In this document: positions 1 through 64,000 of the stretch, piece by piece
Position numbering within the stretch: position 1 is the first letter of the stretch
How the letters are laid out: every line of letters begins with the position of its first letter
Translations under genes and position numbers: made by a program
Sequence record: NC_070870.1
Direction: 5' to 3' (one strand)
Length of the DNA: 64,000 nucleotides
From: Escherichia phage phi G17
Notes under the pieces: generated by a model
The model's input: only the letters and a program-made list of their open reading frames with translations
Databases searched by the model: none
Told to the model about the DNA's origin: nothing

Positions 1-2
1 CA

Positions 3-1058
3 AATGGGCAACGTGGTTATCCTAAAGGGATGTTGGATACATTGAACCGTCGTCGATATGACGATGGGCAAGACTATGAATACAACCCAATGCAGGGTAA
101 TCCTAGTCAGTCCATTATGGAACATAAGTTCCCTGAGCTACCACAGTCGGCAATAGTAATGACCCAGATGCAAAACCAGGAAGCAGAATCACTAACTGGT
201 GTTAAAGCATTCTCCGGTGGTGTAACTGGTTCAGCTTATGGAGATGTGGCTGCCGGTATTCGTGGTGCACTTGATGCAGCATCTAAACGTGAGATGGCAA
301 TCCTTCGTCGATTGGCTAAAGGTATGGCAGACATTGGTACTAAGATTTGTGCAATGAATGCTGTGTTCTTATCCGAGAAGGAAGTAGTACGTATTACTAA
401 CGAGCAGTATGTAGAGATTAACCGTGAAGACCTTAAAGGTAACTTCGACATCGAGGTTGATATTAACACTGCTGAAATTGATAACCAGAAATCCCAGGAC
501 TTGGGCTTCATGGTTCAAACGTTAGGTAACACAGTTGACCAAAGTATTACGTTATCTCTCGTAGCTAAGATTGCAGAACTTAAACGTATGCCTGACCTTG
601 CACATGAGTTACGTACTTGGCAACCACAACCAGACCCTATGGAAGAACAACTTAAGCAATTGGCAATTCAGAAAGCACAGCTTGAGAACGAAGAGTTGCA
701 AAGTAAGATTGCACTCAATATGGCTAAGGCTAAAGAGGCTGCTTCTGCTGGTGACCTTAAGGACCTGGATTATCTGGAACAAGAATCTGGTACTAAACAT
801 GCTCGTGATATGGAGAAACAAAAAGCACAATCTCAAGGAAACCAGAACCTTCAGATAACTAAGGCATTGACAACACCTACCAAAGAAGGTGAAACTACCC
901 CCAACATATCTGCTGCTGTTGGATATAACACTTTGACTAATGGGAACTCTCCGCAAGAACGTGACCTAGCTGCTCAGCAAGACCCAGCTTATTCACTTGG
1001 TTCCCAATACTATGACCCTAGTCAAGACCCATCATCGGCTCTTGGCATGAACCTGTAA
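3..1058 (+). CDS. Putative portal protein, C-terminal portion (ORF is open to the window start, 5' end lies outside the window)
   Basis: No in-frame stop between position 3 and 1058; sits upstream of scaffold-like and capsid genes as in N4-like late modules; Q/E-rich C-terminus. Confidence 0.4.
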
Positions 1059-1071
1059 GGCAGACCTTCAC

Positions 1072-1416
1072 ATGAGTAAAGAACTAACAATTGCTGGACT
1101 GGAACATCGACTGGAAGCTGCTAAAGGTGCAGTGGCACATGCAGAAGAAGTACGTAAACTGCTTGAGAACCCACTGTTCCGTAAAGTAATCCTTCGCCAG
1201 TTCTGTGTAGAAGATTGTGCACGTTACGTACAAGAGTCTGGTGACCCACTGCTTGAAGCTAACAACCGTGCAGATGCATTGAACATGGCCCAAGCTGCTG
1301 GTCACTTACGTCGTTGGCTGGACCTCGCCATTCGTATGGGTGAGCGTGAAGCTGATGTTATTCTACAGGTACAAGATGAACTCGATGTAGTTCGTGCTGA
1401 ACCTGAAGACGAATAA
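1072..1416 (+). CDS. Hypothetical head-morphogenesis protein (114 aa)
   Basis: Tightly packed between putative portal and scaffold-like gene on the same strand. Confidence 0.5.
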   Translation: MSKELTIAGLEHRLEAAKGAVAHAEEVRKLLENPLFRKVILRQFCVEDCARYVQESGDPLLEANNRADALNMAQAAGHLRRWLDLAIRMGEREADVILQVQDELDVVRAEPEDE

Positions 1417-1435
1417 TTAACCGGAGATATTCCCT

Positions 1436-2656
1436 ATGACTACGGAAGCTGCAACCACAGCTTCCGACATTCTCGCAATGTCGGATGATGAGATTCTGAA
1501 TATGGAAGCCCCAGCAGTTATTGCTGAGGAAGATACTTCCACTCAGAACAACCCAGAAACCAACGGCGTACAGACTCCTGATGAAGAAGTTGACACTCCT
1601 GCTGTTGAAGACCTACCAACCGAAGAAACCTCCACCGAAACCGAACCAGATGAAGAAGATGCAGCAAATCCTTTAACTTCTGATAAAGTTGATGATACAG
1701 TTGTCGACACAGAAGTTGATAGTAACGGTAAGCCGATTACTAAAGCTGAACCTTCTACTACTGAACCAGGCCAGGAACAGAAAGAAGAAGGCAAACAGTC
1801 TGAAGGTCTGCCTGCTGACTTCAACTATAAAGAAGGTTACGAGAAGTTGATGGCTCCGTTCAAAGCTAACGGCAAAATGATTACTCCCCGTTCACCGGAG
1901 GAGGCCATTAGCCTGATGCAGATGGGTGCTAACTATACTCGCAAGATGCAAGAACTACAGCCTTACCGTAAGGTAATGCTGATGTTACAGAACAACGGTT
2001 TGATGGATGAGGATAAACTTTCTTACCTGATTGACTTGGATAAGAAGAATCCTGAGGCCATTAAAAAGTTGTTGAAAGACTCTGGTACAGACCCTCTGGA
2101 CTTTAACCCAGATGAGGAAATTAACTACCAGGGAGGCAATCACCGTGTTACCGACACCGAAGCAGATTTTGCAACCGAGATTGACGACTTAAAGTCTACT
2201 CAAGAAGGACAAGCTACATTAGGTGTTATCGGCTCGACATGGGATGCTGCCAGTAAAGATGCTCTTTACCAGAATCGTGGCTTACTTCAGACTATTCACG
2301 AACAACGTGAGAATGGTATTTATGACACCATTGCAAATGAAGTGAACCGTCTTCAGATGTTAGGTCAGATTCCGGTTGGTACTCCGTTCATTCAGGCTTA
2401 TAACCACGTTGGTAATCTCCTTGCACAACAAGGGGCATTTAACCAAGTGGCTAAGCCAGAACCGGTACAAGCAGTTAAACCAGTGGTTCAGCCGGTAGTG
2501 CGTGTAGCACAACCTAAGCAGACTCTGGCTAACAGTGAGCAAGCTAAAGCAGCTTCCCCTAGTCGGGCTGCTACACGTAAAGCAACACCTATTGTAAACC
2601 CACTCGCTATGAGTGATGAAGATTTCGCTAAACTCCCAGTACCGGGTAGTCTTTAA
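1436..2656 (+). CDS. Putative scaffolding protein (406 aa, strongly acidic D/E/T-rich N-terminal third)
   Basis: Position immediately upstream of major capsid gene; acidic low-complexity N-terminus. Confidence 0.4.
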   Translation: MTTEAATTASDILAMSDDEILNMEAPAVIAEEDTSTQNNPETNGVQTPDEEVDTPAVEDLPTEETSTETEPDEEDAANPLTSDKVDDTVVDTEVDSNGKPITKAEPSTTEPGQEQKEEGKQSEGLPADFNYKEGYEKLMAPFKANGKMITPRSPEEAISLMQMGANYTRKMQELQPYRKVMLMLQNNGLMDEDKLSYLIDLDKKNPEAIKKLLKDSGTDPLDFNPDEEINYQGGNHRVTDTEADFATEIDDLKSTQEGQATLGVIGSTWDAASKDALYQNRGLLQTIHEQRENGIYDTIANEVNRLQMLGQIPVGTPFIQAYNHVGNLLAQQGAFNQVAKPEPVQAVKPVVQPVVRVAQPKQTLANSEQAKAASPSRAATRKATPIVNPLAMSDEDFAKLPVPGSL

Positions 2657-2672
2657 ACAGGAATAAGATGAT

Positions 2673-3875
2673 ATGTTAAACTATAACGCTCCAATTGACG
2701 GTCAGAAATCTAGTATTGATGGTGCTGGTTCCGACCAGATGAATACCTTTTACTGGCTGAAGAAAGCTATTATTCAGTCTCGTAAAGACCAGTACTTCAT
2801 GCCACTGGCTAACACCATTAACATGCCGAAGAACTACGGTAAGACTGTTAAGGTGTACGAGTACGTTCCACTGCTTGATGATAAGAACATCAACGACCAG
2901 GGTATTGATGCTAATGGTGCTACCATTGTTAATGGTAACCTGTACGGTTCTTCTAAAGACGTTGGTAACATCACCTCTAAACTGCCTCTGCTGACAGAGA
3001 ACGGTGGTCGTGTTAACCGTGTAGGCTTTACCCGTCTGTCCCGTGAAGGTTCTATCCATAAGTTCGGTTTCTTCTACGAATTTACCCAAGAGTCCCTGGA
3101 CTTTGATTCTGATGACCAACTGAAAGAACACCTGTCTCGTGAACTGATGAACGGTGCTGTACAGTTGACTGAAGCTGTTCTCCAGAAAGACCTGTTGGCT
3201 GCTGCCGGTACTGTACTGTATGCAGGTGCTGCTACCTCTGATGCTACCATTACAGGTGAAGGTTCTACCCCGTCTGTAGTTTCTTATAAGAACCTGATGC
3301 GTCTTGACCAGATTCTTACTGAGAACCGTACCCCGACTCAGACTACTATCATCACTGGTTCTAAACTGACTGATACCAAAGTACTTGGTGGTACTCGTGT
3401 AATGTACGTTGGTTCTGAACTGGTTCCAGAACTGAAAGCGATGAAAGACCTGTTCGGTAATAAAGCATTCATCGAAATTCAGCACTATGCTGATGCTGGT
3501 ACTCTGATGAATGGTGAAGTTGGTTGTATCGACAAGTTCCGTATTATCCAGGTTCCTGAGATGCTGCATTGGGCAGGTGCTGGTGCTCAAGCTACTACTA
3601 ACCCGGGTTACCGTTCTTCTATGGTTGGTGGCCAAGAACACTATGACGTGTTCCCGATGCTGGTAGTTGGTGATGACTCCTTCTCTACCATTGGCTTCCA
3701 GACTGATGGTAAGTCTGTTAAGTTCACCATCATGACTAAGATGCCGGGTAAAGAAACTGCTGACCGTAATGACCCGTATGGCGAGACTGGTTTCAGTTCT
3801 ATCAAGTGGTACTACGGTATTCTGGTTAAACGTCCAGAACGTCTGGCTCTGATTAAGACTGTTGCTCCTCTGTAA
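2673..3875 (+). CDS. Major capsid protein (400 aa)
   Basis: ATG at 2673 with AGGA upstream; size and position match N4-type coat protein; followed by GC-rich hairpin; codon bias strong enough to leave a long stop-free antisense frame. Confidence 0.7.
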
Positions 3876-3893
3876 TAGTCCGAAATAAAACAA

Positions 3894-3911
3894 GGGGGAC
3901 TCATGTCCCCC
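3894..3911. terminator. GC-rich hairpin GGGGGAC-tcat-GTCCCCC downstream of capsid gene (terminator or RNA-stabilising hairpin)
   Basis: Perfect 7-bp stem with 4-nt loop; the U-tract is weak on the plus strand and better on the minus strand. Confidence 0.45.
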
Positions 3912-3942
3912 TCTTAACAAAACTAAATGAACCACAGGAAAT

Positions 3943-4584
3943 ATGAACATGAGCATTAACGATAAACCGACCGCTGACGTAGAACTGAACGTACAGGGCA
4001 ACGAAGATACCGTTAACGATATTGCAATGCCTAGCGAACTTGAAGTTCTTAAGCAACGTGCAACGTTGATGAATATTAAGTTCTCTAACAACATCTCCGT
4101 TGAGAAACTCCGTGAGAAGATTGAAGCTGCACAAGCAAGTGATGAACCAGAGGTAGCAGAATCTGCAATTAACCCTTTGGGTGAAAAACAAGAAGCTGGT
4201 GTTAAGAAGATGACCCTGGGCCAGAAGATTCGTGCAGAACAGACTCGACTGATTCGTGTACGTATTCAGAACCTTGACCCTAAGAAGAAAGACCTGCCGG
4301 GTGAGATTATCACCGTAGCTAACGAATATATGGGTACTGTACGTAAGTTTGTTCCATTCGGTGAGGTAACCGACAATGGTTATCATATCCCGTACTGTAT
4401 TTATGAATTCCTTAAAGAGCGTAAGTTCATCAACATTACGACTCGTAAAGGTAAGAATGGCTTACCGGATATCCGTGCAACTGAGGCACGTGAGTTCTCC
4501 ATTGAAGTATTGCCCCCACTGACTGAAGCAGAATTGGCTCAACTGGCTCAAGCACAGATTGCTGCTGGTAGCCTGAACGATTAA
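3943..4584 (+). CDS. Hypothetical virion protein (213 aa)
   Basis: ATG at 3943; in late operon downstream of capsid gene. Confidence 0.5.
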   Translation: MNMSINDKPTADVELNVQGNEDTVNDIAMPSELEVLKQRATLMNIKFSNNISVEKLREKIEAAQASDEPEVAESAINPLGEKQEAGVKKMTLGQKIRAEQTRLIRVRIQNLDPKKKDLPGEIITVANEYMGTVRKFVPFGEVTDNGYHIPYCIYEFLKERKFINITTRKGKNGLPDIRATEAREFSIEVLPPLTEAELAQLAQAQIAAGSLND

Positions 4585-4654
4585 CGTATAAGCTACAGTT
4601 CAACACGGCTCACTGGGGTAACTCCGTGGGCCGTTTCTTTTTGAACCAAGAGGA

Positions 4655-5497
4655 ATGATTATGTCTTGTTCTGCTGAGGTAGAAGCTAACCGACTCCTAG
4701 AAGAGTTGACTAAGGGTGATGACTTTACCCTTCCTGATATTGATATGTCCGGCCCTGAATGGGATATCCCAGGTGGGGATGATTCCCCAATCTTTGGTGC
4801 TATTACCAAAGTAACTAATGAATCCCTTACTACCCGTGAAGTAGGGGGTAGTGGTACGTTCGATGCATTAATGGAATCTGCACACAACCATCTTAAAGCT
4901 GAGTTTAAAGCTAACCGTATTACCGGTGGTGAATATACCAAGGCATATATTGCTATGATGGAATCTTGCATGGGTAATGCTGTTCAGTTCTTACTTGGTC
5001 GTGACCAAGCATACTGGGCTGCTGCTATGGCACAGATTCAGGCAGTTACTGCACGTGTTCAACTGGCAACTTCTAAGGCACAGTTTGTACTGGCTAAGAT
5101 TCAGGCACTGTCTGCTAAGAGTGAATATGCCCTTACTAAGATGAAGATTGCTACCGAGTCTGAAACATACTGTGCTGCATTGTTTAATGCTAATCAGATG
5201 TTACCTCAACAGCTTAAGCTGATTACAGAACAGACCGAAGCACAACGTGCACAGACTCTGGATACCCGTACTGATGGTACTGCCGTTAAAGGTTCTGTAG
5301 GTAAACAGAAAGAGTTGTACACCCAACAGATTACTTCTTACCAACGTGATGCAGAAGTTAAAGCATCTAAGCTGTTTACTGATGCATGGATTACACAGAA
5401 GACTATTGATGAAGGCTTGAACCCACCTAATGGTTTCACTAACGCAAGTATTGATACCATTCTGACCAAGCTGAAGTCTAACAACGGGCTGAACTAA
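4655..5497 (+). CDS. Hypothetical virion protein (280 aa)
   Basis: ORF in late operon. Confidence 0.5.
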
Positions 5498-5498
5498 T

Positions 5499-8141
5499 AT
5501 GGGCTTATTCAGTGGGAAGACCAAAGTATACGTAGCATCCTCTGTCTATAACATGGCAGGGGATATACAGAAACGTCCAAACTATATGAAGACTGTAGTC
5601 ATAGGTAAGATTGTTGCTGATACAGGATTCACTATGGCAGACACTATCTCCGATAGTTATCTGAATGGGCCAGGTATTCGTATGCGACTGTTCTCTAGCT
5701 GGAGTAAGAACCACTATGACTCAGTAGTTGGTATGGCAGGTTCTTCATTAGGTGTACTAGCTAAGATTGACCCTACTGTTATAGAGGGACAAATTACCCC
5801 ACCTGCTGGAGAATCTGTATATGTTCAGGCAGCAGAGATTGGCTTTGCTGACTTTGAACAATGGTGTGACCAGTATCTTTATGAGAATGCCCCTAGTCGA
5901 ATCATGGAACGATTCGACGTAGACATTGACGAAGATACCAATGAAATTACTATGACCTCCTTAGATGGAGGTTCTACTATTACATTCACACCTGCTAACT
6001 TTGAACCAGGTGCTTTGTATCTCTATGCTGATTACACATTCTATAAGTCTCCATCTACCAATCCACCGGTAGTAGGGCCGACTACTGTATATGATAATGA
6101 GGATGACTTACCGTCTACTTTATTGTGGACTACCATTTCAAGTGATACGACTGCTAATACAACCAACCTTACTAAGACTATACAGACTCATTCTGTTTAC
6201 TCTGATGGTAGGCCGGATGAAGACAGTACTGTTACTGAACCAAGTGTGGATAACTGGAACTCCTACGTTAAGGTTTATCGTAGAGGATTCACTGAGAAAC
6301 CTGATGATGTAACTGTAGTTGTATCCGACAGGGTAATGACTCATACAAAGTTTGGTGAGATTCAAACCAGTACTGCTGTAACTACCAATGTTGTTGATTT
6401 AGGTGGGGGTGTTACCCGTACTGACACAATCACTACAACTACAGAGACGCTGGTTCGTAAGTACTCATCCCAGACTACCCGTACTGATACTGAGATGACT
6501 GCTGTTGGTACACCTAAGATGCTTATCTATAAGCAGAACTCTGGTAACGTTGCACTTGATTCACTGTTTGAGACTGAAGCTACCGATAACCGATTCTACC
6601 CATTCATTCCAATCAGGAATGATAAACAATGGGTAGAGAATGACCCAATCTACCCATACTGTAAGAAGGCTCTCTTTAAAGCTACCGGTGGTAAAATCAA
6701 TACAGTAATGACAGAGCTTAAGAAGAACGATGACATAGATGATATTCAGTACATCTATGGTTCATTCGGAGTATCTCTTAATACTCCAGAGGATACTGCT
6801 AAGGAATACATCTACCGTTTCTTTCAGATGGCTACTGAAGCATTTCCACCTGACCCAACCTACCCTACATTGGAAGCAGTGATTGCAGGTTATCAGGCAG
6901 CAAATGATGCAGTTGATGAATATGTAGAATGGTGGAACAGACAGGAAGGTCAGATTGTTGGAACACCTCCACCACTCCCGGAATACCCTGTCATACCTAA
7001 ACGAGAGTTTAGGGTACATAGTAATAAGCAGTACAAGTACGACATGACTATTGGCTGGAACTATGTATCTGAAACTACTCATTCAGGTGAAGCATGGTCT
7101 GGTGCTAAGCAGGGACAACTTCGAGCCAGATATGCAGGAGATATAACTCTTACTCGCAAGAACATACGTACAGGTGCTAACAACAAACTGGAAGTTACTA
7201 CTACGTTTTACTCTATGCAGGAGTACGAGTTACTTTGGCAGGATGGTAATGACACTTACCGTAAACTTAGAGTACTGGGTCTAAATCACAATAACAGGGT
7301 ATACAAAAATAAATCAGTAAGTATTGACGTTGCCGAAGCAATGGGTGATGCAGAAGAGAGTGGTTTCATTATTCCACTGCACACTAACATCTACCGTTCA
7401 ATGTCACTGGTTCGTAGTACCCAATTGTCTACTGCTTGCTCTTACTTAGTGATGAACTCATATAAGAAGGTTAAGCAGAAATGGTATACATCATCAGCCT
7501 TTAAGATTGTGGTTGTTGTAGTTGCTGTTGTTGTATCCGTATTCACTATGGGTGCTGGTGGTGCAGGTATTCTTGGGGCATATGGTGCAGTTGGTGCATC
7601 ACTTGGTTTTGTTGGATTAGCTGCTGTAATAGTGGGTGCTGTAGCAAACGCCATTGCTGCAATGATTCTGGTATCCATCATCACTAAAGTATCCACTTCA
7701 CTGTTTGGTGATAAGCTGGGCTTTATTGTTGCAGCTATTGCTTCAATGGTGGCTATGAACGTTGGTACTGCTATGTCTACTGGAACATCCTTATCCACCT
7801 TAGCTGGTGAAATGATGAATGCCCAAAACATCATGCAGCTTACTAGTTCAGTAGGTAATGGTATTAGTCAGTATATTAATGCATCCACGGCTGCTACTAT
7901 TCAGAAAGCAGAGAGTGTAATGCAGCAGTACAATACTGATATGATGGCAATCAATAAGCAGTATGAAGAAATGTTTGGTACTGCTGGTCAAGGTGTAATT
8001 GACCCTATGCAATTCGTGTCAATGGAGTCGATGGATTCTTTCCTCTCACGTACTCTCATGACTGGTTCAGATATAGCTGACATGTCCCTTAACATGGTTG
8101 GAAGCTACTCTGATATGACTCTTAATACTGACCTCGTTTAA
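5499..8141 (+). CDS. Large virion protein (880 aa) with Thr-rich middle and C-terminal Gly/Ala/Val-rich hydrophobic segments; candidate ejected membrane-inserting protein
   Basis: ATG at 5499 two nt after upstream stop; hydrophobic runs such as VVVVVAVVVSVFTMGAGGAGILGAYGAVGASLGFVGLAAVIVGAV. Confidence 0.55.
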   Translation: MGLFSGKTKVYVASSVYNMAGDIQKRPNYMKTVVIGKIVADTGFTMADTISDSYLNGPGIRMRLFSSWSKNHYDSVVGMAGSSLGVLAKIDPTVIEGQITPPAGESVYVQAAEIGFADFEQWCDQYLYENAPSRIMERFDVDIDEDTNEITMTSLDGGSTITFTPANFEPGALYLYADYTFYKSPSTNPPVVGPTTVYDNEDDLPSTLLWTTISSDTTANTTNLTKTIQTHSVYSDGRPDEDSTVTEPSVDNWNSYVKVYRRGFTEKPDDVTVVVSDRVMTHTKFGEIQTSTAVTTNVVDLGGGVTRTDTITTTTETLVRKYSSQTTRTDTEMTAVGTPKMLIYKQNSGNVALDSLFETEATDNRFYPFIPIRNDKQWVENDPIYPYCKKALFKATGGKINTVMTELKKNDDIDDIQYIYGSFGVSLNTPEDTAKEYIYRFFQMATEAFPPDPTYPTLEAVIAGYQAANDAVDEYVEWWNRQEGQIVGTPPPLPEYPVIPKREFRVHSNKQYKYDMTIGWNYVSETTHSGEAWSGAKQGQLRARYAGDITLTRKNIRTGANNKLEVTTTFYSMQEYELLWQDGNDTYRKLRVLGLNHNNRVYKNKSVSIDVAEAMGDAEESGFIIPLHTNIYRSMSLVRSTQLSTACSYLVMNSYKKVKQKWYTSSAFKIVVVVVAVVVSVFTMGAGGAGILGAYGAVGASLGFVGLAAVIVGAVANAIAAMILVSIITKVSTSLFGDKLGFIVAAIASMVAMNVGTAMSTGTSLSTLAGEMMNAQNIMQLTSSVGNGISQYINASTAATIQKAESVMQQYNTDMMAINKQYEEMFGTAGQGVIDPMQFVSMESMDSFLSRTLMTGSDIADMSLNMVGSYSDMTLNTDLV

Positions 8142-8154
8142 CAGGAGAATCCTC

Positions 8155-8598
8155 ATGGATTTGTCATTCTTAACAGGCAACCAAACCCCACAGCCAGCGG
8201 CTATGTCTTGGATGTCTAATAACAACCAGAACTTTAATACCCCAGCTATGAGCTATAACCCAGGTGCAGCTATTGGTATGGGTGCAGATACAGGAGTAGC
8301 CTCCCCTACTTCTTTCTTGTCTGGTTCAGCTAATCAGTTGGGCATGAACGTACCTACCTTCCAACTAGGACTGGGTGCACTTGGTTCATTAGCTAATATC
8401 TATGGTGGTTTCCAGGCTAACAAGTTAGCCAAAGACCAGCTGAATTTTACTAAGAGTGTTACTAACACTAACCTGAATAATCAGATTAAGTCTTATAACA
8501 CTGCACTGGAAGACCGTGCTCGTAGCCGTGCTACGGCAGAGAACCGTGACCAGACTTCGGCTGATGCGTACATTGCAGCTAATAAACTAACTCGTTAA
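8155..8598 (+). CDS. Hypothetical virion protein (147 aa)
   Basis: ORF in late operon. Confidence 0.5.
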   Translation: MDLSFLTGNQTPQPAAMSWMSNNNQNFNTPAMSYNPGAAIGMGADTGVASPTSFLSGSANQLGMNVPTFQLGLGALGSLANIYGGFQANKLAKDQLNFTKSVTNTNLNNQIKSYNTALEDRARSRATAENRDQTSADAYIAANKLTR

Positions 8599-8610
8599 TA
8601 GGAAACCATC

Positions 8611-10566
8611 ATGAGCCAGATAACATGGAGAAATGTTGATGCACCTAACTTCTCTGGAGTTGGTGACAGCATTCGCACATTTGGCAGCATGATTGGTAAC
8701 GCTACCTCCGGCTTGAGTGATGCACTGGGTAATTTCCAGAACGCTGCCAAGCAGGAGGCCGGCAATGCCGTCATGATGAATGCTATGCAATACCAAGACC
8801 CGAATGAGTACCGTAATGCTTTAGCATCCGGTGCATTGTTTCAGGGGGTTGACCCTTCACTAGTAAACCAGCGTACTCTCCAGAATCTGGATGAACGTGC
8901 AGGTACATTACTGACTCAACAAGGACAGCAGGGAACCAATGACTACAATGCCTATCGCTTTGGTCGTTTACAGGATACTAACTCTGCATTAGATAATGCT
9001 TCCCCTGCTATTCGTTTGCTGTCTGAGGCTTATCAGTCCGGTGACCAGAGCCGTATTAATGCAGCATTGGGACAGACTCGTGAGGCACTGTCTGCTCTCC
9101 CTGCTGACCAGCAACTTGAGATGCTGGGTCGTCTGCAAGGGCAAGGTGGTCAGGCTATTGGTCAGGCACAGAACCGTTTTGATTTGGGTGTTGCTCAACG
9201 TAATGATGCTGATAGTCAGGCAGCTATGGGTGTAATGTCACAGATTACCCGTGGTGCTGAGAACCCTAATGATGCTCGTCTGTTGGCTGAAGCATACAGT
9301 AAGAACCTGTCTCCAGTTGCACAAGCACGTTTGCAGGGATTACTGGCTAGTGCTTACCCGGGTGTATACGGTAACGGTGTTGGTGCTGCTTCTGCACCAG
9401 GTACTGCTGGTACTCGTCAGGGTTCTCCTTATGATGTTACTTACCAGTTTGCTGGTACATCCACTCCTATTACTCAAATGAGTATTGGTGATGTAATCAA
9501 ACACCAGGAAGGTATGAAGACGAACCAAGGTGCTTCACCTGTTGGTGCATTCCAGATTAACCAAGCTACCCTACAAGACTTCGCTCCCAAAGTTCTTGGT
9601 TCAGATTGGCAAAGCCAGCCACTCTCTGCTGAGAACCAGGATAAGATTGGTAAGGCTATCTTCGAACAGCGTAAGAATGGCAACCTTAAAGATACTTGGG
9701 CTGCACTTCCTAATGCTGGTGTTGGTGCTTATAAAGACATGACATGGGAAGAGATTAAACCAATCATTGCACAAGCAGAAGTTGGTGCTAATCCATTGGC
9801 TATGCGGCAGACTGCACAAGGCAACCAAGCCGTATCTACCTTGGCTCAAGGTATGATTGGTACTCGTTCTATGCAGGATAACACCGGCAGTCTTAACACT
9901 GACTTCCTTGGTACAGTCACTGATAATACCCCGGTAGGTGAGATTACTAACCGTCTGTTGGAAGGTGACTTTAAAGGTGCTGACCGTAACTGGGTACTGA
10001 ACCGACTGACTGATATTTCTCAACGTGGGAATATGTCACCAGCTATGGCTGCTGCTGTTATGCAACGTGCACAGACTGGCGTACCGGAGGGTTGGATTAG
10101 TCGTGCCATAGATGGGGTTAACCCATTCATTACTAATGAAGCTGGTAATGGTATGCGTCTTAATGACCGTCAGGTAGAACAGTTAATTGAAGGTGTAAAA
10201 CGAGGTGAACCACTGGAAGGTAGTGTACGTAACCTTGGACGTGCTCAAGCTGCACAGAGCATTCAGGCAGCACAGACTGCTTATGATGCTGCTGTAGCTG
10301 CACTGACTAATACCCAGAACAAGATTAACACTGGACAGAGTGGTCTTACTGCACTGTTACCTGCACGACAGGAAGCTGTTACTAGAGCTGCTGCAATGCT
10401 CCAGGCTGCACAGGCACAAGTACAAGCTGACCCAGCTAACCTGGCTCCAAGAGGTTTCCAGTCACAGTCTAGTGTGGACCGGGCACGAGCTAAGGAAGAT
10501 GAAGAACGTGCTGCACGGTACTTACGTCAGGCACAAGGTTTACCTGAGTATATGCAACCTCGCTAA
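8611..10566 (+). CDS. Virion protein (651 aa), Q/A-rich with coiled-coil-like C-terminus
   Basis: ATG at 8611; lies immediately upstream of the giant polymerase gene; followed by a strong terminator. Confidence 0.55.
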   Translation: MSQITWRNVDAPNFSGVGDSIRTFGSMIGNATSGLSDALGNFQNAAKQEAGNAVMMNAMQYQDPNEYRNALASGALFQGVDPSLVNQRTLQNLDERAGTLLTQQGQQGTNDYNAYRFGRLQDTNSALDNASPAIRLLSEAYQSGDQSRINAALGQTREALSALPADQQLEMLGRLQGQGGQAIGQAQNRFDLGVAQRNDADSQAAMGVMSQITRGAENPNDARLLAEAYSKNLSPVAQARLQGLLASAYPGVYGNGVGAASAPGTAGTRQGSPYDVTYQFAGTSTPITQMSIGDVIKHQEGMKTNQGASPVGAFQINQATLQDFAPKVLGSDWQSQPLSAENQDKIGKAIFEQRKNGNLKDTWAALPNAGVGAYKDMTWEEIKPIIAQAEVGANPLAMRQTAQGNQAVSTLAQGMIGTRSMQDNTGSLNTDFLGTVTDNTPVGEITNRLLEGDFKGADRNWVLNRLTDISQRGNMSPAMAAAVMQRAQTGVPEGWISRAIDGVNPFITNEAGNGMRLNDRQVEQLIEGVKRGEPLEGSVRNLGRAQAAQSIQAAQTAYDAAVAALTNTQNKINTGQSGLTALLPARQEAVTRAAAMLQAAQAQVQADPANLAPRGFQSQSSVDRARAKEDEERAARYLRQAQGLPEYMQPR

Positions 10567-10584
10567 AATACTTCATACTAATAA

Positions 10585-10606
10585 AAGCCCTCCGGGGCTT
10601 TTTTCT
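10585..10606 (+). terminator. Intrinsic terminator AAGCCC-tccg-GGGCTT + TTTTCT
   Basis: Hairpin followed by T-run 19 nt after the stop at 10566. Confidence 0.7.
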
Positions 10607-10669
10607 TACACTGGCTTACTGTAGAGTAGGCTTCCTATATACGATATAAGTTTGAACAGGAAACATGCT

Positions 10670-13600
10670 ATGTCAACATTTGACCGTCTGGCAGGTTTCG
10701 CAGACAGCATCACTAATGCTAAGCAAGTCGATGTCTCTACTGCAACCTCTCAGAAGCAAGCTGCTCAAGGGCAAAGCCCTTTCCAATTAACCCCAGAGAA
10801 TGCTTACAATCTCCAGACTGGACGAGTAGGTAATCTTGGAACTGGTGCATTCGAACCAGGTTCACTTCAGGCTGATTTCACTCAAGCCTCTCCATTAGAA
10901 ATTATTAATAAGTACGGTAATGAGCAAGGTCTACAGATTCTTAATAGCCGAGCTAATGCTGCTGATGTTGTACGTCAGGACTTATCTAAACAGCGTACTA
11001 ACGCAGAAGCATTTGGCGATACTCTTTCTGGTGTTGGTCTTGGTGTTGCTAATACCCTTGGGGGCATTGCTGCTCTTGGCACAGGTCTGGTCAATGATAA
11101 TGCCGGGGCATCCATTGCTTCCGGGATGGATTGGCTGAATGAAGGTGTACGCAATCTCCAGTCTGATGCACTGAACGCTAATCGTAATGTTGTTCAGAAT
11201 CAGAACCAGATTACTGCACAAGAGAACCAGAAACTTTACGAACAAGATATTAAGAATGGGGAGAATGACTTAGTTGCCTCCTTGTCTCGCATTGGTCGTG
11301 ACGCTTTTGATTCTGTTGCTAATACACTTGATAATGGTATGGCTGCTTCCGATGGACTGAGTGAAGGCATTGGTTCCCTCTTTACCGGTGGCCCACTTAT
11401 CCGTGGTGTATCTGCACTTGGTAAAGTAATGGTAGGAGGTGATAAAGCTGTTAAGGGTATTACCTTAGCTGCTGAGTTAGGTTCACGTCCTGCACAGGTT
11501 GCACTGTCTGCCGGTCGTGTTGCTGCACCTGCTGTAGCAATCGGTGGTATGGAAGCTGGTGGTGCATACCAACAGACTGCTTCTGAAATCATGAAGATGT
11601 CCCATCAAGAATTGGCAAGTAAGTCTCCTGTTTACCAACAACATATTGCTGATGGTTTATCTCCTGATGAAGCACGTCGTCAGACTGCATCTGAAACAGG
11701 TATCACTGCTGCTGGCTTAACTGCTCCAGTTGCTGCTGCCACCGGTCCACTGGTATCTCGCTTTGAACTTAACCCACTTAAGGTAGGTTCACTGGCAGGT
11801 GCTGGTTCTAATATGCTGCGTGAAACAGTTGAAGAAGGTATTCAATCCGGCTTCGGACAGTTCGCACAGAACACTGCAATCAAGGAAAATGTTGATGCAT
11901 CCCGTGATACCCTCAAAGGGGTCGGTGAACAAGCAGGTCTGGGTGCACTCTATGGCTTCGGTAGTGCTGGAGTTGCTCAAGCTCCAGGTGCAACTGTTAA
12001 AGCTGCTGGTGCTGCCGTTGCTCCTGCTGTACGTACTACCCTGGCTGGTGCTTCTCTGGTTGGTAATGCATTAGCAAAAGCTGCCTCCCCTATTACTAAC
12101 ATCTTGGTTCAACGTGGCGAAGAAGTTGCTAAGCGTAATGAACAAGCGTCCCCTGTAGCAGATGCTACGGTTAGTGCTGCTGCACAGGAAGCTACTGCTC
12201 AGTCAGAACAAGCACAAGCAACTGTACAGGAAGCAGTAGATGCAATGGACATTACTCCTGAAGAGAAAGCTGCTGCTACTCAATATGCTTCTGACTTAAC
12301 ACAGGCAATGAACTTTGACCCAGTAGAAATAGAACAAGCTAATCCAGCAATCCGTGAAGCTGTTTCTGGTTCCACTAACCGTGTAGAAGCTATTCAGAAG
12401 ATGGCTGACTTGGTTAATACTGCTGAAGACCCTAACGTTCAAATGGAAGCTGCAATCCAGATGTATGACAATATTATGTCCATGGATAGCTTCATTAACC
12501 GTGACCCGGGTGCTCTGGCTAATCTGGAACAAGGTTCTCCTGCTGCTGCAATCGTAGACCAGTTCTCTGGCTTGATGGCTAACGTACAGAATACACCGAA
12601 GGTACTTCGTGCATTCCGTGCTATCCATTCCATGATTCAGGAACAGGCTGAAGCAGGTAAACTGAAAGCTACTGAAGAAGCTAACCAAGCCCAAGCAAAC
12701 AACATTGCTATGGCTGCTGATGTATCTCCAGAAGTGCTGGATGCTGATTCAGTGAACATGGTTCTGAAACACGCTAGCGAAGGTAAGATTACTCTGGGGA
12801 ATCGTCAACGTGCTGCCCTGCAATCGGCTGCTGCTGTCTTACAGGGTGCACGCGAGTTCGACGCTAAAGCAGAAGAACTAGGCTTACGACCTCAAGACAT
12901 TGTTAGTAAACAGATTAAGACCGACGAGTCTCGCTCTAATGAAGGCCAGTACTCTGCGTTGCAACATGCGAAACGCATTCGTTCTGCGTACAACTCTGGT
13001 AACTTCGATTTGGCCTCCGCTTATCTGAACGACTTTATGCAGTTCGCCCAGCACATGCAGAATAAGGTCGGAGCGTTGAATGAGCATCTGGTTTCGGGGA
13101 ATGCGGATAAGAATAAGTCTGTTCACTATCAGGCTCTCTCGCCTTCCCGTGAATGGGTACGTAGTCGTACTGGCCTCGGTGTCAATCCTTACGATACCAA
13201 GTCTGTTAAGTTTGCCCAGCAAGTAGGACTGGAAGCCAAGACCGTAGCTGATATTGCTAACGCACTTGCTACGGCTTACCCGGAGCTTAATGTTTCTCAT
13301 GTGAATGTTACCTCGTTGGATTCACGTCTGGACAAGCCAGCTGCCCAGGTAGTTAAAGAGTTCCGTCAAGGTGGTCTTGATGCCACTCAGTCTCAACAGA
13401 CTAATGAACCAGTGAATCAGGTTGATGAAACTCCTGCACCAGTGCAAGAGACTGCCCCCACTGTACAGCCTAAAGCTGAGCCGGTGGTAGAAAATAAACC
13501 TGCTCCTACTAAGGATACTAGTTCAAAAACAGAAGAAGTCTCTACTACTAAGTCTGAAACAGTGGATGCTACCCTCACTAATGAGGATACCACCCAGGAA

Positions 13601-16600
13601 GTAGCTGAAACTAAAACGGAAATGGAATCAGTGTTCCCTGTCTATAACAATGAAAAAACACCGAACCAGTTCCTGAAAGCATTTACTCTGCCGGAAGAAC
13701 CTAAGTCCCGTACCATTGGTTCTGAATCTCCTTTGACTGATGTTAAGCAAGCACTGTCTTCTGCTGCTCGCTTTGAAGCATTCACTCAAAAAGAAAATAA
13801 CGCTCTCACAGGTGATGTGATGAAACGTTATCAGGACTTGATGGACTTTGGTGAAACACTGAAGACTACTTTGTCTGACCGTCTGGCTAAGTTCCTTGCT
13901 AACAAGAATGTTGGTAAACGTTTTGCAGAAGGTACTGAAGCTAACCGTTGGGTAGGTGGAAAACTGCTGAATATCGTTGAGCAAGATGGTGATACCTTTA
14001 AGTTCAATAACCAGTTGTTAGAGACTGCTGTACTTGCTGGTCTGCAATGGCGACTGACTGCTACGCAGAATGCTGCCGTTAAAGATATGAAAGACGTAGC
14101 TGCTATTACTGGTGTAGAAGCATCTCTGTTACCAGAAGGTATTCTGGCTGAGTTTGAGAATGCTCAGACTCTGGTTGAAGCTACTAACTCACTGGCTCAA
14201 AAGATAGAATCCTATTGGGGTTTGAATCGTAATGCTAATGCACCACTGGGTTATACCAAAGGTATCCCAATGGCAATGGCTACAGAGATTCTGTCTTCCC
14301 TTATTGAGATGGGTGAAGTTAAAGAGTCTATGCTGGATGTGTCTGAAATTGACCCAGCCTCTAATAAGACTGTTGGTCTGTATACCATTGAAAAGCTGGA
14401 TGACAACGATGCTATTAACAAATTCCCTACTGCTATTGAGGAAGCTGTCCTCTTAGAACCAGAAGAGAAAATGTACTTTGGTGATGACATTCCTTCCGTG
14501 GCTCAAACTCAGTTACGTAACCCTGCTGTTAAGAATACCCCTGAACAGAAAGCTGCACTGAAAGCTGAACAGGCTACTGAGTTCCGTGTACACATGCCGA
14601 TGGTTAACTTCTATGAAGCAATGGGCCGTGAAAACATTCTGGAACTGATGGGTGCTGGTACTCTTAACCCTGAGCTACTGAACGTGAATACTGCTAAGTC
14701 ACTGGAAGGTAAAAACCTATCCGTGTCTATGGCATATGATTCTCTGTTCGGTGTTATCAGTCAGGTACGGGAACAAGAAGCAGGACTGGATACTCCTATC
14801 CATTATGGTTACAACATGACCCGTGTCGGTCGTATGCAGATGCTTGGCAAGAATAACCCACAATCCAGTAAACTGGTTCGTGAAGCAATTCTGCCAACCT
14901 TCTCTACTATCGACTTGAGTAATGAAAACAGCCAAACGTTCTCTGACTTCCAGTTAGGTCTGGCTCAGGCATTAGGTATCAAGGTACATAACATGTCCCG
15001 TGAAGCTATGTCTGAAAAGTTGACCAAGGCTCTGGAAGGTAATCTGAAACCTGCTGTTGATATGATGGTTGAGTTTGATAAGTCTGGTCACTTACCTACT
15101 GATGCAGTAGATATTCTGAAGACTTCTCTGGGTGGTGATAAATCCTTCGTAGCTCTCATGGCTCTGATGGAATATGCCCGTTACCTGAACAGTGACGACC
15201 GTGCCAACTTTAATACCCCACTGTACGTTGAAGCTGATGGTGTAACCAACGGCCCAATCAACGCAATGGTATTAATGACTGGTGGTAAGTTCACTCCAGA
15301 CTGGATTAAGAACACTGCTAAAGGTGGTCTTTTCTTTGATAAAGCTGGTAAGACTATGAACGAACATCGTTCACAGGATGACAGTGTTGACTTGTATGAA
15401 GCATCTACCAATGGTCTGCAACAAGCACTGAATGAGTTACGTACTACTTACCGTAACAACGTTCCTGTTATGAACCAGATGAATCATCTCCAGAAGATAA
15501 TGGACCTGTTCATTAAAGACTTTAACCTGAATGAAGACGGTACTCTGGACCTGAAACGTGGTATCGCTAAGAACCCACTCACCATTACCATCTATGGTTC
15601 TGGTGCACGTGGTATTGCTGGCAAGATGGTTAGTGCAATTACTGATACCATCTATGAACGCTTCAGCGACGTTCTGCAAGCACGTGCTGCTGACCCTAGC
15701 ATTTCCCCAGCTATGGCAATGTTTGGTAAGGAGGCTGCGTCTGAGGCCGATGCTCAGGCTATGCTGGATACTTTCCTTACTTCTATGGAAGCACTGACAG
15801 GTAATGTTCCAGTTATGCGTAAGGGTGAATTGTCTATTCAGCAAGCAGAAGGTGCACTGACTGGTAAGTTAGACCCTCAGAAGTTTACTGTATCTGGCAA
15901 TGCTCTGAAGAACTTACAAGAGAACATGCTCCACCTGTTCGTTGAACCAATGCGTACCGGTATCCAGAATACTGTTGGTGAAGGTCTGATGCACTCTACT
16001 GAGAACTTGCAGAAGGCTACCCAGATTCAATCTCTGGTATTGCAGGATATGTTCCAACAAGCAGTACAGGCTAAGCTGGCAGAAAAAGAAAATGACCCAA
16101 CCTGGAAGAAGGGTGATTTCTTAACTCAGAAAGAACTGAATGAAATCCAGGAATCATTATCTCCACTGGCCCCAATGATTGAGACTGGTTCACAGACTTT
16201 CTACATTGCTGGTAGTGAGAATACTGATGTTGCTAACCAAGTACTGGCTACCAACTTAGATGACCGTATGCGTGTGCCAATGAGCATCTATGCTCCTTCA
16301 CAAGCAGGTGTTGCAGGTATTCCATTTATGACCATCGGTACTGGTGATGGCATGATGATGCAGACTCTTTCTACTATGAAAGGTGCTCCGAAGAATACCC
16401 TGAAAATCTTTGATGGTATGAACATTGGTATCAATGACATCACTGATGCAAGTCGTAAAGCAAATGAGGCTGTATACACTTCTTGGCAGGGGAACCCTAT
16501 CAAGAATGTTTACGACTCCTACGCTAAGTTCATGAAGAATGTAGACTTCAGCAAACTGTCTGATGAAACTAAACAGGCTATCGCTAAGTCTGCTCTGGAA

Positions 16601-19600
16601 TATGACCAGCGTGAAGGTGCTACAGATGACCTGTTACGTGTAGGTGCTGAGCAGATTGAACGTAACCTGCGTAACATTGCTCTGGGTGTAGATATTCGCC
16701 ACAAAGTAATGAACCAGGTACAGACCACTGTTGACCAGATGGCTGCTGTAGGTGCTCCTTATGTGAACAACGGTAAAATCTCTCTGGAAGGTCTGACGGT
16801 AGACCAGCAAGTAGCTAAGCTGAACGAACTGTTTGATGCTGAATTAAACAAGCGTCGTGATGCAGTACGTGCTGCTAAAGCAGAACCAGTGAAAGAAGTA
16901 CCGGCAATGGAACAAGTTGGTCGTGTGCTTAAGTCAGGTGTACGTCTGCTGTCCAATACTGCCATTACTAAACTGGCTAAAGAGATGTCCCCAGAACAGC
17001 AAGCAGTATTGAAAGAAGTACAGAACTCCCTTGCTGCTAAAGACTACAAGGTTGTTTATGGTACTCCTGCTCAACTGGATGCTTATGCTATTGAGAAGAA
17101 CATTACTCGCCCAGCACCGGAAGATATTGAAGCTGCTGAAGCAGGTAATGCATACGGCTGGACTAACTTTGATGATAAGACTATCTACTTAGTTACCCCT
17201 TCCTTAGAGACTCTGGTTCATGAATTGGTACATGCTTCTACTTTTGAATCTGTACTGGCTCACTACGAGGGTACTCCTAATGAAGCAGTCCAGAATATTG
17301 AAGACTTGATGAACCAGTTCCGTGCTCTGGATGTTAAGGATGAATCCCCGGCAGTACGTGAAGCATATGCTGATGCACTCAATACCATTAACGGTCACTT
17401 GTCTAATGGTTTCATTGAGCCAGCAATGTCTAAAGCTGCTGCACTGAATGAGTACATGGCATGGGGCTTAACCAACCGTGAACTGATTGGTAAGCAGAAG
17501 AAGACCACTGCACTGAAAGCTATGGTTCAGTCTGTGTATGAAGCAATTAAGCGTCTGGTATTTGGTCGTAAGAAAGCACCTGTTAATGCAGATGATATGT
17601 TCTCTGGCTTACTGTTTAACTCATCTGTAGTTATGCGTGGACAGGCTCCTACTGCTGCTGTATCCAAGGACACTACCTTGTTCCATAGCAAAGCATATGG
17701 TGACAATACTCGTCTGGAAGAGTTAGGGCAGACCTTTGATAAGCTGATTACTAACTACATTGGTTCTGAACCAGTACAGCAAGTAATCCGTAAAGGTAAG
17801 TTTTCTGATGCAGTAGTGAATGCAACTAAAGTAACCCGTGATGTTCAGGCTCATGGCTTTACTATGAATATGCAGGAACAGCGACTGTTCACTAATATTG
17901 TTGCTGCTTTGGCTACTGAAGCTGCTATTAGTCCGGCTGCTCTTTCTCGTGCACAGGAATATTATGCACATGTTACTAAGAATCTGACTGTTGAAGCATT
18001 CATGACAGACCCGGATAGTACTAACCCTGCTGACCGTTATTATGCACAGCAGAAGTTCGATACCATCATGGGTGCTAATAATATTGAGTATGATGCACAG
18101 GGTCGTTCTTCCTTACTGCCTACCTTTGTGGCTCTGGCAATGGTAAGTGAAGATGTACGTAATGTACTGGCTGACATTCCTGTTATGAAAGCAGATAAGC
18201 AATCCGGTAATACCGTTGATGCAATGCTGACTAACATTGGTACTGCTGCAATGGCTAGCCTGAATGCTCGTGTAGCAGGTGACACTAAAGCTACTAACGT
18301 ACAGGAAGGTATGGATGCACTGGCTCAGACAATCATGCAGACTAGTCTTAATGCACAGTCATTCTATGATTCCATTGCTACCCCTAGTGGTAATGCTATC
18401 GACCGTGCTAACCAGTATCTGGTGGACTCTATTGATGTACTGTCCACCCGTGCTTTAGATGGTGCACGTGAGGTTGCAGCTAATACCAAGAATCCGTTGG
18501 TTAAGGGTGCTGCTCATGCTGCTCAACTGGTAGCTGCCATTGCTACAGAGAAGAATGGTGCAATCGTAGCTGAAGGTGTTATGGCTGCAATGAACCAGGG
18601 TAAAGCATGGCAACCTTTCCATGACCTGGTTAATGACTTAACCGGTCGTACTAAGAGCAATGCTTCTGTGTATGATTTAATTAAAGCAGTTCGTGCACAG
18701 GTACAGGCTGACCGTCAACAGTTCCGTGAACATCTGCCTACCACTATCGCATCTAAGTTCAGCCGTAAGCTGACCAATGATGAATGGAAAGCAATGCACA
18801 CTGGTATGGGTAAAACTGATTTGGCTGTTCTGCGTGACACTATGTCTCTGGCTGAAATCCGTGACTTGCTGACTGACCAGAAGATTGTTGACCGTGAAGT
18901 GAATAAGCTGGAAGCAGATTTGCAGAAGCAAGCTGGTCGTAACTGGCCCCTGATTAATCGTAAATCTAAGCAACTGGCTCAGTACATGATTAACGGTACA
19001 GTCGGTAATAACCTGCTGCGTAATGCTACTGCAATCTCCCGTATGCTGGGTGAACGTCAGGCTGCTCGCTCTACCGTAGATGTAGCTCAACTGGATAAAC
19101 TGATTACTCTGTATGCACTGGAAGCAATGAACAAGAAAGACCGTGAGATGTTATCTTCACTGGCTCAATCAGAAGTTGATGGAATGGACTTTGTTACTTC
19201 TTATCTGGTTGGTCAGCGTAAAGATGAAATGGCTAAAGCCAAATCTGATATGCGTGCAACCCTGAACCAGTACAAAGGGCATATCCCTAGCGAGAACAAA
19301 CAGGGTGTTAATCTGATTGTTGCTGAAGATAGTCAGTTTGCTGATTTGATTGAGAAGTCTTATGTACGTCTGGGTACTTATCAGGGTAGCTCTGCTAACC
19401 GTGGTCCGGCACGTAGCTACTACTTCGCACCAGTACAGGCACAGGCTCCATTCTCACAGGGTATCCTACAGAACGTTCGTAATACTGCTGGTGGTGTAGA
19501 CCTCGGCACAGGTTTTACGATGGGTTCAATGGTGGCTGGTCGTATTACTGACAAGCCTTCTGTAGACCGTATTACTAAAGCACTGGCTCGTGGTGAGCGT

Positions 19601-21022
19601 GGTAATGAACCACTGCTGCCTGTATATGATGACAAAGGTAATGTGGTTGCCTATGAGCAATCAATTGACCCTAACATGCTGAAGCACATTGAAGGCGAGA
19701 ATCACCTTGCCCGTGCAATCGGTGTATGGCGTGGTCGTCAGGTTGAAGAAGCTAAGGCACAGCGTTTCAACGATATGCTGATTGAGAACCTGCATAGCAT
19801 GTACGAGAACGACATTAAAATGTCTGCCTCTAATAAGTCCCAGTACGTGAACCTTCTTGGTTCTAAACTGGACCCAGTAACTGCTGATGCGCTTAAGCTG
19901 ATGAACAGTGAAACTCGTCAGAAAGCAGAGAGCCTGTTTGGTGAGGGCGAACTATGGGTACGTCGTGACATGCTGAATGATGCACTAGGTTATCGTGCAG
20001 CTTCAGTTGGTGATGCATGGTCTGGTAACTCTCGTTGGTCCCCGGAAACTCTGGATACCTTCAAGAAAGCTATGCTGGGTGTATTCGGCAACCGTGCTTA
20101 TAAGTACACAATGGGTGGAGAGAACCTGGTTCAGAACTTAGTTAAAGAAGCCAAGACTCTGATTGTAGTTAAGTCAGTAGTCGTACCTGCTGTTAACTTC
20201 TTGGCCAACCTTTACCAGATGGTTGCTCGTGGTGTACCGGTTAAGAACATTGCTAAGAGCATTCCACAGAAAACTGCTGAGATTAACCAGTACCTGAAAT
20301 CTCGTCTGCGTCAGGTGGATGCAGAAGCAGAATTACGTGCAGCTACTAACCCGAACCAGATTCGTAAACTTAAGGCTGAGATTCAGTCCATCTCTGATAG
20401 CCATAAGCGTATGAGTATCTGGCCCCTGTTGGAAGCTGGTGAGTTCTCTTCAATTGCAGATGCTGGTATTGGTCGTGATGACATCCTGATTACTGAGGGT
20501 AAGATTCACGAATACATGGATAAGCTGGCTGATAAGTTGCCCAAGTCTGTACGTACTGCTGGTCGTTATGCACTTATCACTAAGGATACTGCTCTGTTCC
20601 AGGGCATCCAGAAGACGGTTGAGTACTCTGACTTTATTGCTAAAGCAATCATCTACGATGAACTGACCCAGCGTAAAGGTAAGACTCGTGAAGAGGCACT
20701 TGGTCGTGTAACGGAAGAGTTCGTTAACTATGACCGTCTGCCTGGTCGCTTCCGTGGATATATGGAAAGCGTTGGTTTAATGTGGTTCTACAACTTTAAG
20801 ATTCGTTCTGCAAAAGTTGCAGTATCCATGATTCGTAATAACCCAGTACATGCAGCAATGGCTATGTTGGCTCCAACTCCTACCATGTTTGGTAATGTTG
20901 GCTTACCTATTCAGGACAACATCTTCAGCATTGCAGCACAGGGTAACATGGGTTACTCGTGGGGCTTTGGTCAGGGACTTCGTGCTCACAACCTTAACCC
21001 TTGGCTGAACTTAACTAACTAA
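10670..21022 (+). CDS. Virion-encapsidated RNA polymerase (vRNAP, about 3450 aa)
   Basis: Giant ORF; central region carries T7-like motifs: VEADGVTNGPINAM (motif A-like), RGIAKNPLTITIYGSGARG (motif B, R/K...YG), KIFDGMNIG (motif C-like); track start at 10652 is TTG, an ATG at 10670 has AGGA 9 nt upstream. Confidence 0.85.
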   Translation: MSTFDRLAGFADSITNAKQVDVSTATSQKQAAQGQSPFQLTPENAYNLQTGRVGNLGTGAFEPGSLQADFTQASPLEIINKYGNEQGLQILNSRANAADVVRQDLSKQRTNAEAFGDTLSGVGLGVANTLGGIAALGTGLVNDNAGASIASGMDWLNEGVRNLQSDALNANRNVVQNQNQITAQENQKLYEQDIKNGENDLVASLSRIGRDAFDSVANTLDNGMAASDGLSEGIGSLFTGGPLIRGVSALGKVMVGGDKAVKGITLAAELGSRPAQVALSAGRVAAPAVAIGGMEAGGAYQQTASEIMKMSHQELASKSPVYQQHIADGLSPDEARRQTASETGITAAGLTAPVAAATGPLVSRFELNPLKVGSLAGAGSNMLRETVEEGIQSGFGQFAQNTAIKENVDASRDTLKGVGEQAGLGALYGFGSAGVAQAPGATVKAAGAAVAPAVRTTLAGASLVGNALAKAASPITNILVQRGEEVAKRNEQASPVADATVSAAAQEATAQSEQAQATVQEAVDAMDITPEEKAAATQYASDLTQAMNFDPVEIEQANPAIREAVSGSTNRVEAIQKMADLVNTAEDPNVQMEAAIQMYDNIMSMDSFINRDPGALANLEQGSPAAAIVDQFSGLMANVQNTPKVLRAFRAIHSMIQEQAEAGKLKATEEANQAQANNIAMAADVSPEVLDADSVNMVLKHASEGKITLGNRQRAALQSAAAVLQGAREFDAKAEELGLRPQDIVSKQIKTDESRSNEGQYSALQHAKRIRSAYNSGNFDLASAYLNDFMQFAQHMQNKVGALNEHLVSGNADKNKSVHYQALSPSREWVRSRTGLGVNPYDTKSVKFAQQVGLEAKTVADIANALATAYPELNVSHVNVTSLDSRLDKPAAQVVKEFRQGGLDATQSQQTNEPVNQVDETPAPVQETAPTVQPKAEPVVENKPAPTKDTSSKTEEVSTTKSETVDATLTNEDTTQEVAETKTEMESVFPVYNNEKTPNQFLKAFTLPEEPKSRTIGSESPLTDVKQALSSAARFEAFTQKENNALTGDVMKRYQDLMDFGETLKTTLSDRLAKFLANKNVGKRFAEGTEANRWVGGKLLNIVEQDGDTFKFNNQLLETAVLAGLQWRLTATQNAAVKDMKDVAAITGVEASLLPEGILAEFENAQTLVEATNSLAQKIESYWGLNRNANAPLGYTKGIPMAMATEILSSLIEMGEVKESMLDVSEIDPASNKTVGLYTIEKLDDNDAINKFPTAIEEAVLLEPEEKMYFGDDIPSVAQTQLRNPAVKNTPEQKAALKAEQATEFRVHMPMVNFYEAMGRENILELMGAGTLNPELLNVNTAKSLEGKNLSVSMAYDSLFGVISQVREQEAGLDTPIHYGYNMTRVGRMQMLGKNNPQSSKLVREAILPTFSTIDLSNENSQTFSDFQLGLAQALGIKVHNMSREAMSEKLTKALEGNLKPAVDMMVEFDKSGHLPTDAVDILKTSLGGDKSFVALMALMEYARYLNSDDRANFNTPLYVEADGVTNGPINAMVLMTGGKFTPDWIKNTAKGGLFFDKAGKTMNEHRSQDDSVDLYEASTNGLQQALNELRTTYRNNVPVMNQMNHLQKIMDLFIKDFNLNEDGTLDLKRGIAKNPLTITIYGSGARGIAGKMVSAITDTIYERFSDVLQARAADPSISPAMAMFGKEAASEADAQAMLDTFLTSMEALTGNVPVMRKGELSIQQAEGALTGKLDPQKFTVSGNALKNLQENMLHLFVEPMRTGIQNTVGEGLMHSTENLQKATQIQSLVLQDMFQQAVQAKLAEKENDPTWKKGDFLTQKELNEIQESLSPLAPMIETGSQTFYIAGSENTDVANQVLATNLDDRMRVPMSIYAPSQAGVAGIPFMTIGTGDGMMMQTLSTMKGAPKNTLKIFDGMNIGINDITDASRKANEAVYTSWQGNPIKNVYDSYAKFMKNVDFSKLSDETKQAIAKSALEYDQREGATDDLLRVGAEQIERNLRNIALGVDIRHKVMNQVQTTVDQMAAVGAPYVNNGKISLEGLTVDQQVAKLNELFDAELNKRRDAVRAAKAEPVKEVPAMEQVGRVLKSGVRLLSNTAITKLAKEMSPEQQAVLKEVQNSLAAKDYKVVYGTPAQLDAYAIEKNITRPAPEDIEAAEAGNAYGWTNFDDKTIYLVTPSLETLVHELVHASTFESVLAHYEGTPNEAVQNIEDLMNQFRALDVKDESPAVREAYADALNTINGHLSNGFIEPAMSKAAALNEYMAWGLTNRELIGKQKKTTALKAMVQSVYEAIKRLVFGRKKAPVNADDMFSGLLFNSSVVMRGQAPTAAVSKDTTLFHSKAYGDNTRLEELGQTFDKLITNYIGSEPVQQVIRKGKFSDAVVNATKVTRDVQAHGFTMNMQEQRLFTNIVAALATEAAISPAALSRAQEYYAHVTKNLTVEAFMTDPDSTNPADRYYAQQKFDTIMGANNIEYDAQGRSSLLPTFVALAMVSEDVRNVLADIPVMKADKQSGNTVDAMLTNIGTAAMASLNARVAGDTKATNVQEGMDALAQTIMQTSLNAQSFYDSIATPSGNAIDRANQYLVDSIDVLSTRALDGAREVAANTKNPLVKGAAHAAQLVAAIATEKNGAIVAEGVMAAMNQGKAWQPFHDLVNDLTGRTKSNASVYDLIKAVRAQVQADRQQFREHLPTTIASKFSRKLTNDEWKAMHTGMGKTDLAVLRDTMSLAEIRDLLTDQKIVDREVNKLEADLQKQAGRNWPLINRKSKQLAQYMINGTVGNNLLRNATAISRMLGERQAARSTVDVAQLDKLITLYALEAMNKKDREMLSSLAQSEVDGMDFVTSYLVGQRKDEMAKAKSDMRATLNQYKGHIPSENKQGVNLIVAEDSQFADLIEKSYVRLGTYQGSSANRGPARSYYFAPVQAQAPFSQGILQNVRNTAGGVDLGTGFTMGSMVAGRITDKPSVDRITKALARGERGNEPLLPVYDDKGNVVAYEQSIDPNMLKHIEGENHLARAIGVWRGRQVEEAKAQRFNDMLIENLHSMYENDIKMSASNKSQYVNLLGSKLDPVTADALKLMNSETRQKAESLFGEGELWVRRDMLNDALGYRAASVGDAWSGNSRWSPETLDTFKKAMLGVFGNRAYKYTMGGENLVQNLVKEAKTLIVVKSVVVPAVNFLANLYQMVARGVPVKNIAKSIPQKTAEINQYLKSRLRQVDAEAELRAATNPNQIRKLKAEIQSISDSHKRMSIWPLLEAGEFSSIADAGIGRDDILITEGKIHEYMDKLADKLPKSVRTAGRYALITKDTALFQGIQKTVEYSDFIAKAIIYDELTQRKGKTREEALGRVTEEFVNYDRLPGRFRGYMESVGLMWFYNFKIRSAKVAVSMIRNNPVHAAMAMLAPTPTMFGNVGLPIQDNIFSIAAQGNMGYSWGFGQGLRAHNLNPWLNLTN

Positions 21023-21029
21023 ATAAAAA

Positions 21030-21058
21030 AGCCCCTCTAATGAGGGGCTTTGCTTTTT
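21030..21058. terminator. Bidirectional intrinsic terminator AGCCCCTC-taat-GAGGGGCT flanked by A-run and T-run
   Basis: 8-bp GC stem, T-run on plus strand (ttgcttttt) and T-run on minus strand (ttttttattt); sits at the convergence of vRNAP and minus-strand genes. Confidence 0.7.
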
Positions 21059-21072
21059 AAAAGTCTGGGTGT

Positions 21073-21276
21073 TCATCTTTCATTAGGAAGTTTTCCTGTT
21101 TCGATAATACTTCTCAGAGTTTCCTCTGTAGGGAACCACAGAAATGAGAAGTAGAGTTTCTTAGCCACGTAACGAGTTACTCCCAGCTTCTCTGCGATTT
21201 CATCGAATGAATATGTACGGACGGTATTGTTGAGAATGGCTTCACGAACAACAGAGGTAATAGATACTTGTGTCAT
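21073..21276 (-). CDS. Small putative HTH DNA-binding protein (67 aa)
   Basis: ATG at 21276 with AGGAAA upstream; helix-turn-helix-like segment FDEIAEKLGVTRYVAKK. Confidence 0.45.
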   Translation of the reverse strand: MTQVSITSVVREAILNNTVRTYSFDEIAEKLGVTRYVAKKLYFSFLWFPTEETLRSIIETGKLPNER

Positions 21277-21300
21277 AATAGTTTCCTACAGATATGAGAA

Positions 21301-21330
21301 AGCCCTCACTAGGAGGGCTTGTTTTGTTTT
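21301..21330. promoter_or_regulatory. Hairpin AGCCCTC-actag-GAGGGCT followed by GTTTTGTTTT (terminator-like, strand ambiguous)
   Basis: 7-bp stem; lies about 25 nt upstream of minus-strand gene start 21276; shares stem/loop core with hairpin at 43732. Confidence 0.35.
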
Positions 21331-21400
21331 GGCTTCTAGAGCCTTACCACATGTCGGGTAGTTCAGTACCTTTCGGTAAAAACTACCTTACACCTGTTTG

Positions 21401-21793
21401 TTAAATTGTGCAACCACCACCGTCACATGTGTTGTTTTCTGCAAAGGAAGCCAGTGCCTTAGCAGTCTCCTCTTTCTCATGCAGTGCCTGACGTAGCAGG
21501 TAACCTTCTAATTCCCAAATCTTATTGAATGCATTTTCATATGCATAACGACGACCTACCCACTCATCGTAGATAGCTGGGTCAACACAGGCAGATACGC
21601 CTTCAACTTTGAAGCCATTTTCCAGGATGATAGTGCAATAGGTTACTAGGCTCAGATTAGCCAAATCATCTTCCGGGATTGCAGAAGGGTTAGCGAATCC
21701 AGACTTCACTGCATCAGCACCATTGAAATAGTAGACGCTTTTAATTTTAGCTTCGATTGATTCTTTACTTACTGTTGCCATTATTAGCCTCAT
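21401..21793 (-). CDS. Hypothetical protein (130 aa)
   Basis: ORF, minus strand, downstream of terminator 21950..21976. Confidence 0.45.
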   Translation of the reverse strand: MRLIMATVSKESIEAKIKSVYYFNGADAVKSGFANPSAIPEDDLANLSLVTYCTIILENGFKVEGVSACVDPAIYDEWVGRRYAYENAFNKIWELEGYLLRQALHEKEETAKALASFAENNTCDGGGCTI

Positions 21794-21923
21794 AGAGTGG
21801 TTTGAGTTTGTACTTAAACATGACTGCGTTGTTATAGGCTACGCTACCTGCAAACACCAAGGACTTACGTCCTCGGTTATCCGTTACCTCATAGGCATAC
21901 GGGGTTAAGATTAGGTCAATCAT
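21765..21923 (-). CDS. Possible small ORF (about 52 aa from the ATG at 21923; track start 21950 is TTG inside the terminator T-run)
   Basis: Weak: short, overlaps next gene start. Confidence 0.2.
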   Translation of the reverse strand: MIDLILTPYAYEVTDNRGRKSLVFAGSVAYNNAVMFKYKLKPLYEANNGNSK

Positions 21924-21949
21924 CTTGGATGTCCAATTAACAATATTCA

Positions 21950-21976
21950 AATAAAAAAGTCCCTCCGAAGAGGGAC
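21950..21976 (-). terminator. Intrinsic terminator (minus strand) GTCCCTC-ttcg-GAGGGAC + TTTTTTAT
   Basis: Perfect 7-bp stem, UUCG-type loop, 6-T run on minus strand. Confidence 0.7.
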
Positions 21977-22135
21977 TTAGTAGCTTTTAATAGATAGCTG
22001 TATTTGAGCATTATAGTCTGCTCATACTCACACTCTTCTGTCGAAGAATATGTTTACAATATCTAGAGTGCCGGACTGTCTTACCGGCATTGTCTTTAGA
22101 GTGCTAAGCAATCAGGACTATGTTCTCTATTAATG

Positions 22136-22211
22136 GGTGCCCACTACTGGATTTGAACCAGTGACTTTCCGATTATTAGTCGGTTGCTTTCCCCGTCTAA
22201 GCTAAGTGGAC
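22136..22211 (-). tRNA. tRNA gene (minus strand), apparent anticodon AAT (Ile-like?), CCA not fully encoded
   Basis: By-eye cloverleaf: acceptor GTCCACT/AGTGGGC (one G-T pair), D-stem GCTT/AAGC, anticodon stem CCGA/TCGG with loop CTAATAA, T-arm ACTGG-TTCAAAT-CCAGT, discriminator A. Confidence 0.6.
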
Positions 22212-23260
22212 ATAATAGGGTGAGTCATGCCAGGCTCTAACTGGCTCCTTCTTCGCAATCCTTACATACCCCTACATAATTATTGCGTTAAGCTTTTTTG
22301 TTTAAGTTTAAGTGAAGGTGTTCTTGCTGACTCATAATACTTTCAATTCAGAGTAGCACTCACACAGGATTGTGCCTTTGAATACCGGGAAGTATAAACG
22401 AGTGCTACTTTGAATTGGTTCCCCGTTTCTAATACACGGACGGGGACACTCCATGGTCGTTTGATAATCAGGACGACTCACTCCTGACTGAGGTTACGCT
22501 GTTAGGCGACCATCAGATACGCTTCTTCGTTTGCATTTATGTTATTGGTTCGTTTCTAAAAAACCGCATAATCGCTACGAAAACTATCGGGGAGTGCACT
22601 AGCTCTGGGCCACGCTCGTGGACATCGACCTTCCTTCCACAGCTAATCAACTAATACACTCCCCTGTTAGGAAGCTGCCAGGGATTCCACCTGGCTCCAT
22701 CTGTTTTTAAAGTCACTCAGATATCGTCTGGACTTCCCATTGCCGTGGGATGTTGATAGAAATGAGAGGTTCTATCGGGGAGTACACTTACTCGACTGGT
22801 TAAACTATATCTATCCAGCTCCCCAGCAAATGTACTCCCCGATAGTCCATAATAGGAGGGAGGGGACGAATCCTCCCTTTATACCCTATGTTGCATGTAA
22901 GATCTAACAATTCGATGCTGTAGATAGCGATACTATCCGACATTAAACCCAGCCCCTGGGGGCTTGTGTGATTATAATGCTCAACATTGAGCGGTTAGTT
23001 GATAAGGGATCTGAAGCCTTATCCCAAAGATAATAACCTTTGGGATATAGCCTAAGATTCAGAAATGGCCCCTATATGGAGAGGCCATTGATTAACCCGA
23101 ATGTTGCTTTACATTTGCTGTGATAACCAGTTCTTAAAATAGTCTGTCTGACGGATGGGGAGCCACCCCTAGCGTCAGTGCCATACGGCAAAGATTAAGT
23201 TAAGAAAGGTTATGATAGGAGTTCCTATCTCAAAGGATTCTGACAGAACCCTTCACGATA
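22212..23260. other. ORF-free, highly structured region with repeated motif CTATCGGGGAGT(G/A)CACT and multiple long inverted repeats
   Basis: No ORF of 60 aa or more on either strand for about 1.05 kb; 15-bp perfect inverted repeat 22772..22786 / 22831..22845; paralogous copy at 22584..22600 with partner CACTCCCC at 22657..22664; many further stem-loops. Confidence 0.5.
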
Positions 23261-23431
23261 TTAACTACTCTTCTTCAGTGCTTCTACTTCACCATCTTTA
23301 TACCAGGCATATGGTATCAAGACTTTGCAGCCTTCTGAATCAATGTGGAATGCTTTGTTTCCTTCAACGGGTTCTCCACCCAGAAAAGAACTAACCTTTC
23401 CATTGTGCCAGTGAATAGTAAATTTGTTCAT
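23261..23431 (-). CDS. Small hypothetical protein (56 aa from ATG at 23431; track start 23527 is GTG)
   Basis: ATG with GAGG upstream. Confidence 0.35.
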   Translation of the reverse strand: MNKFTIHWHNGKVSSFLGGEPVEGNKAFHIDSEGCKVLIPYAWYKDGEVEALKKSS

Positions 23432-23662
23432 ATTAACCTCGGTTGAACCAATGGACTGGGGAGAGTATTCCAATCCACTGGTTCGGTTGTTGTTATTCTG
23501 GCGGCTTGTCACCACCGTGTTTACCACTGCATTTCCACAGGATAATGACAGTGATGATAAAAGCTATGTATGGAGCCGACACGTCTATAATCCTGACTAG
23601 TAGTAACATCAGGACTATAAACACTACCACACCTAGCAGCAGCTTCTGAGCCACCTACCAGA

Positions 23663-24163
23663 TTAACTACGTTTCAGGCCAGCGAACAGTGAAGGTTTCG
23701 CAGCAGGTTTCTCTGCTGGTTCTTCAACCTTAACTTCTTCCTGCACAGCTTCTTCGTGTGCATCTGGTTCAGTTGTTGCTTCTTCTTCTTCAGCAACTTC
23801 TTCTTCAGGTTCCGGCGTAGAACTCTCGTTCTGACCACCAACTGAGGTCGGGGCATCTACTTTCAGTTCCAGAGGTGCTCCCTCCTTTACCGATTCGGTA
23901 ACAACTTGTTCACCAACCTCAGGTTCTGGGGTTGAGTCAACAGGACGATGTTTGGCTTCTTGTGGATTCTTGCGAGGACGGCGGGTCTTCTTCTCTACCA
24001 CGGGTGGAGTGTCATCATCATGACCGACCTCTTCATTGATGCCAACGGAGGCAGTACCATCTGAATTCACCAGGATACTAATGTCCCCGGCAAGATTAAC
24101 TTGTTCATTTACGTAAGCTTCAATAGCAGCTTCTACTTCGGACTGATTCAGGACGATTTGCAT
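23663..24163 (-). CDS. Hypothetical protein with about 40-aa N-terminal domain and long acidic P/E-rich tail (166 aa)
   Basis: ATG at 24163; C-terminal two thirds are low-complexity E/P/K/V-rich. Confidence 0.5.
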   Translation of the reverse strand: MQIVLNQSEVEAAIEAYVNEQVNLAGDISILVNSDGTASVGINEEVGHDDDTPPVVEKKTRRPRKNPQEAKHRPVDSTPEPEVGEQVVTESVKEGAPLELKVDAPTSVGGQNESSTPEPEEEVAEEEEATTEPDAHEEAVQEEVKVEEPAEKPAAKPSLFAGLKRS

Positions 24164-24164
24164 A

Positions 24165-24719
24165 TTATGCCTTTATTAATTTAATGAGGTTCTGGAAAGC
24201 TGGGAGATTTACACCAGCGTGAATTGCACCGATTGCATCAGCTAAGTGCTCATTCTTATTTAGAAGTTTGCCTTTCTTATCTGTGAGCCAGTTGGCTTCT
24301 GGATAGATGGCATGAGCAGCACGAATCATCGTGTCTTTGGATGCAGTTTTATCTCCGACCAGTGCAAGTTTGTTTTCAATTGGGGATACTTCAAAGATTG
24401 GACAACCCAATGCACGGAATGCACCGATTAATCCTACGCATACGCCATAGGATTTCATACCGTTAGCAGACTGAGAGCCTACTGGTACTTCTACGAATAC
24501 TGCTTTAGCAGACCGTAACCATTCCTCACAACCAAGAAACAAATCATAAGAGGCTTGTATATCTTTGGAGTTGGTTCGAACTTGCTTGTTGTGGTCAACT
24601 TCAGTTTGAACCAGTTTAAGTTCGACTTGCTCGAAGACGCCGGACTCAATGTCCAGCATCCCACGAGCTAATCCCCAATTGCGGAGACTAATGTCTGCAC
24701 CGACAATTGGGATTTTCAT
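24165..24719 (-). CDS. RuvC-like Holliday-junction resolvase (184 aa)
   Basis: N-terminal IVGADISLRNWGLA and C-terminal EHLADAIGAIHAG resemble RuvC catalytic motifs. Confidence 0.55.
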   Translation of the reverse strand: MKIPIVGADISLRNWGLARGMLDIESGVFEQVELKLVQTEVDHNKQVRTNSKDIQASYDLFLGCEEWLRSAKAVFVEVPVGSQSANGMKSYGVCVGLIGAFRALGCPIFEVSPIENKLALVGDKTASKDTMIRAAHAIYPEANWLTDKKGKLLNKNEHLADAIGAIHAGVNLPAFQNLIKLIKA

Positions 24720-25516
24720 TAACGTTTACCGAACAGAGATTTACCACCTGCCGGAGCAGAACTTGTACTAGCACCTGGTTTAGGAGGCAAGCCACCTTTA
24801 CCATTACCACCAGTAGAACCCTTGGTCTTATCGCGGGTTTTACCTTTGTTCTTTTCCAGCCATGCTGCATAGAATACAGCCAGTTCTGGGGTCAGTTCTT
24901 TCTCAGCCTTCTCTGCTTCCTGAGCCTCGACGACTGTGACCAGCAGTTCCGGGTGAAACACTTTCTGAATCTCGTTTACTTCACGAGTTTCACCAGAGTC
25001 AACGTAACCGTTGTCACCCTTAACCTGCTTAGCTTCCAGAACCTTTTCCAGAGCGAAGGTAACAGTCTGACCAACCAGATCAACTGGAACCATGACGGAC
25101 TTGTTGGTTTCTGCTTTTAGGTCAAAGTCATAGACTTTAACAATCTTCTCTTCGAAGTCTGCATCCGGTAGTTCATTACCAGTAGCCATCAACATCATGT
25201 CGTTAATGACAGTGTAACCAGGCAGGAAGTATTCTTTACCGTTCTTCTCATAAGTCGGCTTATTGCCTTTAGCATTACCAGAAGTGAAGTACACCTGAGC
25301 ACGGAACTCACCGGCACTATTGCCAGCAGAACCTTTCAGGTCTTCAATGATTAACTGCATCCAGTCTGCACCAGAGTCTGCTTTACCTACGTAAGCCACT
25401 TTGACAGTACCGGTGTAGATATCAGATTCTTTAGCGCCGAAGCCACCACCACCAAGGGAGTCTTTAGCAGCTTCAACGTTTTGGGTTTTTTCTTTCAAGT
25501 TACCGAACAGTGACAT
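24719..25516 (-). CDS. Putative single-stranded DNA-binding protein (265 aa)
   Basis: Size and position match N4-type SSB; Gly-rich N-terminus and Gly/Pro/Lys-rich C-terminal tail; AGGAAA upstream. Confidence 0.5.
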   Translation of the reverse strand: MSLFGNLKEKTQNVEAAKDSLGGGGFGAKESDIYTGTVKVAYVGKADSGADWMQLIIEDLKGSAGNSAGEFRAQVYFTSGNAKGNKPTYEKNGKEYFLPGYTVINDMMLMATGNELPDADFEEKIVKVYDFDLKAETNKSVMVPVDLVGQTVTFALEKVLEAKQVKGDNGYVDSGETREVNEIQKVFHPELLVTVVEAQEAEKAEKELTPELAVFYAAWLEKNKGKTRDKTKGSTGGNGKGGLPPKPGASTSSAPAGGKSLFGKR

Positions 25517-25557
25517 AATATTTTTTCCTAATAAGTGATTAACAACCAGGCAAACGC

Positions 25558-26310
25558 TTAAGCGTAGTATTCAGCCAGATGGTCTAAAAGTTTTTGAGCG
25601 TCATTATCAATGTACGTCTCGGATTTATCGAACATACCCATCGGTGAACGTAAGCGTTTACCAACAGACTTCTTGGTTGGGCGAGTCTGGAATACATGCT
25701 TATAACCTAAGTCACGCTCTTCTTCAGTAATTTCAAGCATCTTGTTGCCATACTTCTCCAGTTCCTTGATGTCTACACGCTCAGCGTAAACCACTGTAGA
25801 GAAATAAGCCTCAAGGCCATTGTTCTTCAGGGAGCCTTTGACCGGGATGAATGTTTTCATCACACCGGCAGCTTCATCGAGTTCATCTTTGGCATGGGCA
25901 GTAATGATTACTGGCTTACCAAACTTAACGACTTTCTGTTGCAGCAGTACTTTAAAGAACTGTGCAAAGTCTCCCCAGGCTTTCTGGGTATTAGCAGATG
26001 GTAATACATACTGGGATTCCAGCATGTCCATCATGAAGGTAGCAGAGTCGATAATGATGCCATCAACATCGTCTGCCATTTCACCACCTGGAGATGCAAC
26101 ATCGAATGCTTCCCAAATCTGATATGGGTCTTCAATGTTGTAGGTGTTGAACTTATTACGGAAAGGCAGTCGCTTACCTGCTTCTGTATTCAGATACAGC
26201 CAGCGTTCCTGGTTCCTGATATTACGCAGTGATGCTGATTTACCACTCGCTGAGAATCCTGCAATCAGGATTAGCTGAGTGTTCATATCGTTGGAGATTT
26301 CTTCGGACAT
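25558..26310 (-). CDS. P-loop NTPase (250 aa), possibly RecA/Sak4-like
   Basis: Walker A-like LILIAGFSASGKSAS near N-terminus. Confidence 0.45.
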   Translation of the reverse strand: MSEEISNDMNTQLILIAGFSASGKSASLRNIRNQERWLYLNTEAGKRLPFRNKFNTYNIEDPYQIWEAFDVASPGGEMADDVDGIIIDSATFMMDMLESQYVLPSANTQKAWGDFAQFFKVLLQQKVVKFGKPVIITAHAKDELDEAAGVMKTFIPVKGSLKNNGLEAYFSTVVYAERVDIKELEKYGNKMLEITEEERDLGYKHVFQTRPTKKSVGKRLRSPMGMFDKSETYIDNDAQKLLDHLAEYYA

Positions 26311-26366
26311 TATTTTTCCTCGTTTAGTTTAGGAGTCCTTCAAACCAAAGAAAGACTCCTGTTTGC

Positions 26367-28520
26367 TTATTTGCCAGCGAAGCGTTTAGCCACGGTGACC
26401 ATTACGGTTGCATTCAATTCATCATCTGGTAATGGATTAGCCAGTTTCTTATTGAACGAGTAGACGGCTTGCTGTACTTGAGCAAAGTCCCAACCACTGT
26501 CTACTAATGCCAGTGCGTACTTAATCATTTGATTATTACGATTACCGGAGGCAATACGACCAGCGAACCAACGCTCCAGATTGTCTAACGACTGTACTTC
26601 CTTCATCTGGTTCTGGAACTGTTCGTTCTTACTGGTACGAGGAATAAAGTCACGTACATCCAACAGATTCGCATCAAGGTTGTAATGATAGGAACCAGTT
26701 TCACAGGACATCCACTTCTTGGCTCGTTGGTTAGCAGACTCATCCGTTTCGAATGGTAGCCAAGCCATAACGTTATTCATGAACTCTTTGTATTCCACAG
26801 TGTCGAGGTGCAACTCATAGTTCATTGGGATAATCAGACGGAAGCGGTTCTCTTCGTCGGAATGACGCTTAGTGGTATAGGTCATGAACTTATATTCCTT
26901 CATCAGTTCATGGCACGTATGCAGTGGTACTCCACCATCACAGTCAATAACAATCATGTTAAATCCTGGAATCACGTTCTCTTCAGAACGATGTCCATTC
27001 TTCATGTGATGGTTTACCCAGTGCATACCGGGAGCTTGGGTTAATACATGTAGCTGGTCAAACGGTACACGTTCACCAACATAGTCATAAGCAAAGCTAT
27101 CACTATAAGCCACCAGCATCTCATTGGTGTCAGTCTCTTTCAGAGTCTCACCACGGAAGAACTCAATACCTTCATTGAATGTCTTCTTAATAATGATGTG
27201 CTGTTTGTAACCCCATGCTGTAGCAAGAGTCATCATCTCATTACGAGCTGCATTGCCACTCTTATAGAACGGCAGTGACTCCAGTAAGTCAGCATGAGTC
27301 ACTTCTTTGCCTACGGAAGCAATGTACTTAGCCAGCTTAACATAGGCTTTCTCACGATTAAGGATAGTCTGGAAAGCTGCCCCGGATTCTTCTACGAGCA
27401 GGATTGCTTGTTTAAGATGAGCCATCTCAATGAATGAACTCTGGTCAACAAACGCCAGTGCACCTGCCAGCTTAAGAGCTTTGAAGTAACGGTGGGAGAT
27501 TTCAGCTTTACGAATTTCTTCGTGGTCTGCCATAGCTTCTGCTTGTTTCTCACAATCAATTTTGTAAGTAATCAGAGCAATACCCACTGCATCTTCCACA
27601 ATCATCTTAAAGCCAAACAGGTTTGGGTCAGCCAGACTATGAAAGTGGTTAGCCCACTTGCCAAGAGACTGAACGTTATCCTGCTTAATCAGGTTACGGT
27701 AGATTTCTTCCGGGGTCAGCGTTGCATGTGCTCGCTTGTCTAAGTGCCCAATGGCAAACAGACAACGACGTGCATACCCCGTATCAAGGAAGTCATAGAA
27801 CTGGTCTTCAGTCTGACCACCATCCAGCAGCTTACTCGGAGTACCGAATAGCAGCAGGTTAGCGGGAGTCTTACCATCCAGTTCTTCACCACGTACACTT
27901 TCAGCAGTGTTCTTGGTTAACTTCTGTTTTACTTTCCCTTGGTCATACAACTCAAGGAACAGGTTAAGTACTTCAACGTTGGCAATGAGGTTGGAACCAA
28001 TCTCATCAATCTGTAAGTTGATGCCACCACAACCAGCCATAAGCAGTTTGTGACGAAGTTGCTTTACAGCAGGTGCTGTACCAGAGTCGAACGTGAACGG
28101 GAATGCCCCAGCACGCTTATACTCTGCTTCAACTTTATCGAACTCTTCTTGCTGGTCAGTACCCTGACGTGCAGAACGTTCGTTAGCAATCTTCCACAGA
28201 CGGTCATTTGCAATGACGGGCATGGTGTCTTCCATAAAACGTTTACGGAAGCCAGTCATGAATCCGTCTTCAATGATATTTACCGAGTGACCTTTACCGA
28301 AACCAGATGTAGCCAACGCCATAGCGTAGATGTTTACTGGCAGGTCACCACGGTCTTTAGTTACGATGGTTGCACCCATGCAGGATGCCATTTTAGCCAA
28401 GAAGTAGGCCACTTCGACACGGAAAAATCCCCGGTCGTTATTCTGGGTTTTATTGCAGAGCACATCTACGATTTCTTCAATCGCCGGATGGTGCACTACT
28501 CCGGTAAGGTCAATACTCAT
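26367..28520 (-). CDS. Large replication-associated protein, possibly primase (about 717 aa from ATG at 28520; track start 28577 is TTG)
   Basis: ATG at 28520 overlaps upstream stop (ATGA); location between nuclease and SSB block; no catalytic motif confidently recognised. Confidence 0.35.
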   Translation of the reverse strand: MSIDLTGVVHHPAIEEIVDVLCNKTQNNDRGFFRVEVAYFLAKMASCMGATIVTKDRGDLPVNIYAMALATSGFGKGHSVNIIEDGFMTGFRKRFMEDTMPVIANDRLWKIANERSARQGTDQQEEFDKVEAEYKRAGAFPFTFDSGTAPAVKQLRHKLLMAGCGGINLQIDEIGSNLIANVEVLNLFLELYDQGKVKQKLTKNTAESVRGEELDGKTPANLLLFGTPSKLLDGGQTEDQFYDFLDTGYARRCLFAIGHLDKRAHATLTPEEIYRNLIKQDNVQSLGKWANHFHSLADPNLFGFKMIVEDAVGIALITYKIDCEKQAEAMADHEEIRKAEISHRYFKALKLAGALAFVDQSSFIEMAHLKQAILLVEESGAAFQTILNREKAYVKLAKYIASVGKEVTHADLLESLPFYKSGNAARNEMMTLATAWGYKQHIIIKKTFNEGIEFFRGETLKETDTNEMLVAYSDSFAYDYVGERVPFDQLHVLTQAPGMHWVNHHMKNGHRSEENVIPGFNMIVIDCDGGVPLHTCHELMKEYKFMTYTTKRHSDEENRFRLIIPMNYELHLDTVEYKEFMNNVMAWLPFETDESANQRAKKWMSCETGSYHYNLDANLLDVRDFIPRTSKNEQFQNQMKEVQSLDNLERWFAGRIASGNRNNQMIKYALALVDSGWDFAQVQQAVYSFNKKLANPLPDDELNATVMVTVAKRFAGK

Positions 28521-29569
28521 GATGGAAAATATCTCTCTCTTTGTTTGCAAATGGACGCGACAGGGCAATATAAACAACGTTTAACCTGCCCCTCCACGAC
28601 TTTGATAGCACCCTTGCCACCTTTTTCAGCCATGAAGATACGAGCAGATGCCATATCATCAAAGTTTTTGGTACTTCTGGCTCCGGGCATATCTACCTTA
28701 GAAGCATCAGAGAAGTATTTAAACTGTGGCTCTGTTCGCCACAACTCCTCGTCAGTACATTCAGGGATTTCCTCTTCAGGTGCATCCCAGTACTTTTCGA
28801 TTAAGTGAATCTTCTCTTCCACCCAACGTTCAGTCTTCTCAGCAGACAGCAACGGAATATCCTTATGCATAATACGATTAGCAGGATAGTTCGGATTGCT
28901 ATTAGCCATGTGTTTCATGAAGTCGGTGAAGATGTAGTTAATACGGATTACATCCTCGGTAATGATGTCGTTGTGAATCCAACGGTACAAGCTGCCTTGC
29001 ATCTTATGTTCATCATCACGGGAACCAGCAACCCAGGAATAGGTTGAGGTAGACTTGAAGTCTTGTAACAGACCTTCCGTTACGATGTCGAACTTACCAC
29101 CGATGGTCCAACCCTTAACTACCTTGGTTCCACGTTGTTCAATGTAGATTGGGATAAGGTCTGGGTTAGCAGCAAAGTCTGCTTTGGTTGGGTTAATGAC
29201 TACTGCATCAATTACTCGCTGAGGATAACCCAGCTTCTTCAATGCAGTCTTATGACCTAGCTTCCAGGCTTTCTCGATAGAGTCATGTAAGCCAGTTCCC
29301 ATTGATGTGGAGACGAAATCCATAACATCAATAGACTGGTCACTAAAATCTACACGATGTTTCATGACTATTTGCTTAAGTGGTTTAAGCAATGTAGTAG
29401 CAGACAGATACTTAGGATTGTCTACGTAATCATACTCATCATGTAATAGCCATACAGCCAGAGCCAGCGAGACATCATGATTGTTGGTTATCTTCATTAG
29501 TAAGTAATCCTGTAACGATAAATATCTGCCCACCTGATAGATTGGAAATGTAGTTCTCCTGGAAAGCAT
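28517..29569 (-). CDS. PD-(D/E)xK-type nuclease with C-terminal Cys cluster (Cas4/RecB-like exonuclease, 350 aa)
   Basis: GKFDIV...LQDFKST nuclease-like core; C-terminal CLYCPVASIC plus upstream Cys suggests a 4-Cys cluster. Confidence 0.5.
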   Translation of the reverse strand: MLSRRTTFPIYQVGRYLSLQDYLLMKITNNHDVSLALAVWLLHDEYDYVDNPKYLSATTLLKPLKQIVMKHRVDFSDQSIDVMDFVSTSMGTGLHDSIEKAWKLGHKTALKKLGYPQRVIDAVVINPTKADFAANPDLIPIYIEQRGTKVVKGWTIGGKFDIVTEGLLQDFKSTSTYSWVAGSRDDEHKMQGSLYRWIHNDIITEDVIRINYIFTDFMKHMANSNPNYPANRIMHKDIPLLSAEKTERWVEEKIHLIEKYWDAPEEEIPECTDEELWRTEPQFKYFSDASKVDMPGARSTKNFDDMASARIFMAEKGGKGAIKVVEGQVKRCLYCPVASICKQRERYFPS

Positions 29570-29970
29570 GTGTACGTTTTACAATGGTTTATGTACTCAT
29601 ACTCAATCTTCTTCCACTTACACATGAAGGATGGTCTTTCATTACTGTAAACCCAATCGGTACTGGATTCTTCCAACTTATCTATTTCACCACTATCCTT
29701 AGAATCAATATAAGCTTTAACAAGTAGACGATTAGCGTAATGAACTAGCTTCTCACAGTCATAGACTGTAGTGTTTCCAGGTTTACCATTACCCATACGG
29801 GCAGCAGCATTTCGCCATAGAGCCTTAAAGGCACAACCTTCATCGAAGGTCATGCCCAGTGCTTGGATAATATCTTCACACTCTGCTTGGTATGGCTCTT
29901 GCTCTTTCCGTTGGGGATTCTTAATCGGAACTACATAGTAGTTATTAAGACCACCGGAGAGCTTAGTCAT
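29497..29970 (-). CDS. Hypothetical protein (157 aa)
   Basis: ORF; overlaps downstream gene start. Confidence 0.4.
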   Translation of the reverse strand: MTKLSGGLNNYYVVPIKNPQRKEQEPYQAECEDIIQALGMTFDEGCAFKALWRNAAARMGNGKPGNTTVYDCEKLVHYANRLLVKAYIDSKDSGEIDKLEESSTDWVYSNERPSFMCKWKKIEYEYINHCKTYTCFPGELHFQSIRWADIYRYRITY

Positions 29971-30275
29971 TATTCCCCCTTGGGAACCATGTTTGCTTGG
30001 AACTCAGGTTCAGACATCAGGCCCAGGTTGTTGATAGACAGATAAACAATATCTTTCAGGTCAACCGAGGTGTCGAAACGCTGGTCCAGACTAATCTTCA
30101 GAGAGTGATTGGCACGGGCCAAATCTTTATAGGTCACATGAGGTTCGGCAGTGAGCAGCATTGTATTCATGGTAAGCAGGGAACCATCATCAGCTTTAGG
30201 AAGCTGGAAGATTACCTGTGCTGCTACCATCCAATGATATTTTTTGACGACGGTTTCTTTAGTACTTTTAGTCAT
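29970..30275 (-). CDS. Hypothetical protein (101 aa)
   Basis: ORF between DNA polymerase fragment and 157-aa ORF. Confidence 0.4.
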   Translation of the reverse strand: MTKSTKETVVKKYHWMVAAQVIFQLPKADDGSLLTMNTMLLTAEPHVTYKDLARANHSLKISLDQRFDTSVDLKDIVYLSINNLGLMSEPEFQANMVPKGE

Positions 30276-31243
30276 GCGAATGCCTTTTGAATTGTTTGAT
30301 TAACTTCTTCAGGGGTAGCGTGATTTGGAATCTCAATCTCGTTAGCCCACGTTGGGTAGAACAAGGACAGTTCCCCACCCAAACCAACTTCTGGATGAGC
30401 AATATCGGGATGGTCTTGCCAGTTAACGGCTTCAACCAAATGCTTGTTCGTGTACTGCAAGGTATCCATGTTGTCACGAATCATGAAGTACTGAGCATCA
30501 TGAATGTGAATACTAGGACGTATATCTAATCTGAACTCACTGGTTCTGACTTTACGCATAAATTCTGAGCCAGCACGGTTATTCAGTAGACACCAGCTTT
30601 GCCCTAAGGCATTGCCAGCAGTTCTACCTTCAGCCTCTGCTTCATATGGAGTCTTACATGTCCCACGTAAAACCTGAGCCAGTAAAGGAGTACGCACTCT
30701 TAAACCAAATGCAGCAGTTACATAACCAGTCTTAGCAGCCTCGTCTAGCTTAGCCTGAACCCAGGCATCACTAACTGTATACATCTCATGGTATCTGGAC
30801 TCGATTAACTTAGCCTTCTCTTCAGAGAAGCCACAGTTTTTCATCAAGCCCATGTAAGTCCCACCGTAGGTCAGTAGGAAAGTGGGTGCTTTTGACTCAC
30901 TACGTAAAGCCTTATACTTTTTCTGTATAGAGTTGATGCCTTCCACAGAGTCATCAATATCCGGCATTTGTTCACCGAAATAAAATTTAGCTCTGAGCGA
31001 ATGCCCGTCGAACCCGTCAGTATAGACGCGCAATTTATTAGGGTCTTTGGTTGTTAGGGCTGATATACGATCCTCTAAGGACGCAAAATCGAGGCCACAG
31101 AACAACCAACCTCCCTCATAGTTAAAGCATTCTGATACTTGTTCCTGCATGCCATATTTACTAGCCAATTGCATTAACTCGTCATAATCATCCAGGGTTA
31201 CTCTATCTTTTATGCTAACTAATTTATTTAATAAGTCCTGCAT
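30272..31243 (-). CDS. Family-A DNA polymerase, C-terminal (palm/fingers) fragment carrying motifs A, B, C
   Basis: LDFASLEDRISA (motif A, compare DYSQIELR), RSESKAPTFLLTYGGTYMGL (motif B, R..K...YG), IHIHDAQYF (motif C HD); track start 31267 is TTG, ATG at 31243. Confidence 0.65.
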   Translation of the reverse strand: MQDLLNKLVSIKDRVTLDDYDELMQLASKYGMQEQVSECFNYEGGWLFCGLDFASLEDRISALTTKDPNKLRVYTDGFDGHSLRAKFYFGEQMPDIDDSVEGINSIQKKYKALRSESKAPTFLLTYGGTYMGLMKNCGFSEEKAKLIESRYHEMYTVSDAWVQAKLDEAAKTGYVTAAFGLRVRTPLLAQVLRGTCKTPYEAEAEGRTAGNALGQSWCLLNNRAGSEFMRKVRTSEFRLDIRPSIHIHDAQYFMIRDNMDTLQYTNKHLVEAVNWQDHPDIAHPEVGLGGELSLFYPTWANEIEIPNHATPEEVNQTIQKAFA

Positions 31244-31880
31244 TACGAAGTACCTTCTCCTGTTCAACCATGTTATTAGCTAATACATAGGTAATAACTG
31301 CATTCATAACAGTATCTAGATCTCTATCTACTAGGATTTCCACTCTCTTACCTAAATGGGTAATTCTACCTACCCATTTATTTTTCGACTTACTGTAACT
31401 AACATAAGGAGTTGTACTCCAAACCCTTTTGTTAGTTTGTTGGGTACTCCTATTTGCCCATCTACAATTGTCTGGAGAGTAGTCTTTGTAGGCGTCAATC
31501 CTGTCAATACTCAGTCCTATTTCATAGCCGGAAGATAATGCCCAATCTCGGAAATTTTCATATGAATTTTTCCACTCATCACAAACATTTATGCCTTTGG
31601 CCCCATATTTGTAATAAGTGGAACATTTTTCATTATGACAGCGGTCTAGCATACCGTAGTAAACCTTGTATAGAGGCTCTTTTGAACGCCCATCCTTGTA
31701 ATTACGAGGGCATTCTTTGTACAAGCAACCACAGCTTCTTGTATGACCACTTTTTAATTTTTGAATATTGACCACAGTGGTATTACCACAGTCACACAGA
31801 CATACCCAATGCTTTGCATAGTATTTGTCTTTGTGGCTGAATCTCACTACGGTCAATCTATTAAATTTCTTTCCAATCAT
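31224..31880 (-). CDS. HNH homing endonuclease inserted between the two DNA polymerase fragments
   Basis: Cys-rich N-terminal region (WVCLCDCGN...SGHTRSCGC) and LSIDRIDAYKDYSPDNCRWA HNH-type motif; ATG at 31880 overlaps stop of upstream polymerase fragment (ATGA). Confidence 0.65.
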   Translation of the reverse strand: MIGKKFNRLTVVRFSHKDKYYAKHWVCLCDCGNTTVVNIQKLKSGHTRSCGCLYKECPRNYKDGRSKEPLYKVYYGMLDRCHNEKCSTYYKYGAKGINVCDEWKNSYENFRDWALSSGYEIGLSIDRIDAYKDYSPDNCRWANRSTQQTNKRVWSTTPYVSYSKSKNKWVGRITHLGKRVEILVDRDLDTVMNAVITYVLANNMVEQEKVLRNAGLIK

Positions 31881-33694
31881 TTGGCACCACCAATTGTATT
31901 TTTCAGGGACTGGATTAATGTATCCAGCTTGTCCCTGTTTGGCAAGTAACAACTGGGTGGGGCTTCGAAGCATTTCTTAATCTTCTTGGCGTATTTAGAA
32001 CCGGATGGAATTGTTTGTAGATTGGGCTCTGAAGCCGATAGCCTACCGGAGACTGTGCCTCCCAGATTGAGGTTGCCGAACAGATAGTGCCAGCCATCCG
32101 GCCCCGGTTGGGCATTCCTGAAAGCTGGTATAAAACTAGTGATAATCTTATCCACGAGTTTATAGTCGATAAGTGCATTGAGCAGTTCCTTAACATCTTC
32201 ACTCTGCGTATGTGTACGCAGTGCTTTAATAGTGTCACCGTCAGTAGCAGGTTGCTTGCTCTTAGTAAGACCAAGAACCGGTAAGCCAATGTAATCAAAT
32301 AACAGTTTCTGTAACTGTGGACCGGAGTTAGGATTAAACTCTATGTCACAATCAGCCAGTGTTACTTGCTTCTTCTTGAGCTTAGCATTCTTATCGTCTA
32401 CCCATTCCTGACGAAGCGTCAGGGTGAAGTTCTTCATGAGCTTAGACTCACGAATAGTTTTCAGAGCCTGGTTCCTGTCAGTTTCCATCTCTTCAGCTAC
32501 TTGGTTAACGGTTTCCATATTCATGGGCATACCGGTTAACTGCATCTGAATAATGTCTTCACAGGCTGGTTTAAAGATGTTGTTGTAAACATCCAGTTGG
32601 TCATCAGCAATGAGAGTATCCCAGTGCTTCTCGTAGGTGTACCACGTACACAAACCATCAATGAGGTTGTAACGTAACAGTTGCTCATTAGGAATAAGAC
32701 AAATGTCTTTAATATCATCCTGAGCATAGTTACCGGCATACTCCTGAGCCTGGTCTTTCAGACTAAGGTGATTACCAGCACAACTGTTAGTAGCCAAGTA
32801 GGTGATTAACTTAGTACAGTCCCAATTACGCAGCATGATTTCCATGCCATGTAGTAAGCCTTCTGTATCAATCAGGTTATCCATGAATAGCTGATAGATA
32901 AGTATGTACACGTCATAGCTAATGTTGTGATACATCTGCCGTTGAGTGTACTTAATGAAGAACTCACGTAACAGGTTACGAACAATATCGTTCCTGTTAA
33001 TGCGCCCATAGGGTGCTTCAGTAGCCCCCTTAATCGGCTCGTAGTCCACATTAAAGGCTATGCCTTGTGTCTTACTCCAACAGAACGTAATCGTTCCTAT
33101 ACCTGCGTTATAGTGCTTTAAACCGAAGGATTCGATGTCTATAGCCAGAGGCTTATTCATCTCAAGCAACTGGTCTAACCAGGCTTTAATCTTTTCGGGT
33201 GTGTCTGGATAGGCTTCAAACTCAATGATTCCCTGCCCAGGTTCAGCATACTGTCCTCGAATGTGGTTAAGTAATGCATCCATACCCTGAGCAATCTTGG
33301 CTCTCACTACAGGTGGGTCATAAAAGACCTGTCTGTAGTTAGGTGTATAGATAACCTTCTGCTTACCCCATACTGAGTCACAAACATAGCCGAGGTTAGC
33401 CTCTGCTTTAGCTTCTTTAGTCAGTATTTTGAAGTAGTCAGAATCGGTACAGATAATGTACTGAGTCTCTGCGTCATCCAGTACTTGTTGCAGTTCCTGC
33501 TGTATGAACTCTTTAATCTCCCTTGCAGGAGTCTTCTTCTTGCCTGGGGCAGAATGAAGTTCAAGGAAGATGAAATCTTCCATGCTTAGGTCATAAGGCA
33601 GCAGGTAGGTTTTAATCATCTCCTCCCTTCGGATTTGATGACCGAGGATAGCAATAGGATACTTACCCGTATCCTGAGAGGTGATGTAACGCAT
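31877..33694 (-). CDS. Family-A DNA polymerase, N-terminal fragment (3'-5' exonuclease-like plus thumb region, 605 aa)
   Basis: LAIDIESFGL (Exo I DxE-like), Y...D motifs; adjacent to the fragment carrying motifs A-C. Confidence 0.6.
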   Translation of the reverse strand: MRYITSQDTGKYPIAILGHQIRREEMIKTYLLPYDLSMEDFIFLELHSAPGKKKTPAREIKEFIQQELQQVLDDAETQYIICTDSDYFKILTKEAKAEANLGYVCDSVWGKQKVIYTPNYRQVFYDPPVVRAKIAQGMDALLNHIRGQYAEPGQGIIEFEAYPDTPEKIKAWLDQLLEMNKPLAIDIESFGLKHYNAGIGTITFCWSKTQGIAFNVDYEPIKGATEAPYGRINRNDIVRNLLREFFIKYTQRQMYHNISYDVYILIYQLFMDNLIDTEGLLHGMEIMLRNWDCTKLITYLATNSCAGNHLSLKDQAQEYAGNYAQDDIKDICLIPNEQLLRYNLIDGLCTWYTYEKHWDTLIADDQLDVYNNIFKPACEDIIQMQLTGMPMNMETVNQVAEEMETDRNQALKTIRESKLMKNFTLTLRQEWVDDKNAKLKKKQVTLADCDIEFNPNSGPQLQKLLFDYIGLPVLGLTKSKQPATDGDTIKALRTHTQSEDVKELLNALIDYKLVDKIITSFIPAFRNAQPGPDGWHYLFGNLNLGGTVSGRLSASEPNLQTIPSGSKYAKKIKKCFEAPPSCYLPNRDKLDTLIQSLKNTIGGAK

Positions 33695-33703
33695 ATCTTT
33701 ACC

Positions 33704-34234
33704 TTAGAAAATCAGATGAGAAGCTGCATAGTACTCAATGGAAGGTAGAATCTTCTCATACTGTTTGATTGCCATAGCATCACCAGCAAGAGTCCAAGCC
33801 GCTTCACGAGTACGCTGTAGCCCTTTGTACTGACCAGTCTGGTCTTGTGCTACCAGACATTCAGGCAGAGCATCACGTACATCCTGATAGGACATACAAC
33901 CACGAACCAGTCGATATACAGTCTGGTTCACAAGATGTACTTCCATAATCAGACGACTGGAGGCTTTCAGATACTTGTCCATTGCAGGCCATAGTTCTGG
34001 ATTAAGCGTCAATCGTTCACCGTAGGTTGGAGGCCTAGTAGCGTTAGAACGCTGATAGAACTCCCCTTGGTAAAGAAATCCAGCCGATACATCTACACCA
34101 TTGATACGGTCGTTCTTATCAATGATACCGTTTAACACACCATCAAGACGAACCAGTTCTGCTAAGAACAGGTGCTTGACTATCTCACTACTATTGGCAA
34201 CCTGACCAATAGTCGTTGAACCAATCTGAGGCAT
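33704..34234 (-). CDS. Hypothetical protein (176 aa)
   Basis: ORF between helicase and polymerase. Confidence 0.45.
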   Translation of the reverse strand: MPQIGSTTIGQVANSSEIVKHLFLAELVRLDGVLNGIIDKNDRINGVDVSAGFLYQGEFYQRSNATRPPTYGERLTLNPELWPAMDKYLKASSRLIMEVHLVNQTVYRLVRGCMSYQDVRDALPECLVAQDQTGQYKGLQRTREAAWTLAGDAMAIKQYEKILPSIEYYAASHLIF

Positions 34235-34244
34235 ATACCCTCCC

Positions 34245-35555
34245 TTAGAAAGTTAGACCACCATACTTACTAGCAAGATTGCCATAGAACACTACACGCT
34301 TACGAGCACGAGACACAGCGACGTAAAGCAGTCGAGCAACCATATCAGGTTGGCGACAGCTTGAGAGGTCATCTGCATCAATGAATATTGTGTCGTAAGT
34401 AGAGCCTTGTGATTTATGAACAGTACATGCATGAGTAGCACGAAGGTCTGGAATGGTTTCTTTAAGACGGAAATATGGTTCCCAGTTCTTCTCTTTACCT
34501 AACCACTTAACCAAACGATTGAAGTAGTCTGGGTCGGTAGGAATTGGGACTTCACTAACAATACCACCATAACCAAGGTCTAGGGTACTATCACGGACTT
34601 CTAGTTCCAGGTCGCCTGTAACTTTAATCATGCGAGTACTACTATCTTGGTCAATGAGTTTTACGTCTTGTTCGATAGACAGACGGTCTTCCACACCTAA
34701 GCGAACGGCTGAGTTAGAGACTAATTGTTCGCCAATGGAGTATTCTCCCACGTAGCCGTTAGCTTCACGAATGTAGTTATTGTAATTGATAACCTGGTCA
34801 TTGGTGTAAGCAACAATACGGCTATTGGTTGGTTGAGTGAAGTGACTGAGAACCAGTTTCTCCATCTCTTCTCCTTGTACCCAGTCAATAATTCCTGGGA
34901 TACATTTAATAGGCAGGAAGCCTGTCTTACCTTCCACCGTATCACGCAATTGCTGGTGCAACGCTTTGAGTTCCGGTGTATCGGTACGCATCTGTTCAGT
35001 CAGATAGTGTGTTGGGATATTGCCTGCATACACTGGAGACTTATTCTCTTTAACAGGTAGAAGCTGAGAAGCATCACCTACGAATACCAGTTTGCACTGG
35101 TGAGTACCTTCACGAGCATACTTAAGTAACTGACGGTCAATCATGGATGCTTCGTCTACGAAGATGATTTTGTTCTTCTTAATGGCGAACGATTTAGAAG
35201 GTACGACGTTAGCCTCACCAGTCTTAAAGTCATTCTTAACAATCAATCCCTGGAAGGAATGATAGGTAGAGGTTGGACGTCCAGTAGCTTGAGCCAGAAC
35301 TTCAGCAGCCTTGTTCGTGGTCGCAGTCATTACGACTTCATTATACAGAGGCTTGGTTCCCATCAGAGAGCAAGTTTCCATATATGCAGGCATAGTGTCA
35401 TCAATGAGGTGCGACATCAGGAATGTCTTACCAGTTCCCCCAGGGCCACTGATTCCAAATTCTGAGGCATTAGGGTCGAGCAGGAAGTCGAAGAACTCCT
35501 TCGCAACCGCTTCTTGCCCCTGGTTCAATGGGGCTTTGGTAGGTTTGGAAAACAT
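34245..35555 (-). CDS. SF1 RecD/Dda-like DNA helicase (436 aa)
   Basis: Walker A GISGPGGTGKTF; C-terminal TVHKSQGSTYD motif typical of RecD-like helicases; GGAG upstream of ATG. Confidence 0.7.
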   Translation of the reverse strand: MFSKPTKAPLNQGQEAVAKEFFDFLLDPNASEFGISGPGGTGKTFLMSHLIDDTMPAYMETCSLMGTKPLYNEVVMTATTNKAAEVLAQATGRPTSTYHSFQGLIVKNDFKTGEANVVPSKSFAIKKNKIIFVDEASMIDRQLLKYAREGTHQCKLVFVGDASQLLPVKENKSPVYAGNIPTHYLTEQMRTDTPELKALHQQLRDTVEGKTGFLPIKCIPGIIDWVQGEEMEKLVLSHFTQPTNSRIVAYTNDQVINYNNYIREANGYVGEYSIGEQLVSNSAVRLGVEDRLSIEQDVKLIDQDSSTRMIKVTGDLELEVRDSTLDLGYGGIVSEVPIPTDPDYFNRLVKWLGKEKNWEPYFRLKETIPDLRATHACTVHKSQGSTYDTIFIDADDLSSCRQPDMVARLLYVAVSRARKRVVFYGNLASKYGGLTF

Positions 35556-35572
35556 TTAAATCTCCAGTAAAA

Positions 35573-35590
35573 AACCCTCCGTAGAGGGTT
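35573..35590 (-). terminator. Possible terminator hairpin AACCCTC-tacg-GAGGGTT + TTTTTAC (minus strand)
   Basis: 7-bp stem, moderate T-run; overlaps stop of upstream ORF. Confidence 0.4.
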
Positions 35591-36050
35591 AGATGTAAGG
35601 TTTTAAATCTGGGGGAGTGTAATCTTTCCCCTTCATGACTTTCTTATTCTCGTTGAAGATAGGTTCCCCATCTTCGAACTTAGAATAGTTTGAGCGATTG
35701 ACTTCAGCCAATGCTCCCGGGACATTCATCCCAAGGAAAGTACCGACGCCTGTTGCTGTAACAATCTGATCAGCAAGGCTATCAAGGATAGCTAAACGAT
35801 GGCTGTTCGGTGCATATACCTCTTTGTCATCTTTTTTCATTAAATCAGACAGTTTAGTTAATGCTGTAATAGCATTATGAAGAGTATTGTAAGCATCTTC
35901 TGAGTTAGAAACTAACTCGTCGAGCATCTCAACTACTTCTTCCAGATGGCAACCAATCTGGGTACTAATATTCTTACTCGTCGGATTCGATACGGCTTTT
36001 AGAAACCATTGCCGTGTGTTTTCCAGCGTACAAACGGATGAACTTGTCAT
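35589..36050 (-). CDS. Hypothetical protein (153 aa; true start may be the internal ATG at 35927)
   Basis: ORF; overlaps upstream gene. Confidence 0.4.
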   Translation of the reverse strand: MTSSSVCTLENTRQWFLKAVSNPTSKNISTQIGCHLEEVVEMLDELVSNSEDAYNTLHNAITALTKLSDLMKKDDKEVYAPNSHRLAILDSLADQIVTATGVGTFLGMNVPGALAEVNRSNYSKFEDGEPIFNENKKVMKGKDYTPPDLKPYI

Positions 36051-36369
36051 GCTCGCTCTCTTGGTTAAGGTGGCGATTATTATATGCCTCCAGAATCAAG
36101 TCCCTTACATATGAGCGAATCTCATAAGCAGGACCAACTTGCTCTGATAGCCAATCTGCCACATGGGTTGGTAATGGTCGGAGTACATTCTCCATGAACG
36201 TCCGACGTGTGTCGGCTGGTTCAATGTTTAAAGAACGCAACCGTAAGGTCACGGTCGTTGGGTGAACACCCAATGTTTTAGCAATGGTTGCCAGAGACAA
36301 TCCAACAGCATTCATTCGAATGATGTCTTCATCAGTAGCCTTACGGTTTACACGATATACATTACTCAT
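35974..36369 (-). CDS. Putative HTH DNA-binding/regulatory protein (131 aa from ATG at 36369)
   Basis: GAGGAAA upstream of ATG; helix-turn-helix-like LSLATIAKTLGVHPTTV. Confidence 0.45.
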   Translation of the reverse strand: MSNVYRVNRKATDEDIIRMNAVGLSLATIAKTLGVHPTTVTLRLRSLNIEPADTRRTFMENVLRPLPTHVADWLSEQVGPAYEIRSYVRDLILEAYNNRHLNQESEHDKFIRLYAGKHTAMVSKSRIESDE

Positions 36370-36431
36370 AGTACATTTCCTCTTCAAATTTACCCTCACT
36401 TTATTACAAGTGAGGGCATTTGAACAGGCTA

Positions 36432-38477
36432 TTACTTAGCAGCTTTGGTCAGCTTGGTAGCTAACTTAGCTTCTTCTTCAGTCAGACCCATTGCAGTGAA
36501 TGACTTCTTAGCAGCACGCTTGTAGTCTTGCAGAGCATGGCCTTTCTGATAGTCGGAGTACGACGTATCGTTCAGGATGCTACGCAGGTTATCAGCGTGT
36601 TTACCAGACGGTGCTACCTTGGTGGCAGTAGCCGAGCGAGAAACCTTAGCTTTCTTCGCTGGTTCAGTCTTTGGTGCAGGTGTACGGGTACTACGAATAG
36701 CAGCAATAGCATCCACAACATCATTGTTAACACCGAAAGCAGCCCAAGGCTTACGAGCTTTACTTCGCAGTTCCACCAGTAGGTCGGCAACAGGCAACGC
36801 ATCTTCCAGTGTAGTTGCAGCTTTGAACTCTTCAACGAGTTCCCGGATTTGTTCTTTCACAGTAGGAGCCTTCTTAATAACAGGTTTAAGGTCAGTAGCC
36901 TTCACTGGTTCGGAAGCTACAGCTTCATTCAGTGACTCTTCCATATTCAGTGCTTCTTTGTTAGCAACAGTACGGAATTGTTCTACGGAACCAGATGAGA
37001 GATTGGTGTATTTGAGGTTAGTTCCACGATGCCCACCAACCATAACAAGTGTGGTAGGTGAACTATGGTTCCCAACGATGACATCATTGAGTAACTTCTT
37101 GCCTACTTCTGTATTAGACAGATAGATACCATTGTTAACGTTATTACGTTCCTCTTCCGGCAGTTCAGCAATAATGTGATACGCAGCTACACGCATCTTA
37201 TTGGTGTTGTATTCAGGAACAGCAAATACATCTTCTGGTGCTACTTTACCGAGGATAGTTACATCACCGCTGAAGGTGCGGATATAGCTCATGGATGCTA
37301 CATGCAGACCATTGGAGCAGTCCTGACGGCGGTCGGGGTCTACCAGGTCTTCGCGTACCTGTACTTTACAGCCTACCCACTGACGGATGTTGCCTGAGTG
37401 ACAGTCAACATATACACGTTTACCATCTTCCGTACCTTTAGACCGAAGGCGTTTCAGGAACAGGATAGAGCCATCATCAGCAATAGGTAGTTCAGCTGTT
37501 TCCATGAACTTCATCAGGTCTTCCACTGAATGCAGACGGTCTTTAATAACCGGAGCCAGACGCTCAAGGAACCTGGTAAAGCCCTTGTAGTCCTTCAGCT
37601 TGGCAGATTGACGCAAGTGACGTTGCAGGTTCTCAACTCCAGGGATAACCCCATCGTTGGTAACAGCAACAACCACTTCATCTTCCTTCACATCAGTGTG
37701 GAAGTTGGCGTCATCGGTACTAATAGCCCCCAATGCAGTTAGCTTCTCAGAAGCAGCAGCCAGTTTATCCTGGTTCGTAACTTTATCCTCTTCTACGTAA
37801 GGTAGAGGGGTTTCCTCACGATTGGTAAATACAATTTGTACGCCTTTGATGTTCCGGGCTTGTTTAGCAAACTCACCCATTTCATCATCAGATACCCCAC
37901 GAATTGCAATAGGCCATTCCTGTGCAAGAATGTTGTTGGTGTGGTAATAACCCCAACCCAGCACATCGTTAATAAAACGAACCAGTGCAGTATGGTTATG
38001 GTCTTTATCCCAGCCGGTAACCCACATCAGATTGTCGCGTTTGTCACGCCAACCCTCTGATACAGTTACTACTGGTTCATTAGCCTGTACAGCCAGGAAG
38101 GTATCCATAGCGTTAGACACTAATGTCTTAGTGGGACTGCCAAGCTTAATATCTGAAACGATACGGGTAGGAGGAGTACCCGTGCCATCTTCGAAGAACT
38201 CTTTAAGTTTAGCTTTAGCTACTTTAAAGAAGCGGACGAACCCATTAGTGCTCTTCTCTGCTTCCAGATATTCAGTACGCAGATCTACTTCTGGTGCAAT
38301 GTTTACTTCTATCAGGTCTTGGGTAGTTCCCAGACCTTTGATTTGTGCTTCAGATACAATACGAGCAACCCGTGGGTCGCTCTGAGGATATACAACTGTG
38401 GAGCCGTCAGGCTTCCACAATGTGAGGTTACGACTGTCAACTGCCAGTGCGATGATAGAAATCAGCTCGATTTTCAT
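36432..38477 (-). CDS. rIIB: rIIB-like protein (681 aa)
   Basis: Large protein immediately downstream of GHKL-ATPase (rIIA-like) gene; K/A-rich C-terminus; assignment by gene order. Confidence 0.4.
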   Translation of the reverse strand: MKIELISIIALAVDSRNLTLWKPDGSTVVYPQSDPRVARIVSEAQIKGLGTTQDLIEVNIAPEVDLRTEYLEAEKSTNGFVRFFKVAKAKLKEFFEDGTGTPPTRIVSDIKLGSPTKTLVSNAMDTFLAVQANEPVVTVSEGWRDKRDNLMWVTGWDKDHNHTALVRFINDVLGWGYYHTNNILAQEWPIAIRGVSDDEMGEFAKQARNIKGVQIVFTNREETPLPYVEEDKVTNQDKLAAASEKLTALGAISTDDANFHTDVKEDEVVVAVTNDGVIPGVENLQRHLRQSAKLKDYKGFTRFLERLAPVIKDRLHSVEDLMKFMETAELPIADDGSILFLKRLRSKGTEDGKRVYVDCHSGNIRQWVGCKVQVREDLVDPDRRQDCSNGLHVASMSYIRTFSGDVTILGKVAPEDVFAVPEYNTNKMRVAAYHIIAELPEEERNNVNNGIYLSNTEVGKKLLNDVIVGNHSSPTTLVMVGGHRGTNLKYTNLSSGSVEQFRTVANKEALNMEESLNEAVASEPVKATDLKPVIKKAPTVKEQIRELVEEFKAATTLEDALPVADLLVELRSKARKPWAAFGVNNDVVDAIAAIRSTRTPAPKTEPAKKAKVSRSATATKVAPSGKHADNLRSILNDTSYSDYQKGHALQDYKRAAKKSFTAMGLTEEEAKLATKLTKAAK

Positions 38478-38481
38478 CAGA

Positions 38482-41046
38482 TTAGTTACCTTTCAGTTTA
38501 TTTAGACGATTACGGTAGAGGGACTTAAACCCAGGAATATCCTCTGGGTGTTTCTTGAGATACCTGACTAAGCTAGTCAAGTCCAGGTTTTGCAGGATGT
38601 CATCCTGTTTCCAGCTATAACAAAATAAATTTTTGTACTTGCTGAGTATTTCGTAATGTTTATGATTATGTGGGTTAGTCATTGTCATGTATGGCACTAA
38701 GTCTTCCTCTGACTTAATGTACCCCATTTCAATGAGCTTCCTCTCTTTACTCCGATGATTTCTTAGGAAATCATACGCCCATTCATACTCTGGATTAAAA
38801 ATCAGATTTTGTAGTGGTTTGAATGTTAGACCAAGAATATCGAGGATTTCCCAATACTCTCTGTCATCCAATCCTGTGTGCTCAGTAATACCAATACGCT
38901 GTTCAGTGACATACTTCTTGAATCCCTTACTGGTAATAACCGACATCAGTTCACTAAAGCGAACATCGTCAATGTGAATAGCACCACGTCGTTTAGCCTT
39001 GTTAACTTCGATTTGATTGCGACAGACAACAGTCTCTGCTTTCATCTCATCGGACAACTCATACCATTTCCACATGGTTCCAATTTGGGCATTATCTGGT
39101 CTACCAGAACCAACCTGATTGGCTAGTACGTAGTACTTAGGCATCTCCACTTCAACGAATCGAGGTTCTGCATGGTATCTTGGGTCAGCAAATTCACTCT
39201 GAATGTAAGGTTTAGTTTCCCAATCACCATTACTATTTCGTACAGGAGTAGTACCAAGTACAGCATTCAATGAAACCAGGGCATTAGTTTTACCACCTGC
39301 TTTGGTTTTATTTTCAGCTATAGTTTTAGCCCGTTTAGCAGCAGCTATTTTAGCCTGTTCCTTACGGAAGTTAGTTGGCTTGTCCCACTCATTATATTGA
39401 GTAAGGTCAATTACCCGATAACCCATAGCAGTGAACTTAGCTACAGCTTTTTCTGCTTCGCCTTTCTTAGGACTAACCACATGAACAAAAGCTGTACGCT
39501 CCAAGTCACCTCGATTGTATTCAGGGAAGTACGAGAAAGAATCTGCACAGTCAGATAAACGTCTGGTAACTACAACGTTTTTGGTAGTGAATATGCCAAT
39601 ACCTTTATGGCAGTCGTAATCCGTCTTAAAGTAGGTAACAAGATTGCTCTTCTCTAAGCTAACACAGTTACCTTGGTTCATGATGTAGCCAGACCACTTA
39701 ACACCAGATGCTTTTAATTTAGCAAGCTGAGGTAAATGCAAATGACGATACACCAATTCCTGGAAAGGATAGTATGTACCCTCTTCACGCGTTTCCTTAA
39801 GAGCACTCATGGCTTTACCATACAGTTTCTTAAGACCTGCATATTCAGGACGAGCCAGTAATGTTTTATTGGATAGGTTACGCCAATGCTTAATATAATG
39901 CTTACGCTGCTTAGCCCACAAGCTAGAGGACATATAGTGTTGAACAGTTCTGTCTGTAACAGCACGCAGGAAAGATGGATATTCCCAGTAACGAGTAGAA
40001 GATTCGGAGGCATATTCTTCAACCTGCTTAATAGCTTCAGGAATCTTAGCCTTAATCTCTTTCTCCATACGGTCTACTAAATCTACACATAGAGTAGTAA
40101 TACCATCGTCGGTTAACTTCTGGTTAGACAAAGTTTCTCGACTAGGAGCAATAGCTAAGGTATCTGGTGCAGCCTGAACTACTAAAGTGCCAGCACCAAT
40201 GATATTCATGAAGTTGAGGATAAGACCTACAGCCTCTTCACTAGCTGGGCTGGATACTACTGGGTACATTACATTACCGTAGCGAACAAAGATGTTACTG
40301 TTGCCCATATAGTTCTGATACCAGCTATCAGACAAATCATATGAACCAGGTTCGAATGACATACCTAATGTACCCAGAAGAGTGTAGTCACCCTGTGTAA
40401 TACTATTACCTGTTTCAACCCGATTGAGTTTAGGAGTACTAAGTTCAGCCTTAATCTCACCGTTAAATACGATGGATTTAATGTACTGAATAAAGGTATC
40501 TAAATCTCGCTTACCTAACTGGAATTTAACTTCCAGACCGGATTCCTTAGTTGGAATACCAGTAACAATAGGAATAATACCCGGTTTGCCGTCATTCTCA
40601 ATTGCAGCCTTAGCTACGTTATATACCGACATCTTTCCTTGGTTCCATGAAGTAACCTGGAAGCTATCTGTATAAGCGAATGGGGACTTACATCCCAGAC
40701 CAAATCCACCAGTAACACTACTGTTGGACTTCTTGGTAGATGCACCATAGACACCATAAATGGAACCAATGAGTTCATCTGGGATACCGTTACCAAAGTC
40801 ACGGAAGGTAATAAAGTGGTCTGTATCAATGGTAATACGGATAGGAATATCAGTCTTACCTGCTTCAATATGAGCATCCCAACTGTTACAGATAGTCTCA
40901 CGGACTACTGCCAGGGTAGGATTGTTATATAGGGAAGTACTTAATACGTGAAAGAATGCCGGGTCATCAGAGATGCCAAAGGCGATTGCTTCTTTACCAC
41001 CCAGTGTCGCTGAAGTGGCTGATTGATTGGTATCTGCAACTAACAT
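38482..41046 (-). CDS. rIIA: rIIA-like protein with N-terminal GHKL (histidine-kinase-like) ATPase domain (854 aa)
   Basis: N-terminal motifs RETICNSWDA (N-box-like), DFGNGIPDE (DxGxG), GGFGLGCKS (G2 box). Confidence 0.55.
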   Translation of the reverse strand: MLVADTNQSATSATLGGKEAIAFGISDDPAFFHVLSTSLYNNPTLAVVRETICNSWDAHIEAGKTDIPIRITIDTDHFITFRDFGNGIPDELIGSIYGVYGASTKKSNSSVTGGFGLGCKSPFAYTDSFQVTSWNQGKMSVYNVAKAAIENDGKPGIIPIVTGIPTKESGLEVKFQLGKRDLDTFIQYIKSIVFNGEIKAELSTPKLNRVETGNSITQGDYTLLGTLGMSFEPGSYDLSDSWYQNYMGNSNIFVRYGNVMYPVVSSPASEEAVGLILNFMNIIGAGTLVVQAAPDTLAIAPSRETLSNQKLTDDGITTLCVDLVDRMEKEIKAKIPEAIKQVEEYASESSTRYWEYPSFLRAVTDRTVQHYMSSSLWAKQRKHYIKHWRNLSNKTLLARPEYAGLKKLYGKAMSALKETREEGTYYPFQELVYRHLHLPQLAKLKASGVKWSGYIMNQGNCVSLEKSNLVTYFKTDYDCHKGIGIFTTKNVVVTRRLSDCADSFSYFPEYNRGDLERTAFVHVVSPKKGEAEKAVAKFTAMGYRVIDLTQYNEWDKPTNFRKEQAKIAAAKRAKTIAENKTKAGGKTNALVSLNAVLGTTPVRNSNGDWETKPYIQSEFADPRYHAEPRFVEVEMPKYYVLANQVGSGRPDNAQIGTMWKWYELSDEMKAETVVCRNQIEVNKAKRRGAIHIDDVRFSELMSVITSKGFKKYVTEQRIGITEHTGLDDREYWEILDILGLTFKPLQNLIFNPEYEWAYDFLRNHRSKERKLIEMGYIKSEEDLVPYMTMTNPHNHKHYEILSKYKNLFCYSWKQDDILQNLDLTSLVRYLKKHPEDIPGFKSLYRNRLNKLKGN

Positions 41047-41179
41047 TTATTTACTCTCCAGTTTAAATGTTGCTTATAGGAAAAGACTTAATACAACTAC
41101 GGAAATACCTATGGCTGTACCGTATGTACCTAATAATTCATTAAGTAAGTAGGGTAGAGCCATGAAATAGTTGAATACT

Positions 41180-41512
41180 TCAGCCATTGCGTTTACTTGC
41201 CATTGCTTGAAGGACGAATACAGCTATATCACTTGCAGTGTCATCAGTAAGTTCCTCCACTGAATAGTGACTTTCACCATCAAGTTCACCATTTTGCCAT
41301 TCATCCAGCATACGCTGCACTTCAGCTAATCCAGCCTGAATCATTTCCTTGCTTGGTTCCAGCCATAATTTACGTTCCTCTGCCAGTGCAGCAATGCACA
41401 TACACAGTGAAGCGATGTTAGCCGGACAAGCAGCAATATCACCAGTGAGAGCTATCTCACTTAAAGGTTTAGATTCCCCAGTTTGGGCCAGTATAACTTC
41501 AGGATTAATCAC
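41180..41512 (-). CDS. Hypothetical protein (110 aa)
   Basis: ORF. Confidence 0.4.
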   Translation of the reverse strand: MINPEVILAQTGESKPLSEIALTGDIAACPANIASLCMCIAALAEERKLWLEPSKEMIQAGLAEVQRMLDEWQNGELDGESHYSVEELTDDTASDIAVFVLQAMASKRNG

Positions 41513-41720
41513 GTATTTGCTCCAGGTTATGAGTAGGAATAGGGAAGAACGGATAGTCCCCAGTAGGGTCTAAGGTTACGGACACATGATGAATACCAGT
41601 AATCTGGGACATGCTAATAGCAGTGTCGAAATCATCCTGTGTACAGGCGTAAACAACATCACCTTTATTGACTTGTGGGTCCATTACAGGTGTGTCTTTG
41701 ATACGGTATTTAGCAGGCAT
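41505..41720 (-). CDS. Hypothetical protein (71 aa)
   Basis: ORF. Confidence 0.4.
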   Translation of the reverse strand: MPAKYRIKDTPVMDPQVNKGDVVYACTQDDFDTAISMSQITGIHHVSVTLDPTGDYPFFPIPTHNLEQIRD

Positions 41721-41729
41721 ACTATTTCC

Positions 41730-41954
41730 TTATTTTTTATAAATAAAAGGATTTCTGTAATCCCAGGCTCTATTAAGTTTTTCCAGCTTAAACCCTGCAT
41801 AACCTGATTCTTTAGACAGGGTTTCTTCTGCAATATCTACTGCGTTAATCGTGCATAAACGCCCATCTATACAGATGTTTTTGAAACTGCCAGTGGATTC
41901 CCTGTATAGTCCATTGGAATCTTTCTCCAACATAGTTGCATACCAACTTGCCAT
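41730..41954 (-). CDS. Hypothetical protein (74 aa from ATG at 41954; track start 41984 is TTG inside the terminator T-run)
   Basis: AGGAGG upstream of ATG at 41954. Confidence 0.4.
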   Translation of the reverse strand: MASWYATMLEKDSNGLYRESTGSFKNICIDGRLCTINAVDIAEETLSKESGYAGFKLEKLNRAWDYRNPFIYKK

Positions 41955-41980
41955 AAGTCCTCCTGGGGCAGTAATTGAAA

Positions 41981-42008
41981 CCAAAAAAAGACCTCCCGGA
42001 GGAGGTCT
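41981..42008 (-). terminator. Intrinsic terminator (minus strand) AGACCTCC-tccg-GGAGGTCT + TTTTTTT
   Basis: 8-bp stem, 7-T run. Confidence 0.6.
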
Positions 42009-42013
42009 TAGGT

Positions 42014-42253
42014 TTACTTACGATTCCGTCCTACGAAGAATTGTAATAGACGTTCCTCAGCATCATCCTGTTCCTTGGTGGCTACATAGTCGCGTGCATA
42101 GTAATACACACACCATAAGCCAAGAACACATGCAGAGAAACGGGCTACTACGAAGAACATCTCTTCCAGGCTCTGTGCACCATGTAGTGCAAATACAAAT
42201 TCCAGAACCAGGATGATACTTATAATCATTGCTTGGATAGCTAAACGTTTCAT
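42014..42253 (-). CDS. Small membrane protein (79 aa, two predicted TM helices)
   Basis: Hydrophobic segments IQAMIISIILVLEFVFAL and VVARFSACVLGLWCVYYY. Confidence 0.45.
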   Translation of the reverse strand: MKRLAIQAMIISIILVLEFVFALHGAQSLEEMFFVVARFSACVLGLWCVYYYARDYVATKEQDDAEERLLQFFVGRNRK

Positions 42254-43194
42254 TCTGTAATTGTTTCTCCGGGTATTAGTTTCCTAAATTGGATGAAATC
42301 CAGTAAGTTGCCTGAATACAGCTTACCTTCACGATCCATTGAAGTAACACCCTGTTCCCAGGTTAATGGGTTCTGGTTGTTAATGAACTTATCACCGAAC
42401 AGCATAGGAGTTGCCTGGTGTTCAGTAGGGGATGCATGAATAGGTTGGTCTTCAACTAACTTAGCAAACAATCCTAAGTCCTCTTCAATAGTAGAAGGAC
42501 GGCCTTCGAAATTGTTGTAAGAAGCACGAGCACAGCGAGCAGCACTTACTTTAAGAAGTAAGCCATACACTTCTGTAGCACTTGGTTCATCACGAGTAAT
42601 TCGTTGATGTTTGCAATGAGAGTAAGCAGCACTACGGTCAGGAAAGCCGATGTAAGGCAGATGCCACTCACCTTGGGACAGCTTAGATGGAACACTTTCA
42701 TTATGAGCCTTACGCATTGCTTGAGCCAATTCACGAATCTCTGGCTGTGCATCCTTATGGTCACGCAAGCCATAGAAGTTAGCCCAGCTAGTTGAGGTTA
42801 CCACTACACGGATATGTGTGAATGGCTCCAGAATACGGTTAACAATCTGCTTATGTACTTGCCCACGACGTAGTTGTTCAGCATATACAGCAGCAGCAGA
42901 TGCAGCGTTATCCCAGATAAACTTAGCATCCTCAATCTCCATAGGAGTGAGTTCTTCATCTGCTTGCATACCTTTCTGGTTCTTGCCCCAGTGACTTGGC
43001 ATCACTGGTTCATTACGAACCTGTTCAATGAATTTAGAAGTAGGAATAGCACGACTGCTTGAAGCATTACGGTTGAATACACGGTGGGTCATAAACTCAC
43101 TGTGGATGAATCGGGGATAGACCAATTCAAAGGTAGTAATACGAGTACCCGTTGCATGATGAACGGAATCTGCAATGACAGTTGCCTTAATCAT
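42250..43194 (-). CDS. thyX: ThyX-like flavin-dependent thymidylate synthase (314 aa)
   Basis: Segment HSEFMTHRVFNRNASSSRAIP resembles the ThyX RHR...S signature. Confidence 0.5.
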   Translation of the reverse strand: MIKATVIADSVHHATGTRITTFELVYPRFIHSEFMTHRVFNRNASSSRAIPTSKFIEQVRNEPVMPSHWGKNQKGMQADEELTPMEIEDAKFIWDNAASAAAVYAEQLRRGQVHKQIVNRILEPFTHIRVVVTSTSWANFYGLRDHKDAQPEIRELAQAMRKAHNESVPSKLSQGEWHLPYIGFPDRSAAYSHCKHQRITRDEPSATEVYGLLLKVSAARCARASYNNFEGRPSTIEEDLGLFAKLVEDQPIHASPTEHQATPMLFGDKFINNQNPLTWEQGVTSMDREGKLYSGNLLDFIQFRKLIPGETITE

Positions 43195-43637
43195 TAGAAT
43201 GACCTTAGATAGTTGGTAATACCACTACGGTTTTCTGTAATCCTCTTGGCCTGAACATATACCAGCTTAAACTCACTACGGGGTAGTTCCTGTAATACTG
43301 CTATACCTTCAGTAAGAGCCACAGAACACGCTACAGCGGTTTCTTCTTTAAAGGAGTACAAGTCTTCATACATGAGGGCTTCATACTCTTTACGGAGCAT
43401 ACAGAGAGCATCTCTTGCCTTATCACTTACTTCTTGTGAACCAGCAGACATAGCTAAGCTGTATATGATAAAGACTTGTTCGAAAACAAAGTCCAGTAAT
43501 CTATCAGGGGTGTTAGTACCCATGAATAATTTTGTTGTGTAGGAACGAGCTTTACGGTTGAGTACATACTCATCCTCTATGCCTTTCTTATAAAGAACAG
43601 GGTTTCGTTCCCTTTTTCGTAGGAATGGAATACGCAT
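43194..43637 (-). CDS. Hypothetical protein (147 aa)
   Basis: ORF; stop overlaps thyX-like start. Confidence 0.45.
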   Translation of the reverse strand: MRIPFLRKRERNPVLYKKGIEDEYVLNRKARSYTTKLFMGTNTPDRLLDFVFEQVFIIYSLAMSAGSQEVSDKARDALCMLRKEYEALMYEDLYSFKEETAVACSVALTEGIAVLQELPRSEFKLVYVQAKRITENRSGITNYLRSF

Positions 43638-43654
43638 TAGTAAGTCTTTCCTAG

Positions 43655-43685
43655 TAAATAAAAAAGCCCACGGGTTAGGTGGGCT
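43655..43685 (-). terminator. Intrinsic terminator (minus strand) AGCCCAC-ctaaccc-GTGGGCT + TTTTTATTT
   Basis: 7-bp stem and T-run. Confidence 0.55.
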
Positions 43686-43765
43686 TGGGTTAGGAGATGG
43701 ATAAGCAATGAGCTGGAAGTAACTTCCACAAATAGCCCTACTAGAGGGCTATTCAGGTAAGTTAC

Positions 43766-43972
43766 TTATTCAGCTTCTGCTTCAGGCTTAGCTCCAGACA
43801 GTGCTTTAGCTACATTACGACGAACAGAGTCGTAACCTACTTCAGTTCGTAGAAGAGAGCCGTCAACAAAAGCAATATCTGCTTTTCCGTCATCGCTGCA
43901 TTGTACTGTTACTACGTTTGCTGCAACTACTGTAAACTTACGACCATTTGCTTTGGTAGTGAATACTGACAT
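43766..43972 (-). CDS. Hypothetical small protein (68 aa)
   Basis: ORF. Confidence 0.4.
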   Translation of the reverse strand: MSVFTTKANGRKFTVVAANVVTVQCSDDGKADIAFVDGSLLRTEVGYDSVRRNVAKALSGAKPEAEAE

Positions 43973-43981
43973 GTTGTTTCC

Positions 43982-44488
43982 TTATTTACTGCTTCTCGCA
44001 GCTACTGGTTTGTTTTCCTGGTTATTGTACTTGCCTGTGTATGTGGCAGGTTCTTGAACCAGATGAAATAGTACTTGAGCTATCCCGGAACCAGCCGGGA
44101 TATGTAATTTCTTACGCCCGTGATAGACCAGTTCAAGGGTAAGATACCCTTTCCATCCTGGTTCTATTACGGTATTGAACACTGATAGTGCACGTCTTGC
44201 CCATGTAGACTTATCGTGAACGATAGCTACACAGGACGGGGACATGTTGAACTTCTCAATTGCTGAAGCCAATGCGAATTTACCAAGATGGTGTGATATT
44301 TGTTTTCCATCAACGACTTTCACCATTGGAATCAACCCAAATAAGCGATAGAAGGTAATGTCCTGCTTTATGCGTATGTCGTAACCAGCTTCACCCAATC
44401 CATAGCTTACACCATGCTCGGATACCTTATGGTCTGGGACATCCAGCAACTGAGATGAACGATATAGAGAATTACCATTAACAACCAT
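43982..44488 (-). CDS. dcd: dCTP deaminase (dUTPase-fold) family protein (168 aa)
   Basis: STWARRALSVFNTVIEPGWKGYLTLEL and GIAQVLF resemble dCTP deaminase core motifs. Confidence 0.6.
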   Translation of the reverse strand: MVVNGNSLYRSSQLLDVPDHKVSEHGVSYGLGEAGYDIRIKQDITFYRLFGLIPMVKVVDGKQISHHLGKFALASAIEKFNMSPSCVAIVHDKSTWARRALSVFNTVIEPGWKGYLTLELVYHGRKKLHIPAGSGIAQVLFHLVQEPATYTGKYNNQENKPVAARSSK

Positions 44489-45663
44489 TATTTCATTCCT
44501 TTAGGGATATGAACTACCTCCCCAAAAGGTACGGTAGCACTAGGGTTATTCAGAACACACCAGATGATTGGAATATCAAACGGGAGTTCTTCCATTGGGC
44601 GAACGTACATATCAGAGAATATGATTGCAGCGGTTGGCTTATTCTTAATAATCCATTCGCGTACTGGTTCAAGGTTTGTACCACCACGACCAGTAATCTT
44701 AATCTCTTCAAAAGTATCTTCTTCAGTGATGTCTATTTCTTCTTGGATAATATCGTCGAAGGTAATAAGGGACATCTTCTTAGGATTGAACTGGCTCTTA
44801 ACGTAGGCAACCTCTGAGTTAAAACGCAGAGAGTCAGCACTACTGATAGAACCAGATACATCCTCAAAGTATGCTAAATGTCGTAAACGTCCTTCATCAT
44901 CTTCCAGGGATGGTAGATAGATGTCAGTGAAACGACGGTTAGGTCTGGCCCACGTATAGCGTGAGTCATCAATGTCAGTGAAGAAGTCCATAAGGACTTC
45001 CTGCCAAGGAACCACTGGTTTAAGGAATTGGGTAATAACCTCTTCCATATGACCAGCACCTTTACCTGGCATCACTCCACCAGCCATCTTCTGGCTTTGC
45101 ATTGCACGTACTACGTTGTTGACAACAGCACCCTGGGACTGCCCCGAAGAGGGAGCTTTCATGTCGCCAGCAAGACCTGCTCCGGCACCCCCTGACGGCT
45201 GCTGCCTTTTCTGTGGGTTCTTCATCAGGTCATCGTAGATGTCTTCTTCGACCCATCCTTTATATTGAGGGTCTTTGCAAATACCTTCGTCGATACCAGT
45301 GAACTTGTAACCATCTTCCTCTAACTGAAGGTTAATGAAGTGGTCACATGCCTGGTTCCAGACTTCTGGGTCACGGCTTCCACAACGGATGCCATGCAGA
45401 TATGCCACATGCCAGAGTTCGTGCATTAGCACTGTTTCTCTTGCATCAGGACACATCCAGATAAAGAAGTCTGGGTTGAATCGTAGTTCTATCCCATCGG
45501 TACATGCAGTAGGACAATCCTCACGATTCCATGAGAACTTAAGACTACACAGCAATGAACCAAAGAAAGCAGCACTCCTGCCCAAAAATGCCTGTGCTTG
45601 AATACGGTCATACTCACGCATGAGTTGTTCATCACTAAGTGTGTGCTGAGGTATCTGGTTCAT
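44488..45663 (-). CDS. VWA-domain protein with N-terminal HExxH metallopeptidase-like region (391 aa)
   Basis: MHELWHVAYLHG (HExxH); MIDAS-like DVSGSIS; immediately downstream of MoxR-like ATPase. Confidence 0.55.
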   Translation of the reverse strand: MNQIPQHTLSDEQLMREYDRIQAQAFLGRSAAFFGSLLCSLKFSWNREDCPTACTDGIELRFNPDFFIWMCPDARETVLMHELWHVAYLHGIRCGSRDPEVWNQACDHFINLQLEEDGYKFTGIDEGICKDPQYKGWVEEDIYDDLMKNPQKRQQPSGGAGAGLAGDMKAPSSGQSQGAVVNNVVRAMQSQKMAGGVMPGKGAGHMEEVITQFLKPVVPWQEVLMDFFTDIDDSRYTWARPNRRFTDIYLPSLEDDEGRLRHLAYFEDVSGSISSADSLRFNSEVAYVKSQFNPKKMSLITFDDIIQEEIDITEEDTFEEIKITGRGGTNLEPVREWIIKNKPTAAIIFSDMYVRPMEELPFDIPIIWCVLNNPSATVPFGEVVHIPKGMK

Positions 45664-45670
45664 GATGTAA

Positions 45671-46723
45671 TTATCCGTGAATGTAGCGGGAGATATTGGC
45701 AGCAGCCTTACGCCATTCAGGGGTAGCCTGAATTTCTGGTAATGCTTTGCCTACTGTACGGAAGTACAGAATCTTATGGGTGAACGTTTTAAAGCGTTCA
45801 ATGTACTGAAGAACATCAGCGAAGTTATCTTCAGTGGTCTTGTTAGCCAGATGGTTAACGGTAGCCCAACACAGGTTATTATCTTCCGGCAGTGCACAGC
45901 CCATGGGGTCTTTGACTACCTTCTCAATCGTAATCATACGATTGTATACCTGAGTGAACTGTACAAACTCCACAGCTTTACCCGGTGTAACAAATCCACT
46001 GTAGTAAAGGGAATCTTCATCAGGCAGTGCCCCTTCGGGGCAGTTATGTAAGTCCTTGTTAATGAAGTCCCATGTTCTCGGACACGCGAATGTTTTGTTC
46101 TTATGTGCTGGGTCGAAGTCATGCAGGTAGCCTGGGTTAGCATGTAAGAATGCAACCAGACGTTCATCCCACTCATATGGAATCATTACGTCTTCAACAA
46201 AGATGTCGAAGTTAAGTTCCATTTCGAAGTGTACAACACGAGACTGCATTGCAGTACCCAGTGGGTTAACGATGGCACGGTCAGTAGCTTTGTTACCGGC
46301 ACAGACAATCATCACATTGGGGTGAAGTTTCTTCTGACCGGTCATACGGTCAAGAATCAGCTTGTATGCAGCAGCTACTACTTCTTTCTTAGCTGAGTTG
46401 AACTCATCCAGGAACAGGAGCCAGCCATTATAACCTTCAGGGATTTCATCCCCTTCAATAGGGAACAGGTCAGCGAATGGAATAAATTCTGCACGGTCAC
46501 CATTACGGAATGGTAGACCGGACAAGTCTTCAGGAGCAGAAGTAGACAGACGATGGTCAATCAGCTTCATGCCAAATTCCTCTGCAACAGAACGAATGAT
46601 CGCAGACTTACCCATGCCTGGTGATGAAGTCAGAAACGGAACGTTACCTGCTTGCAAGGCACGGATGATAAAGTTACGGGCTTGACGTGTATTACATACG
46701 GTCAAGGAGTCAATGCTCGCCAT
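45671..46723 (-). CDS. MoxR-like AAA+ ATPase (350 aa)
   Basis: Walker A SSPGMGKSAI, Walker B LLFLDEF, sensor-like CAGNKATDRA; AGGAG upstream. Confidence 0.65.
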   Translation of the reverse strand: MASIDSLTVCNTRQARNFIIRALQAGNVPFLTSSPGMGKSAIIRSVAEEFGMKLIDHRLSTSAPEDLSGLPFRNGDRAEFIPFADLFPIEGDEIPEGYNGWLLFLDEFNSAKKEVVAAAYKLILDRMTGQKKLHPNVMIVCAGNKATDRAIVNPLGTAMQSRVVHFEMELNFDIFVEDVMIPYEWDERLVAFLHANPGYLHDFDPAHKNKTFACPRTWDFINKDLHNCPEGALPDEDSLYYSGFVTPGKAVEFVQFTQVYNRMITIEKVVKDPMGCALPEDNNLCWATVNHLANKTTEDNFADVLQYIERFKTFTHKILYFRTVGKALPEIQATPEWRKAAANISRYIHG

Positions 46724-46757
46724 TTACTTACTCTCCTAAAGTTAATGGAATTGCTAA

Positions 46758-47087
46758 TTAAGATTTAACGCAAGGGTATGCTTTGTGGATTGCCACATTA
46801 ATCATGTCAGCAGGATGGTTCAGTTTTTGGATAGTTGCATCCAACAGAATCTCATCTGCTACTTTGTGAAGTACATGCTTAAGCTGGATACCTTCTGGTA
46901 CGCAGTTATCGGTAATATCCACAGCCATGGATACCATACCCATGTAATAACCTTGGCTCGTATAATCAGGTGTATCGTACTTGTAGGCTTTGGCAGCAGC
47001 TTCCAGCAAGGTTGCACGACTAGATGCTTGAGCACCGAATGAAAGAGCTGATAGAACCACTACAGCAACAGCAATTAAAGTTTTCAT
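46758..47087 (-). CDS. Small secreted/periplasmic protein (109 aa) with signal peptide
   Basis: N-terminus MKTLIAVAVVVLSALSFGAQA (AXA cleavage-like). Confidence 0.5.
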   Translation of the reverse strand: MKTLIAVAVVVLSALSFGAQASSRATLLEAAAKAYKYDTPDYTSQGYYMGMVSMAVDITDNCVPEGIQLKHVLHKVADEILLDATIQKLNHPADMINVAIHKAYPCVKS

Positions 47088-47273
47088 TTAGTTACCTTTT
47101 AACTCGTTGAGTTGAAGTACTCCGGTAGGGGTTAATGACCACCCAAGACCGGCATTGAACTGTACTAAGCCCAGCTTCTTAAGAGACTGTGCGGTTTTGT
47201 TATTACGGTTGCTGGTGGCAGAACCACCTTGAACCATGCGAATGAAGATTACTTGGGACTGGGTAAGTTTCAT
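47088..47273 (-). CDS. Hypothetical small protein (61 aa)
   Basis: ORF. Confidence 0.4.
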   Translation of the reverse strand: MKLTQSQVIFIRMVQGGSATSNRNNKTAQSLKKLGLVQFNAGLGWSLTPTGVLQLNELKGN

Positions 47274-47458
47274 TTTTTCTCCGGTACGAACTGCATTACG
47301 CAGTTTTGATTACGAGGGATACTCAATTCACATTCATGCTTGAGGGTTTGCGTTACAGAATTTGGTGTAGGACCAAAGTAGTTATTATTAATAGCTACAA
47401 TTCCTGCACCAATGAACCCACCTAGTACGAATGAGAAGAATGCAATCTCTTTGTACAT
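47270..47458 (-). CDS. Small membrane protein (62 aa, one TM helix)
   Basis: IAFFSFVLGGFIGAGIVAI; GGAG upstream. Confidence 0.45.
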   Translation of the reverse strand: MYKEIAFFSFVLGGFIGAGIVAINNNYFGPTPNSVTQTLKHECELSIPRNQNCVMQFVPEKK

Positions 47459-47482
47459 TTCCTGGCTCCAGTTTGTTTAAGT

Positions 47483-47512
47483 CAAAAAAAGACCTCCTAT
47501 TTCTAGGAGGTC
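47483..47512 (-). terminator. Intrinsic terminator (minus strand) GACCTCCTA-gaaa-TAGGAGGTC + TTTTTTT
   Basis: 9-bp stem, 7-T run. Confidence 0.65.
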
Positions 47513-47561
47513 AAACTTGAGGGTTTCGTGTCAGGGTTTATAACCCCAAATAAGAACTCAA

Positions 47562-48158
47562 TTACAGAGCAGAGTAGGCTAATTGTAGCGTAGTAGATAC
47601 ACCATCTTTGGTAATAGTCAGTTCTGCATCATAAACCCCAGGGCTTGGCTCAGTGCCCCACTTATAACTGATTACCCCGTAACCTAAGGTTGGTTCCAGT
47701 TTAATATCATAGGAAGCTGCTGCTTCCCCTTCCACAGCAAGGGTGATGGTTCCAGTTGAACCAGTAGGCTTAGGTACTACACGGAGGTAGCGTACACCTT
47801 CATATACATCCAAAGTCTCCCCGTCTTGGTACAGGCGGGAAATTTCCTCTGTTTCCGGGTCATAGCGATAAACATCAAACCCAACTGGTACAGGGTCTGA
47901 GCCGGGAACTACTTCATAGATATCCCAGTCGTTAAGGTTGGTCAGGTTGTCCGGGAAGAATGCAGTCTGAGCTACATTTCCACCGTTACGGAAGTAAGCA
48001 ATCTTACGGATACCGTGCCAGATAACATAACTATCCGGGTAGGTAGCATCAGGGTGTTCAAATGAACCGATAGCTACAAAACCATCCTCCATAGAGGGAG
48101 AGGTTGAGTAGTTAATTTTCTTGGTAGATTGTTGAGCAGATACATATACAGTTGGCAT
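47562..48158 (-). CDS. Hypothetical beta-rich protein (198 aa)
   Basis: ORF; part of the terminator-flanked two-gene cassette. Confidence 0.5.
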   Translation of the reverse strand: MPTVYVSAQQSTKKINYSTSPSMEDGFVAIGSFEHPDATYPDSYVIWHGIRKIAYFRNGGNVAQTAFFPDNLTNLNDWDIYEVVPGSDPVPVGFDVYRYDPETEEISRLYQDGETLDVYEGVRYLRVVPKPTGSTGTITLAVEGEAAASYDIKLEPTLGYGVISYKWGTEPSPGVYDAELTITKDGVSTTLQLAYSAL

Positions 48159-48159
48159 C

Positions 48160-49401
48160 TTAGATTTCCTCTTTGTATGACATGCCTAAGTTGGCAGCGA
48201 AGCCCATATTATTGAACTGAAGGTTAATGTTACCACCAACTGGTTGCATATCCACAACGTCGGGTGATGCCAGCATTACTGTAGTTAGGGAGAGGCTATC
48301 AGCCAGTATCTGTACATTTGACAGAGTACAATTCTCATTTGATGAGATTCTGATTGAGTGGTAATACGCACCACTCGCAGAAGATTCAATCATTACTTCT
48401 TGGTCTGTTATTGGTCCCATCAGGATATGTGTACGAGATGCCCCATTAGGACTCATAAACTTAATAACCATAGAACCTGCTTGAGAAAGGGTAGTTGTGA
48501 ACCGGATGGCATTGTACTTACTAGAATCAGTTGCTCCACCCGGATAGGTTAATTCCAGGTATTCATTAGCATCATCATTACCACCGGTATACGTAGCAGT
48601 ACCTGCTGAGTAAGTCCAGGTAGCTTTAGAAGCAGAAGCTGTAGGAGTAGCTGGAGTACCTCCCATAATGCGTTTATAAGCTAGCAGGTCTACTGGAGTA
48701 CCACTGGTTCCAACGTAGTCCTTAAAGCCTCTGTAACCTATCAGGAAGCGTAAATACTTCTGCTCAGGTAATTGCTCAAACTTCAGGGAAAACACACTGG
48801 AGTTCTCTGTATTGGATACAAACTCTGCATCCACAACAGGATGTTCTTTATCAATGATACGACCAATCAGTGGTGTAATTGGTTCATCTGCTTCCACTAT
48901 AAGGTCTGCCTCTTCCAGAGTGAGGTTGGAACCAATGAAGATAGCTGCCCAGCATACCCAGTCATTAGCCTGAGTATAGTAAGCCAACTGGAGAGGCTCA
49001 CCTCCATGCGTTGCACGTAATCCTTGTAAACCTTGGCTCATTTCTTTACGACCTGTAACCATAAGGATGCAGTTCGGATAGGCCATAGTGTAAGGCACAG
49101 TGTATGAGGTCAGTCTGCTCTCGCTGGTATTGAAATCCATTGGACCTGGTTCCAGTGGCTCAGGGCCAGATTGAATCATACGGATAGGATAGTTCATTGC
49201 ATCATCTTGCCCATCTCTGTACAGGAGGTCTTGAACGTGATGGAACATGACATGGTTAAGCGGATTGCCTAAAATATCTTGTCCTTCTTCATGATGGTAT
49301 TCCCCAATAGGTACATACCCATCAAGACCGGCATTCACCTCATAGGGAACTACGGCTATAGCTTTAGGCTTATCTGATTTAAACACTTTACGGTTTGGCA
49401 T
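48160..49401 (-). CDS. Hypothetical protein (413 aa), T/S/G-rich beta-rich C-terminal half
   Basis: ORF with GAGGG upstream; stop abuts next start. Confidence 0.5.
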   Translation of the reverse strand: MPNRKVFKSDKPKAIAVVPYEVNAGLDGYVPIGEYHHEEGQDILGNPLNHVMFHHVQDLLYRDGQDDAMNYPIRMIQSGPEPLEPGPMDFNTSESRLTSYTVPYTMAYPNCILMVTGRKEMSQGLQGLRATHGGEPLQLAYYTQANDWVCWAAIFIGSNLTLEEADLIVEADEPITPLIGRIIDKEHPVVDAEFVSNTENSSVFSLKFEQLPEQKYLRFLIGYRGFKDYVGTSGTPVDLLAYKRIMGGTPATPTASASKATWTYSAGTATYTGGNDDANEYLELTYPGGATDSSKYNAIRFTTTLSQAGSMVIKFMSPNGASRTHILMGPITDQEVMIESSASGAYYHSIRISSNENCTLSNVQILADSLSLTTVMLASPDVVDMQPVGGNINLQFNNMGFAANLGMSYKEEI

Positions 49402-49448
49402 ACTTCGTACCCTCTTTTAGTTGTATATGCACGAGAGAGTATACAGTG

Positions 49449-49485
49449 GAAATAAAAAAGCCCCACACTGTTTAGGTGTGAGGCT
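49449..49485 (-). terminator. Intrinsic terminator (minus strand), 10-bp stem + UUUUUAUU
   Basis: AGCCUCACAC / GUGUGGGGCU stem with one G-U pair. Confidence 0.6.
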
Positions 49486-49489
49486 AGTT

Positions 49490-49672
49490 TCAGCTGTTGA
49501 TGCAGTATATCCAGTAACCTATCCATCCTGCTAATACAAAACAAGCAGCAGAGTAAGCACCATAGTATTGCAATGGTTCCTTCTCTTCGTGTGCTTTAAC
49601 GATTGTTATCAATACAATGCCTGATAAAACTATCAGGATTACCTTAGTAATTACTTCATAAGTAAATGGCAT
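49490..49672 (-). CDS. Small membrane protein (60 aa from ATG at 49672, two TM segments)
   Basis: GGAGG upstream of ATG; hydrophobic ITKVILIVLSGIVLITIV and AACFVLAGWIGYWIY. Confidence 0.45.
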   Translation of the reverse strand: MPFTYEVITKVILIVLSGIVLITIVKAHEEKEPLQYYGAYSAACFVLAGWIGYWIYCINS

Positions 49673-49690
49673 GTTGACTACCTCCAAGCA

Positions 49691-49728
49691 AAAAATAAAA
49701 GGCCCCACTCCCGAAGGAATGAGGCCAG
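49691..49728 (-). terminator. Intrinsic terminator (minus strand), 11-bp stem with UUCG loop + UUUUAUUUUUU
   Basis: GGCCUCAUUCC-uucg-GGAGUGGGGCC. Confidence 0.65.
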
Positions 49729-49859
49729 TTTATTAACACACTTTCACAGTCCAGCCTTTGTAAGCATCTATAAAGGCAATCCAGTCATCTTCTGCCCATA
49801 GTCTAGAACAAACTCCTGGGGCTTTAAATCTATATAAACCTTGTCTATAAGCTTCTTTT

Positions 49860-51077
49860 TTAGCTAAGGGCATAATCGGTCTCCAGAATGTCTTGCCAGA
49901 GGCTGTCATCCAGCTTACCAGCAGAGAACTCTTGTCCCAGTACCTGAGACAGAATGAAGCCTAGCAAGTCACTCTTAGCAATGTCAGACAGAATCTGATT
50001 GTACTGACGACGCAAGTCATTGCCATAGTTAGGATGGCAACGGAAGCAGTCATGTACGGTCATTACAGGGAATGATTTCTTAGGCATGGTATTGAGCATA
50101 GCCATGATTACATCCGTATCAACCAATGCAATTGTTTCTGAATCCAGGTAGTCAAAGATACGAGTAGACAGGAAGCCTGACTTCTCATAGCTAGCCCACA
50201 GTGTGTTAACCATTTCATAGTTATCATCAGAACCAACCATGTAATCACTAGTTCCTTCACAGAGTGACTTAACATAGCTCACCTGGTTCATGTCGAAGTT
50301 ACAACGACGCAGCATCTCACGTACCACCATCCCATCAATAGAGTGGGTGATGTTAGCAGAGAGCATACGAGTCTTCTCTTCAGTACCCTGAACCATACGA
50401 GTGATGTCGAATGGTTTACCTAAGAAGTTAACAGTCTGTACTTCAGGAACCATGACCTTAATGACAGCATGATAGTTGTCAGGCAGTACCCATACGTATC
50501 GGTTAGCATCCGGGTTACCACATTGCAGTAAGAACTTGTTCAATGCCCAAGGCCCACTAGCAACAGTTTCCATTACATTCTCAAAAGTCTTGAGACGGAT
50601 ACCTTCTCCGAATACTTCTTTAGGCTTAGCTTCTGAGCCATAGAACGCAGTCATAACTGCCTGCTTAGTGTCACTACGTTTGATGCGAGATGCTTCGCCA
50701 AGGATATCCAGCATCTTGTGGTAGATAACTGTATAAGCATCACGGCGTAATGGCTTACCATTTTCTCCCATGTAGTTAACTACGTTACACAGTTCGGCAG
50801 CAGAACGATCACCAGTCAGACAGGCTAATAACTGTAAGCCAGATGATGTAGCATCCAGAGCTACGGTATAGCCAATAGGCTTACCTGCTTTCATATCTTT
50901 CCATGCGTTTACACCTGCATAGAACAGTGCAGATTCTTCAGCCTCATCTACCAGATTAAGCAGATTAGCTTCATTCTCATCGAACCAGCTAATACGTTCA
51001 TCCCATGTCTTCTTATCTAAGCCATAGTTGTTAGCAATATCTACTTTCAGGTATTCACGGGCAGTTAACAGTTGCAT
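49860..51077 (-). CDS. T7-like single-subunit RNA polymerase, catalytic (C-terminal) subunit; N4 RNAP II large-subunit-like (405 aa)
   Basis: ALDATSSGLQLLA (motif A, compare DGSCSGIQH), RSDTKQAVMTAFYGS (motif B, compare RSVTKRSVMTLAYGS), VMTVHDCF (motif C). Confidence 0.85.
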   Translation of the reverse strand: MQLLTAREYLKVDIANNYGLDKKTWDERISWFDENEANLLNLVDEAEESALFYAGVNAWKDMKAGKPIGYTVALDATSSGLQLLACLTGDRSAAELCNVVNYMGENGKPLRRDAYTVIYHKMLDILGEASRIKRSDTKQAVMTAFYGSEAKPKEVFGEGIRLKTFENVMETVASGPWALNKFLLQCGNPDANRYVWVLPDNYHAVIKVMVPEVQTVNFLGKPFDITRMVQGTEEKTRMLSANITHSIDGMVVREMLRRCNFDMNQVSYVKSLCEGTSDYMVGSDDNYEMVNTLWASYEKSGFLSTRIFDYLDSETIALVDTDVIMAMLNTMPKKSFPVMTVHDCFRCHPNYGNDLRRQYNQILSDIAKSDLLGFILSQVLGQEFSAGKLDDSLWQDILETDYALS

Positions 51078-51132
51078 TTTATGTTCCTTAGCGTCTTGAG
51101 CCTATTGGCTCGCATAGTGGATTAATAAGTGG

Positions 51133-51951
51133 TTAGTCTTCGTTTACTAATTCTTTATCAGCGAACTCCAGTACAGCTTTGTTGTAACTGGTTCCTTGAT
51201 AGTTGATGTGATAGCCCTGAGCGTAAGTACGCCCACGTTTATCGAATTTGTGACCTAGTGAGAAGTTATTACCCTCTTGGGTCACTAACTCCATTACTTC
51301 CTTAGCAGTACGGCTGTACTTCTCAAAGGCTTTGACACGTTTCTCATAGTCCTGACGGGTTTCACCCTCTTTAGGTTTATCCATGTTAGGACGGGAGTCT
51401 TTTACATAGTTAGCAACGTCCCAGTTAATACAGAGACGTTGGTTGTTCATACGGTTGATGTGGTCAAGACAGACATCCATCTCATGATGGTTCTTCTTGA
51501 GGATGATTGAGCCTTTGGACTCATAGTAACCAGTATCCCGGTTAGTCAGGACAGGCTTAGGTTTACTTACGATAGGCAATGGATACTGGAATGCCTCCAG
51601 TTCCATCTGAACATCTTCACTAATCTCATAGATAACACCGAACTTGTCGATGGTAGGGTCATAGTTGAAGCAGTCATTCTCTGCCATCTTATACAGACAG
51701 TCAGCGATATACTGAGCATCATCTGAGTGACTCATGAGAGAGCCAATCATAGTCTGAATGTCAGCACGTTTATGTAGGGCAATCTGCACCATTGCATCAA
51801 TGAGCAGCTTATAATCAATTTCCAGGTAGGCAGCGAATGCCTTAAAGTCAATTTCTTTGGATTCCTCGAACTCTTTCCTCATGCGAGGCAAAAGTTGATT
51901 CTTATTAAATAGTTTTTCGAGGGTTTTCTGGTGCTCAATGGATGCGTACAT
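51133..51951 (-). CDS. T7-like RNA polymerase N-terminal-half homolog; RNAP II small-subunit-like (272 aa)
   Basis: HKFDKRGRTYAQG resembles the T7 RNAP DWRGRVYA motif; directly upstream of the catalytic subunit. Confidence 0.75.
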   Translation of the reverse strand: MYASIEHQKTLEKLFNKNQLLPRMRKEFEESKEIDFKAFAAYLEIDYKLLIDAMVQIALHKRADIQTMIGSLMSHSDDAQYIADCLYKMAENDCFNYDPTIDKFGVIYEISEDVQMELEAFQYPLPIVSKPKPVLTNRDTGYYESKGSIILKKNHHEMDVCLDHINRMNNQRLCINWDVANYVKDSRPNMDKPKEGETRQDYEKRVKAFEKYSRTAKEVMELVTQEGNNFSLGHKFDKRGRTYAQGYHINYQGTSYNKAVLEFADKELVNED

Positions 51952-52001
51952 AGCTTCTTTCCTTTAATGAGTTAATTACCACAAGGTGCGGAGCACCCTT
52001 C

Positions 52002-52349
52002 TTATGACCAGTAGTTGTAATCGTCACCTAAGTACGGTTTCCATTGTTCAGGGAGCAGTACATTACCGGTGACATTAATGAATTGATGTGGAAGTAGGTC
52101 TTCCGAGATTGCTACTTTGAAATCCCATTGAGGATTCATAGAGGCATAAGCAATAAATCCATTAATGAATTTCTGCACATCCTCTTGGTTCAATAAACCA
52201 TCACGACCTTGCGTAGGAATAGCAAAGCTATTTCCGTATTGACCATAGGCCATACCCCAACGAGCACCATGCTTCTTATAAGCCAGCTTGGCTGAGTCAG
52301 ATGAGTGCTGGCCCATAAAGTTAGATGTGAATACGAATATCTCTTTCAT
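52002..52349 (-). CDS. Hypothetical protein (115 aa)
   Basis: ORF. Confidence 0.45.
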   Translation of the reverse strand: MKEIFVFTSNFMGQHSSDSAKLAYKKHGARWGMAYGQYGNSFAIPTQGRDGLLNQEDVQKFINGFIAYASMNPQWDFKVAISEDLLPHQFINVTGNVLLPEQWKPYLGDDYNYWS

Positions 52350-52353
52350 GTTA

Positions 52354-52674
52354 TTAACCCTTTGGTTTAAGTACTTGGAATGCGAATACAGGACGTTTAC
52401 TACGCCATTGGTTCATAGCTAGTTCACTGGTATGTGAGCCGTCATGTAAGTCGTATATGAATGTAATCATATATTCTGGTTCTTCTGGGAAGTTCTCTGT
52501 AGAGAATGGAAGACCAGCTTCCTTTAATACAGGAACCAGTGGTGATTCAGCTACGCAGTAGATAATGAACTCTTCACTGAATGCTTTACTACTCTGAGAT
52601 ACGTAATCAATATTACGCATCATCTTATCGACATCAGTAAATGTATTATCATGTACTACTACAATGCTATTCAT
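52354..52674 (-). CDS. Hypothetical protein (106 aa)
   Basis: ORF. Confidence 0.45.
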   Translation of the reverse strand: MNSIVVVHDNTFTDVDKMMRNIDYVSQSSKAFSEEFIIYCVAESPLVPVLKEAGLPFSTENFPEEPEYMITFIYDLHDGSHTSELAMNQWRSKRPVFAFQVLKPKG

Positions 52675-52928
52675 ACTTTCTCCAGTGTACTGTAGATTGA
52701 ATCTTTAGTGGGTTTATAGTGCGTATTAAGCCCTATATCTTCTTGCTTACCTTTCTTACTAACCCATATTCCATGGTCAGTTAGTTTAGGTTTATGACTG
52801 AATCCAATTAAGGTTGAACTCTTAGTAAATGTATTTGGAAGCAAAGCAATGTAATTAACCCATAAAGGGACATCGACAGTGCTTCCCATATATTCAACCA
52901 TCTTGTGAGTAGGATAGGTAATAATCAC
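52671..52928 (-). CDS. Hypothetical protein (85 aa)
   Basis: ORF with overlapping stop/start. Confidence 0.4.
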   Translation of the reverse strand: MIITYPTHKMVEYMGSTVDVPLWVNYIALLPNTFTKSSTLIGFSHKPKLTDHGIWVSKKGKQEDIGLNTHYKPTKDSIYSTLEKV

Positions 52929-53146
52929 TTCTGGTATCCTTGTATATAGTTAATACGACGAATACGTTGAGTAGATGCCTTAACAGCCATCTGTTGATTC
53001 TCTTCTTTGTGCTGATTTTCCAGCACCTTAGCCCATTCTTCCTGGTTCCGTTGTTTCTGTAATATACGACTACAACGTTTATGATTGGCAACTCCACGTC
53101 CTTTCTTACAGACTGGGCAAATACCATAATCGCTTGTGTACATCAT
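52925..53146 (-). CDS. Small Cys-containing protein (73 aa), possible zinc-ribbon
   Basis: CPVCKK...HKRC; chosen over overlapping 77-aa frame. Confidence 0.4.
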   Translation of the reverse strand: MMYTSDYGICPVCKKGRGVANHKRCSRILQKQRNQEEWAKVLENQHKEENQQMAVKASTQRIRRINYIQGYQK

Positions 53147-53451
53147 TGGCTTAAAGCCTCCATTAATATTTTACGAATAACGTTAACATCAGATTCAGTA
53201 CCAATTAAACCAACAGGTTTCTTAGTACCATCAGTGACAAAGGATGCAATCCTTTCCATCTCTGCTGTAATTAATTTGTCACCACTAATAAGACGATTAC
53301 GAAGGTAAGCTTCATAAGCTACCTCTACATCTTCTACCGTGGTTCTTTCATTACGAGTGAATGGATTACTTAATGGGAAGGGTAAATGTACCCGTATATT
53401 CCTGTCAGCTACCTTAGCTAGGTGAGGAAGTATACATACTATTTCATTCAA
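53143..53451 (-). CDS. Hypothetical protein (102 aa, TTG start)
   Basis: AGGAG 8 nt upstream of TTG. Confidence 0.4.
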   Translation of the reverse strand: MNEIVCILPHLAKVADRNIRVHLPFPLSNPFTRNERTTVEDVEVAYEAYLRNRLISGDKLITAEMERIASFVTDGTKKPVGLIGTESDVNVIRKILMEALSQ

Positions 53452-53488
53452 GGTTCTTTCTCCTATTTAAATACATATCTAACTATTC

Positions 53489-53527
53489 AAAAATAAAAAA
53501 TAGGAGCCTCCTATTGGAGGACTCCTA
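53489..53527 (-). terminator. Intrinsic terminator (minus strand), bulged double stem + UUUUUUAUUUUU
   Basis: UAGGAG-u-CCUCC-aaua-GGAGG-CUCCUA. Confidence 0.6.
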
Positions 53528-53584
53528 GTTCTACTAATGCACCATAGGTTAACAGTGCACACATAATTAATGTTATAGGCCAAT

Positions 53585-53797
53585 TCATATAAATGGGTAT
53601 AGGTAGTTGACTACACAATAATATACGAACCATAAACCATAGCCTATGCTCAATCCCTTAGTTAATGCAGTAACATAACCAAATATTGCAAAACCTCTGG
53701 CATCATTATTAGTAACAAAGGTTTTAGTGATATTACCAGCTGCATTAGTGAGCCAAACGTTCAGGTATAGTAATACTATAAAGATTATAAAGTACAT
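53585..53797 (-). CDS. Small membrane protein (70 aa)
   Basis: Hydrophobic FIIFIVLLYLNVWL and LSIGYGLWFVYYCVV. Confidence 0.45.
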   Translation of the reverse strand: MYFIIFIVLLYLNVWLTNAAGNITKTFVTNNDARGFAIFGYVTALTKGLSIGYGLWFVYYCVVNYLYPFI

Positions 53798-53799
53798 TA

Positions 53800-53931
53800 T
53801 TAATTTCCTAAGATTGGATGATTGAAGGTAACAATCTTACGTACTGGTTCAGTTGTCTGTTGCTTAGCAGCCAGACGCTCTTTCATCTTTTGTACGTCAG
53901 CTTTGGTTCCCATGATTAATGACTTACGCAT
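53800..53931 (-). CDS. Possible small ORF (43 aa), below the 60-aa ORF track threshold
   Basis: ATG overlaps stop of upstream small ORF (ATGCGTAA); translated by hand. Confidence 0.25.
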   Translation of the reverse strand: MRKSLIMGTKADVQKMKERLAAKQQTTEPVRKIVTFNHPILGN

Positions 53932-54094
53932 GTTTGGTACTCCACATAAAGTTAAAAGGTTTATTGTTACGTACAATTCTTACAGCCATTTGATGACCAT
54001 TGATTTGCACAACACCATAGTGTCGTTTCTGGTCACCAGTGTGATATCTACGATAGATACACTCTTCAATGGCATCCTCAATGTTAGTGAACAT
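53924..54094 (-). CDS. Possible small ORF (56 aa), below the ORF track threshold
   Basis: ATG overlaps upstream stop (ATGA); translated by hand as MFTNIEDAIEECIYRRYHTGDQ... Confidence 0.3.
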   Translation of the reverse strand: MFTNIEDAIEECIYRRYHTGDQKRHYGVVQINGHQMAVRIVRNNKPFNFMWSTKHA

Positions 54095-54336
54095 CACTGG
54101 TTCCTCTTTGCATAGTCTTCTGCTTCTTTAGCCCAGAGTTGCTTACGAACTTCTTTGGCTATGATGGAAGCAAACAGACACTTAACGAATACAACTGGTA
54201 ACTTAACAATGAGGATAGTCTTAGTGACTACCCACTTAACTAATTTCAGTGCAATGAATCTCACTCGGTAAGCCACATAGAAGATGAACAACCATGTAGC
54301 AACAGAGATTAAATAGCCTAATTCGTATACAGACAT
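54094..54336 (-). CDS. Small membrane protein (80 aa)
   Basis: Hydrophobic LISVATWLFIFYVAY. Confidence 0.45.
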   Translation of the reverse strand: MSVYELGYLISVATWLFIFYVAYRVRFIALKLVKWVVTKTILIVKLPVVFVKCLFASIIAKEVRKQLWAKEAEDYAKRNQ

Positions 54337-54439
54337 AGTACATATCCTCTTCTAATATAAATCTATATCTAACTGGTTACTGTTTCAGTACCCTTCGTCT
54401 AAAGATACTCAAAAAGTAGAAATAGCTTATCGCATAGTT

Positions 54440-54469
54440 AAAAATAAAAGGACTACCCGAAGGTAGTCC
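54440..54469 (-). terminator. Intrinsic terminator (minus strand) GGACTACC-ttcg-GGTAGTCC + TTTTATTTTT
   Basis: 8-bp stem, UUCG loop, T-run. Confidence 0.65.
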
Positions 54470-54478
54470 AGTTGTTGA

Positions 54479-54862
54479 TTAGAAAGTCAGTTTACGAGCA
54501 TATTTATTCTCGTCTGCTGGGATGTCAGCAGCCTCTGCTTTCACACGACGAAGTTGAACTTGCAGGTTAATGATACCTTCTTCACCTGGTTCCAGGTTCT
54601 GAGCATATTCGATTAACTGTTCCAGCAAATCGTTCTGTGCACAACGCATAGCACGGAAGTCAGCATTGCTGCTGTTAGTAGGCAGTGCTTCCTGAGTATC
54701 CAGTGGAATACCAGTAGGCAGAGAGATGAACTTCTCTTCTTCAGAGCCTTCGTTAGCAACATAACCAATGTTCAACCAGAACTGAGCCTTAGGCTTAGCA
54801 GCTTTAGTTTCAGTGGTAGCAGCAGCGTTAGATTGACCGAAAGTGAATTTTTGAATAGACAT
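54479..54862 (-). CDS. Hypothetical early protein (127 aa from ATG at 54862; track start 54961 is GTG)
   Basis: GGAGAG upstream of ATG. Confidence 0.45.
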
Positions 54863-54992
54863 TTTGTACTCTCCAGATAAATGATTGTTTGATTTATGGG
54901 TTTGTCTGTCGGTGACTAAACCCAAGAAAAGACTTAAGATTTCAATGATTAGTGGATTCACATGAATCCTTTAGACGCGGAGCGTCTGGTTT

Positions 54993-55286
54993 TTAAGACA
55001 AGCGTTTAAGCAACTCTGCTCTAGCAGATTCGTAGTCAGAACTATTCTGTCTTACTGCATCTTCGAAGCGAGCCAGTAGTTCTTCCTTATCAGGACCAAC
55101 AAGTTCTTCCCATTGCCATACATAACCAGTTAATGGAACAAGTTCTCCTTTCTGGAAGTAAGGATATTGTCCAAGTAGAACAGTAGAATCTTTAGTGAGA
55201 ACTATCGTTTCTCCACTAAGTTCTCCTTCAATAATTGTTCCAACAGGAAGTTCAGAATTGCCTTTGATACAACGGAATTTAGTCAT
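54993..55286 (-). CDS. Hypothetical early protein (97 aa)
   Basis: ORF. Confidence 0.45.
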   Translation of the reverse strand: MTKFRCIKGNSELPVGTIIEGELSGETIVLTKDSTVLLGQYPYFQKGELVPLTGYVWQWEELVGPDKEELLARFEDAVRQNSSDYESARAELLKRLS

Positions 55287-55376
55287 GATTTTCTATCCTT
55301 AAAGTAGATAAATATCTACTTAGACTATCTATCTAATCTTTATAAAAGGAGACTCCGAAGAGCCTCCTATATTGAT

Positions 55377-55700
55377 TTAGTCTTTAGTCAGGATGTCGAT
55401 TACTTTTGAATATTCTGCGTTATAGATACGAGCGTTCTCAGAATCTTTGCAGAATTCTTCGATACTTTTCTTACGCAGAGTTTCGTTCATAGCTGTTTCT
55501 TCAGCTAATTTGTTTACGAATGTATGCATTTCTAATTTAGTACGGATGGCTTGTTTCTCAGCCATAGTAGATACATATGAGTTAAGCATACCAACTGCTT
55601 TAGTAGCTGTGCCGAATGTATCAGCAACAGTAGTAGCAGCAGAGTTAACAGTACCAAGTAAAGTTCCTGCGGTCATACGTACAGTAGCGGTAGTAGTCAT
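55377..55700 (-). CDS. Hypothetical early protein (107 aa)
   Basis: GGAG 8 nt upstream of ATG. Confidence 0.5.
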   Translation of the reverse strand: MTTTATVRMTAGTLLGTVNSAATTVADTFGTATKAVGMLNSYVSTMAEKQAIRTKLEMHTFVNKLAEETAMNETLRKKSIEEFCKDSENARIYNAEYSKVIDILTKD

Positions 55701-55849
55701 GATGATAGCTCCAAGGTTAGATGATAGGACGACATGTCCATAACATGCGGAGCATGTGTAACGTGTAAGGTGGGGTAGGGCAGTGGCTACACGGTCAACA
55801 TACCGGGGGGGATGGTTGAGTGTAAGGGTGTAGCCCCAGCCACACCACT

Positions 55850-55900
55850 ACAGCTATACATAGCTATCAATATTTTGATATGCAAAAATATCATAGCTAT
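55850..55900. promoter_or_regulatory. Candidate operator/promoter element: direct repeats of CATAGCTATC flanking an AT-rich inverted repeat
   Basis: CATAGCTATC-aatattttgatatgcaaaaatat-CATAGCTATC read directly from plus strand; in 205-bp gap between early genes. Confidence 0.35.
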
Positions 55901-55905
55901 CTCAC

Positions 55906-56193
55906 TTATAAGCAGTTAAATAGGAGGTGAGGGGTTTGGTAGCTATCTGTATTCACATGCCACGGGGAGGACATGCTTCCCTCCCACGGGAGTACCTTTC
56001 CTGGTTCAAGTACCCTTACTATAAGTTTCTTACCTGCTATCAGTGCCAAGCCTTGTAACTCATGAAGGGTATCTTCATCGGGGACCAGAACCAGTGTGGC
56101 TTTAGCTAGCTTTAGATCTTGGAAGTCTATCTGTCTTTTTACAGAGTCGGGTCTATACCCTTTAAGAGGAATACGCGTGATAATCATAGTCAT
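55906..56193 (-). CDS. Small early protein, member of the tandem paralog family (95 aa)
   Basis: Shares LVLVPDEDTLHELQGLALIAG core with neighbours. Confidence 0.45.
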   Translation of the reverse strand: MTMIITRIPLKGYRPDSVKRQIDFQDLKLAKATLVLVPDEDTLHELQGLALIAGKKLIVRVLEPGKVLPWEGSMSSPWHVNTDSYQTPHLLFNCL

Positions 56194-56552
56194 ACGCCGT
56201 AGTCTATCTTAACCAATCTGCCTTTGTAGTAGCCAAAGTTCTTGGGAAAGGCATCATATTCGTAGAACTCTCTGGATAACTCACAAGAGTGGTATAGGGA
56301 TTCTAACTCACACCAGAATAACCCCTCATTGTTAACTTTACTGGCTCTAGCCATGACAACCAGTAGGCCAAATCTATTCGAGTAATGGATTGGACATAGA
56401 TGCTTGTCTGGGTAATCTTTCCATTGACCCTCTGTAAGGTTGCTAAGCATACCCTGTACAAAGGTCTTCCATGTCTTGGGGATAGGGAACTTAATAGCAT
56501 ACTTACGTGTTAATAGTACCCATCTGGTTCCACCTGATTTAATCAGTCTCAT
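56190..56552 (-). CDS. Hypothetical early protein (120 aa)
   Basis: ORF. Confidence 0.4.
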   Translation of the reverse strand: MRLIKSGGTRWVLLTRKYAIKFPIPKTWKTFVQGMLSNLTEGQWKDYPDKHLCPIHYSNRFGLLVVMARASKVNNEGLFWCELESLYHSCELSREFYEYDAFPKNFGYYKGRLVKIDYGV

Positions 56553-56756
56553 GGTTTTAGTAACCTCAGTATAAGTTTAAACATTACCAGTTCTATAAGA
56601 TGGTGCTTTGGTGATTATACGGATAGTTCTGAAGGAGTTACCTTCTCTTACCGTACCGGTCGGAAGTACACGGTAACTTTATTCCGGGACATTAAACCCC
56701 AGCGTGGGTTGAATATTTCCTGGGTAGATACCCCTCCTTCAAACATCATGAATAGT

Positions 56757-57071
56757 TTAAGGTTCATACTTCAGTACCTGATTAAGAAGACTATCCATGT
56801 AATAGCAGTATGCCTCGGAGGATTCGTCATTAATAGGAAGACCAATTAAGCCAAAGGTGTATATGCAGAAGTGATTGAGTTCATGAACCAAGGTGATAGG
56901 GTCATTATCTTTTGCATAGATGAGTACCGAACCATTAGGGAGTAGTGAGGTTATACCTTTGCTTCCATCCTCTGGTTCAATGCCTTTAGCCTTCTTATAT
57001 TTCTTAGAGAAGGTAGACCAGTCATGTACTACTTCTAACTGTACTGGATAGGGGGATGTGTTTAGTTTCAT
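56757..57071 (-). CDS. Small early protein, paralog-family member (104 aa)
   Basis: VVHDW...ITLVHELNHF matches family core; the HELNH is more likely the family HE(L/V)xG-type motif than a true metalloprotease HExxH. Confidence 0.45.
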   Translation of the reverse strand: MKLNTSPYPVQLEVVHDWSTFSKKYKKAKGIEPEDGSKGITSLLPNGSVLIYAKDNDPITLVHELNHFCIYTFGLIGLPINDESSEAYCYYMDSLLNQVLKYEP

Positions 57072-57391
57072 TAGATACTCTCGTCGCTAGATAAATATGA
57101 GGTAGAAGGATAAAGGGTAATCAGTCTACCGGTAAGGGTAGTAGCTACCATAGGTTCACAAGTAGATAGGATGTATACACCTTTATTCTTAGGTACTTCG
57201 ACAGGGGTATCTATCTTAATAAAAGTAACTGGTATACCTAACATTAAGCATGTACCAAGGAATTCATCAGCTTCTTGACTAGGTTCATACAGGACTGTAG
57301 TAGTCTTAGCCTTACCGTTGTACCAATCCTGCTTTGTTATGCTGGATAGATAGCAACTATCACTGTAGTTAGCTAAACAATAGAAGTGCAT
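57071..57391 (-). CDS. Small early protein, weak paralog-family member (106 aa)
   Basis: ORF; EPSQEADEFLGTCLMLG weakly matches family core. Confidence 0.4.
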   Translation of the reverse strand: MHFYCLANYSDSCYLSSITKQDWYNGKAKTTTVLYEPSQEADEFLGTCLMLGIPVTFIKIDTPVEVPKNKGVYILSTCEPMVATTLTGRLITLYPSTSYLSSDESI

Positions 57392-57394
57392 AGC

Positions 57395-57709
57395 TTACTT
57401 CCTTACATAGTAGTAACGGTATTCGTCATTCTCATAACGACTATCCCATTGGTATTCATCAGATACCAGCATGTATGGGATAGGATCATTAGCACTGTGG
57501 TTTGTATAGACGGAAGGGGGAACAAGACATACAACCTTACGGTCATTACTTGCCAAGAAGAGTTGACCCCTTACTTCATGGTAATCCTCTAAGGTAGGAA
57601 CCAGGATTACTTGATGTGGGTTACTGTTCATGACCTCTTCTAAAGTGAAGTCAGTTGTGTACATAGACACCCTTTCAGCAAAACTGGGGATGGTCATTAT
57701 AAATTTCAT
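57395..57709 (-). CDS. Small early protein, paralog-family member (104 aa)
   Basis: VILVPTLEDYHEVRGQLFLAS. Confidence 0.45.
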   Translation of the reverse strand: MKFIMTIPSFAERVSMYTTDFTLEEVMNSNPHQVILVPTLEDYHEVRGQLFLASNDRKVVCLVPPSVYTNHSANDPIPYMLVSDEYQWDSRYENDEYRYYYVRK

Positions 57710-58073
57710 GATTGGTTCTCCTTCCTTTAGGAAGAGGTCTGAAGTAAATGGAAAGTGTTTTATTAAAGACGTTATGGTCAGCTATCAATTCCCAACCGTC
57801 TATCTTATAGAAGCGTACACCGGGGAAGAACTCATTGAATCCTATATAGCGGGTAAGGTCATACACCTTTGGTTCAGTAAGTATCTCAGTGTTAAGCTGA
57901 AGGTTGTATAAGAAAAGAGAACCAATAACCTCATGGGACTCTTCGCAGTCAGGTAAGAATACTGATTGCCATGGAGCAATGAACTTACTTACTGCTTCTG
58001 GTTCCCCAAGGTAATAGGGTTCCTGCTTATGAAGTACTCCAGTAATATCAATATCAAAACAGTAGATGCTCAT
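57675..58073 (-). CDS. Small early protein, paralog-family member (132 aa)
   Basis: VFLPDCEESHEVIGSLFLYN; GGAGG upstream of ATG. Confidence 0.45.
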   Translation of the reverse strand: MSIYCFDIDITGVLHKQEPYYLGEPEAVSKFIAPWQSVFLPDCEESHEVIGSLFLYNLQLNTEILTEPKVYDLTRYIGFNEFFPGVRFYKIDGWELIADHNVFNKTLSIYFRPLPKGRRTNHEIYNDHPQFC

Positions 58074-58087
58074 AATTGCATACCTCC

Positions 58088-58125
58088 AGAAAAAGAAATG
58101 GGGTAGAGCCTCTCGACTCTACCCC
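58088..58125 (-). terminator. Intrinsic terminator (minus strand) GGGGTAGAG-8 nt loop-CTCTACCCC + ATTTCTTTTTCT
   Basis: 9-bp stem and T-rich tract directly before the RBS of the next gene. Confidence 0.55.
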
Positions 58126-58161
58126 TTACCGTTTTCAATCACGGGTCAGTTCATCCCCCTA

Positions 58162-58269
58162 GGTACTTATGTACCGTTAGACCAACTGGGTTGGCAAAGG
58201 AGCCGGGGAACCCTGACTGTAGAAGTTATTAACTCTTTACGAGTACCGCCACTGTCTACTAGGCGGTAT
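58162..58269. promoter_or_regulatory. Cluster of three short hairpins in early-region gap (GGTAC-ttat-GTACC, CCAAC-tgg-GTTGG, TACCGCC-12 nt-GGCGGTA); candidate promoter/regulatory hairpins
   Basis: Read directly; 5-7 bp stems with 3-4 nt loops, the architecture reported for single-strand hairpin promoters of N4-type virion RNAP, but no consensus could be verified. Confidence 0.3.
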
Positions 58270-58275
58270 GACTAA

Positions 58276-58593
58276 TCACATCGTCACCGTCATCCGAACG
58301 CTATCGTTGCTTCGTTTGATGGAGACACTATGAGGTAATTTTGTGAAGAACACAAGAGATGAAACAGACTTTTCTAAAGAGTAAGTTTCTTGTGGTTCTA
58401 AGATGGTAACACCGGGACGATTCTCTAATAACATCATTCCAGATAACTCATGGAAAGAATCCCAGTCATGGGTAACAACTATGTCACCCTTCATTAAGCC
58501 AGCCTTGGTGTGGCTTACTTCAAAGTATTTGTCTCCGGAGTCTTGGACTCTCATAAAGATTCTCAAGGGGTACTCCTTGGGGAATAAGGTCAT
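58276..58593 (-). CDS. First minus-strand early gene, paralog-family member (105 aa)
   Basis: IVVTHDWDSFHELSGMMLLEN. Confidence 0.45.
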   Translation of the reverse strand: MTLFPKEYPLRIFMRVQDSGDKYFEVSHTKAGLMKGDIVVTHDWDSFHELSGMMLLENRPGVTILEPQETYSLEKSVSSLVFFTKLPHSVSIKRSNDSVRMTVTM

Positions 58594-58736
58594 CGGAACA
58601 TTACATACTATTTAGTATCATGAACTTTTTCTATATCATGACTAAAGTGTAACTGTGTGGTAGAGTTTCTTCAAGGGGTATCTCACCCCAAGAAAAGAAT
58701 CTTCGTTAATAGACATAACTTTGTAGAGAGATAAGT

Positions 58737-59426
58737 ATGAGTGAACTAACTAAGCAGCAGATTGTTAATGCCTTACCTGCTAACTTCAAGAACAGTGTGA
58801 GCCAAGAGTTGGTAGACACGATTAACAACGTAACCCAGGACCAATTGGTTGCTGAGGCATTTCGTGAAAACTTCATCTCTTACTCTGGTGTCATGAAGGA
58901 AGGCAAGTTTAAGACACAGGACTACATGAATGCAGTTCAGTATGTAACTTACAAACACATGGGCTACTCGAATAAGGAAGCCTACTTCAAGACATTCCCC
59001 AACCGACAAGCAGAACTAGTAGCACGAGGAACCAGTGAGAAAGATATTAGTGCTTACGTATCTGCTTATCACAGAGGTAAGTTAGTTAACCTAATCATGG
59101 AACAAAGTTTGGTTCCAGTGTGGATTGTGAACCAAGACAATTATCAGAAGGCAATCAACGTACAGGTTGAACTAATGAATACGGCTGTTAGTGAGAAGGT
59201 TCGTTGCGATGCAGCTAACTCTATCCTTACTCACTTAGCTAAACCAAAAGATCAGGTAACGAATATCAATCTGGACTTGAGAGAGAACTCCGGGTTGACT
59301 GACCTCAAGGCAACACTTGCTGCATTGGCTGAACAGCAAATTAGTGCAATCAATAGTGGTGTACCTACTAAAGAGATTGCTGGTTCTAAACTCGTACGTG
59401 CAGATGAGGACATTACAGATGTCTGA
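58737..59426 (+). CDS. First gene of plus-strand late block (229 aa), possibly terminase small subunit or packaging accessory
   Basis: GAGAG upstream of ATG; stop overlaps terminase start (ATGTCTGA). Confidence 0.4.
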   Translation: MSELTKQQIVNALPANFKNSVSQELVDTINNVTQDQLVAEAFRENFISYSGVMKEGKFKTQDYMNAVQYVTYKHMGYSNKEAYFKTFPNRQAELVARGTSEKDISAYVSAYHRGKLVNLIMEQSLVPVWIVNQDNYQKAINVQVELMNTAVSEKVRCDAANSILTHLAKPKDQVTNINLDLRENSGLTDLKATLAALAEQQISAINSGVPTKEIAGSKLVRADEDITDV

Positions 59427-61008
59427 GTTAATTAAACAGGAACTAGATGAATGGCTAGACCAGGTGGATTACTCCCACCTTAATTCTTCTAACTATGTTC
59501 CTAGTCAGTTTGCTCTTACCTTTGCCAACTTCATTAAGTTGGTTAATGGCAAAGAGGGCGAATCAAACAAAACACCTCCAGTTCACCTGAAGATGTTGGA
59601 TAAGATGATTAGCCCTAACCAGTATGTAGTTAACCTGTGTTTCCGTGGTGCAGGTAAGACTGCTGTATTCATGGAATACTTTACTCTGTTCCTGGCAGTG
59701 TTTGGTCACTTACCTAGTTTGGGTAAAGTAGAAGGAATGATTTACGTATCCGACTCAATGGACAACGGTGCTAAGTCTGCACGTAAGAACATTGAGTTCC
59801 GTTACAAGAATAGTGAGTTCCTTCAACAGTGGATTCCCGAAGCTACCTTTACGGATAACCTGTTAGAGTTCCGTAATGCAGAAGGACATCGACTGGGTGT
59901 TAAGTTGTTTGGTGCTAAGACAGGTCTTCGTGGTACGAAGATATATGGTAAACGCCCAACACTCTGTGTACTGGATGACTTGATTAGTGATGGTGATGCT
60001 AACTCTAAGACAAGCATGGAAGCTATTAAGGATACTGTCTATAAAGGTGTGAACCATGCCCTTGACCCAACACGTCGTAAAGTAATCTTCAACGGTACTC
60101 CCTTTAATAAGGAAGATATTATCATTGAAGCAGTTGAGTCCGGTGCATGGGATGTAAACGTATGGCCTGTGTGTGAGAAGTTCCCCTGTAGCGAAGAAGA
60201 GTTTCAGGGTGCATGGGATGACCGTTTCTCGTATGACTACATCAAAGCCCAATACGACATGGCAGTTAAGACGGGTAAGTTGGCAGGCTTCTATCAGGAA
60301 CTTATGCTTCGTATTAGTTCTGAAGATGAACGTCTTGTTCAGGATAGTGAGATTAAATGGTATAGCAGGCAGCAACTGTTAAAGATGAAGTCCTGCTACA
60401 ACTATTACATTACAACCGACTTTGCTACTTCGGAGAAACAAACCAGTGACTACAGTGTCATATCAGTTTGGGCTTATAGTTCTAATGGAGATTGGTTCTG
60501 GGTTGATGGTGTGGCTAATCGTCAGCTTATGGATAAAAACTTTGACGACTTGTTCCGTCTGGTTCAAGAATACCAACCACAAAATGTTGGTATTGAAGTC
60601 ACAGGGCAGCAGGGTGGATTCATCTCACTTCTTCAGAAAGAAATGATTAACCGTAATGTCTTCTTTAACTTTGCATCCTCTGAGGGTGGTAAGCCGGGCA
60701 TCCGTCCTGTAACCTCTAAGCTGTCACGCTTTAACCTGGTAGTTCCATGGTTCAAGGTTGGTAAGATGTACTTCCCAGAGGAGTTGAGAGATACAACTAT
60801 TATGGGTCTGTTCATGGGCCAGCTTAAACTAGCTACCATTAATGGAATTAAAGGTAAGGATGACTGTATTGATACTATCTCCATGCTGGGTTATCTCAAT
60901 CCTTGGAAACCACAAGCAGGTATGACTATGGTGGATAACAAGGGTGACCCGATGTGGGATGAGGAAGAAGAAGATAGTGTTAACCCACTACGTTCATACA
61001 TTGTGTGA
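59419..61008 (+). CDS. Terminase large subunit (529 aa from ATG at 59419)
   Basis: P-loop-like CFRGAGKTAV, Walker B-like LCVLDDLISDGD, C-terminal acidic nuclease-like region; size matches N4-type large terminase. Confidence 0.7.
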   Translation: MSELIKQELDEWLDQVDYSHLNSSNYVPSQFALTFANFIKLVNGKEGESNKTPPVHLKMLDKMISPNQYVVNLCFRGAGKTAVFMEYFTLFLAVFGHLPSLGKVEGMIYVSDSMDNGAKSARKNIEFRYKNSEFLQQWIPEATFTDNLLEFRNAEGHRLGVKLFGAKTGLRGTKIYGKRPTLCVLDDLISDGDANSKTSMEAIKDTVYKGVNHALDPTRRKVIFNGTPFNKEDIIIEAVESGAWDVNVWPVCEKFPCSEEEFQGAWDDRFSYDYIKAQYDMAVKTGKLAGFYQELMLRISSEDERLVQDSEIKWYSRQQLLKMKSCYNYYITTDFATSEKQTSDYSVISVWAYSSNGDWFWVDGVANRQLMDKNFDDLFRLVQEYQPQNVGIEVTGQQGGFISLLQKEMINRNVFFNFASSEGGKPGIRPVTSKLSRFNLVVPWFKVGKMYFPEELRDTTIMGLFMGQLKLATINGIKGKDDCIDTISMLGYLNPWKPQAGMTMVDNKGDPMWDEEEEDSVNPLRSYIV

Positions 61009-61014
61009 GGAACC

Positions 61015-61725
61015 ATGCAGAAATTATCGGAAGTATACCGTGGCTTGGCACTGAGTACCTTGAAGGGTACTGGTTCAGTCACAGATGACAGACTAGGTAT
61101 TGAACCAGATAGTAAGCCGGAGATACTGGCAGCTATTAATGAAGGGCTGGTACGACTACATAGTCGTTTCCCTCTTAAGACTAATAGCTGCATTGTGGAG
61201 ATGAAGGAAGGACGCACTGATTATCCTCTTCAATCCAAATATGCTTACTCCAGATTTACTAAGCCTACTCTTGAGATTCAGTATCCCTACATTATGGATG
61301 GGTTCATGAAACCTTTTCAGGATGATGTTATTAAAATCTTAAATGTGTTTGATAACTCTGGGAATCGACGTAGACTGAACGACGATTCAGACCCTCGTGC
61401 TATCTTCACCCCACGACCTGATACTATTCAGTGTATGCGTCCTCGACACTTCGAGGCACTTAACGTAACGTATCAAGCTAAGCACCCAGTGCTTACGGGT
61501 GATGAAGAACAGGAAGTTGACTTAGCTGATACGCTAATGACAGCACTTCATAACTGGGTGGGTTATCGTTACCACACTGGTTTGAATACTCCTGAAGCTA
61601 ACGCTAAAGCAGCAGAGTATCTGCAAACGTATGAAAGCATCTGTGGTGAGGTTGTTGATTACGACCTGGCTAATGGAAGTATTTCAATTACCGAAACTAA
61701 ATTTGAACAACGAGGATGGCGATGA
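61015..61725 (+). CDS. Hypothetical virion/tail protein (236 aa)
   Basis: ORF following terminase. Confidence 0.5.
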   Translation: MQKLSEVYRGLALSTLKGTGSVTDDRLGIEPDSKPEILAAINEGLVRLHSRFPLKTNSCIVEMKEGRTDYPLQSKYAYSRFTKPTLEIQYPYIMDGFMKPFQDDVIKILNVFDNSGNRRRLNDDSDPRAIFTPRPDTIQCMRPRHFEALNVTYQAKHPVLTGDEEQEVDLADTLMTALHNWVGYRYHTGLNTPEANAKAAEYLQTYESICGEVVDYDLANGSISITETKFEQRGWR

Positions 61726-62852
61726 ACGCACATACCCCCTTTGATGCAAATAAGGATTGGACCAATCCTTACTGTCAGAACAGTTCCAATGACCCAATGG
61801 TAGATGCACTACTTGGTAATGCTTACCATGTAGTTCGTACTGTCTACTGTAACTTGGGTAATCTGAAACTTATCTACGATTTCCTGAACCAGTATGGGAT
61901 GGTTCTTGGTGTACAGTCTGAAGCAGAACTTAAGGCTTTAACTACTAAAGCTACCTTTGCTCGTATCTATGATAAGACTCCTGCTGGTGACCGACAGGTT
62001 ACTGATTACTTGTACGTGGAAGGTGACCGTACTGGTATCACTCCCGATGATACTGCTGCTACTGGGTCGTGGATTAAAGTAGCAACATCTAGCCAGGAAG
62101 ATGGTAATAACGGTAATGCATCTACATATGTAGTTTGGGGATACACTGCTACCGGTGGAGAAAATACCATTACAGTCCCAACTGATACGGTAGGTGTAGC
62201 CTTCATAACCGTGAACGGATTTACTCAAACAAATGGCAAGGGTTACAGTTTTAATGCTGAGTCTGGTGTAGTTACTCTAGCCCAATCATTGGAAGCCGGT
62301 GAAGAAGTTCTAATGTTTCTTACTGGAATGCCAGCTGTACCGGACACCCTTAGTATTGATAACTGGCGTGTAGTTAACTGGCTCTATAATCAAGGGGCTG
62401 CTGTTGGTGGTGAGCAGGTTATTAATATCCCATTCGTATTTGCAGACGTATCAGCAGTTTACGTAAACGGTTCACGTTTATACAAAAACCTCAGTAATAT
62501 GTCTTATGAAATTGATGTGCCTAACAGAAGGATTTTCCTAACAGAACCACTGACAGTAAATGACAGGGTTATTCTTACTATTGGTGGTACAGAGGAAACT
62601 ATTCAGGTATCTGACAGGACTTTGCAAGAAGTTGCTCGTGGATTTAACCTGAAGGATTCAGAGGTTATTCTGGATAGTGATCATACAACTTTCCTGAACA
62701 ATAAGAAGGTTGTATATGTTAGCAATCAGCAGAAGTCCTATAAGTTACCGACCCTCCCTCCGAATGTAAGTATTGCTGGTGTAGTTGGTGACCAACTAAC
62801 CTATGTTCCAGGGAACATTACTGTTACTTTGCTCCCTATTACTATCATCTAG
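61716..62852 (+). CDS. Hypothetical tail protein (378 aa)
   Basis: ORF, overlapping start; T/G/V-rich beta-rich composition. Confidence 0.5.
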   Translation: MAMNAHTPFDANKDWTNPYCQNSSNDPMVDALLGNAYHVVRTVYCNLGNLKLIYDFLNQYGMVLGVQSEAELKALTTKATFARIYDKTPAGDRQVTDYLYVEGDRTGITPDDTAATGSWIKVATSSQEDGNNGNASTYVVWGYTATGGENTITVPTDTVGVAFITVNGFTQTNGKGYSFNAESGVVTLAQSLEAGEEVLMFLTGMPAVPDTLSIDNWRVVNWLYNQGAAVGGEQVINIPFVFADVSAVYVNGSRLYKNLSNMSYEIDVPNRRIFLTEPLTVNDRVILTIGGTEETIQVSDRTLQEVARGFNLKDSEVILDSDHTTFLNNKKVVYVSNQQKSYKLPTLPPNVSIAGVVGDQLTYVPGNITVTLLPITII

Positions 62853-62913
62853 TAACTCATCCCCCTTTCAAACAATTGAAGAGGGGTTTACTTAGAAAAA
62901 TAATGAGGTTTTT

Positions 62914-64000
62914 ATGAACGAAATGTTCTCTCAAGGCGGTAAAGGTTCAACTGGAATCTTAACCAATAAACAAGCAATAGCCCGTCACTTTGGGGTTAAA
63001 CAATCTGAGGTTGTTTACTTCTCGGTGGGTGCTCTACTTACTGGTTACAAAGTCATCTATGACAAAGTGACACAGCGTGCTTACTCATTACCTGCTGATA
63101 TTGGTTCAGGTGTTACTGCTGTAAGCCTTAGTCCTGCTGGGGTGTTAGTTCACTCTGCCGGTAATGTGGATCTGGGTGAGTTAGCAGTATCTCGCGAAGA
63201 GTATGTAACCTTACCGGGTTCATTTGATACTGGCGTAACAGTTAATACTAAGAATGAACTGGTTGTCTTTACTGATGGTAAATACCGTTGGGATGGGGCA
63301 TTACCTAAAGAAGTGCCTACTGGCTCAACACCTGCATCAACCGGTGGTGAGGGTGCCGGCAAGTGGCTGAGTGTTGGTGTTGCAGCATTGCGTAGCAATT
63401 TATCATCAACATCTGGCGCTACGTTAATTGGCACTGGTGACGGCTCTACTTTACAGGAGTATGTTGACAATTGCCAATATGTAGAATCCTTTCAATCGGC
63501 AACTGCATTATCATCTGTAAGACCTGAAGTTAAAAAAATTGTTACATTAAGGTATTATGCTTCGTTACCATCTGGTGCTTTTCACACTCATTATTCAGGT
63601 AACACCTTTATCCGTAGTGGAACAGGAACCCCAGGCGAAACAGATGGTGGTAGCTATTTTGTGCTTTCAGATGGGTCTAAGTGGGTTACTTGTTTACCTA
63701 TTCATGTAGACAGATTTGGTGCATGTGGTGGCGTAGCCCCAGTTACATTTGATTCTGGTCCCGCATTCCAGAAAGCTGTAATTGCTGTAGGTAAAAGTGC
63801 GTATTCATCTTCTGGATTGGTTCATATGGACGGTCCGGTATACAATATAAATACTAAGGTGTTATGGCCTTCTAATGTAACTTTTGTGGGTAATCAGACC
63901 ACAATCGTATCCTCATCTTCTAATTATATATTTGAGAGCGGTTACTTTAGTTCAGGGGATCTGGTAACGAACTGGGGTCTTGATGATACTACCTTGGTTG
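62914..64000 (+). CDS. Tail fiber/tailspike-like protein, N-terminal part (ORF open to window end, at least 362 aa)
   Basis: ATG at 62914 with GAGG upstream; translated by hand with no stop to position 64000; G/S/T-rich with repeated VxxxG beta-like segments. Confidence 0.5.
   Translation, partial: MNEMFSQGGKGSTGILTNKQAIARHFGVKQSEVVYFSVGALLTGYKVIYDKVTQRAYSLPADIGSGVTAVSLSPAGVLVHSAGNVDLGELAVSREEYVTLPGSFDTGVTVNTKNELVVFTDGKYRWDGALPKEVPTGSTPASTGGEGAGKWLSVGVAALRSNLSSTSGATLIGTGDGSTLQEYVDNCQYVESFQSATALSSVRPEVKKIVTLRYYASLPSGAFHTHYSGNTFIRSGTGTPGETDGGSYFVLSDGSKWVTCLPIHVDRFGACGGVAPVTFDSGPAFQKAVIAVGKSAYSSSGLVHMDGPVYNINTKVLWPSNVTFVGNQTTIVSSSSNYIFESGYFSSGDLVTNWGLDDTTLV

Follow-up and report, generated by a model that had tools for sequence, protein, structure and literature searches.

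What does a large late protein of Escherichia phage phi G17 do with a long run of hydrophobic segments near its C-terminus? The window analyzed here is a stretch of 64,000 nucleotides from sequence record NC_070870.1, and the gene in question occupies positions 5499..8141 (+ strand, as are all features described below). It is a confirmed open reading frame that starts with ATG and encodes a product of 880 amino acids (∼96.7 kDa) followed by a stop codon. The initial annotation had described a virion protein ending in consecutive glycine-zipper-like hydrophobic segments, suggestive of membrane insertion, and had named it as a candidate for the channel through which DNA and the virion polymerase enter the cell.

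A search of the PDB with phmmer retrieved two proteins only. The first is N4 Gp53 (9YFT chain FA, E = 0), to which residues 1–879 align over positions 1–883, residue for residue across the hydrophobic block and with a global identity of 54.9%; the second, labeled ‘N4 gp53-like protein’ (9ZE4_M, E = 3e-14), is DEV gp74, which aligns with the C-terminal third including the block. In Foldseek, the AF2 model of the protein likewise found DEV gp74 as its top PDB match (E = 2.8e-17, probability 1.0, target-normalized TM-score of 0.55), while 9YFT was absent among the matches from this library of entries released up to April 2026. Pfam has no family for the protein. PHROG 2220, the function of which is given as ‘unknown’, is matched over its full length (positions 1–847 of 850); when the protein was scanned in four pieces, this was the only significant match in PHROGs, and the C-terminal module is common to no other phage family in that collection. 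A phmmer search with the C-terminal 280 residues against 1.84 billion representatives yielded 1453 matches, and in all of the best 150 the module sits at the C-terminus of a gp53-like protein, with lengths that peak at 700–799 and 860–940 residues and no new architecture. Moo19 gp70 is 69% identical to the phi G17 protein. Judged by these alignments, the protein is orthologous to N4 gp53 over the full length and remotely homologous to DEV gp74, and it is a further member of a known family, that of the N4 gp53/DEV gp74-type tail plugs. The N4 plug was reportedly also described by Zheng et al. in Structure in 2025.

Both of these relatives were characterized by cryo-EM in 2025–26 as monomeric tail plugs (PMC13434306; PMC12892993). 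In N4 (PDB 9YFT; Bellis et al., Nat Commun 2026, PMC13434306), gp53 was detected in virions by LC-MS and modeled in the density. Its residues 29–56 and 670–716 make up a ‘hydrophobic knot’ inside the base of the tail tube, and the last ∼160 residues, which include the second half of the hydrophobic block, are unresolved in the tail lumen (PMC13434306). The same study describes a feather-shaped β-sheet that is present in N4 gp53 and absent from DEV gp74, and shows the N4 plug to be held by domains D9–D10 of the sheath protein gp65, together with gp64. DEV gp74 (PDB 9ZE4 chain M) is the equivalent plug, a monomer on a 12-mer tube (PMC12892993). Mass spectrometry also found Moo19 gp70 in virions (PMC11654681) and detected LIT1 gp74 (PMC3715699), and the assignment as a virion protein is thus upheld by orthology; in Moo19, the closest solved relative, the tip of the tube shows only weak unmodeled density (PMC11654681).

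The gene lies within a block of tail and ejection genes. Upstream is the gene for a gp54-like tail tube protein of 280 residues (4655..5497), which matches the Moo19 tail protein (9D80_C) with E = 3e-149 and N4 Gp54 (9LC0, 9YF4, 9YF5, and 9YFT) with E = 5e-125. Downstream are genes for a gp52-like ejection protein of 147 residues (8155..8598), similar to the N4 16.5 kDa protein (9YF4_OA, E = 1e-43) and to DEV gp73 (8VXQ, E = 8e-5); for a gp51-like ejection protein of 651 residues (8611..10566), similar to the N4 66 kDa protein (11MN, E = 1e-126); and for the gp50-like virion RNA polymerase (vRNAP) of about 3450 residues (10652..21022), recognized as an open reading frame syntenic with the vRNAP genes of St11Ph5, Moonfish, and N4. 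The order tube, plug, gp52, gp51, vRNAP is common to N4, St11Ph5, Moonfish, and Moo19. The plug ATG follows the stop codon of the tube gene by 1 nt (TAA-T-ATG) and is not preceded by a good Shine-Dalgarno sequence, in contrast to the gp52-like gene with its AGGAG. The plug start is probably translationally coupled to the tube gene, and a coupled start of this kind, set against the AGGAG of the gp52-like gene, would fit a ratio of 1 plug to 12 copies of gp52.

One part of the N4 assembly has no counterpart here. A tblastn search with N4 gp64 and gp65 gave no match in either the 64-kb window (∼5 kb of the genome lies beyond it, as estimated from the 69,166 bp of the Moonfish genome) or the tail module of St11Ph5. 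Of N4 gp66 only the first ∼75 residues are shared, and phages of this type have gp66-like and tailspike proteins in place of gp64 and gp65. Homologs of the sheath proteins that anchor the N4 plug were found in neither the window nor the St11Ph5 tail module, and the details of gating must differ from those in N4.

The AF2 model of the full-length protein is confident for residues 1–660, whereas residues 662–880 (pLDDT about 30–50) are helical yet unplaced. The N-terminal contribution to the knot (residues 29–56; 5583..5666) maps exactly onto N4 gp53 29–56 with 64% identity, and is predicted to contain helices at 29–40 and 46–55. The β-feather (residues 211–334; 6129..6500) is 40% identical to its N4 counterpart and consists of four long, polar, Thr-rich strands (211–234, 241–269, 272–300, and 306–334; pLDDT about 90, and 94 when modeled as an isolated domain). 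These strands show no alternating pattern of the kind expected for an amphipathic insertion hairpin. Aerolysin-type β-pore-forming toxins, along with secretins, recurred as weak Foldseek matches to the full model; we rejected them as generic long-β-sheet similarity, and with the feather alone as query all TM-scores were ≤0.29 with rmsd values above 12 Å. The most conserved globular segment (residues 601–664; 7299..7490) is 78% identical to N4, has the highest family conservation among the regions tested (0.68 majority fraction), and closes with the basic motif KKVKQKWY immediately N-terminal of the hydrophobic block.

The block itself spans residues ∼666–765. Windows of 19 residues with a mean Kyte-Doolittle hydropathy of at least 1.6 occur at 670–688, 691–709, 710–728, and 740–758, and nowhere else in the protein outside 670–758; the Wimley-White octanol scale flags 666–684, 710–728, and 742–760, with a single weaker window beyond the block at 623–641. 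Gly, Ala, and Val account for 52% of residues 665–765 vs 20% of the remaining protein, and the only charged residues within 668–764 are K669, K730, D738, and K739. The best 100-residue window has a mean hydropathy of 1.68, compared with 0.44 ± 0.14 (maximum 1.16) in 2000 shuffles, or z = 9. The hydrophobic segments noted in the initial annotation are therefore real, but they do not form the end of the protein, since the block is followed by an acidic, Met-rich, helical tail of 115 residues (766–880; 7794..8138), with a net charge of −9 and a Met content of 12%. This tail is acidic in 42/42 aligned homologs. Among 143 further representatives of 50%-identity clusters, the TM-like windows, with a single exception, fall within the last 260 residues, and the 117–165 residues after these windows are net-acidic in 98.6% of the representatives.

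The knot segment of the block (residues 670–716; 7506..7646) maps exactly onto N4 670–716 with 68% identity and has TM-like windows at 666–688 and 691–709. The second half (residues 717–765; 7647..7793) is 78% identical to N4 and comprises helices at about 709–736 and 738–760, joined by a conserved G-D/E-K turn at 737–739, with TM-like windows at 710–728 and 740–760. Identity to N4 gp53 in the block is thus 68–78%, vs 55% for the whole protein. In a set of 42 homologs with identities down to 29%, Gly is the sole residue at G693, G703, and G737 in all sequences that cover the site, G690, G699, G706, G713, and G741 are Gly in 93–98%, N717 is invariant, and positions 670–716 are free of charged residues throughout. 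Conservation above the protein average, together with the near-invariant Gly residues and N717, fits a specific packing of these segments. A buried β structure is not indicated: AF2 predicts the region as helical, albeit with low confidence, and six short α-helices were described for it in N4 (PMC13434306). The glycine-zipper description fares less well, as GxxxG occurs 2 times against 1.7 expected, [GAS]xxxGxxx[GAS] 4 times against 2.2 (P = 0.18), and small-xxx-small 20 times against 17.4 (P = 0.2). We accordingly rejected a glycine-zipper membrane motif, none of these repeats being enriched beyond composition.

Taken together, these data make it very probable that the 880-residue protein is the monomeric tail plug of an N4-family podophage akin to G7C and Moonfish. 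Orthology, the layout of domains, conservation, and the order of genes are documented here; the location in the virion, the copy number, and the knot are added by analogy with the N4 and DEV cryo-EM papers, from which we infer an N4-like plug arrangement in phi G17. One copy of the plug would cap the distal end of the dodecameric gp54-like tail tube, with the N-terminal ∼660 residues, that is, the globular core and the long β-feather, outside the tube. The uncharged Gly/Ala/Val helices of residues 670–716 would pack with residues 29–56 to give a compact hydrophobic knot that is lodged in the mouth of the tube, and the remainder of the block (717–765) and the acidic tail would run up the lumen beside the gp52 copies and the end of the DNA; a position in the tail lumen is what is expected for residues 766–880. 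Engagement of the receptor by the tail-spike apparatus would then displace the plug, upon which the gp52-like, gp51-like, and vRNAP proteins and the DNA could leave. The initial annotation had set the protein on the path of the DNA and the polymerase, and the N4 plug is indeed located at their exit (PMC13434306).

The N4 data do not support the entry channel as it was first proposed, however. The N4 knot is a cork in the base of the tube rather than a membrane pore, and emptied particles retain the plug, which in the authors' proposal is not ejected but moves sideways and binds again (PMC13434306). Channel activity in lipid bilayers was demonstrated for gp52 and gp51: gp52 is the outer-membrane channel component (also in DEV), gp51 forms the periplasmic tunnel, and the inner-membrane part of the channel is assigned to gp51 with the N-terminal domain of the vRNAP (PMC13434306).

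Yet it is not obvious why a simple cork would require some 100 uncharged residues, and a weakened form of the channel idea deserves discussion, although we judge it improbable. The plug may double as a membrane pilot, in which case the block and the acidic tail would exit the lumen first and insert as α-helices into the outer membrane, and the inserted plug would anchor the tail and nucleate or line the gp52 channel for vRNAP and DNA. The block does offer three to four uncharged segments of bilayer-spanning length (666–684, 691–709, 710–728, and 740–760) behind the basic KKVKQKWY flank, and is conserved family-wide. In a window scan, no segment of the gp51- or gp52-like proteins was as TM-like as those of the block, which are also far more hydrophobic than any part of these two proteins, the channel formers in N4. 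Moreover, the second half of the N4 block and the tail are placed beneath the ejection proteins in the lumen, and would be first out (PMC13434306). A plug that acts as the first membrane-active component of ejection would explain why the segments of a cork are more TM-like than channel proteins, as well as the conserved C-terminal placement of block and tail in the best 150 of the 1453 matches. Against this stand the plug density on emptied N4 particles, with the sideways displacement and re-binding proposed for it, and the ability of gp52 and gp51 to make bilayer channels by themselves (PMC13434306). The 3–4 helices of a single copy are too few to line a ∼35 Å channel, no homology of the plug to known channel or ejection proteins was found in Pfam, the PDB, or PHROGs, and the conservation of Gly and Asn at particular positions is accounted for no less well by a folded knot.

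It is very unlikely that the block instead acts in the infected cell, whether as an inner-membrane anchor during tail assembly or as a holin-like lysis protein. The segments do look like classical TM helices, with positive charge on the N-terminal side, and a preprint on N4 lysis, in which a rapid-lysis line had acquired gp53 Q98R, points out that this late protein has predicted TMDs; in the same preprint, however, the rebuilt gp53 Q98R failed to reproduce rapid lysis. Close relatives carry their own cassette of holin, endolysin, and spanin genes beside the portal gene, and these two observations led us to reject a role in lysis. Furthermore, the plug gene lies among the tail and ejection genes, and in N4 virions part of the block is resolved within the tail tube, folded as the knot (PMC13434306). 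For the idea that the hydrophobic stretch arose by chance composition or belongs to a wrongly called frame, only the general caution speaks that mechanical lists of open reading frames are not lists of genes. The hydropathy of the stretch (z = 9 vs shuffles) speaks against this idea, which is already refuted by the retention of the stretch in the 42 homologs (to 29% identity) and the 143 further cluster representatives, and by the detection of homologs by mass spectrometry and in cryo-EM density.

With the tail plug as the favored reading, the gene can now be annotated as such; in the ∼110 phage GenBank records listed, nearly all have the gene as ‘hypothetical protein’ or unannotated. Some G7C/Moonfish-type phages were isolated on pathogenic E. 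coli or Shigella. The holding and release of the plug would couple receptor recognition to genome ejection, and so bear on host range and on particle stability, for which the leakage of DNA in DEV gp56 mutants provides a parallel.

Comparison with other systems delineates what is particular to this type of plug. The ejection proteins (N4 gp52, gp51, and the N-terminal domain of gp50; DEV gp73 and gp72; T7 gp14, gp15, and gp16) resemble it in being encoded by late-block genes, in opening a path for DNA and protein, and in having hydrophobic helices. They nevertheless show no sequence relationship to the plug in Pfam or by phmmer against the PDB, and they are multi-copy (about 12 per virion), ejected, and channel-forming in bilayers, whereas the N4-type plug is single-copy and located at the tip of the tube. 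Siphophage tape-measure proteins, such as T5 pb2, have a hydrophobic C-terminal segment in the tail lumen that may be the first to meet the host membrane. Homology of the plug to tape-measure proteins or to tail needles was not detected with Pfam, phmmer against the PDB, or Foldseek. The tail needles, P22 gp26 and that of Sf6, also close the tail, but are trimeric coiled coils rather than an asymmetric monomer (PMC12892993). DEV gp74, the best fold match in the PDB, is likewise encoded downstream of the tube gene, but it is shorter (740 residues), lacks the β-feather, differs in details of the block (N717, for example, is not kept in the phmmer alignment), and is held by the gp56–gp55–gp54 receptor-binding fiber (PMC12892993). 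With N4 gp53, which differs in being held by the gp65/gp64 sheath and is most diverged in the feather and the core surface (40–42% identity), the phi G17 protein is collinear over its full length, sharing both knot segments at identical residue numbers, the layout of core, β-feather, hydrophobic block, and acidic tail, and the slot of its gene between those for gp54 and gp52.

The gene at 5499–8141 (+) of the window opens with an ATG and encodes a protein of 880 aa (about 96.7 kDa) in an N4-family (Schitoviridae) podophage that lies near Shigella phage Moonfish and the G7C-like Gamaleyavirus group. A sequence search of the PDB returned N4 Gp53 (9YFT) as an end-to-end match (E = 0) and the DEV 'N4 gp53-like protein' gp74 (9ZE4_M; E = 3e-14), the latter mainly over the C-terminal third of the protein, hydrophobic block included. 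Sequence identity is 98.5% to Moonfish gp12, about 92–97% to the G7C-like orthologs, 69% to Moo19 gp70 and 54.9% to N4 gp53. A Pfam search with the protein gave no family, and PHROGs holds a single full-length family filed under 'unknown function'. The AF2 model, computed from an input alignment of 42 sequences, is confident for residues 1–660, a mixed α/β core with a long sheet at residues 211–334 (the feather) composed of four strands of 24–29 residues each; residues 662–880 are predicted to be helical with poor confidence (pLDDT about 30–50), leaving the hydrophobic block unplaced. The best Foldseek match of this model in the PDB is DEV gp74 (E = 2.8e-17, probability 1.0). The protein is clearly an ortholog, itself uncharacterised, of the recently characterised N4 gp53/DEV gp74 tail plug, which upgrades the annotation of a gene that almost all of the ∼110 phage records listed call 'hypothetical'.

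The hydrophobic C-terminal region described in the initial annotation is confirmed, after two corrections, by hydropathy, composition, charge and comparison with shuffled sequences. Kyte-Doolittle 19-residue windows with a mean of at least 1.6 occur solely at residues 670–688, 691–709, 710–728 and 740–758, and the Wimley-White octanol scale is positive for 666–684, 710–728 and 742–760 and, more weakly, for 623–641. Gly, Ala and Val make up 52% of residues 665–765 (20% of the remaining protein), only four charged residues fall within 668–764, and the peak 100-aa hydropathy window (1.68) lies 9 SD above 2000 shuffles. The protein does not end with these segments, as had been stated, since a 115-aa tail (residues 766–880; net charge −9) follows them, and the glycine-zipper-like character fell away because such motifs are not enriched over what composition predicts. 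The tail is rich in Met (14 of 115 residues, or 12%, vs 3% elsewhere; window 7794–8138), an enrichment that is strongest, among the plug homologs, in enterobacterial phages.

Global alignment places residues 29–56 and 670–716 exactly on the same residue numbers of N4 gp53, with 64% and 68% identity, respectively. Identity is 78% over both 601–664, which directly precedes the hydrophobic block, and 717–765, the second half of that block; it is 40% over the feather and 55% overall. Across 42 homologs (lowest identity 29%), no charged residue occurs at positions 670–725 in any sequence; Gly693, Gly703 and Gly737 are Gly in every homolog that has a residue there, Gly690, Gly699, Gly706, Gly713 and Gly741 are Gly in 93–98%, Asn717 is invariant, and a G-D/E-K turn is conserved at 737–739. 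Such conservation of the block excludes its origin by chance. A phmmer search of 1.84 billion cluster representatives with the last 280 residues retrieved 1453 proteins, 549 of them with E ≤ 1e-30, and in 150 of 150 matches listed the module ends at the protein C-terminus. Lengths among the matches listed peak at 860–940 aa (feather present) and 700–799 aa (DEV-like), with fewer intermediate or shorter proteins. In 143 new representatives, all TM-like windows but one fall within the last 260 residues and are followed by 117–165 residues; the tail is net-acidic in 98.6% of these and in 42 of 42 aligned homologs. The family layout is therefore a variable core with or without the feather, a conserved docking segment, a ∼100-residue uncharged helical block and a ∼120-residue acidic tail. 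The N-terminus MGLFSxK (residues 1–7; window 5499–5520) is nearly invariant family-wide, DEV gp74 included. The annotated start of Moo19 gp70 may be mis-called (L003, Moo19 sequence, 6001–6046), as the tblastn match begins 15 codons upstream, at this conserved N-terminus.

Full-length Foldseek searches also gave weak, recurring similarity to aerolysin-family pore-forming toxins and secretins, with YwiB appearing as well for the feather. Modelled alone (window 6129–6500), the feather reaches a pLDDT of 94, with TM-scores of at most 0.29 to everything, and its strands are polar and Thr-rich, lacking amphipathic alternation. Given these scores and polar strands, kinship was rejected as the generic resemblance of long β-sheets.

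Matches to solved structures identify the neighbouring genes: the tail tube (4655–5497; Moo19 9D80_C and N4 Gp54), a gp52-like protein (8155–8598; N4 16.5 kDa protein and DEV gp73) and a gp51-like protein (8611–10566; N4 66 kDa protein), followed by the vRNAP ORF (10652–21022). The order tube, plug, gp52, gp51, vRNAP is common to the window, N4, St11Ph5, Moonfish and Moo19, and no prominent promoter or terminator signal was seen inside this block. A single base separates the tube stop from the plug ATG (TAA-T-ATG), which is preceded by no more than a weak GGG, whereas the gp52-like gene has AGGAG 7 nt before its ATG; we infer from this that the plug is translationally coupled to the tube gene at low output, which would fit one plug per virion. 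The mechanical vRNAP ORF starts at TTG (10652), and the start annotated in Moonfish corresponds to a position ∼18 nt downstream. The gp52-like protein has a sub-threshold Pfam match to 'Bacterial toxin 22' (Ntox22; E = 0.002, 18.5 bits vs a cutoff of 25), probably by chance, and a Wimley-White-positive segment at residues 65–83, close to where N4 gp52 is reported to have its TM helix (residues 72–88). The 406-aa gp57-like protein (1436–2656, +) carries the name 'tail length tape measure protein' in PHROG 2120 and RefSeq records; the label may be wrong, because the phage is short-tailed and the gene is flanked by the portal/gp58 genes on one side and the major capsid gene on the other.

The window protein is very probably a monomeric tail plug. 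Homologs have been detected in virions by mass spectrometry (N4 gp53 by LC-MS [Bellis et al., Nat Commun 2026, PMC13434306]; Moo19 gp70, 96 kDa; LIT1 gp74). In the N4 cryo-EM structure, no density remains in the lumen for the C-terminal ∼160 residues of gp53, and the plug core is bound by one gp65 sheath protomer (domains D9–D10) in a 12:6:1 'tail-gating complex' (PMC13434306). By analogy with the knot described in that paper's text, residues 29–56 and 670–716 would form a cork inside the tube mouth, with the core outside and residues 717–880 reaching into the lumen, where the acidic, Lys/Arg-poor tail would suit a position beside the DNA end. Receptor binding would then shift the plug and allow exit of the gp52-like, gp51-like and vRNAP proteins and the DNA.

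The entry channel for DNA and the virion polymerase that the initial annotation proposed alongside membrane insertion is not supported in its original form: the N4 trans-envelope channel is assigned to other proteins, among them gp52 (outer-membrane part) and gp51 (periplasmic tunnel), both of which form channels in planar bilayers (PMC13434306), and the plug is kept on emptied N4 particles. These roles follow the body of PMC13434306 (results, Fig. 8 legend and discussion), whose abstract states the reverse, a gp51 outer-membrane complex and a gp52 periplasmic tunnel. Once released, the block might instead enter the outer membrane and contribute to seeding the gp52 channel, as its segments are far more TM-like than any in the gp51- and gp52-like proteins and would be stored in the lumen ahead of them; retention of the N4 plug, channel activity that needs just gp51 and gp52, and a channel of about 35 Å, too wide for one plug copy to line, make this improbable. 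A role in the infected cell, in membrane anchoring or lysis, is unlikely given that N4 gp53 Q98R, when rebuilt, had no lysis phenotype and that lysis genes form a cassette of their own in close relatives.

The tail plug of the window would be held by a different partner from that in N4. tblastn with N4 gp64 and gp65 found nothing in the 64-kb window or the complete St11Ph5 tail module; these phages have a gp66-like base protein and tailspikes in their place. The gp67-like head-to-tail adaptor (61015–61725) matches PDB 9D80 chain B, which is Gp83 (234 aa). A Moo19 CDS of 1965 nt (encoding about 654 aa, or roughly 70 kDa) adjoins the vRNAP gene, in the position of the gp51-like ejection gene of the window, N4 and St11Ph5, and the labels of Gp83 and the vRNAP-adjacent protein look swapped in Table 1 of the Moo19 paper. 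The 378-aa gp66-like fibre base (61716–62852, +) matches N-terminal sequence (∼375 residues) of the Moo19 tail fibre (9D80_D) and of B2 Gp49, and has only about 75 N-terminal residues in common with N4 gp66. An ORF 3′ of it (about 62914–64000, +), taken for a putative tailspike gene, continues past the window end. The tail-fibre module is unlike that of G7C and St11Ph5, a pattern suggestive of module swapping among receptor-binding proteins. On the strength of these searches, plug retention and receptor sensing must fall to a different partner from that of N4, as in DEV, where the equivalent plug gp74 is without a feather and is held by the gp56–gp55–gp54 receptor-binding fibre (PMC12892993).

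What the first reader, a model, noticed from the sequence alone, without database searches (positions are those of the whole stretch)
10670..21022. Giant virion RNA polymerase with centrally located T7-like motifs
A 3450-aa ORF is more than 16 percent of the window. Recognisable polymerase motifs occupy only the central part, so the large N- and C-terminal regions (presumably ejection/encapsidation domains) are uncharacterised sequence space. The gene ends the late operon and is bracketed by strong terminators.
Basis: partly seen in the sequence, partly recalled or inferred. Interest (0 to 1): 0.35.

Follow-up and report, generated by a model that had tools for sequence, protein, structure and literature searches.

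The report
N4-type giant virion RNA polymerase gene
This 3450-residue gene is the ordinary, already well-studied virion-packaged RNA polymerase of an N4-like (Gamaleyavirus) coliphage, injected with the DNA to transcribe the first phage genes; it is real but not new.

Summary
The ORF is real: ATG 10670 to TAA 21022, + strand, 3450 aa. It aligns end to end, without rearrangement, with coliphage N4 gp50, the virion RNA polymerase (vRNAP). Overall identity is 66.8%. It is 97% identical in protein (95% in DNA) to the annotated vRNAP of Gamaleyavirus PhAPEC5.

All polymerase catalytic residues and the promoter-reading residues R119 and W129 are conserved.

The gene closes the + strand late cluster (gp59 to gp50 order). 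Intrinsic-terminator hairpins flank it at 10583-10606 and 21028-21051. The window also holds three hairpin promoters of the type this enzyme reads, at positions syntenic with N4 P1-P3.

The claim that the N- and C-terminal regions are uncharacterised is out of date. The C-terminal domain of N4 vRNAP was solved by cryo-EM in 2025-26 and autoinhibits the polymerase. Its HExxH zincin-like module was described in 2017. The N-terminal domain inserts into membranes but remains structurally unresolved.

One side observation: the HExxH module is homologous to part of phiKMV gp37, a T7 gp16-like ejection protein.

Verdict: already known, low interest.

The parts
10583..10606 (+). Intrinsic-terminator-like hairpin between the gp51 homologue and the vRNAP gene (AAAAGCCC-TCCG-GGGCTTTT plus T run)
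   Evidence: Fold -12.1 kcal/mol, z -2.9. Conserved in PhAPEC5, where it is annotated as a terminator, and in N4, with only the loop varying.
10638..10669 (+). Conserved 5' leader with ribosome-binding site AGGAAA (10658-10663)
   Evidence: GATATAAGTTTG.A..AGGAAAC is nearly invariant among window, PhAPEC5 and N4. The motif occurs only once in the window. Whether it holds a promoter is unknown.
10670..21022 (+). vRNAP gene (N4 gp50 orthologue), 3450 aa plus stop
10670..13372 (+). N-terminal domain, aa 1-901 (N4 aa 1-906): membrane association and genome injection, inferred by homology
   Evidence: 61% identical to N4. No Pfam hit. PHROG 2206. The glycine-rich, weakly hydrophobic stretch aligned to N4 aa 224-278 is present. 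aa 751-900 are 88% identical to N4. Function taken from PMC13434306 and PMC13492108.
13373..13615 (+). Linker 1, aa 902-982, low-complexity P/T/E/K-rich
   Evidence: 42% identical to N4 with length variation. PhAPEC5 has about 122 extra residues here.
13616..16879 (+). Polymerase (mini-vRNAP) domain, aa 983-2070. Catalytic D1523 is at 15236-15238 and D1915 at 16412-16414
   Evidence: 71% identical to N4. The crystal-structure chains 2PO4 and 3C2P match at 1685 bits. Four Pfam vRNAP domains. R1388, D1523, R1630, K1634, Y1642, D1915, R1084 and W1094 are conserved. The six catalytic residues are invariant in 35 diverged vRNAPs.
16880..16915 (+). Linker 2, aa 2071-2082
   Evidence: The equivalent N4 segment (aa 2102-2123) is disordered.
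16916..17647 (+). CTD-C1, aa 2083-2326: zincin-like module with H2184-E-L-V-H2188 (17219-17233) and E2261 (17450-17452)
   Evidence: HExxH and the downstream Glu are invariant in 35 vRNAPs. Homologous to phiKMV gp37 aa 327-560. Published as an MPTase (PMC5512222).
17648..21019 (+). CTD-C2, aa 2327-3450: alpha-helical domain that in N4 packs on the palm and fingers (autoinhibition) and is needed for encapsidation
   Evidence: 69% identical to the N4 CTD. Matches the solved structures 9PNR and 11GP. 2528 representative clusters, the best 150 all at the C-terminal end of their proteins, most of which are 3.2-4.1 kaa.
21028..21051 (.). Bidirectional intrinsic terminator between the convergent late (+) and middle (-) genes
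   Evidence: Annotated on both strands in PhAPEC5.
8611..10566 (+). gp51 homologue (651 aa): in N4 an ejection protein forming an outer-membrane complex
   Evidence: 49% identical to N4 gp51. PHROG 6126. Role from PMC13434306.
8155..8598 (+). gp52 homologue (147 aa): periplasmic-tunnel ejection protein in N4
   Evidence: 57% identical to N4 gp52. Role from PMC13434306.
55743..55757 (+). Hairpin promoter P1 homologue (ACATGC-GGA-GCATGT). The template is the + strand and transcription runs leftward into the gp1-like ORF 55700..55377
   Evidence: The flanks match N4 P1 (ATGTCCATAA...GTGTAACGTGT...AAGGTGGGGTAGG).
54973..54987 (+). Hairpin promoter P2 homologue (AGACGC-GGA-GCGTCT), upstream of the gp2-like ORF 54961..54479
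51985..51997 (+). Hairpin promoter P3 homologue (GGTGC-GGA-GCACC), 34 nt upstream of the RNAPII gp15-like ORF 51951..51133
   Evidence: N4 P3 lies at 4546-4562, 41 nt before gp15.

Best explanation
The ORF encodes the virion-encapsidated RNA polymerase (vRNAP, orthologue of N4 gp50) of a Gamaleyavirus (family Schitoviridae).

**Shown here**
- It is collinear with N4 gp50 over its whole length.
- It keeps every catalytic residue of the T7-like single-subunit polymerase core and the residues that read the -11G of hairpin promoters.
- It sits behind the gp53, gp52 and gp51 homologues, as in N4.
- The same window carries three 5-6 bp stem, GGA-loop hairpins at the positions of N4 promoters P1, P2 and P3.

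**Inferred by homology to experiments on N4**
- The protein is made late, and a few copies are packaged into the head through the C-terminal domain.
- At infection it is ejected through the tail as loosely linked modules, together with gp51 (outer-membrane complex) and gp52 (periplasmic tunnel).
- The N-terminal domain associates with the inner membrane and is needed for entry of the first part of the genome.
- The central domain transcribes the early genes (gp1, gp2 and RNAPII gp15/16) from hairpins extruded from supercoiled DNA.
- The C-terminal domain packs on the palm and fingers and keeps the enzyme autoinhibited until it is released.

The C1 module, with HExxH plus a downstream Glu, is a predicted zincin-like metallopeptidase of untested function.
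For: - **Homology to N4 gp50.** phmmer against PDB sequences aligns aa 1-3449 to residues 1-3499 of full-length N4 vRNAP (11gp, 9pnr) at 5010 bits. The mini-vRNAP crystal chains score 1685 bits.
- **Identity by domain (MAFFT).** 66.8% overall, NTD 61%, polymerase domain 71%, CTD 69%.
- **Close relatives.** Megablast finds 105 phage records. The best is PhAPEC5, 95.1% DNA identity over 100% of the query, annotated 'virion RNA polymerase'.
- **Conserved residues.** R424, D559, R666, K670, Y678 and D951 (mini-vRNAP numbering) correspond to R1388, D1523, R1630, K1634, Y1642 and D1915. R119 and W129 correspond to R1084 and W1094. The six catalytic residues are invariant across 35 vRNAPs that are 32-70% identical.
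- **Domain hits.** Pfam vRNAP_plug, vRNAP_dom, vRNAP_dom_2 and N4_RNAP_helical all score above their gathering thresholds. PHROG 2206 'virion RNA polymerase' covers all three thirds of the protein.
- **CTD contacts.** The salt-bridge pair D2012-R2279 is conserved as D1979 and R2230, and HELVH is conserved.
- **Synteny.** gp53, gp52 and gp51 homologues lie upstream and the late cluster follows N4 order.
- **Promoters.** Hairpins are syntenic with and alignable to N4 P1-P3, all on the template strand and all intergenic.
- **N4 mechanism.** PMC13434306 and PMC13492108.
Against: - Nothing in the sequence contradicts this explanation.
- No experiment exists for this particular phage. Packaging, ejection, activity and autoinhibition are all transferred from N4, which is 67% identical.
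- The heptamer GCGGAGC is not itself enriched: 3 found against 2.2 expected. The promoter assignment therefore rests on hairpin context, strand, intergenic position and synteny.
- K267 of mini-vRNAP is Asn here (N1232). Its role in hairpin contact is recalled from memory, not checked against a source. The adjacent Lys is kept.
- At sequence level the link to T7 RNA polymerase is weak. PHROG 414 scores E 1e-5, Pfam lists no T7-type RNA polymerase family, and a whole-protein profile retrieves no T7 RNAP from the PDB. 'T7-like' therefore rests on the motifs and on the published N4 crystal structure.
Confidence: 0.97

Rival explanations
1. The protein is above all a structural ejection protein: the counterpart of T7 gp16 or phiKMV gp37 that builds the inner-membrane part of the DNA ejectosome. 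On this view the polymerase is an inserted accessory module. This overlaps with the main explanation and differs only in which function is primary.
For: - It occupies the third position of the conserved ejection gene trio gp52-gp51-gp50.
- C1 is homologous to phiKMV gp37 aa 327-560: profile E 4e-7, hhalign probability 93.9% and E 1.6e-7, reciprocal tblastn E 4e-8.
- The NTD of N4 vRNAP enters nanodiscs.
- The literature already calls vRNAP 'gp16-like'.
Against: - Homology to gp37 covers only about 230 of 3450 residues. The hhalign run returned no other aligned region, and no T7 gp16 chain was retrieved from the PDB.
- The polymerase core is among the best conserved parts: aa 1801-1950 are 92% identical to N4.
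- The phage carries cognate promoters, so transcription is clearly under selection.
Confidence: 0.3
2. The giant ORF is an artefact: an assembly or annotation fusion of separate genes, or a decaying pseudogene whose polymerase no longer works.
For: - The protein database searched by the search for homologous proteins holds only fragments of related genes, of 955, 1043, 544 and 206 aa. This shows that such genes are often split by gene callers or assemblies.
Against: - The reading frame is uninterrupted for 3450 codons.
- It has the same length class as N4 gp50 (3500 aa) and as most of the 150 best representatives.
- 61 phage records cover at least 80% of the gene.
- All catalytic residues are intact.
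Confidence: 0.01
3. The C1 HExxH module is an active metallopeptidase that cuts the polyprotein, or a host target, after ejection. The functional polymerase in the cell would then be a processed fragment rather than the full-length chain. This is the 'polyvalent protein' model of Iyer et al. 2017.
For: - H2184, E2185, H2188 and E2261 are invariant in 35 diverged vRNAPs. 127 of 129 full-length representatives keep HExxH at the expected position.
- The predicted secondary-structure order (helix, three strands, HExxH helix, later Glu helix) fits the zincin description in PMC5512222.
- A stable, active mini-vRNAP fragment can be produced by proteolysis.
Against: - Full-length N4 vRNAP is purified intact and is active at 100 nM and 1 uM.
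- The 2026 structural papers call it 'unprocessed' and report neither bound zinc nor cleavage in the passages read.
- No Pfam peptidase family is hit.
- The AF2 model was too poor for a fold test.
Confidence: 0.2

Closest known systems
Escherichia phage N4 gp50, virion RNA polymerase (YP_950528; PDB 9PNR, 9PNQ, 11GP, 2PO4, 3C2P)
   Same: - Same length class (3450 vs 3500 aa) and the same order NTD, linker, polymerase, linker, CTD.
- 66.8% identity end to end.
- All catalytic and -11G-reading residues, the plug domain, HExxH and the D-R clasp are conserved.
- Same gene neighbours and convergent terminator.
- Same type and placement of hairpin promoters.
   Different: - Different genus (Gamaleyavirus vs Enquatrovirus).
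- Linker 1 is about 20 residues shorter and only 42% identical. The NTD segment aa 151-300 is only 41% identical.
- K267 is replaced by Asn.
- The P1 hairpin has a 6-bp ACATGC stem and a GGA loop, against a 5-bp GTTGC stem and a GAA loop in N4.
- There is an extra 97-aa ORF between gp1 and P2.
vRNAP of Escherichia phages vB_EcoP_PhAPEC5, PhAPEC7, IME11 and G7C-like relatives (Gamaleyavirus)
   Same: 92-95% DNA identity over the whole gene and 97.2% protein identity to PhAPEC5. The flanking genes and terminators are identical in arrangement.
   Different: PhAPEC5 carries an extra insert of about 122 aa, not low-complexity, in linker 1. By match length, vB_EcoS_Uz-1 does too. The window, PhAPEC7 and N4 lack it. 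No record in the August 2025 phage collection matches this gene at more than 95.1% mean DNA identity.
T7-like single-subunit RNA polymerases (T7 gp1, mitochondrial RNAP)
   Same: The T/DxxGR, A, B and C motifs with the two catalytic Asp, and the Lys and Tyr of motif B. The N4 homologue has a right-hand fold in crystal structures.
   Different: - Sequence similarity is barely detectable (PHROG 414 at E 1e-5, and no T7-type RNA polymerase family among the Pfam hits).
- About 2400 extra residues.
- Packaged in the virion.
- Reads DNA hairpins on single-stranded template rather than duplex promoters.
- Has a plug module and a mobile motif-B loop.
phiKMV gp37 internal core protein (PDB 9SFN chain G; analogue of T7 gp16)
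   Same: It shares a module of about 230 aa with the HExxHAAT and xE(L/F)xAWGL motifs, matching window aa 2094-2326. Both are the largest ejected internal proteins of short-tailed phages.
   Different: gp37 is 1337 aa and has no polymerase. No similarity was detected outside the C1 module.

Membership tests
Schitoviridae virion RNA polymerase (N4 gp50 family) | End-to-end collinear homology to N4 gp50 (about 3500 aa; NTD, polymerase domain, CTD) | tested here: met
   5010 bits, query aa 1-3449 against chain residues 1-3499. 66.8% identity, with indels only in the linkers and loops.
Schitoviridae virion RNA polymerase (N4 gp50 family) | Catalytic motifs T/DxxGR, A, B and C with R424, D559, R666, K670, Y678 and D951 (mini-vRNAP numbering) | tested here: met
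   All are identical, within identical local sequence, and invariant in a 35-sequence family alignment.
Schitoviridae virion RNA polymerase (N4 gp50 family) | Family-specific domains (plug insertion, helical domain, vRNAP domains) above the Pfam gathering score | tested here: met
   PF21624 99.5 bits, PF21894 336 bits, PF21867 191 bits, PF21769 189 bits, each against a cut-off of 27.
Schitoviridae virion RNA polymerase (N4 gp50 family) | Hairpin-promoter reading residues (R119 contacts -11G, W129 stacks on it) | tested here: met
   R1084 and W1094 are conserved. Their roles are described in PMC13492108.
Schitoviridae virion RNA polymerase (N4 gp50 family) | Gene context: last gene of the late cluster, after the gp53, gp52 and gp51 homologues, convergent with the middle genes | tested here: met
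Schitoviridae virion RNA polymerase (N4 gp50 family) | Cognate hairpin promoters (5-7 bp stem, 3-nt purine loop with central G) upstream of the early genes | tested here: met
   Three GC-GGA-GC hairpins at 55743, 54973 and 51985, on the template strand, intergenic, and syntenic and alignable with N4 P1-P3. The heptamer count alone is not significant.
Schitoviridae virion RNA polymerase (N4 gp50 family) | Packaged in the virion and ejected into the host; rifampicin-resistant early transcription | not testable with these tools
   Needs virion proteomics and infection experiments.
T7-like single-subunit RNA polymerase superfamily | Detectable sequence or profile similarity to T7-type RNAPs | tested here: inconclusive
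   PHROG 414 'RNA polymerase' scores E 1.1e-5 with no single stretch passing on its own. No T7-type RNA polymerase family appears among the Pfam hits at E<=0.01. The family profile retrieves no T7 RNAP chain from the PDB at E<=10. The relation rests on the motifs and on the published N4 crystal structures.
Zincin-like metallopeptidase (MPTase of polyvalent proteins, Iyer et al. 2017) | HExxH on one helix plus a conserved Glu on a later helix | tested here: met
   H2184, E2185, H2188 and E2261 are invariant.
Zincin-like metallopeptidase (MPTase of polyvalent proteins, Iyer et al. 2017) | Zincin fold (three-stranded sheet, N-terminal helix, two C-terminal helices) confirmed by structure comparison | tested here: inconclusive
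   The AF2 model has pLDDT 46.9. Its secondary-structure order fits the zincin description, but Foldseek finds only N4 vRNAP itself. No Pfam peptidase is hit.
Zincin-like metallopeptidase (MPTase of polyvalent proteins, Iyer et al. 2017) | Zinc binding and peptidase activity | not testable with these tools
   Not reported in the passages of the 2026 structural papers that were read.

The most novel reading that the evidence does not exclude
The invariant H-E-x-x-H...E module in CTD-C1 (aa 2184-2261) is a working metallopeptidase delivered with the DNA. Here it was found to be homologous to a segment of the phiKMV gp37 (T7 gp16-like) ejection protein. If active, it would process the vRNAP itself or cleave a host envelope or cytoplasmic target. 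It would then mark a common ancestry between schitovirus vRNAPs and the inner-membrane ejection proteins of Autographiviridae. The peptidase prediction was published in 2017. The specific gp37 link and any activity remain untested.
Probability: 0.2. Interest if true: 0.5.

Novelty: already known. Interest (0 to 1): 0.1.

Why it matters
It matters little as a discovery. The gene is the hallmark gene of Schitoviridae, is annotated in dozens of near-identical GenBank records, and has a 67%-identical homologue with crystal and cryo-EM structures.

Its practical value is for annotation.
- It fixes the window as a Gamaleyavirus genome. No phage record searched matches this gene at more than 95% DNA identity.
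- It sets the orientation of the late, middle and early regions.
- Together with the three hairpin promoters, it gives the complete early-transcription module.

Two questions about the family remain open: the structure of the NTD and whether the HExxH module is an enzyme. This sequence adds only conservation data to them.

Tried and rejected
- **Homologue searches for deep alignments.** The search for homologous proteins was run with the NTD, NTD aa 560-901 and C1. Each returned only 2-3 fragments, so no deep alignment that the structure predictor would accept could be built.
- **AlphaFold2 of the NTD.** Five-sequence alignment, mean pLDDT 40.4. Mostly helical and unusable, so no fold search was run.
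- **AlphaFold2 of C1.** pLDDT 46.9. Foldseek against the PDB found only N4 vRNAP 9PNT and 9PNR and no zincin, so the fold test is inconclusive.
- **Pfam on the terminal regions at E<=1.** Nothing for the NTD and only sub-threshold noise for the CTD.
- **CTD domains outside vRNAPs.** tblastn of C2 against phages gave 466 records; every row shown came from a phage genome of about 59-79 kb, and most are annotated as vRNAP. The exhaustive representative search gave 2528 clusters; in the best 150 the match reaches the C-terminal end of the protein, and most are 3.2-4.1 kaa. The PHROG 19273 hit was not followed further.
- **Shared late-promoter motif.** The conserved leader upstream of the gene occurs only once in the window. 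The sigma-70 scan found no promoter between the terminator and the start codon.
- **First hairpin search.** Restricting to GC(G/A)A(A/G)GC loops missed the promoters. Widening to any purine loop found them.
- **Hydropathy scan.** No 19-residue window above 1.4 (Kyte-Doolittle) in the NTD. The proposed membrane-spanning helices are only weakly hydrophobic.
- **PDB entry 9SFN.** A literature search for it found no paper. Its identity was established by tblastn instead.
Full report
**1. Observation**

The window has one very long + strand ORF. Its maximal form runs from TTG 10652 to 21022 (3456 aa). The ATG at 10670 gives 3450 aa, ends at TAA 21020-21022, is preceded by AGGAAA at 10658-10663, and aligns with Met1 of N4 gp50. 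GC skew changes sign near 21-22 kb, which marks the switch from + strand to - strand genes.

**2. Identity**

- Megablast against 50,697 phage records finds 105 matches, 61 of them covering at least 80% of the gene. The best are Gamaleyavirus phages: PhAPEC5 at 95.1%, PhAPEC7 at 94.1% and IME11 at 93.5%. Most annotate the gene as 'virion RNA polymerase'.
- The PhAPEC5 record has the same layout: gp53-like, gp52-like and gp51-like genes, a terminator, the vRNAP gene, a bidirectional terminator, then genes on the opposite strand.
- phmmer against PDB sequences aligns residues 1-3449 with residues 1-3499 of full-length N4 vRNAP at 5010 bits. The mini-vRNAP crystal chains score about 1685 bits over query 995-2069.
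- A three-way MAFFT alignment gives 66.8% identity to N4 and 97.2% to PhAPEC5.
- Using published N4 boundaries, the window protein divides as shown below.

| Region | Window aa | Identity to N4 |
|---|---|---|
| NTD | 1-901 | 61% |
| Linker 1 | 902-982 | 42% |
| Polymerase domain | 983-2070 | 71% |
| Linker 2 | 2071-2082 | not meaningful (12 aa) |
| CTD | 2083-3450 | 69% |

The only sizeable length difference from PhAPEC5 is an insert of about 122 aa in PhAPEC5's linker 1. The window, like N4, lacks it.

**3. Polymerase core**

- Residues defined by N4 genetics and structures are conserved within identical local sequence.

| mini-vRNAP residue | Window residue |
|---|---|
| R424 | R1388 |
| D559 | D1523 |
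| R666 | R1630 |
| K670 | K1634 |
| Y678 | Y1642 |
| D951 | D1915 |
| R119 | R1084 |
| W129 | W1094 |

- R119 and W129 contact and stack on the promoter base -11G (PMC13492108).
- K267 is Asn here, with the adjacent Lys kept.
- In an alignment with 34 representatives that are 32-70% identical, the six catalytic residues are invariant.
- Pfam assigns four vRNAP-specific domains at aa 1292-2025, all far above threshold, and nothing else.
- Direct sequence similarity to T7-type polymerases is marginal. PHROG 414 scores E 1e-5, no T7-type RNA polymerase family appears among the Pfam hits, and the family profile retrieves no T7 RNAP from the PDB. 'T7-like' is thus a motif- and structure-level statement resting on the N4 literature.

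**4. Flanking regions**

- PHROG 2206 ('virion RNA polymerase') covers all three thirds of the protein.
- tblastn finds NTD homologues in 224 phage records and CTD-C2 homologues in 466. Every row shown comes from a phage genome of about 59-79 kb, and most are annotated as vRNAP. The widely conserved NTD core is about aa 186-434.
- An exhaustive HMMER search with C2 finds 2528 representative clusters. In the best 150 the match reaches the C-terminal end of the protein, and most of those proteins are 3.2-4.1 kaa.
- These regions are therefore family-wide, not orphan sequence. They are also no longer uncharacterised.
  - Two 2026 papers give cryo-EM structures of N4 residues 1007-3500 (PMC13434306; PMC13492108).
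  - In these structures the alpha-helical CTD packs on the palm and fingers, holds the motif-B loop in the active site, and lowers activity.
  - The NTD is invisible in the maps. It is predicted to have membrane-spanning helices at aa 224-278, and it enters nanodiscs.
  - Genetic work cited in PMC13492108 assigns early genome injection to the NTD and encapsidation to the CTD.
- The clasp residues D2012 and R2279 correspond to D1979 and R2230 in the window.
- My own attempts to model the NTD and C1 failed for lack of an admissible deep alignment (pLDDT 40 and 47).

**5. The HExxH module**

- C1 carries HELVH at aa 2184-2188 (N4 2228).
- Of 129 full-length representatives, 127 keep HExxH at the expected position. 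H2184, E2185, H2188 and E2261 are invariant in the 35-sequence alignment. E2261 lies in a NE(Y/F)MAW motif.
- A profile of C1 hits PDB 9SFN chain G, 'Internal virion protein' of 1337 aa, at E 4e-7, aligning both motifs.
- tblastn identifies that chain as phiKMV gp37, the T7 gp16-like internal core protein. The same search reciprocally retrieves schitovirus vRNAPs at E 4e-8.
- hhalign of the family alignment against phiKMV gp37 gives probability 93.9% and E 1.6e-7 over window aa 2094-2326 and gp37 aa 327-560.
- The zincin-like nature of N4 aa 2130-2448 was already published by Iyer et al. 2017. They class vRNAP among 'polyvalent proteins' and propose that the peptidase processes them (PMC5512222).
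- The passages of the 2026 structural papers that I read mention the motif but report neither zinc nor cleavage.
- This is the one open functional question. It belongs to the family as a whole, not to this window.

**6. Regulatory context**

- Upstream of the gene, a hairpin at 10583-10606 followed by a T run folds at -12.1 kcal/mol. It is conserved in PhAPEC5 and N4, with only the loop varying, and so is the leader GATATAAGTTTG...AGGAAAC.
- Downstream, a 10-bp GC-rich hairpin at 21028-21051 with T runs on both strands folds at -19.5 and -17.7 kcal/mol. It separates the convergent late and middle genes.
- 'Bracketed by terminators' is therefore right.
- The conserved upstream terminator means gp50 is expressed either by read-through or from an unidentified promoter. 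Read-through would be a plausible way to make only a few copies per virion, but that is my inference. No sigma-70-like site was found there, and the leader motif is unique in the window.

**7. The enzyme's promoters are in the window**

- N4 P1, P2 and P3 are hairpins at 90-102, 557-573 and 4546-4562 of the N4 genome, with purine loops on the template strand. The P1 oligonucleotide comes from PMC13434306.
- The window holds three hairpins with GC-GGA-GC centres and 5-6 bp stems, at 55743-55757, 54973-54987 and 51985-51997.
- All three are on the + strand, which is the template for the - strand early genes, and all are intergenic.
- Each lies just upstream of the gp1-like, gp2-like and gp15-like (RNAPII) ORFs respectively.
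- They align with their N4 counterparts. The P1 flanks are nearly identical to those of N4.
- The heptamer count alone is not significant, at 3 found against 2.2 expected. The assignment rests on structure, strand, position and synteny.
- All three loops have a central G, which fits the conserved R1084 and W1094.

**8. Mechanism**

Shown here:
- orthology to N4 gp50;
- intact catalytic and promoter-reading residues;
- the ejection-gene neighbourhood;
- cognate promoters in the same window.

Inferred from N4 experiments:
- late synthesis of the protein;
- packaging of about four copies through the CTD;
- ejection through the roughly 30-35 A tail channel as loosely linked modules, together with gp51 and gp52;
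- membrane association through the NTD;
- transcription of the early genes from supercoil-extruded hairpins;
- autoinhibition by the CTD.

Untested: activity of the C1 zincin-like module.

**9. Verdict**

The finding is real and correctly interpreted, but it is the hallmark, long-studied gene of N4-like phages. It is present at 92-95% DNA identity in many annotated records, and a 67%-identical homologue has solved structures. Novelty: already known. Interest: low.

Noticed in passing
window 51985-51997, 54973-54987, 55743-55757 (+ strand = template): Three GC-GGA-GC hairpins syntenic with N4 early promoters P1-P3. They lie upstream of the gp15-like, gp2-like and gp1-like ORFs on the - strand. 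They are the cognate promoters of the vRNAP but lie 31-45 kb from the gene.
   Followed up: yes
window about 55760-55905: The left end of the N4-type genome map (P1, gp1) abuts further - strand ORFs at 55906-57709, and + strand-type composition resumes beyond about 58 kb. The window therefore appears to run across the junction of the genome ends, as in a circularly permuted or circularised assembly. Terminal repeats were not examined.
   Followed up: partly
L001 (PhAPEC5) vRNAP linker 1, aligned between window aa 966 and 967 (window nt about 13567-13570): PhAPEC5 has an insert of about 122 aa, not low-complexity, inside the flexible linker 1 (ETLNKYGDRRESPWLFADGTVVGSNGDH...). By match length, vB_EcoS_Uz-1 has it too. 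The window, PhAPEC7 and N4 lack it. It has no Pfam hit, and its function is unknown.
   Followed up: partly
window 17219-17452 (aa 2184-2261); L005 (phiKMV) gp37 aa 327-560: The CTD-C1 HExxH...E module is homologous to a segment of phiKMV gp37, the T7 gp16-like internal core protein (PDB 9SFN_G). Profile E 4e-7, hhalign probability 93.9%, reciprocal tblastn E 4e-8. The zincin prediction itself was published in 2017. I did not find the gp37 link in the papers read.
   Followed up: yes
representatives P0063 and P0141 (metagenomic vRNAP relatives), C1 region: Two distant vRNAP representatives carry a large insertion inside C1 that holds a second HExxH motif (DHEMIHAF and IHEMTHIAF). This suggests a nested second peptidase-like module.
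   Followed up: no
window 10583-10669: The terminator hairpin and the leader GATATAAGTTTG.A..AGGAAAC just before the vRNAP start codon are conserved from N4 to Gamaleyavirus, although the surrounding intergenic sequence diverges. The leader motif is unique in the window. It may be a dedicated promoter or a translation signal.
   Followed up: partly
window 21073-21276 (-): A 67-aa ORF lies directly after the bidirectional terminator (PHROG 9565, unknown function, E 1e-32). In PhAPEC5 the gene at this position is a 162-aa gp49-like (DUF2829) protein. A further hairpin lies at 21300-21320, followed by a 130-aa ORF at 21401-21793 (PHROG 322).
   Followed up: partly
window 22134-22212 (-): A single tRNA-Ile gene, which ARAGORN reports with anticodon AAT, at the same relative place as the tRNA-Ile annotated in PhAPEC5.
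   Followed up: no
window 54993-55286 (-): A 97-aa ORF between the gp1-like gene and the P2 hairpin. It has no counterpart in the N4 layout, where gp1 is followed by P2 and then gp2. A hairpin at about 55347-55370 precedes it.
   Followed up: no
window 12920-13369 (aa 751-900): The last 150 residues of the NTD are 88% identical to N4, against 61% for the NTD as a whole. This rivals the palm region (aa 1801-1950, 92%) as the most conserved stretch of the protein. No function is assigned to it.
   Followed up: no
window 18626-20860 (CTD aa 570-1315 of the CTD segment): The CTD also matches PHROG 19273 (unknown function, profile length 4846) at E 3e-26. This may be a family of still larger virion proteins that share the C2 domain.
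   Followed up: no

Follow-up and report, generated by a model that had tools for sequence, protein, structure and literature searches.

What is a transfer RNA gene with an adenine at the wobble position doing in a bacteriophage of Escherichia coli? The 64,000 nucleotides of Escherichia phage phi G17 analysed here (the whole stretch, hereafter "the window") raise this question at a small spacer on the minus strand, where an original prediction, made from the letters of the sequence, had placed a tRNA with an apparent AAT anticodon. In bacterial chromosomes, ANN anticodons other than ACG are rare exceptions (PMC8007984, PMC11066159), and the ANN anticodons missing from bacteria are missing from phage tRNA sets too and have been called "prohibited", Arg-ACG excepted (PMC8007984); the literature that we searched offers no usable survey counts of ANN anticodons in phages. 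The reading that we prefer, and to which we give an even chance, is that of an isoleucine-charged tRNA whose A34 stays unmodified and which specifically decodes AUU. We present this reading together with its competitors, each at the point where the data bear on it.

The phage is a Gamaleyavirus (Schitoviridae, Enquatrovirinae; the N4-like G7C / PhAPEC5/7 / Bp4 / ECBP1 group), i.e. an N4-like podovirus of E. coli. Over the 3 kb around the tRNA, BLAST searches find many Escherichia and Shigella Gamaleyavirus phages with 90-94% identity.

A canonical tRNA gene under purifying selection

The only tRNA that ARAGORN reports in the 64 kb is a tRNA-Ile at 22134-22212 (-), anticodon aat, and the Rfam tRNA model RF00005 (gathering score 29) matches 22138-22211 (-) end to end with 61.6 bits (E 6.2e-11 for the whole window). 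The 79-nt ARAGORN call has an acceptor register slightly shifted with respect to that of Rfam, and the anticodon is identical in both. The features that matter for the discussion are the following (all on the minus strand).

21950..21978 (-): intrinsic terminator with a 9-bp GC-rich stem, a UUCG loop and a U run (terminator scan)
22129..22137 (-): 3' trailer of the tRNA, CCCAUUAAU (direct reading)
22138..22211 (-): tRNA-Ile(AAU) gene, 74 nt, from G1 to the discriminator A73 (ARAGORN, Rfam, fold, covariation)
22173..22179 (-): anticodon loop of 7 nt, C32-U33-A34-A35-U36-A37-A38 (direct reading and Rfam alignment)
22175-22177 (-): anticodon AAU (AAT in DNA; direct reading)
22212..22219 (-): 5' leader (CCCUAUUAU|G) and cassette junction (alignment of relatives)
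22220..22334 (-): ultra-conserved 113-nt tRNA-like block, directly upstream of the tRNA (pi 0.01-0.03; fold)

The original prediction of a single tRNA in this region therefore holds for canonical tRNAs, with tRNA-like elements lying directly upstream; the extent that it gave, 22136-22211, contains the tRNA itself and takes in, at the 22136 end, two bases of the 3' trailer. Its Ile-like character agrees with the tRNA-Ile call of ARAGORN.

According to the Rfam alignment, the acceptor stem has 7 bp, beginning with G1-C72 and including one wobble pair (U2.G71), the D stem has 4 bp, and the anticodon stem has five positions with an A27.A43 mismatch on top. The conserved core is present (U8, A14, G18-G19, U33, C48, G53-C61 and the T-loop UUCAAAU), G15 being replaced by U in three variants. 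The T arm (ACUGG-UUCAAAU-CCAGU) and the 7-bp acceptor stem that had been folded by eye match this alignment exactly, and the minimum-energy fold calculated without constraints is also the cloverleaf; in fold, score and core nucleotides, the RNA has what RF00005 describes for a canonical elongator tRNA. CCA is not encoded after A73 (relatives with a CAT anticodon, described below, encode ACCA), so that 3' trimming and CCA addition by the host would be needed.

Three routes led to homologues: BLAST, the neighbouring gp48-like protein, and pattern scans of metagenome, viral and genome collections in which the anticodon was left free. The resulting set comprises 26 copies with 12 distinct sequences, and all of them have AAT. 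The backbone recovered by the anticodon-free scans always carries AAT, the sole other match being an unrelated tRNA-Phe on a very large contig. The whole anticodon loop is identical in 12/12 distinct variants; this invariance is partly built in for some loci, recovered with patterns in which the T arm and the loop flanks were given, and the loci derived from BLAST and from the protein, which are free of this bias, give the same result.

The tRNA is far less variable than what surrounds it. In a comparison of 16 distinct relatives, 11/74 sites of the tRNA vary and its nucleotide diversity (pi) is 0.047. The third codon positions of the gp48-like gene have a pi of 0.32, the 3' trailer has 0.25 and the adjacent ORFs have 0.19-0.23; the tRNA lies about five-fold below its flanks. 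The stem changes that did occur are compensatory: at pair 2:71 the window has U.G and relatives U-A or C-G, pair 5:68 alternates between A-U and G.U, and one lineage within the genus has changed C29-G41 to U29-A41. In an alignment of 17 sequences (five of them CAT-anticodon relatives), 95.5% of the cells are paired, a share that falls to 21-43% with the 3' partners slid; 11/21 pairs show changes on both sides, and none of 500 shuffles reaches the observed values. Low diversity and compensatory substitutions are the opposite of the relaxed constraint or broken fold of a tRNA pseudogene. The tRNA is genuine, canonical and under purifying selection.

These data also settle whether the register of the loop was misread, so that the anticodon would not be AAU. 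The rarity of A34 is all that speaks for such an error, whereas ARAGORN and Infernal agree on the 7-nt loop (CTAATAA in DNA, as first read), U33 and A37 are canonical, the stem pairs covary (28-42, 29-41, 30-40 and 31-39 are backed by covariation, while 27-43 is mismatched in 15/17 sequences), and the 12 sequence variants all give the same loop. A misreading is refuted, and ARAGORN, one of the two programs that had been proposed as a check, assigns the same anticodon. The possibility of a suppressor, also raised at the outset, has no support, since AAU pairs with a sense codon; that of a decoy is taken up below with the main rival.

Kinship with tRNA-Ile2 and the state of the wobble base

Beyond the genus, the closest relatives of the tRNA, with 76-83% identity along most of its length, carry CAT anticodons without exception and share with it loop positions 32-33 and 35-38. 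They include tRNAs of E. coli prophages and plasmids labelled tRNA-Ile by PGAP, one of which adjoins a tRNA-Arg(TCT), the tRNA of the N4-like Enterobacter phage EcP1, and further copies in Aeromonas, Yersinia and Acinetobacter phages. No copy of this backbone with AAT was found in the GTDB representative set or in complete E. coli genomes, and a search of the window for remnants of sister tRNAs found none. The closest known tRNA in sequence, at 77-83% along nearly all of the molecule, is thus tRNA-Ile2, the CAU tRNA that receives lysidine from TilS and reads AUA (E. coli prophage ileZ-like genes, EcP1), with which the phage tRNA has in common the loop CU-N-AUAA, C4-G69, U12-A23, C29-G41 and A73, as well as the setting in a phage tRNA island. 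It differs from tRNA-Ile2 in having A34 instead of C34, no encoded CCA, an A-U or G.U instead of a C-G at pair 5:68, and AUU instead of AUA as its expected codon. Since C34, the substrate of TilS, is replaced by A34 in the window as in each of the 12 variants, the phage tRNA is a descendant of tRNA-Ile2 and functionally not a member of it. The simplest reading of this kinship would be a single C34 to A34 change in a lysidine-type, AUA-reading ancestor. With A34 in place of C34, TilS would be unable to act, MetRS would be unable to mischarge the tRNA, and the codon would shift from AUA to AUU; in other words, the tRNA would no longer depend on TilS, nor run the risk, inherent in an unmodified CAU anticodon, of being mischarged by MetRS.

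The same substitution could instead have inactivated a tRNA-Ile2, the gene now persisting as a decaying relic by hitch-hiking. Such a relic would account for an anticodon class that is normally absent from bacteria and phages (PMC8007984), and it fits with the lack of an encoded CCA, the degenerate state of nearby tRNA-like genes and the absence of the gene from about 30% of the relatives (see below). We nevertheless consider it very unlikely, as a relic is hard to reconcile with a diversity five-fold below that of the flanks, a high Rfam score, and compensatory stems and invariant loops conserved across lineages that are about 25-30% apart at neutral sites.

If the tRNA is functional, which amino acid does it carry? 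The determinants of isoleucine identity in E. coli are A73, A35, U36, (t6)A37, C4-G69, the 12-23 pair and C29-G41 (PMC9976931), with G34 or lysidine-34 as the wobble determinant for IleRS. By direct reading, all these elements are present in the phage tRNA (the 12-23 pair being U12-A23) and position 34 alone differs; among the variants, one lineage (U29-A41) and two sequences with G73 depart from the set. Because every known E. coli identity element except position 34 has been kept, we infer that host IleRS would charge this tRNA with isoleucine; the literature searched holds no kinetics or other data on E. coli IleRS with A34.

The original prediction had put forward an inosine-modified Ile-like tRNA. 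Inosine at position 34 would make it a eukaryote-like tRNA-Ile(IAU) that reads AUU, AUC and the rare AUA without TilS. There are some arguments in favour of this idea: IAU is the normal eukaryotic solution (PMC8007984), the ancestor read AUA, the codon ATA is about twice as frequent in the phage as in our host sample (figures below), and loop positions 32, 33, 37 and 38 are, by direct reading against PMC11066159, those of tRNA-Arg2. However, the TadA-dependent editing sites of E. coli all lie in UACG within an Arg2-like stem-loop (PMC13170351), and the phage tRNA has UAAU at the same place. Moreover, Schmitt, Tittle and Fisk (2024, PMC11066159) placed 15 ANN anticodons in an orthogonal tRNA with a tRNA-Arg2-matching loop in E. 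coli, and saw inosine only with ACG, AUG and AAG; with AAU there was none, and this tRNA read AUU (4.5%), AUC (0.43%) and AUG (0.27%), AUA being below detection. The loop context, CU-ANN-AA, is common to that tRNA and the phage tRNA. A six-frame search of the 64-kb window found no deaminase zinc motif (H/CAE...PCxxC); this is a weak test, and about 8 kb of the genome lie outside the window. The phage tRNA therefore has the encoded A34 of a wobble-inosine tRNA, with neither the UACG context nor, in the window, a cognate deaminase of the phage's own. Since TadA needs UACG, the engineered AAU tRNA is unmodified and the window has no deaminase motif, inosine seems to us very unlikely. On all these grounds, the most likely state is an unmodified A34 in an AUU-selective decoder.

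An accessory cassette in an island of tRNA-like RNAs

The tRNA lies in a minus-strand spacer with gp46/gp47-like genes on one side and gp48/gp49-like genes on the other, and the giant virion RNA polymerase gene (10652-21022, +) is convergent with it. The terminator at 21950..21978 (-), about 160 nt 3' of the tRNA on the same strand, is more conserved than its surroundings (pi 0.09 vs 0.25), and the PhAPEC7 and G7C records have a terminator annotated at the corresponding element. A scan for sigma-70 promoters gave fewer matches than in shuffled sequence, with no convincing one upstream of the tRNA. We think that the tRNA would be transcribed on the strand of the early and middle genes, within a small RNA island ending at this terminator.

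Throughout the subfamily the gp47-gp48 spacer is a tRNA island whose content is specific to each lineage. In N4 itself (NC_008720; locus L052, 32451-33130) the gap contains tRNAs Asn-GTT, Ser-TGA, Thr-TGT and Pro-TGG (50-78 bits), none of which is annotated in the RefSeq record, and in Klebsiella-type relatives this spacer contains tRNAs for Asn, Gln, Asp and Tyr. In the genus considered here, 54 records carry the conserved 113-nt block upstream and were taken as the base for counting: tRNA-Ile(AAU) is present in 37 of them, an 85-nt variant takes its place in 3, and the block alone was matched in 14, including the type phage G7C and Bas96 (in which the 85-nt variant lies beyond an insertion). 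The idea that the tRNA is universal in the genus had to be given up, as the intact tRNA is missing at the locus in 17/54 records (about 30%). The gene is dispensable, at least in the laboratory, since related records do without it.

The boundaries of these absences are informative. St11Ph5 lacks exactly the cassette (22129-22219 (-) in the window), its place in G7C is taken by some 130 nt of unrelated sequence, and other relatives have 80-130-nt insertions on either side of the tRNA, or other tRNA-like modules inserted at the 5' junction. The tRNA is thus a discrete accessory cassette. A motif, ACCC(T)ATTA(A)T, is repeated 3' of the upstream block and 3' of the tRNA, and this repetition suggests that modules may be gained and lost by recombination between the junctions.

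The constant module of the array is the 113-nt block, found in the 54 phage records and more conserved than the tRNA itself (pi 0.01-0.03, vs about 0.25 at neutral sites). It folds (z = -3.7) into a 7-bp closing stem, a T-arm-like hairpin (GCCAG-UUAGAGC-CUGGC) and an extended body, and has the same TATTAT|G leader and A-CCC trailer as the tRNA; no Rfam family matches it. We also considered whether it could be a promoter or leader common to the tRNA islands of other genera, but it is absent from the loci of N4 and other Enquatrovirinae.

Further upstream, a tmRNA-like element occupies 22455-22728 (-), with sub-threshold Rfam matches to permuted tmRNA (26.9 bits) and beta-proteobacterial tmRNA. 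It contains a tag-like frame at 22504-22536 (-), preceded by CAUAAAU, that reads ANEEAYLMVA* in the window and ANDDVVLMAA* or ANDDVILMAA* in relatives, always ten codons and a stop; in one pair of relatives the frames differ only by synonymous Ala codons. ARAGORN makes no tmRNA call here, a canonical alanine-accepting tRNA-like domain could not be defined in the element, and we found no description of it in the literature searched. In the interval between this element and the 113-nt block there is a long inverted repeat at 22344-22417 (-), with 18-nt arms (17/18 complementary) and a 38-nt loop. Another conserved non-coding block, at about 22990-23190 (-), is present in all relatives (pi 0.014-0.07); it has no ORF and no assigned RNA family, and forms three strong hairpins, e.g. 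AUCCCAAAG-GUUAUUAU-CUUUGGGAU.

Other members of the genus have further tRNA-like RNAs at this locus. The 85-nt RNA found in the tRNA-Ile slot of some Gamaleyaviruses (Bas96, locus L012, 1444-1528; HK2; pSb-1) has the same acceptor and T arms as the tRNA-Ile and different D and anticodon regions. The Bas96 copy could be taken for a decayed tRNA-Ile; it is instead a distinct RNA widespread in other phages, about 92% identical to a "tRNA-OTHER" of Salmonella and E. coli Vi01-like phages (153 records) and found in more than 100 Vi01-like Ackermannviridae; ARAGORN makes no call for this RNA. A "tRNA-Undet" lies directly upstream of the tRNA-Ile in UE-M6 (locus L002, 2522-2594) and also in loci L007, L036-L038 and L043; it scores 42.8 bits as a tRNA, encodes ACCA, receives a 2-nt anticodon from ARAGORN, and has an anticodon arm with an apparent 8-nt loop, CUAG-UAAACCAA-CUAG. 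Finally, a "tRNA-Ala(cgc)" and a "tRNA-Cys(aca)" are annotated, or called by ARAGORN, in Bp4 (locus L009, 372-443 and 735-813), and likewise in ECBP1 and St11Ph5. Neither matches the Rfam tRNA model at E <= 0.01, the two calls flank the tmRNA-like tag frame, and the T arm of the "Cys" matches that of tmRNA; both probably represent tRNA-like domains or fragments, not true tRNAs. Accordingly, the Cys-ACA of Bp4 and the UE phages, which would have been a second A34 tRNA in the genus, was dropped: it fails the Rfam tRNA model at that threshold, and the sole match is that of its T arm, to tmRNA models.

Possible roles in codon supply or counter-defence, and known systems

How would an AUU-specific tRNA serve the phage? 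In the scenario that we prefer, the primary transcript would be processed by the host, with RNase P cutting the 5' end, the 3' end being trimmed and CCA added, and host IleRS would then attach isoleucine. A34, remaining unmodified, would form a Watson-Crick pair with AUU, read AUC about ten times less well, and not read AUA, so that the tRNA would act as a dedicated AUU decoder supplementing or backing up host tRNA-Ile1(GAU) during infection.

Codon usage, whose comparison between phage and host had been proposed as a check, was computed from greedy ORF calls in the window and from an E. coli sample of 20 core genes. ATT, ATC and ATA account for 57, 32 and 11% of isoleucine codons in the phage window and for 53, 42 and 5.5% in the E. 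coli sample, and ATA occurs 6.0 times per 1000 codons in the former and 3.0 times in the latter. ATT is the commonest isoleucine codon of the phage (31 per 1000), and ATY is the sole weak two-fold box in which the phage prefers T (0.64, vs 0.38-0.57 for TTY, TAY, AAY and GAY). It would be tempting to see here a co-adaptation to an AUU-specific tRNA. We dropped this argument as specific evidence because N4, which lacks tRNA-Ile(AAU), prefers ATT even more (a T fraction of 0.73 in ATY, against 0.64 in the window phage). Codon usage is therefore compatible with an AUU decoder and is not evidence of co-adaptation.

Other observations count against a decoder as well: AUU is already read in the host by tRNA-Ile1, which is not known to be limiting, the phages can do without the gene, and CCA is not encoded. 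The company of non-canonical tRNA-like and tmRNA-like RNAs hints that the island may not be there for ordinary codon supply. This is why we keep, as the main rival, a role outside decoding or in counter-defence, the tRNA being either a nuclease-resistant spare or decoy, or a structural or processing module of the island (RNase P/Z punctuation). We regard this rival as possible, if rather doubtful. It would fit a variable accessory cassette in a hypervariable spacer, the aberrant tRNA-like RNAs and the tmRNA-like tag frame alongside, the lack of support for codon supply in the N4 control, and the anti-defence-type genes annotated in the neighbourhood in relatives (anti-CRISPR; Thoeris anti-defence 2-like DUF2829 gp49). 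Evasion of tRNA-targeting defences by phage tRNAs has been documented (PMC10264068, PMC11555353, PMC11464382). On the other hand, we found no phage-defence nuclease directed against tRNA-Ile in the literature searched, a pure processing signal would need neither an invariant anticodon loop nor the full isoleucine identity set, and a spare tRNA would still have to decode, so that this explanation overlaps with that of an AUU decoder.

As to the genes on the flanks of the RNA island (21073-21950 (-) in the window), their annotations in relatives are a Thoeris anti-defence 2-like / DUF2829 protein, which is the gp49 homologue, and anti-CRISPR proteins. The gp47-gp48 spacer may be part of an accessory or counter-defence region.

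One can go one step further and suppose, tentatively and with no great confidence, that the whole cassette array (the tRNA-Ile as one module, beside the 113-nt tRNA-like RNA, the tmRNA-like tag RNA, the tRNA with the 8-nt loop, and the 85-nt RNA shared with Ackermannviridae) consists of non-canonical translation RNAs that would protect or reprogram translation, for example against defences that target tRNAs or stall ribosomes. A34 might then have been selected for being invisible to host enzymes and nucleases acting at position 34, and not for codon supply.

Returning to the AUU decoder, the systems with which it can be compared each share only part of its features. Eukaryotic cytosolic tRNA-Ile has the same genomically encoded anticodon for isoleucine, AAU, which becomes IAU (PMC8007984); it is deaminated by ADAT2/3, reads AUU, AUC and AUA, and belongs to an unrelated sequence lineage. 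The best functional analogue on offer is the engineered M. jannaschii orthogonal AAU tRNA (PMC11066159), which has the same anticodon and CU-ANN-AA loop in the same host translation system, but is artificial: its body is a different one and an orthogonal synthetase loads it with Tyr, whereas the body of the phage tRNA is of the Ile2 type and charging would fall to host IleRS. The exceptional chromosomal ANN tRNAs of bacteria replace the GNN isoacceptor, serve four-codon boxes and are partly inosine-modified; the tRNA described here, by contrast, is encoded by a phage, comes on top of the host GAU tRNA and belongs to the split Ile/Met box, in which misreading of AUG would be costly.

The island itself resembles that of phage T4, whose tRNA cluster is interspersed with co-transcribed tRNA-like stable RNAs of unknown function, and where some tRNA genes end without CCA, leaving trimming and CCA addition to the host. 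T4 has eight canonical tRNAs, including an AUA-reading tRNA-Ile, whereas the window phage has one, with a non-standard anticodon.

The existence of the gene is not new. It is already annotated as tRNA-Ile(AAT), and many genome papers on therapeutic phages list it without comment, although its annotation in GenBank is inconsistent (tRNA-Ile, tRNA-Xle or nothing). What is new is its Ile2-type ancestry, the evidence for selection, its nature as a cassette, and the link to experimental data on decoding by A34. The gene is small and dispensable, and the finding nevertheless contradicts a textbook generalisation: a "prohibited" A34 anticodon, in the split Ile/Met box, has been kept by selection in dozens of E. 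coli phages. It may illustrate a route by which a phage tRNA escapes dependence on the host modification enzyme TilS. It also provides a natural and genetically tractable test of unmodified A34 in vivo (AUU selectivity, AUG misreading, tolerance by IleRS, exclusion by TadA), for which the sister phages without the cassette are natural controls.

A last observation concerns other rare codons. The phage has no tRNA for AGA/AGG or ATA, and its use of the rare Arg codons AGA and AGG together is about 3.5 times that of the host sample (7.5 vs 2.1 per 1000), that of ATA being twofold.
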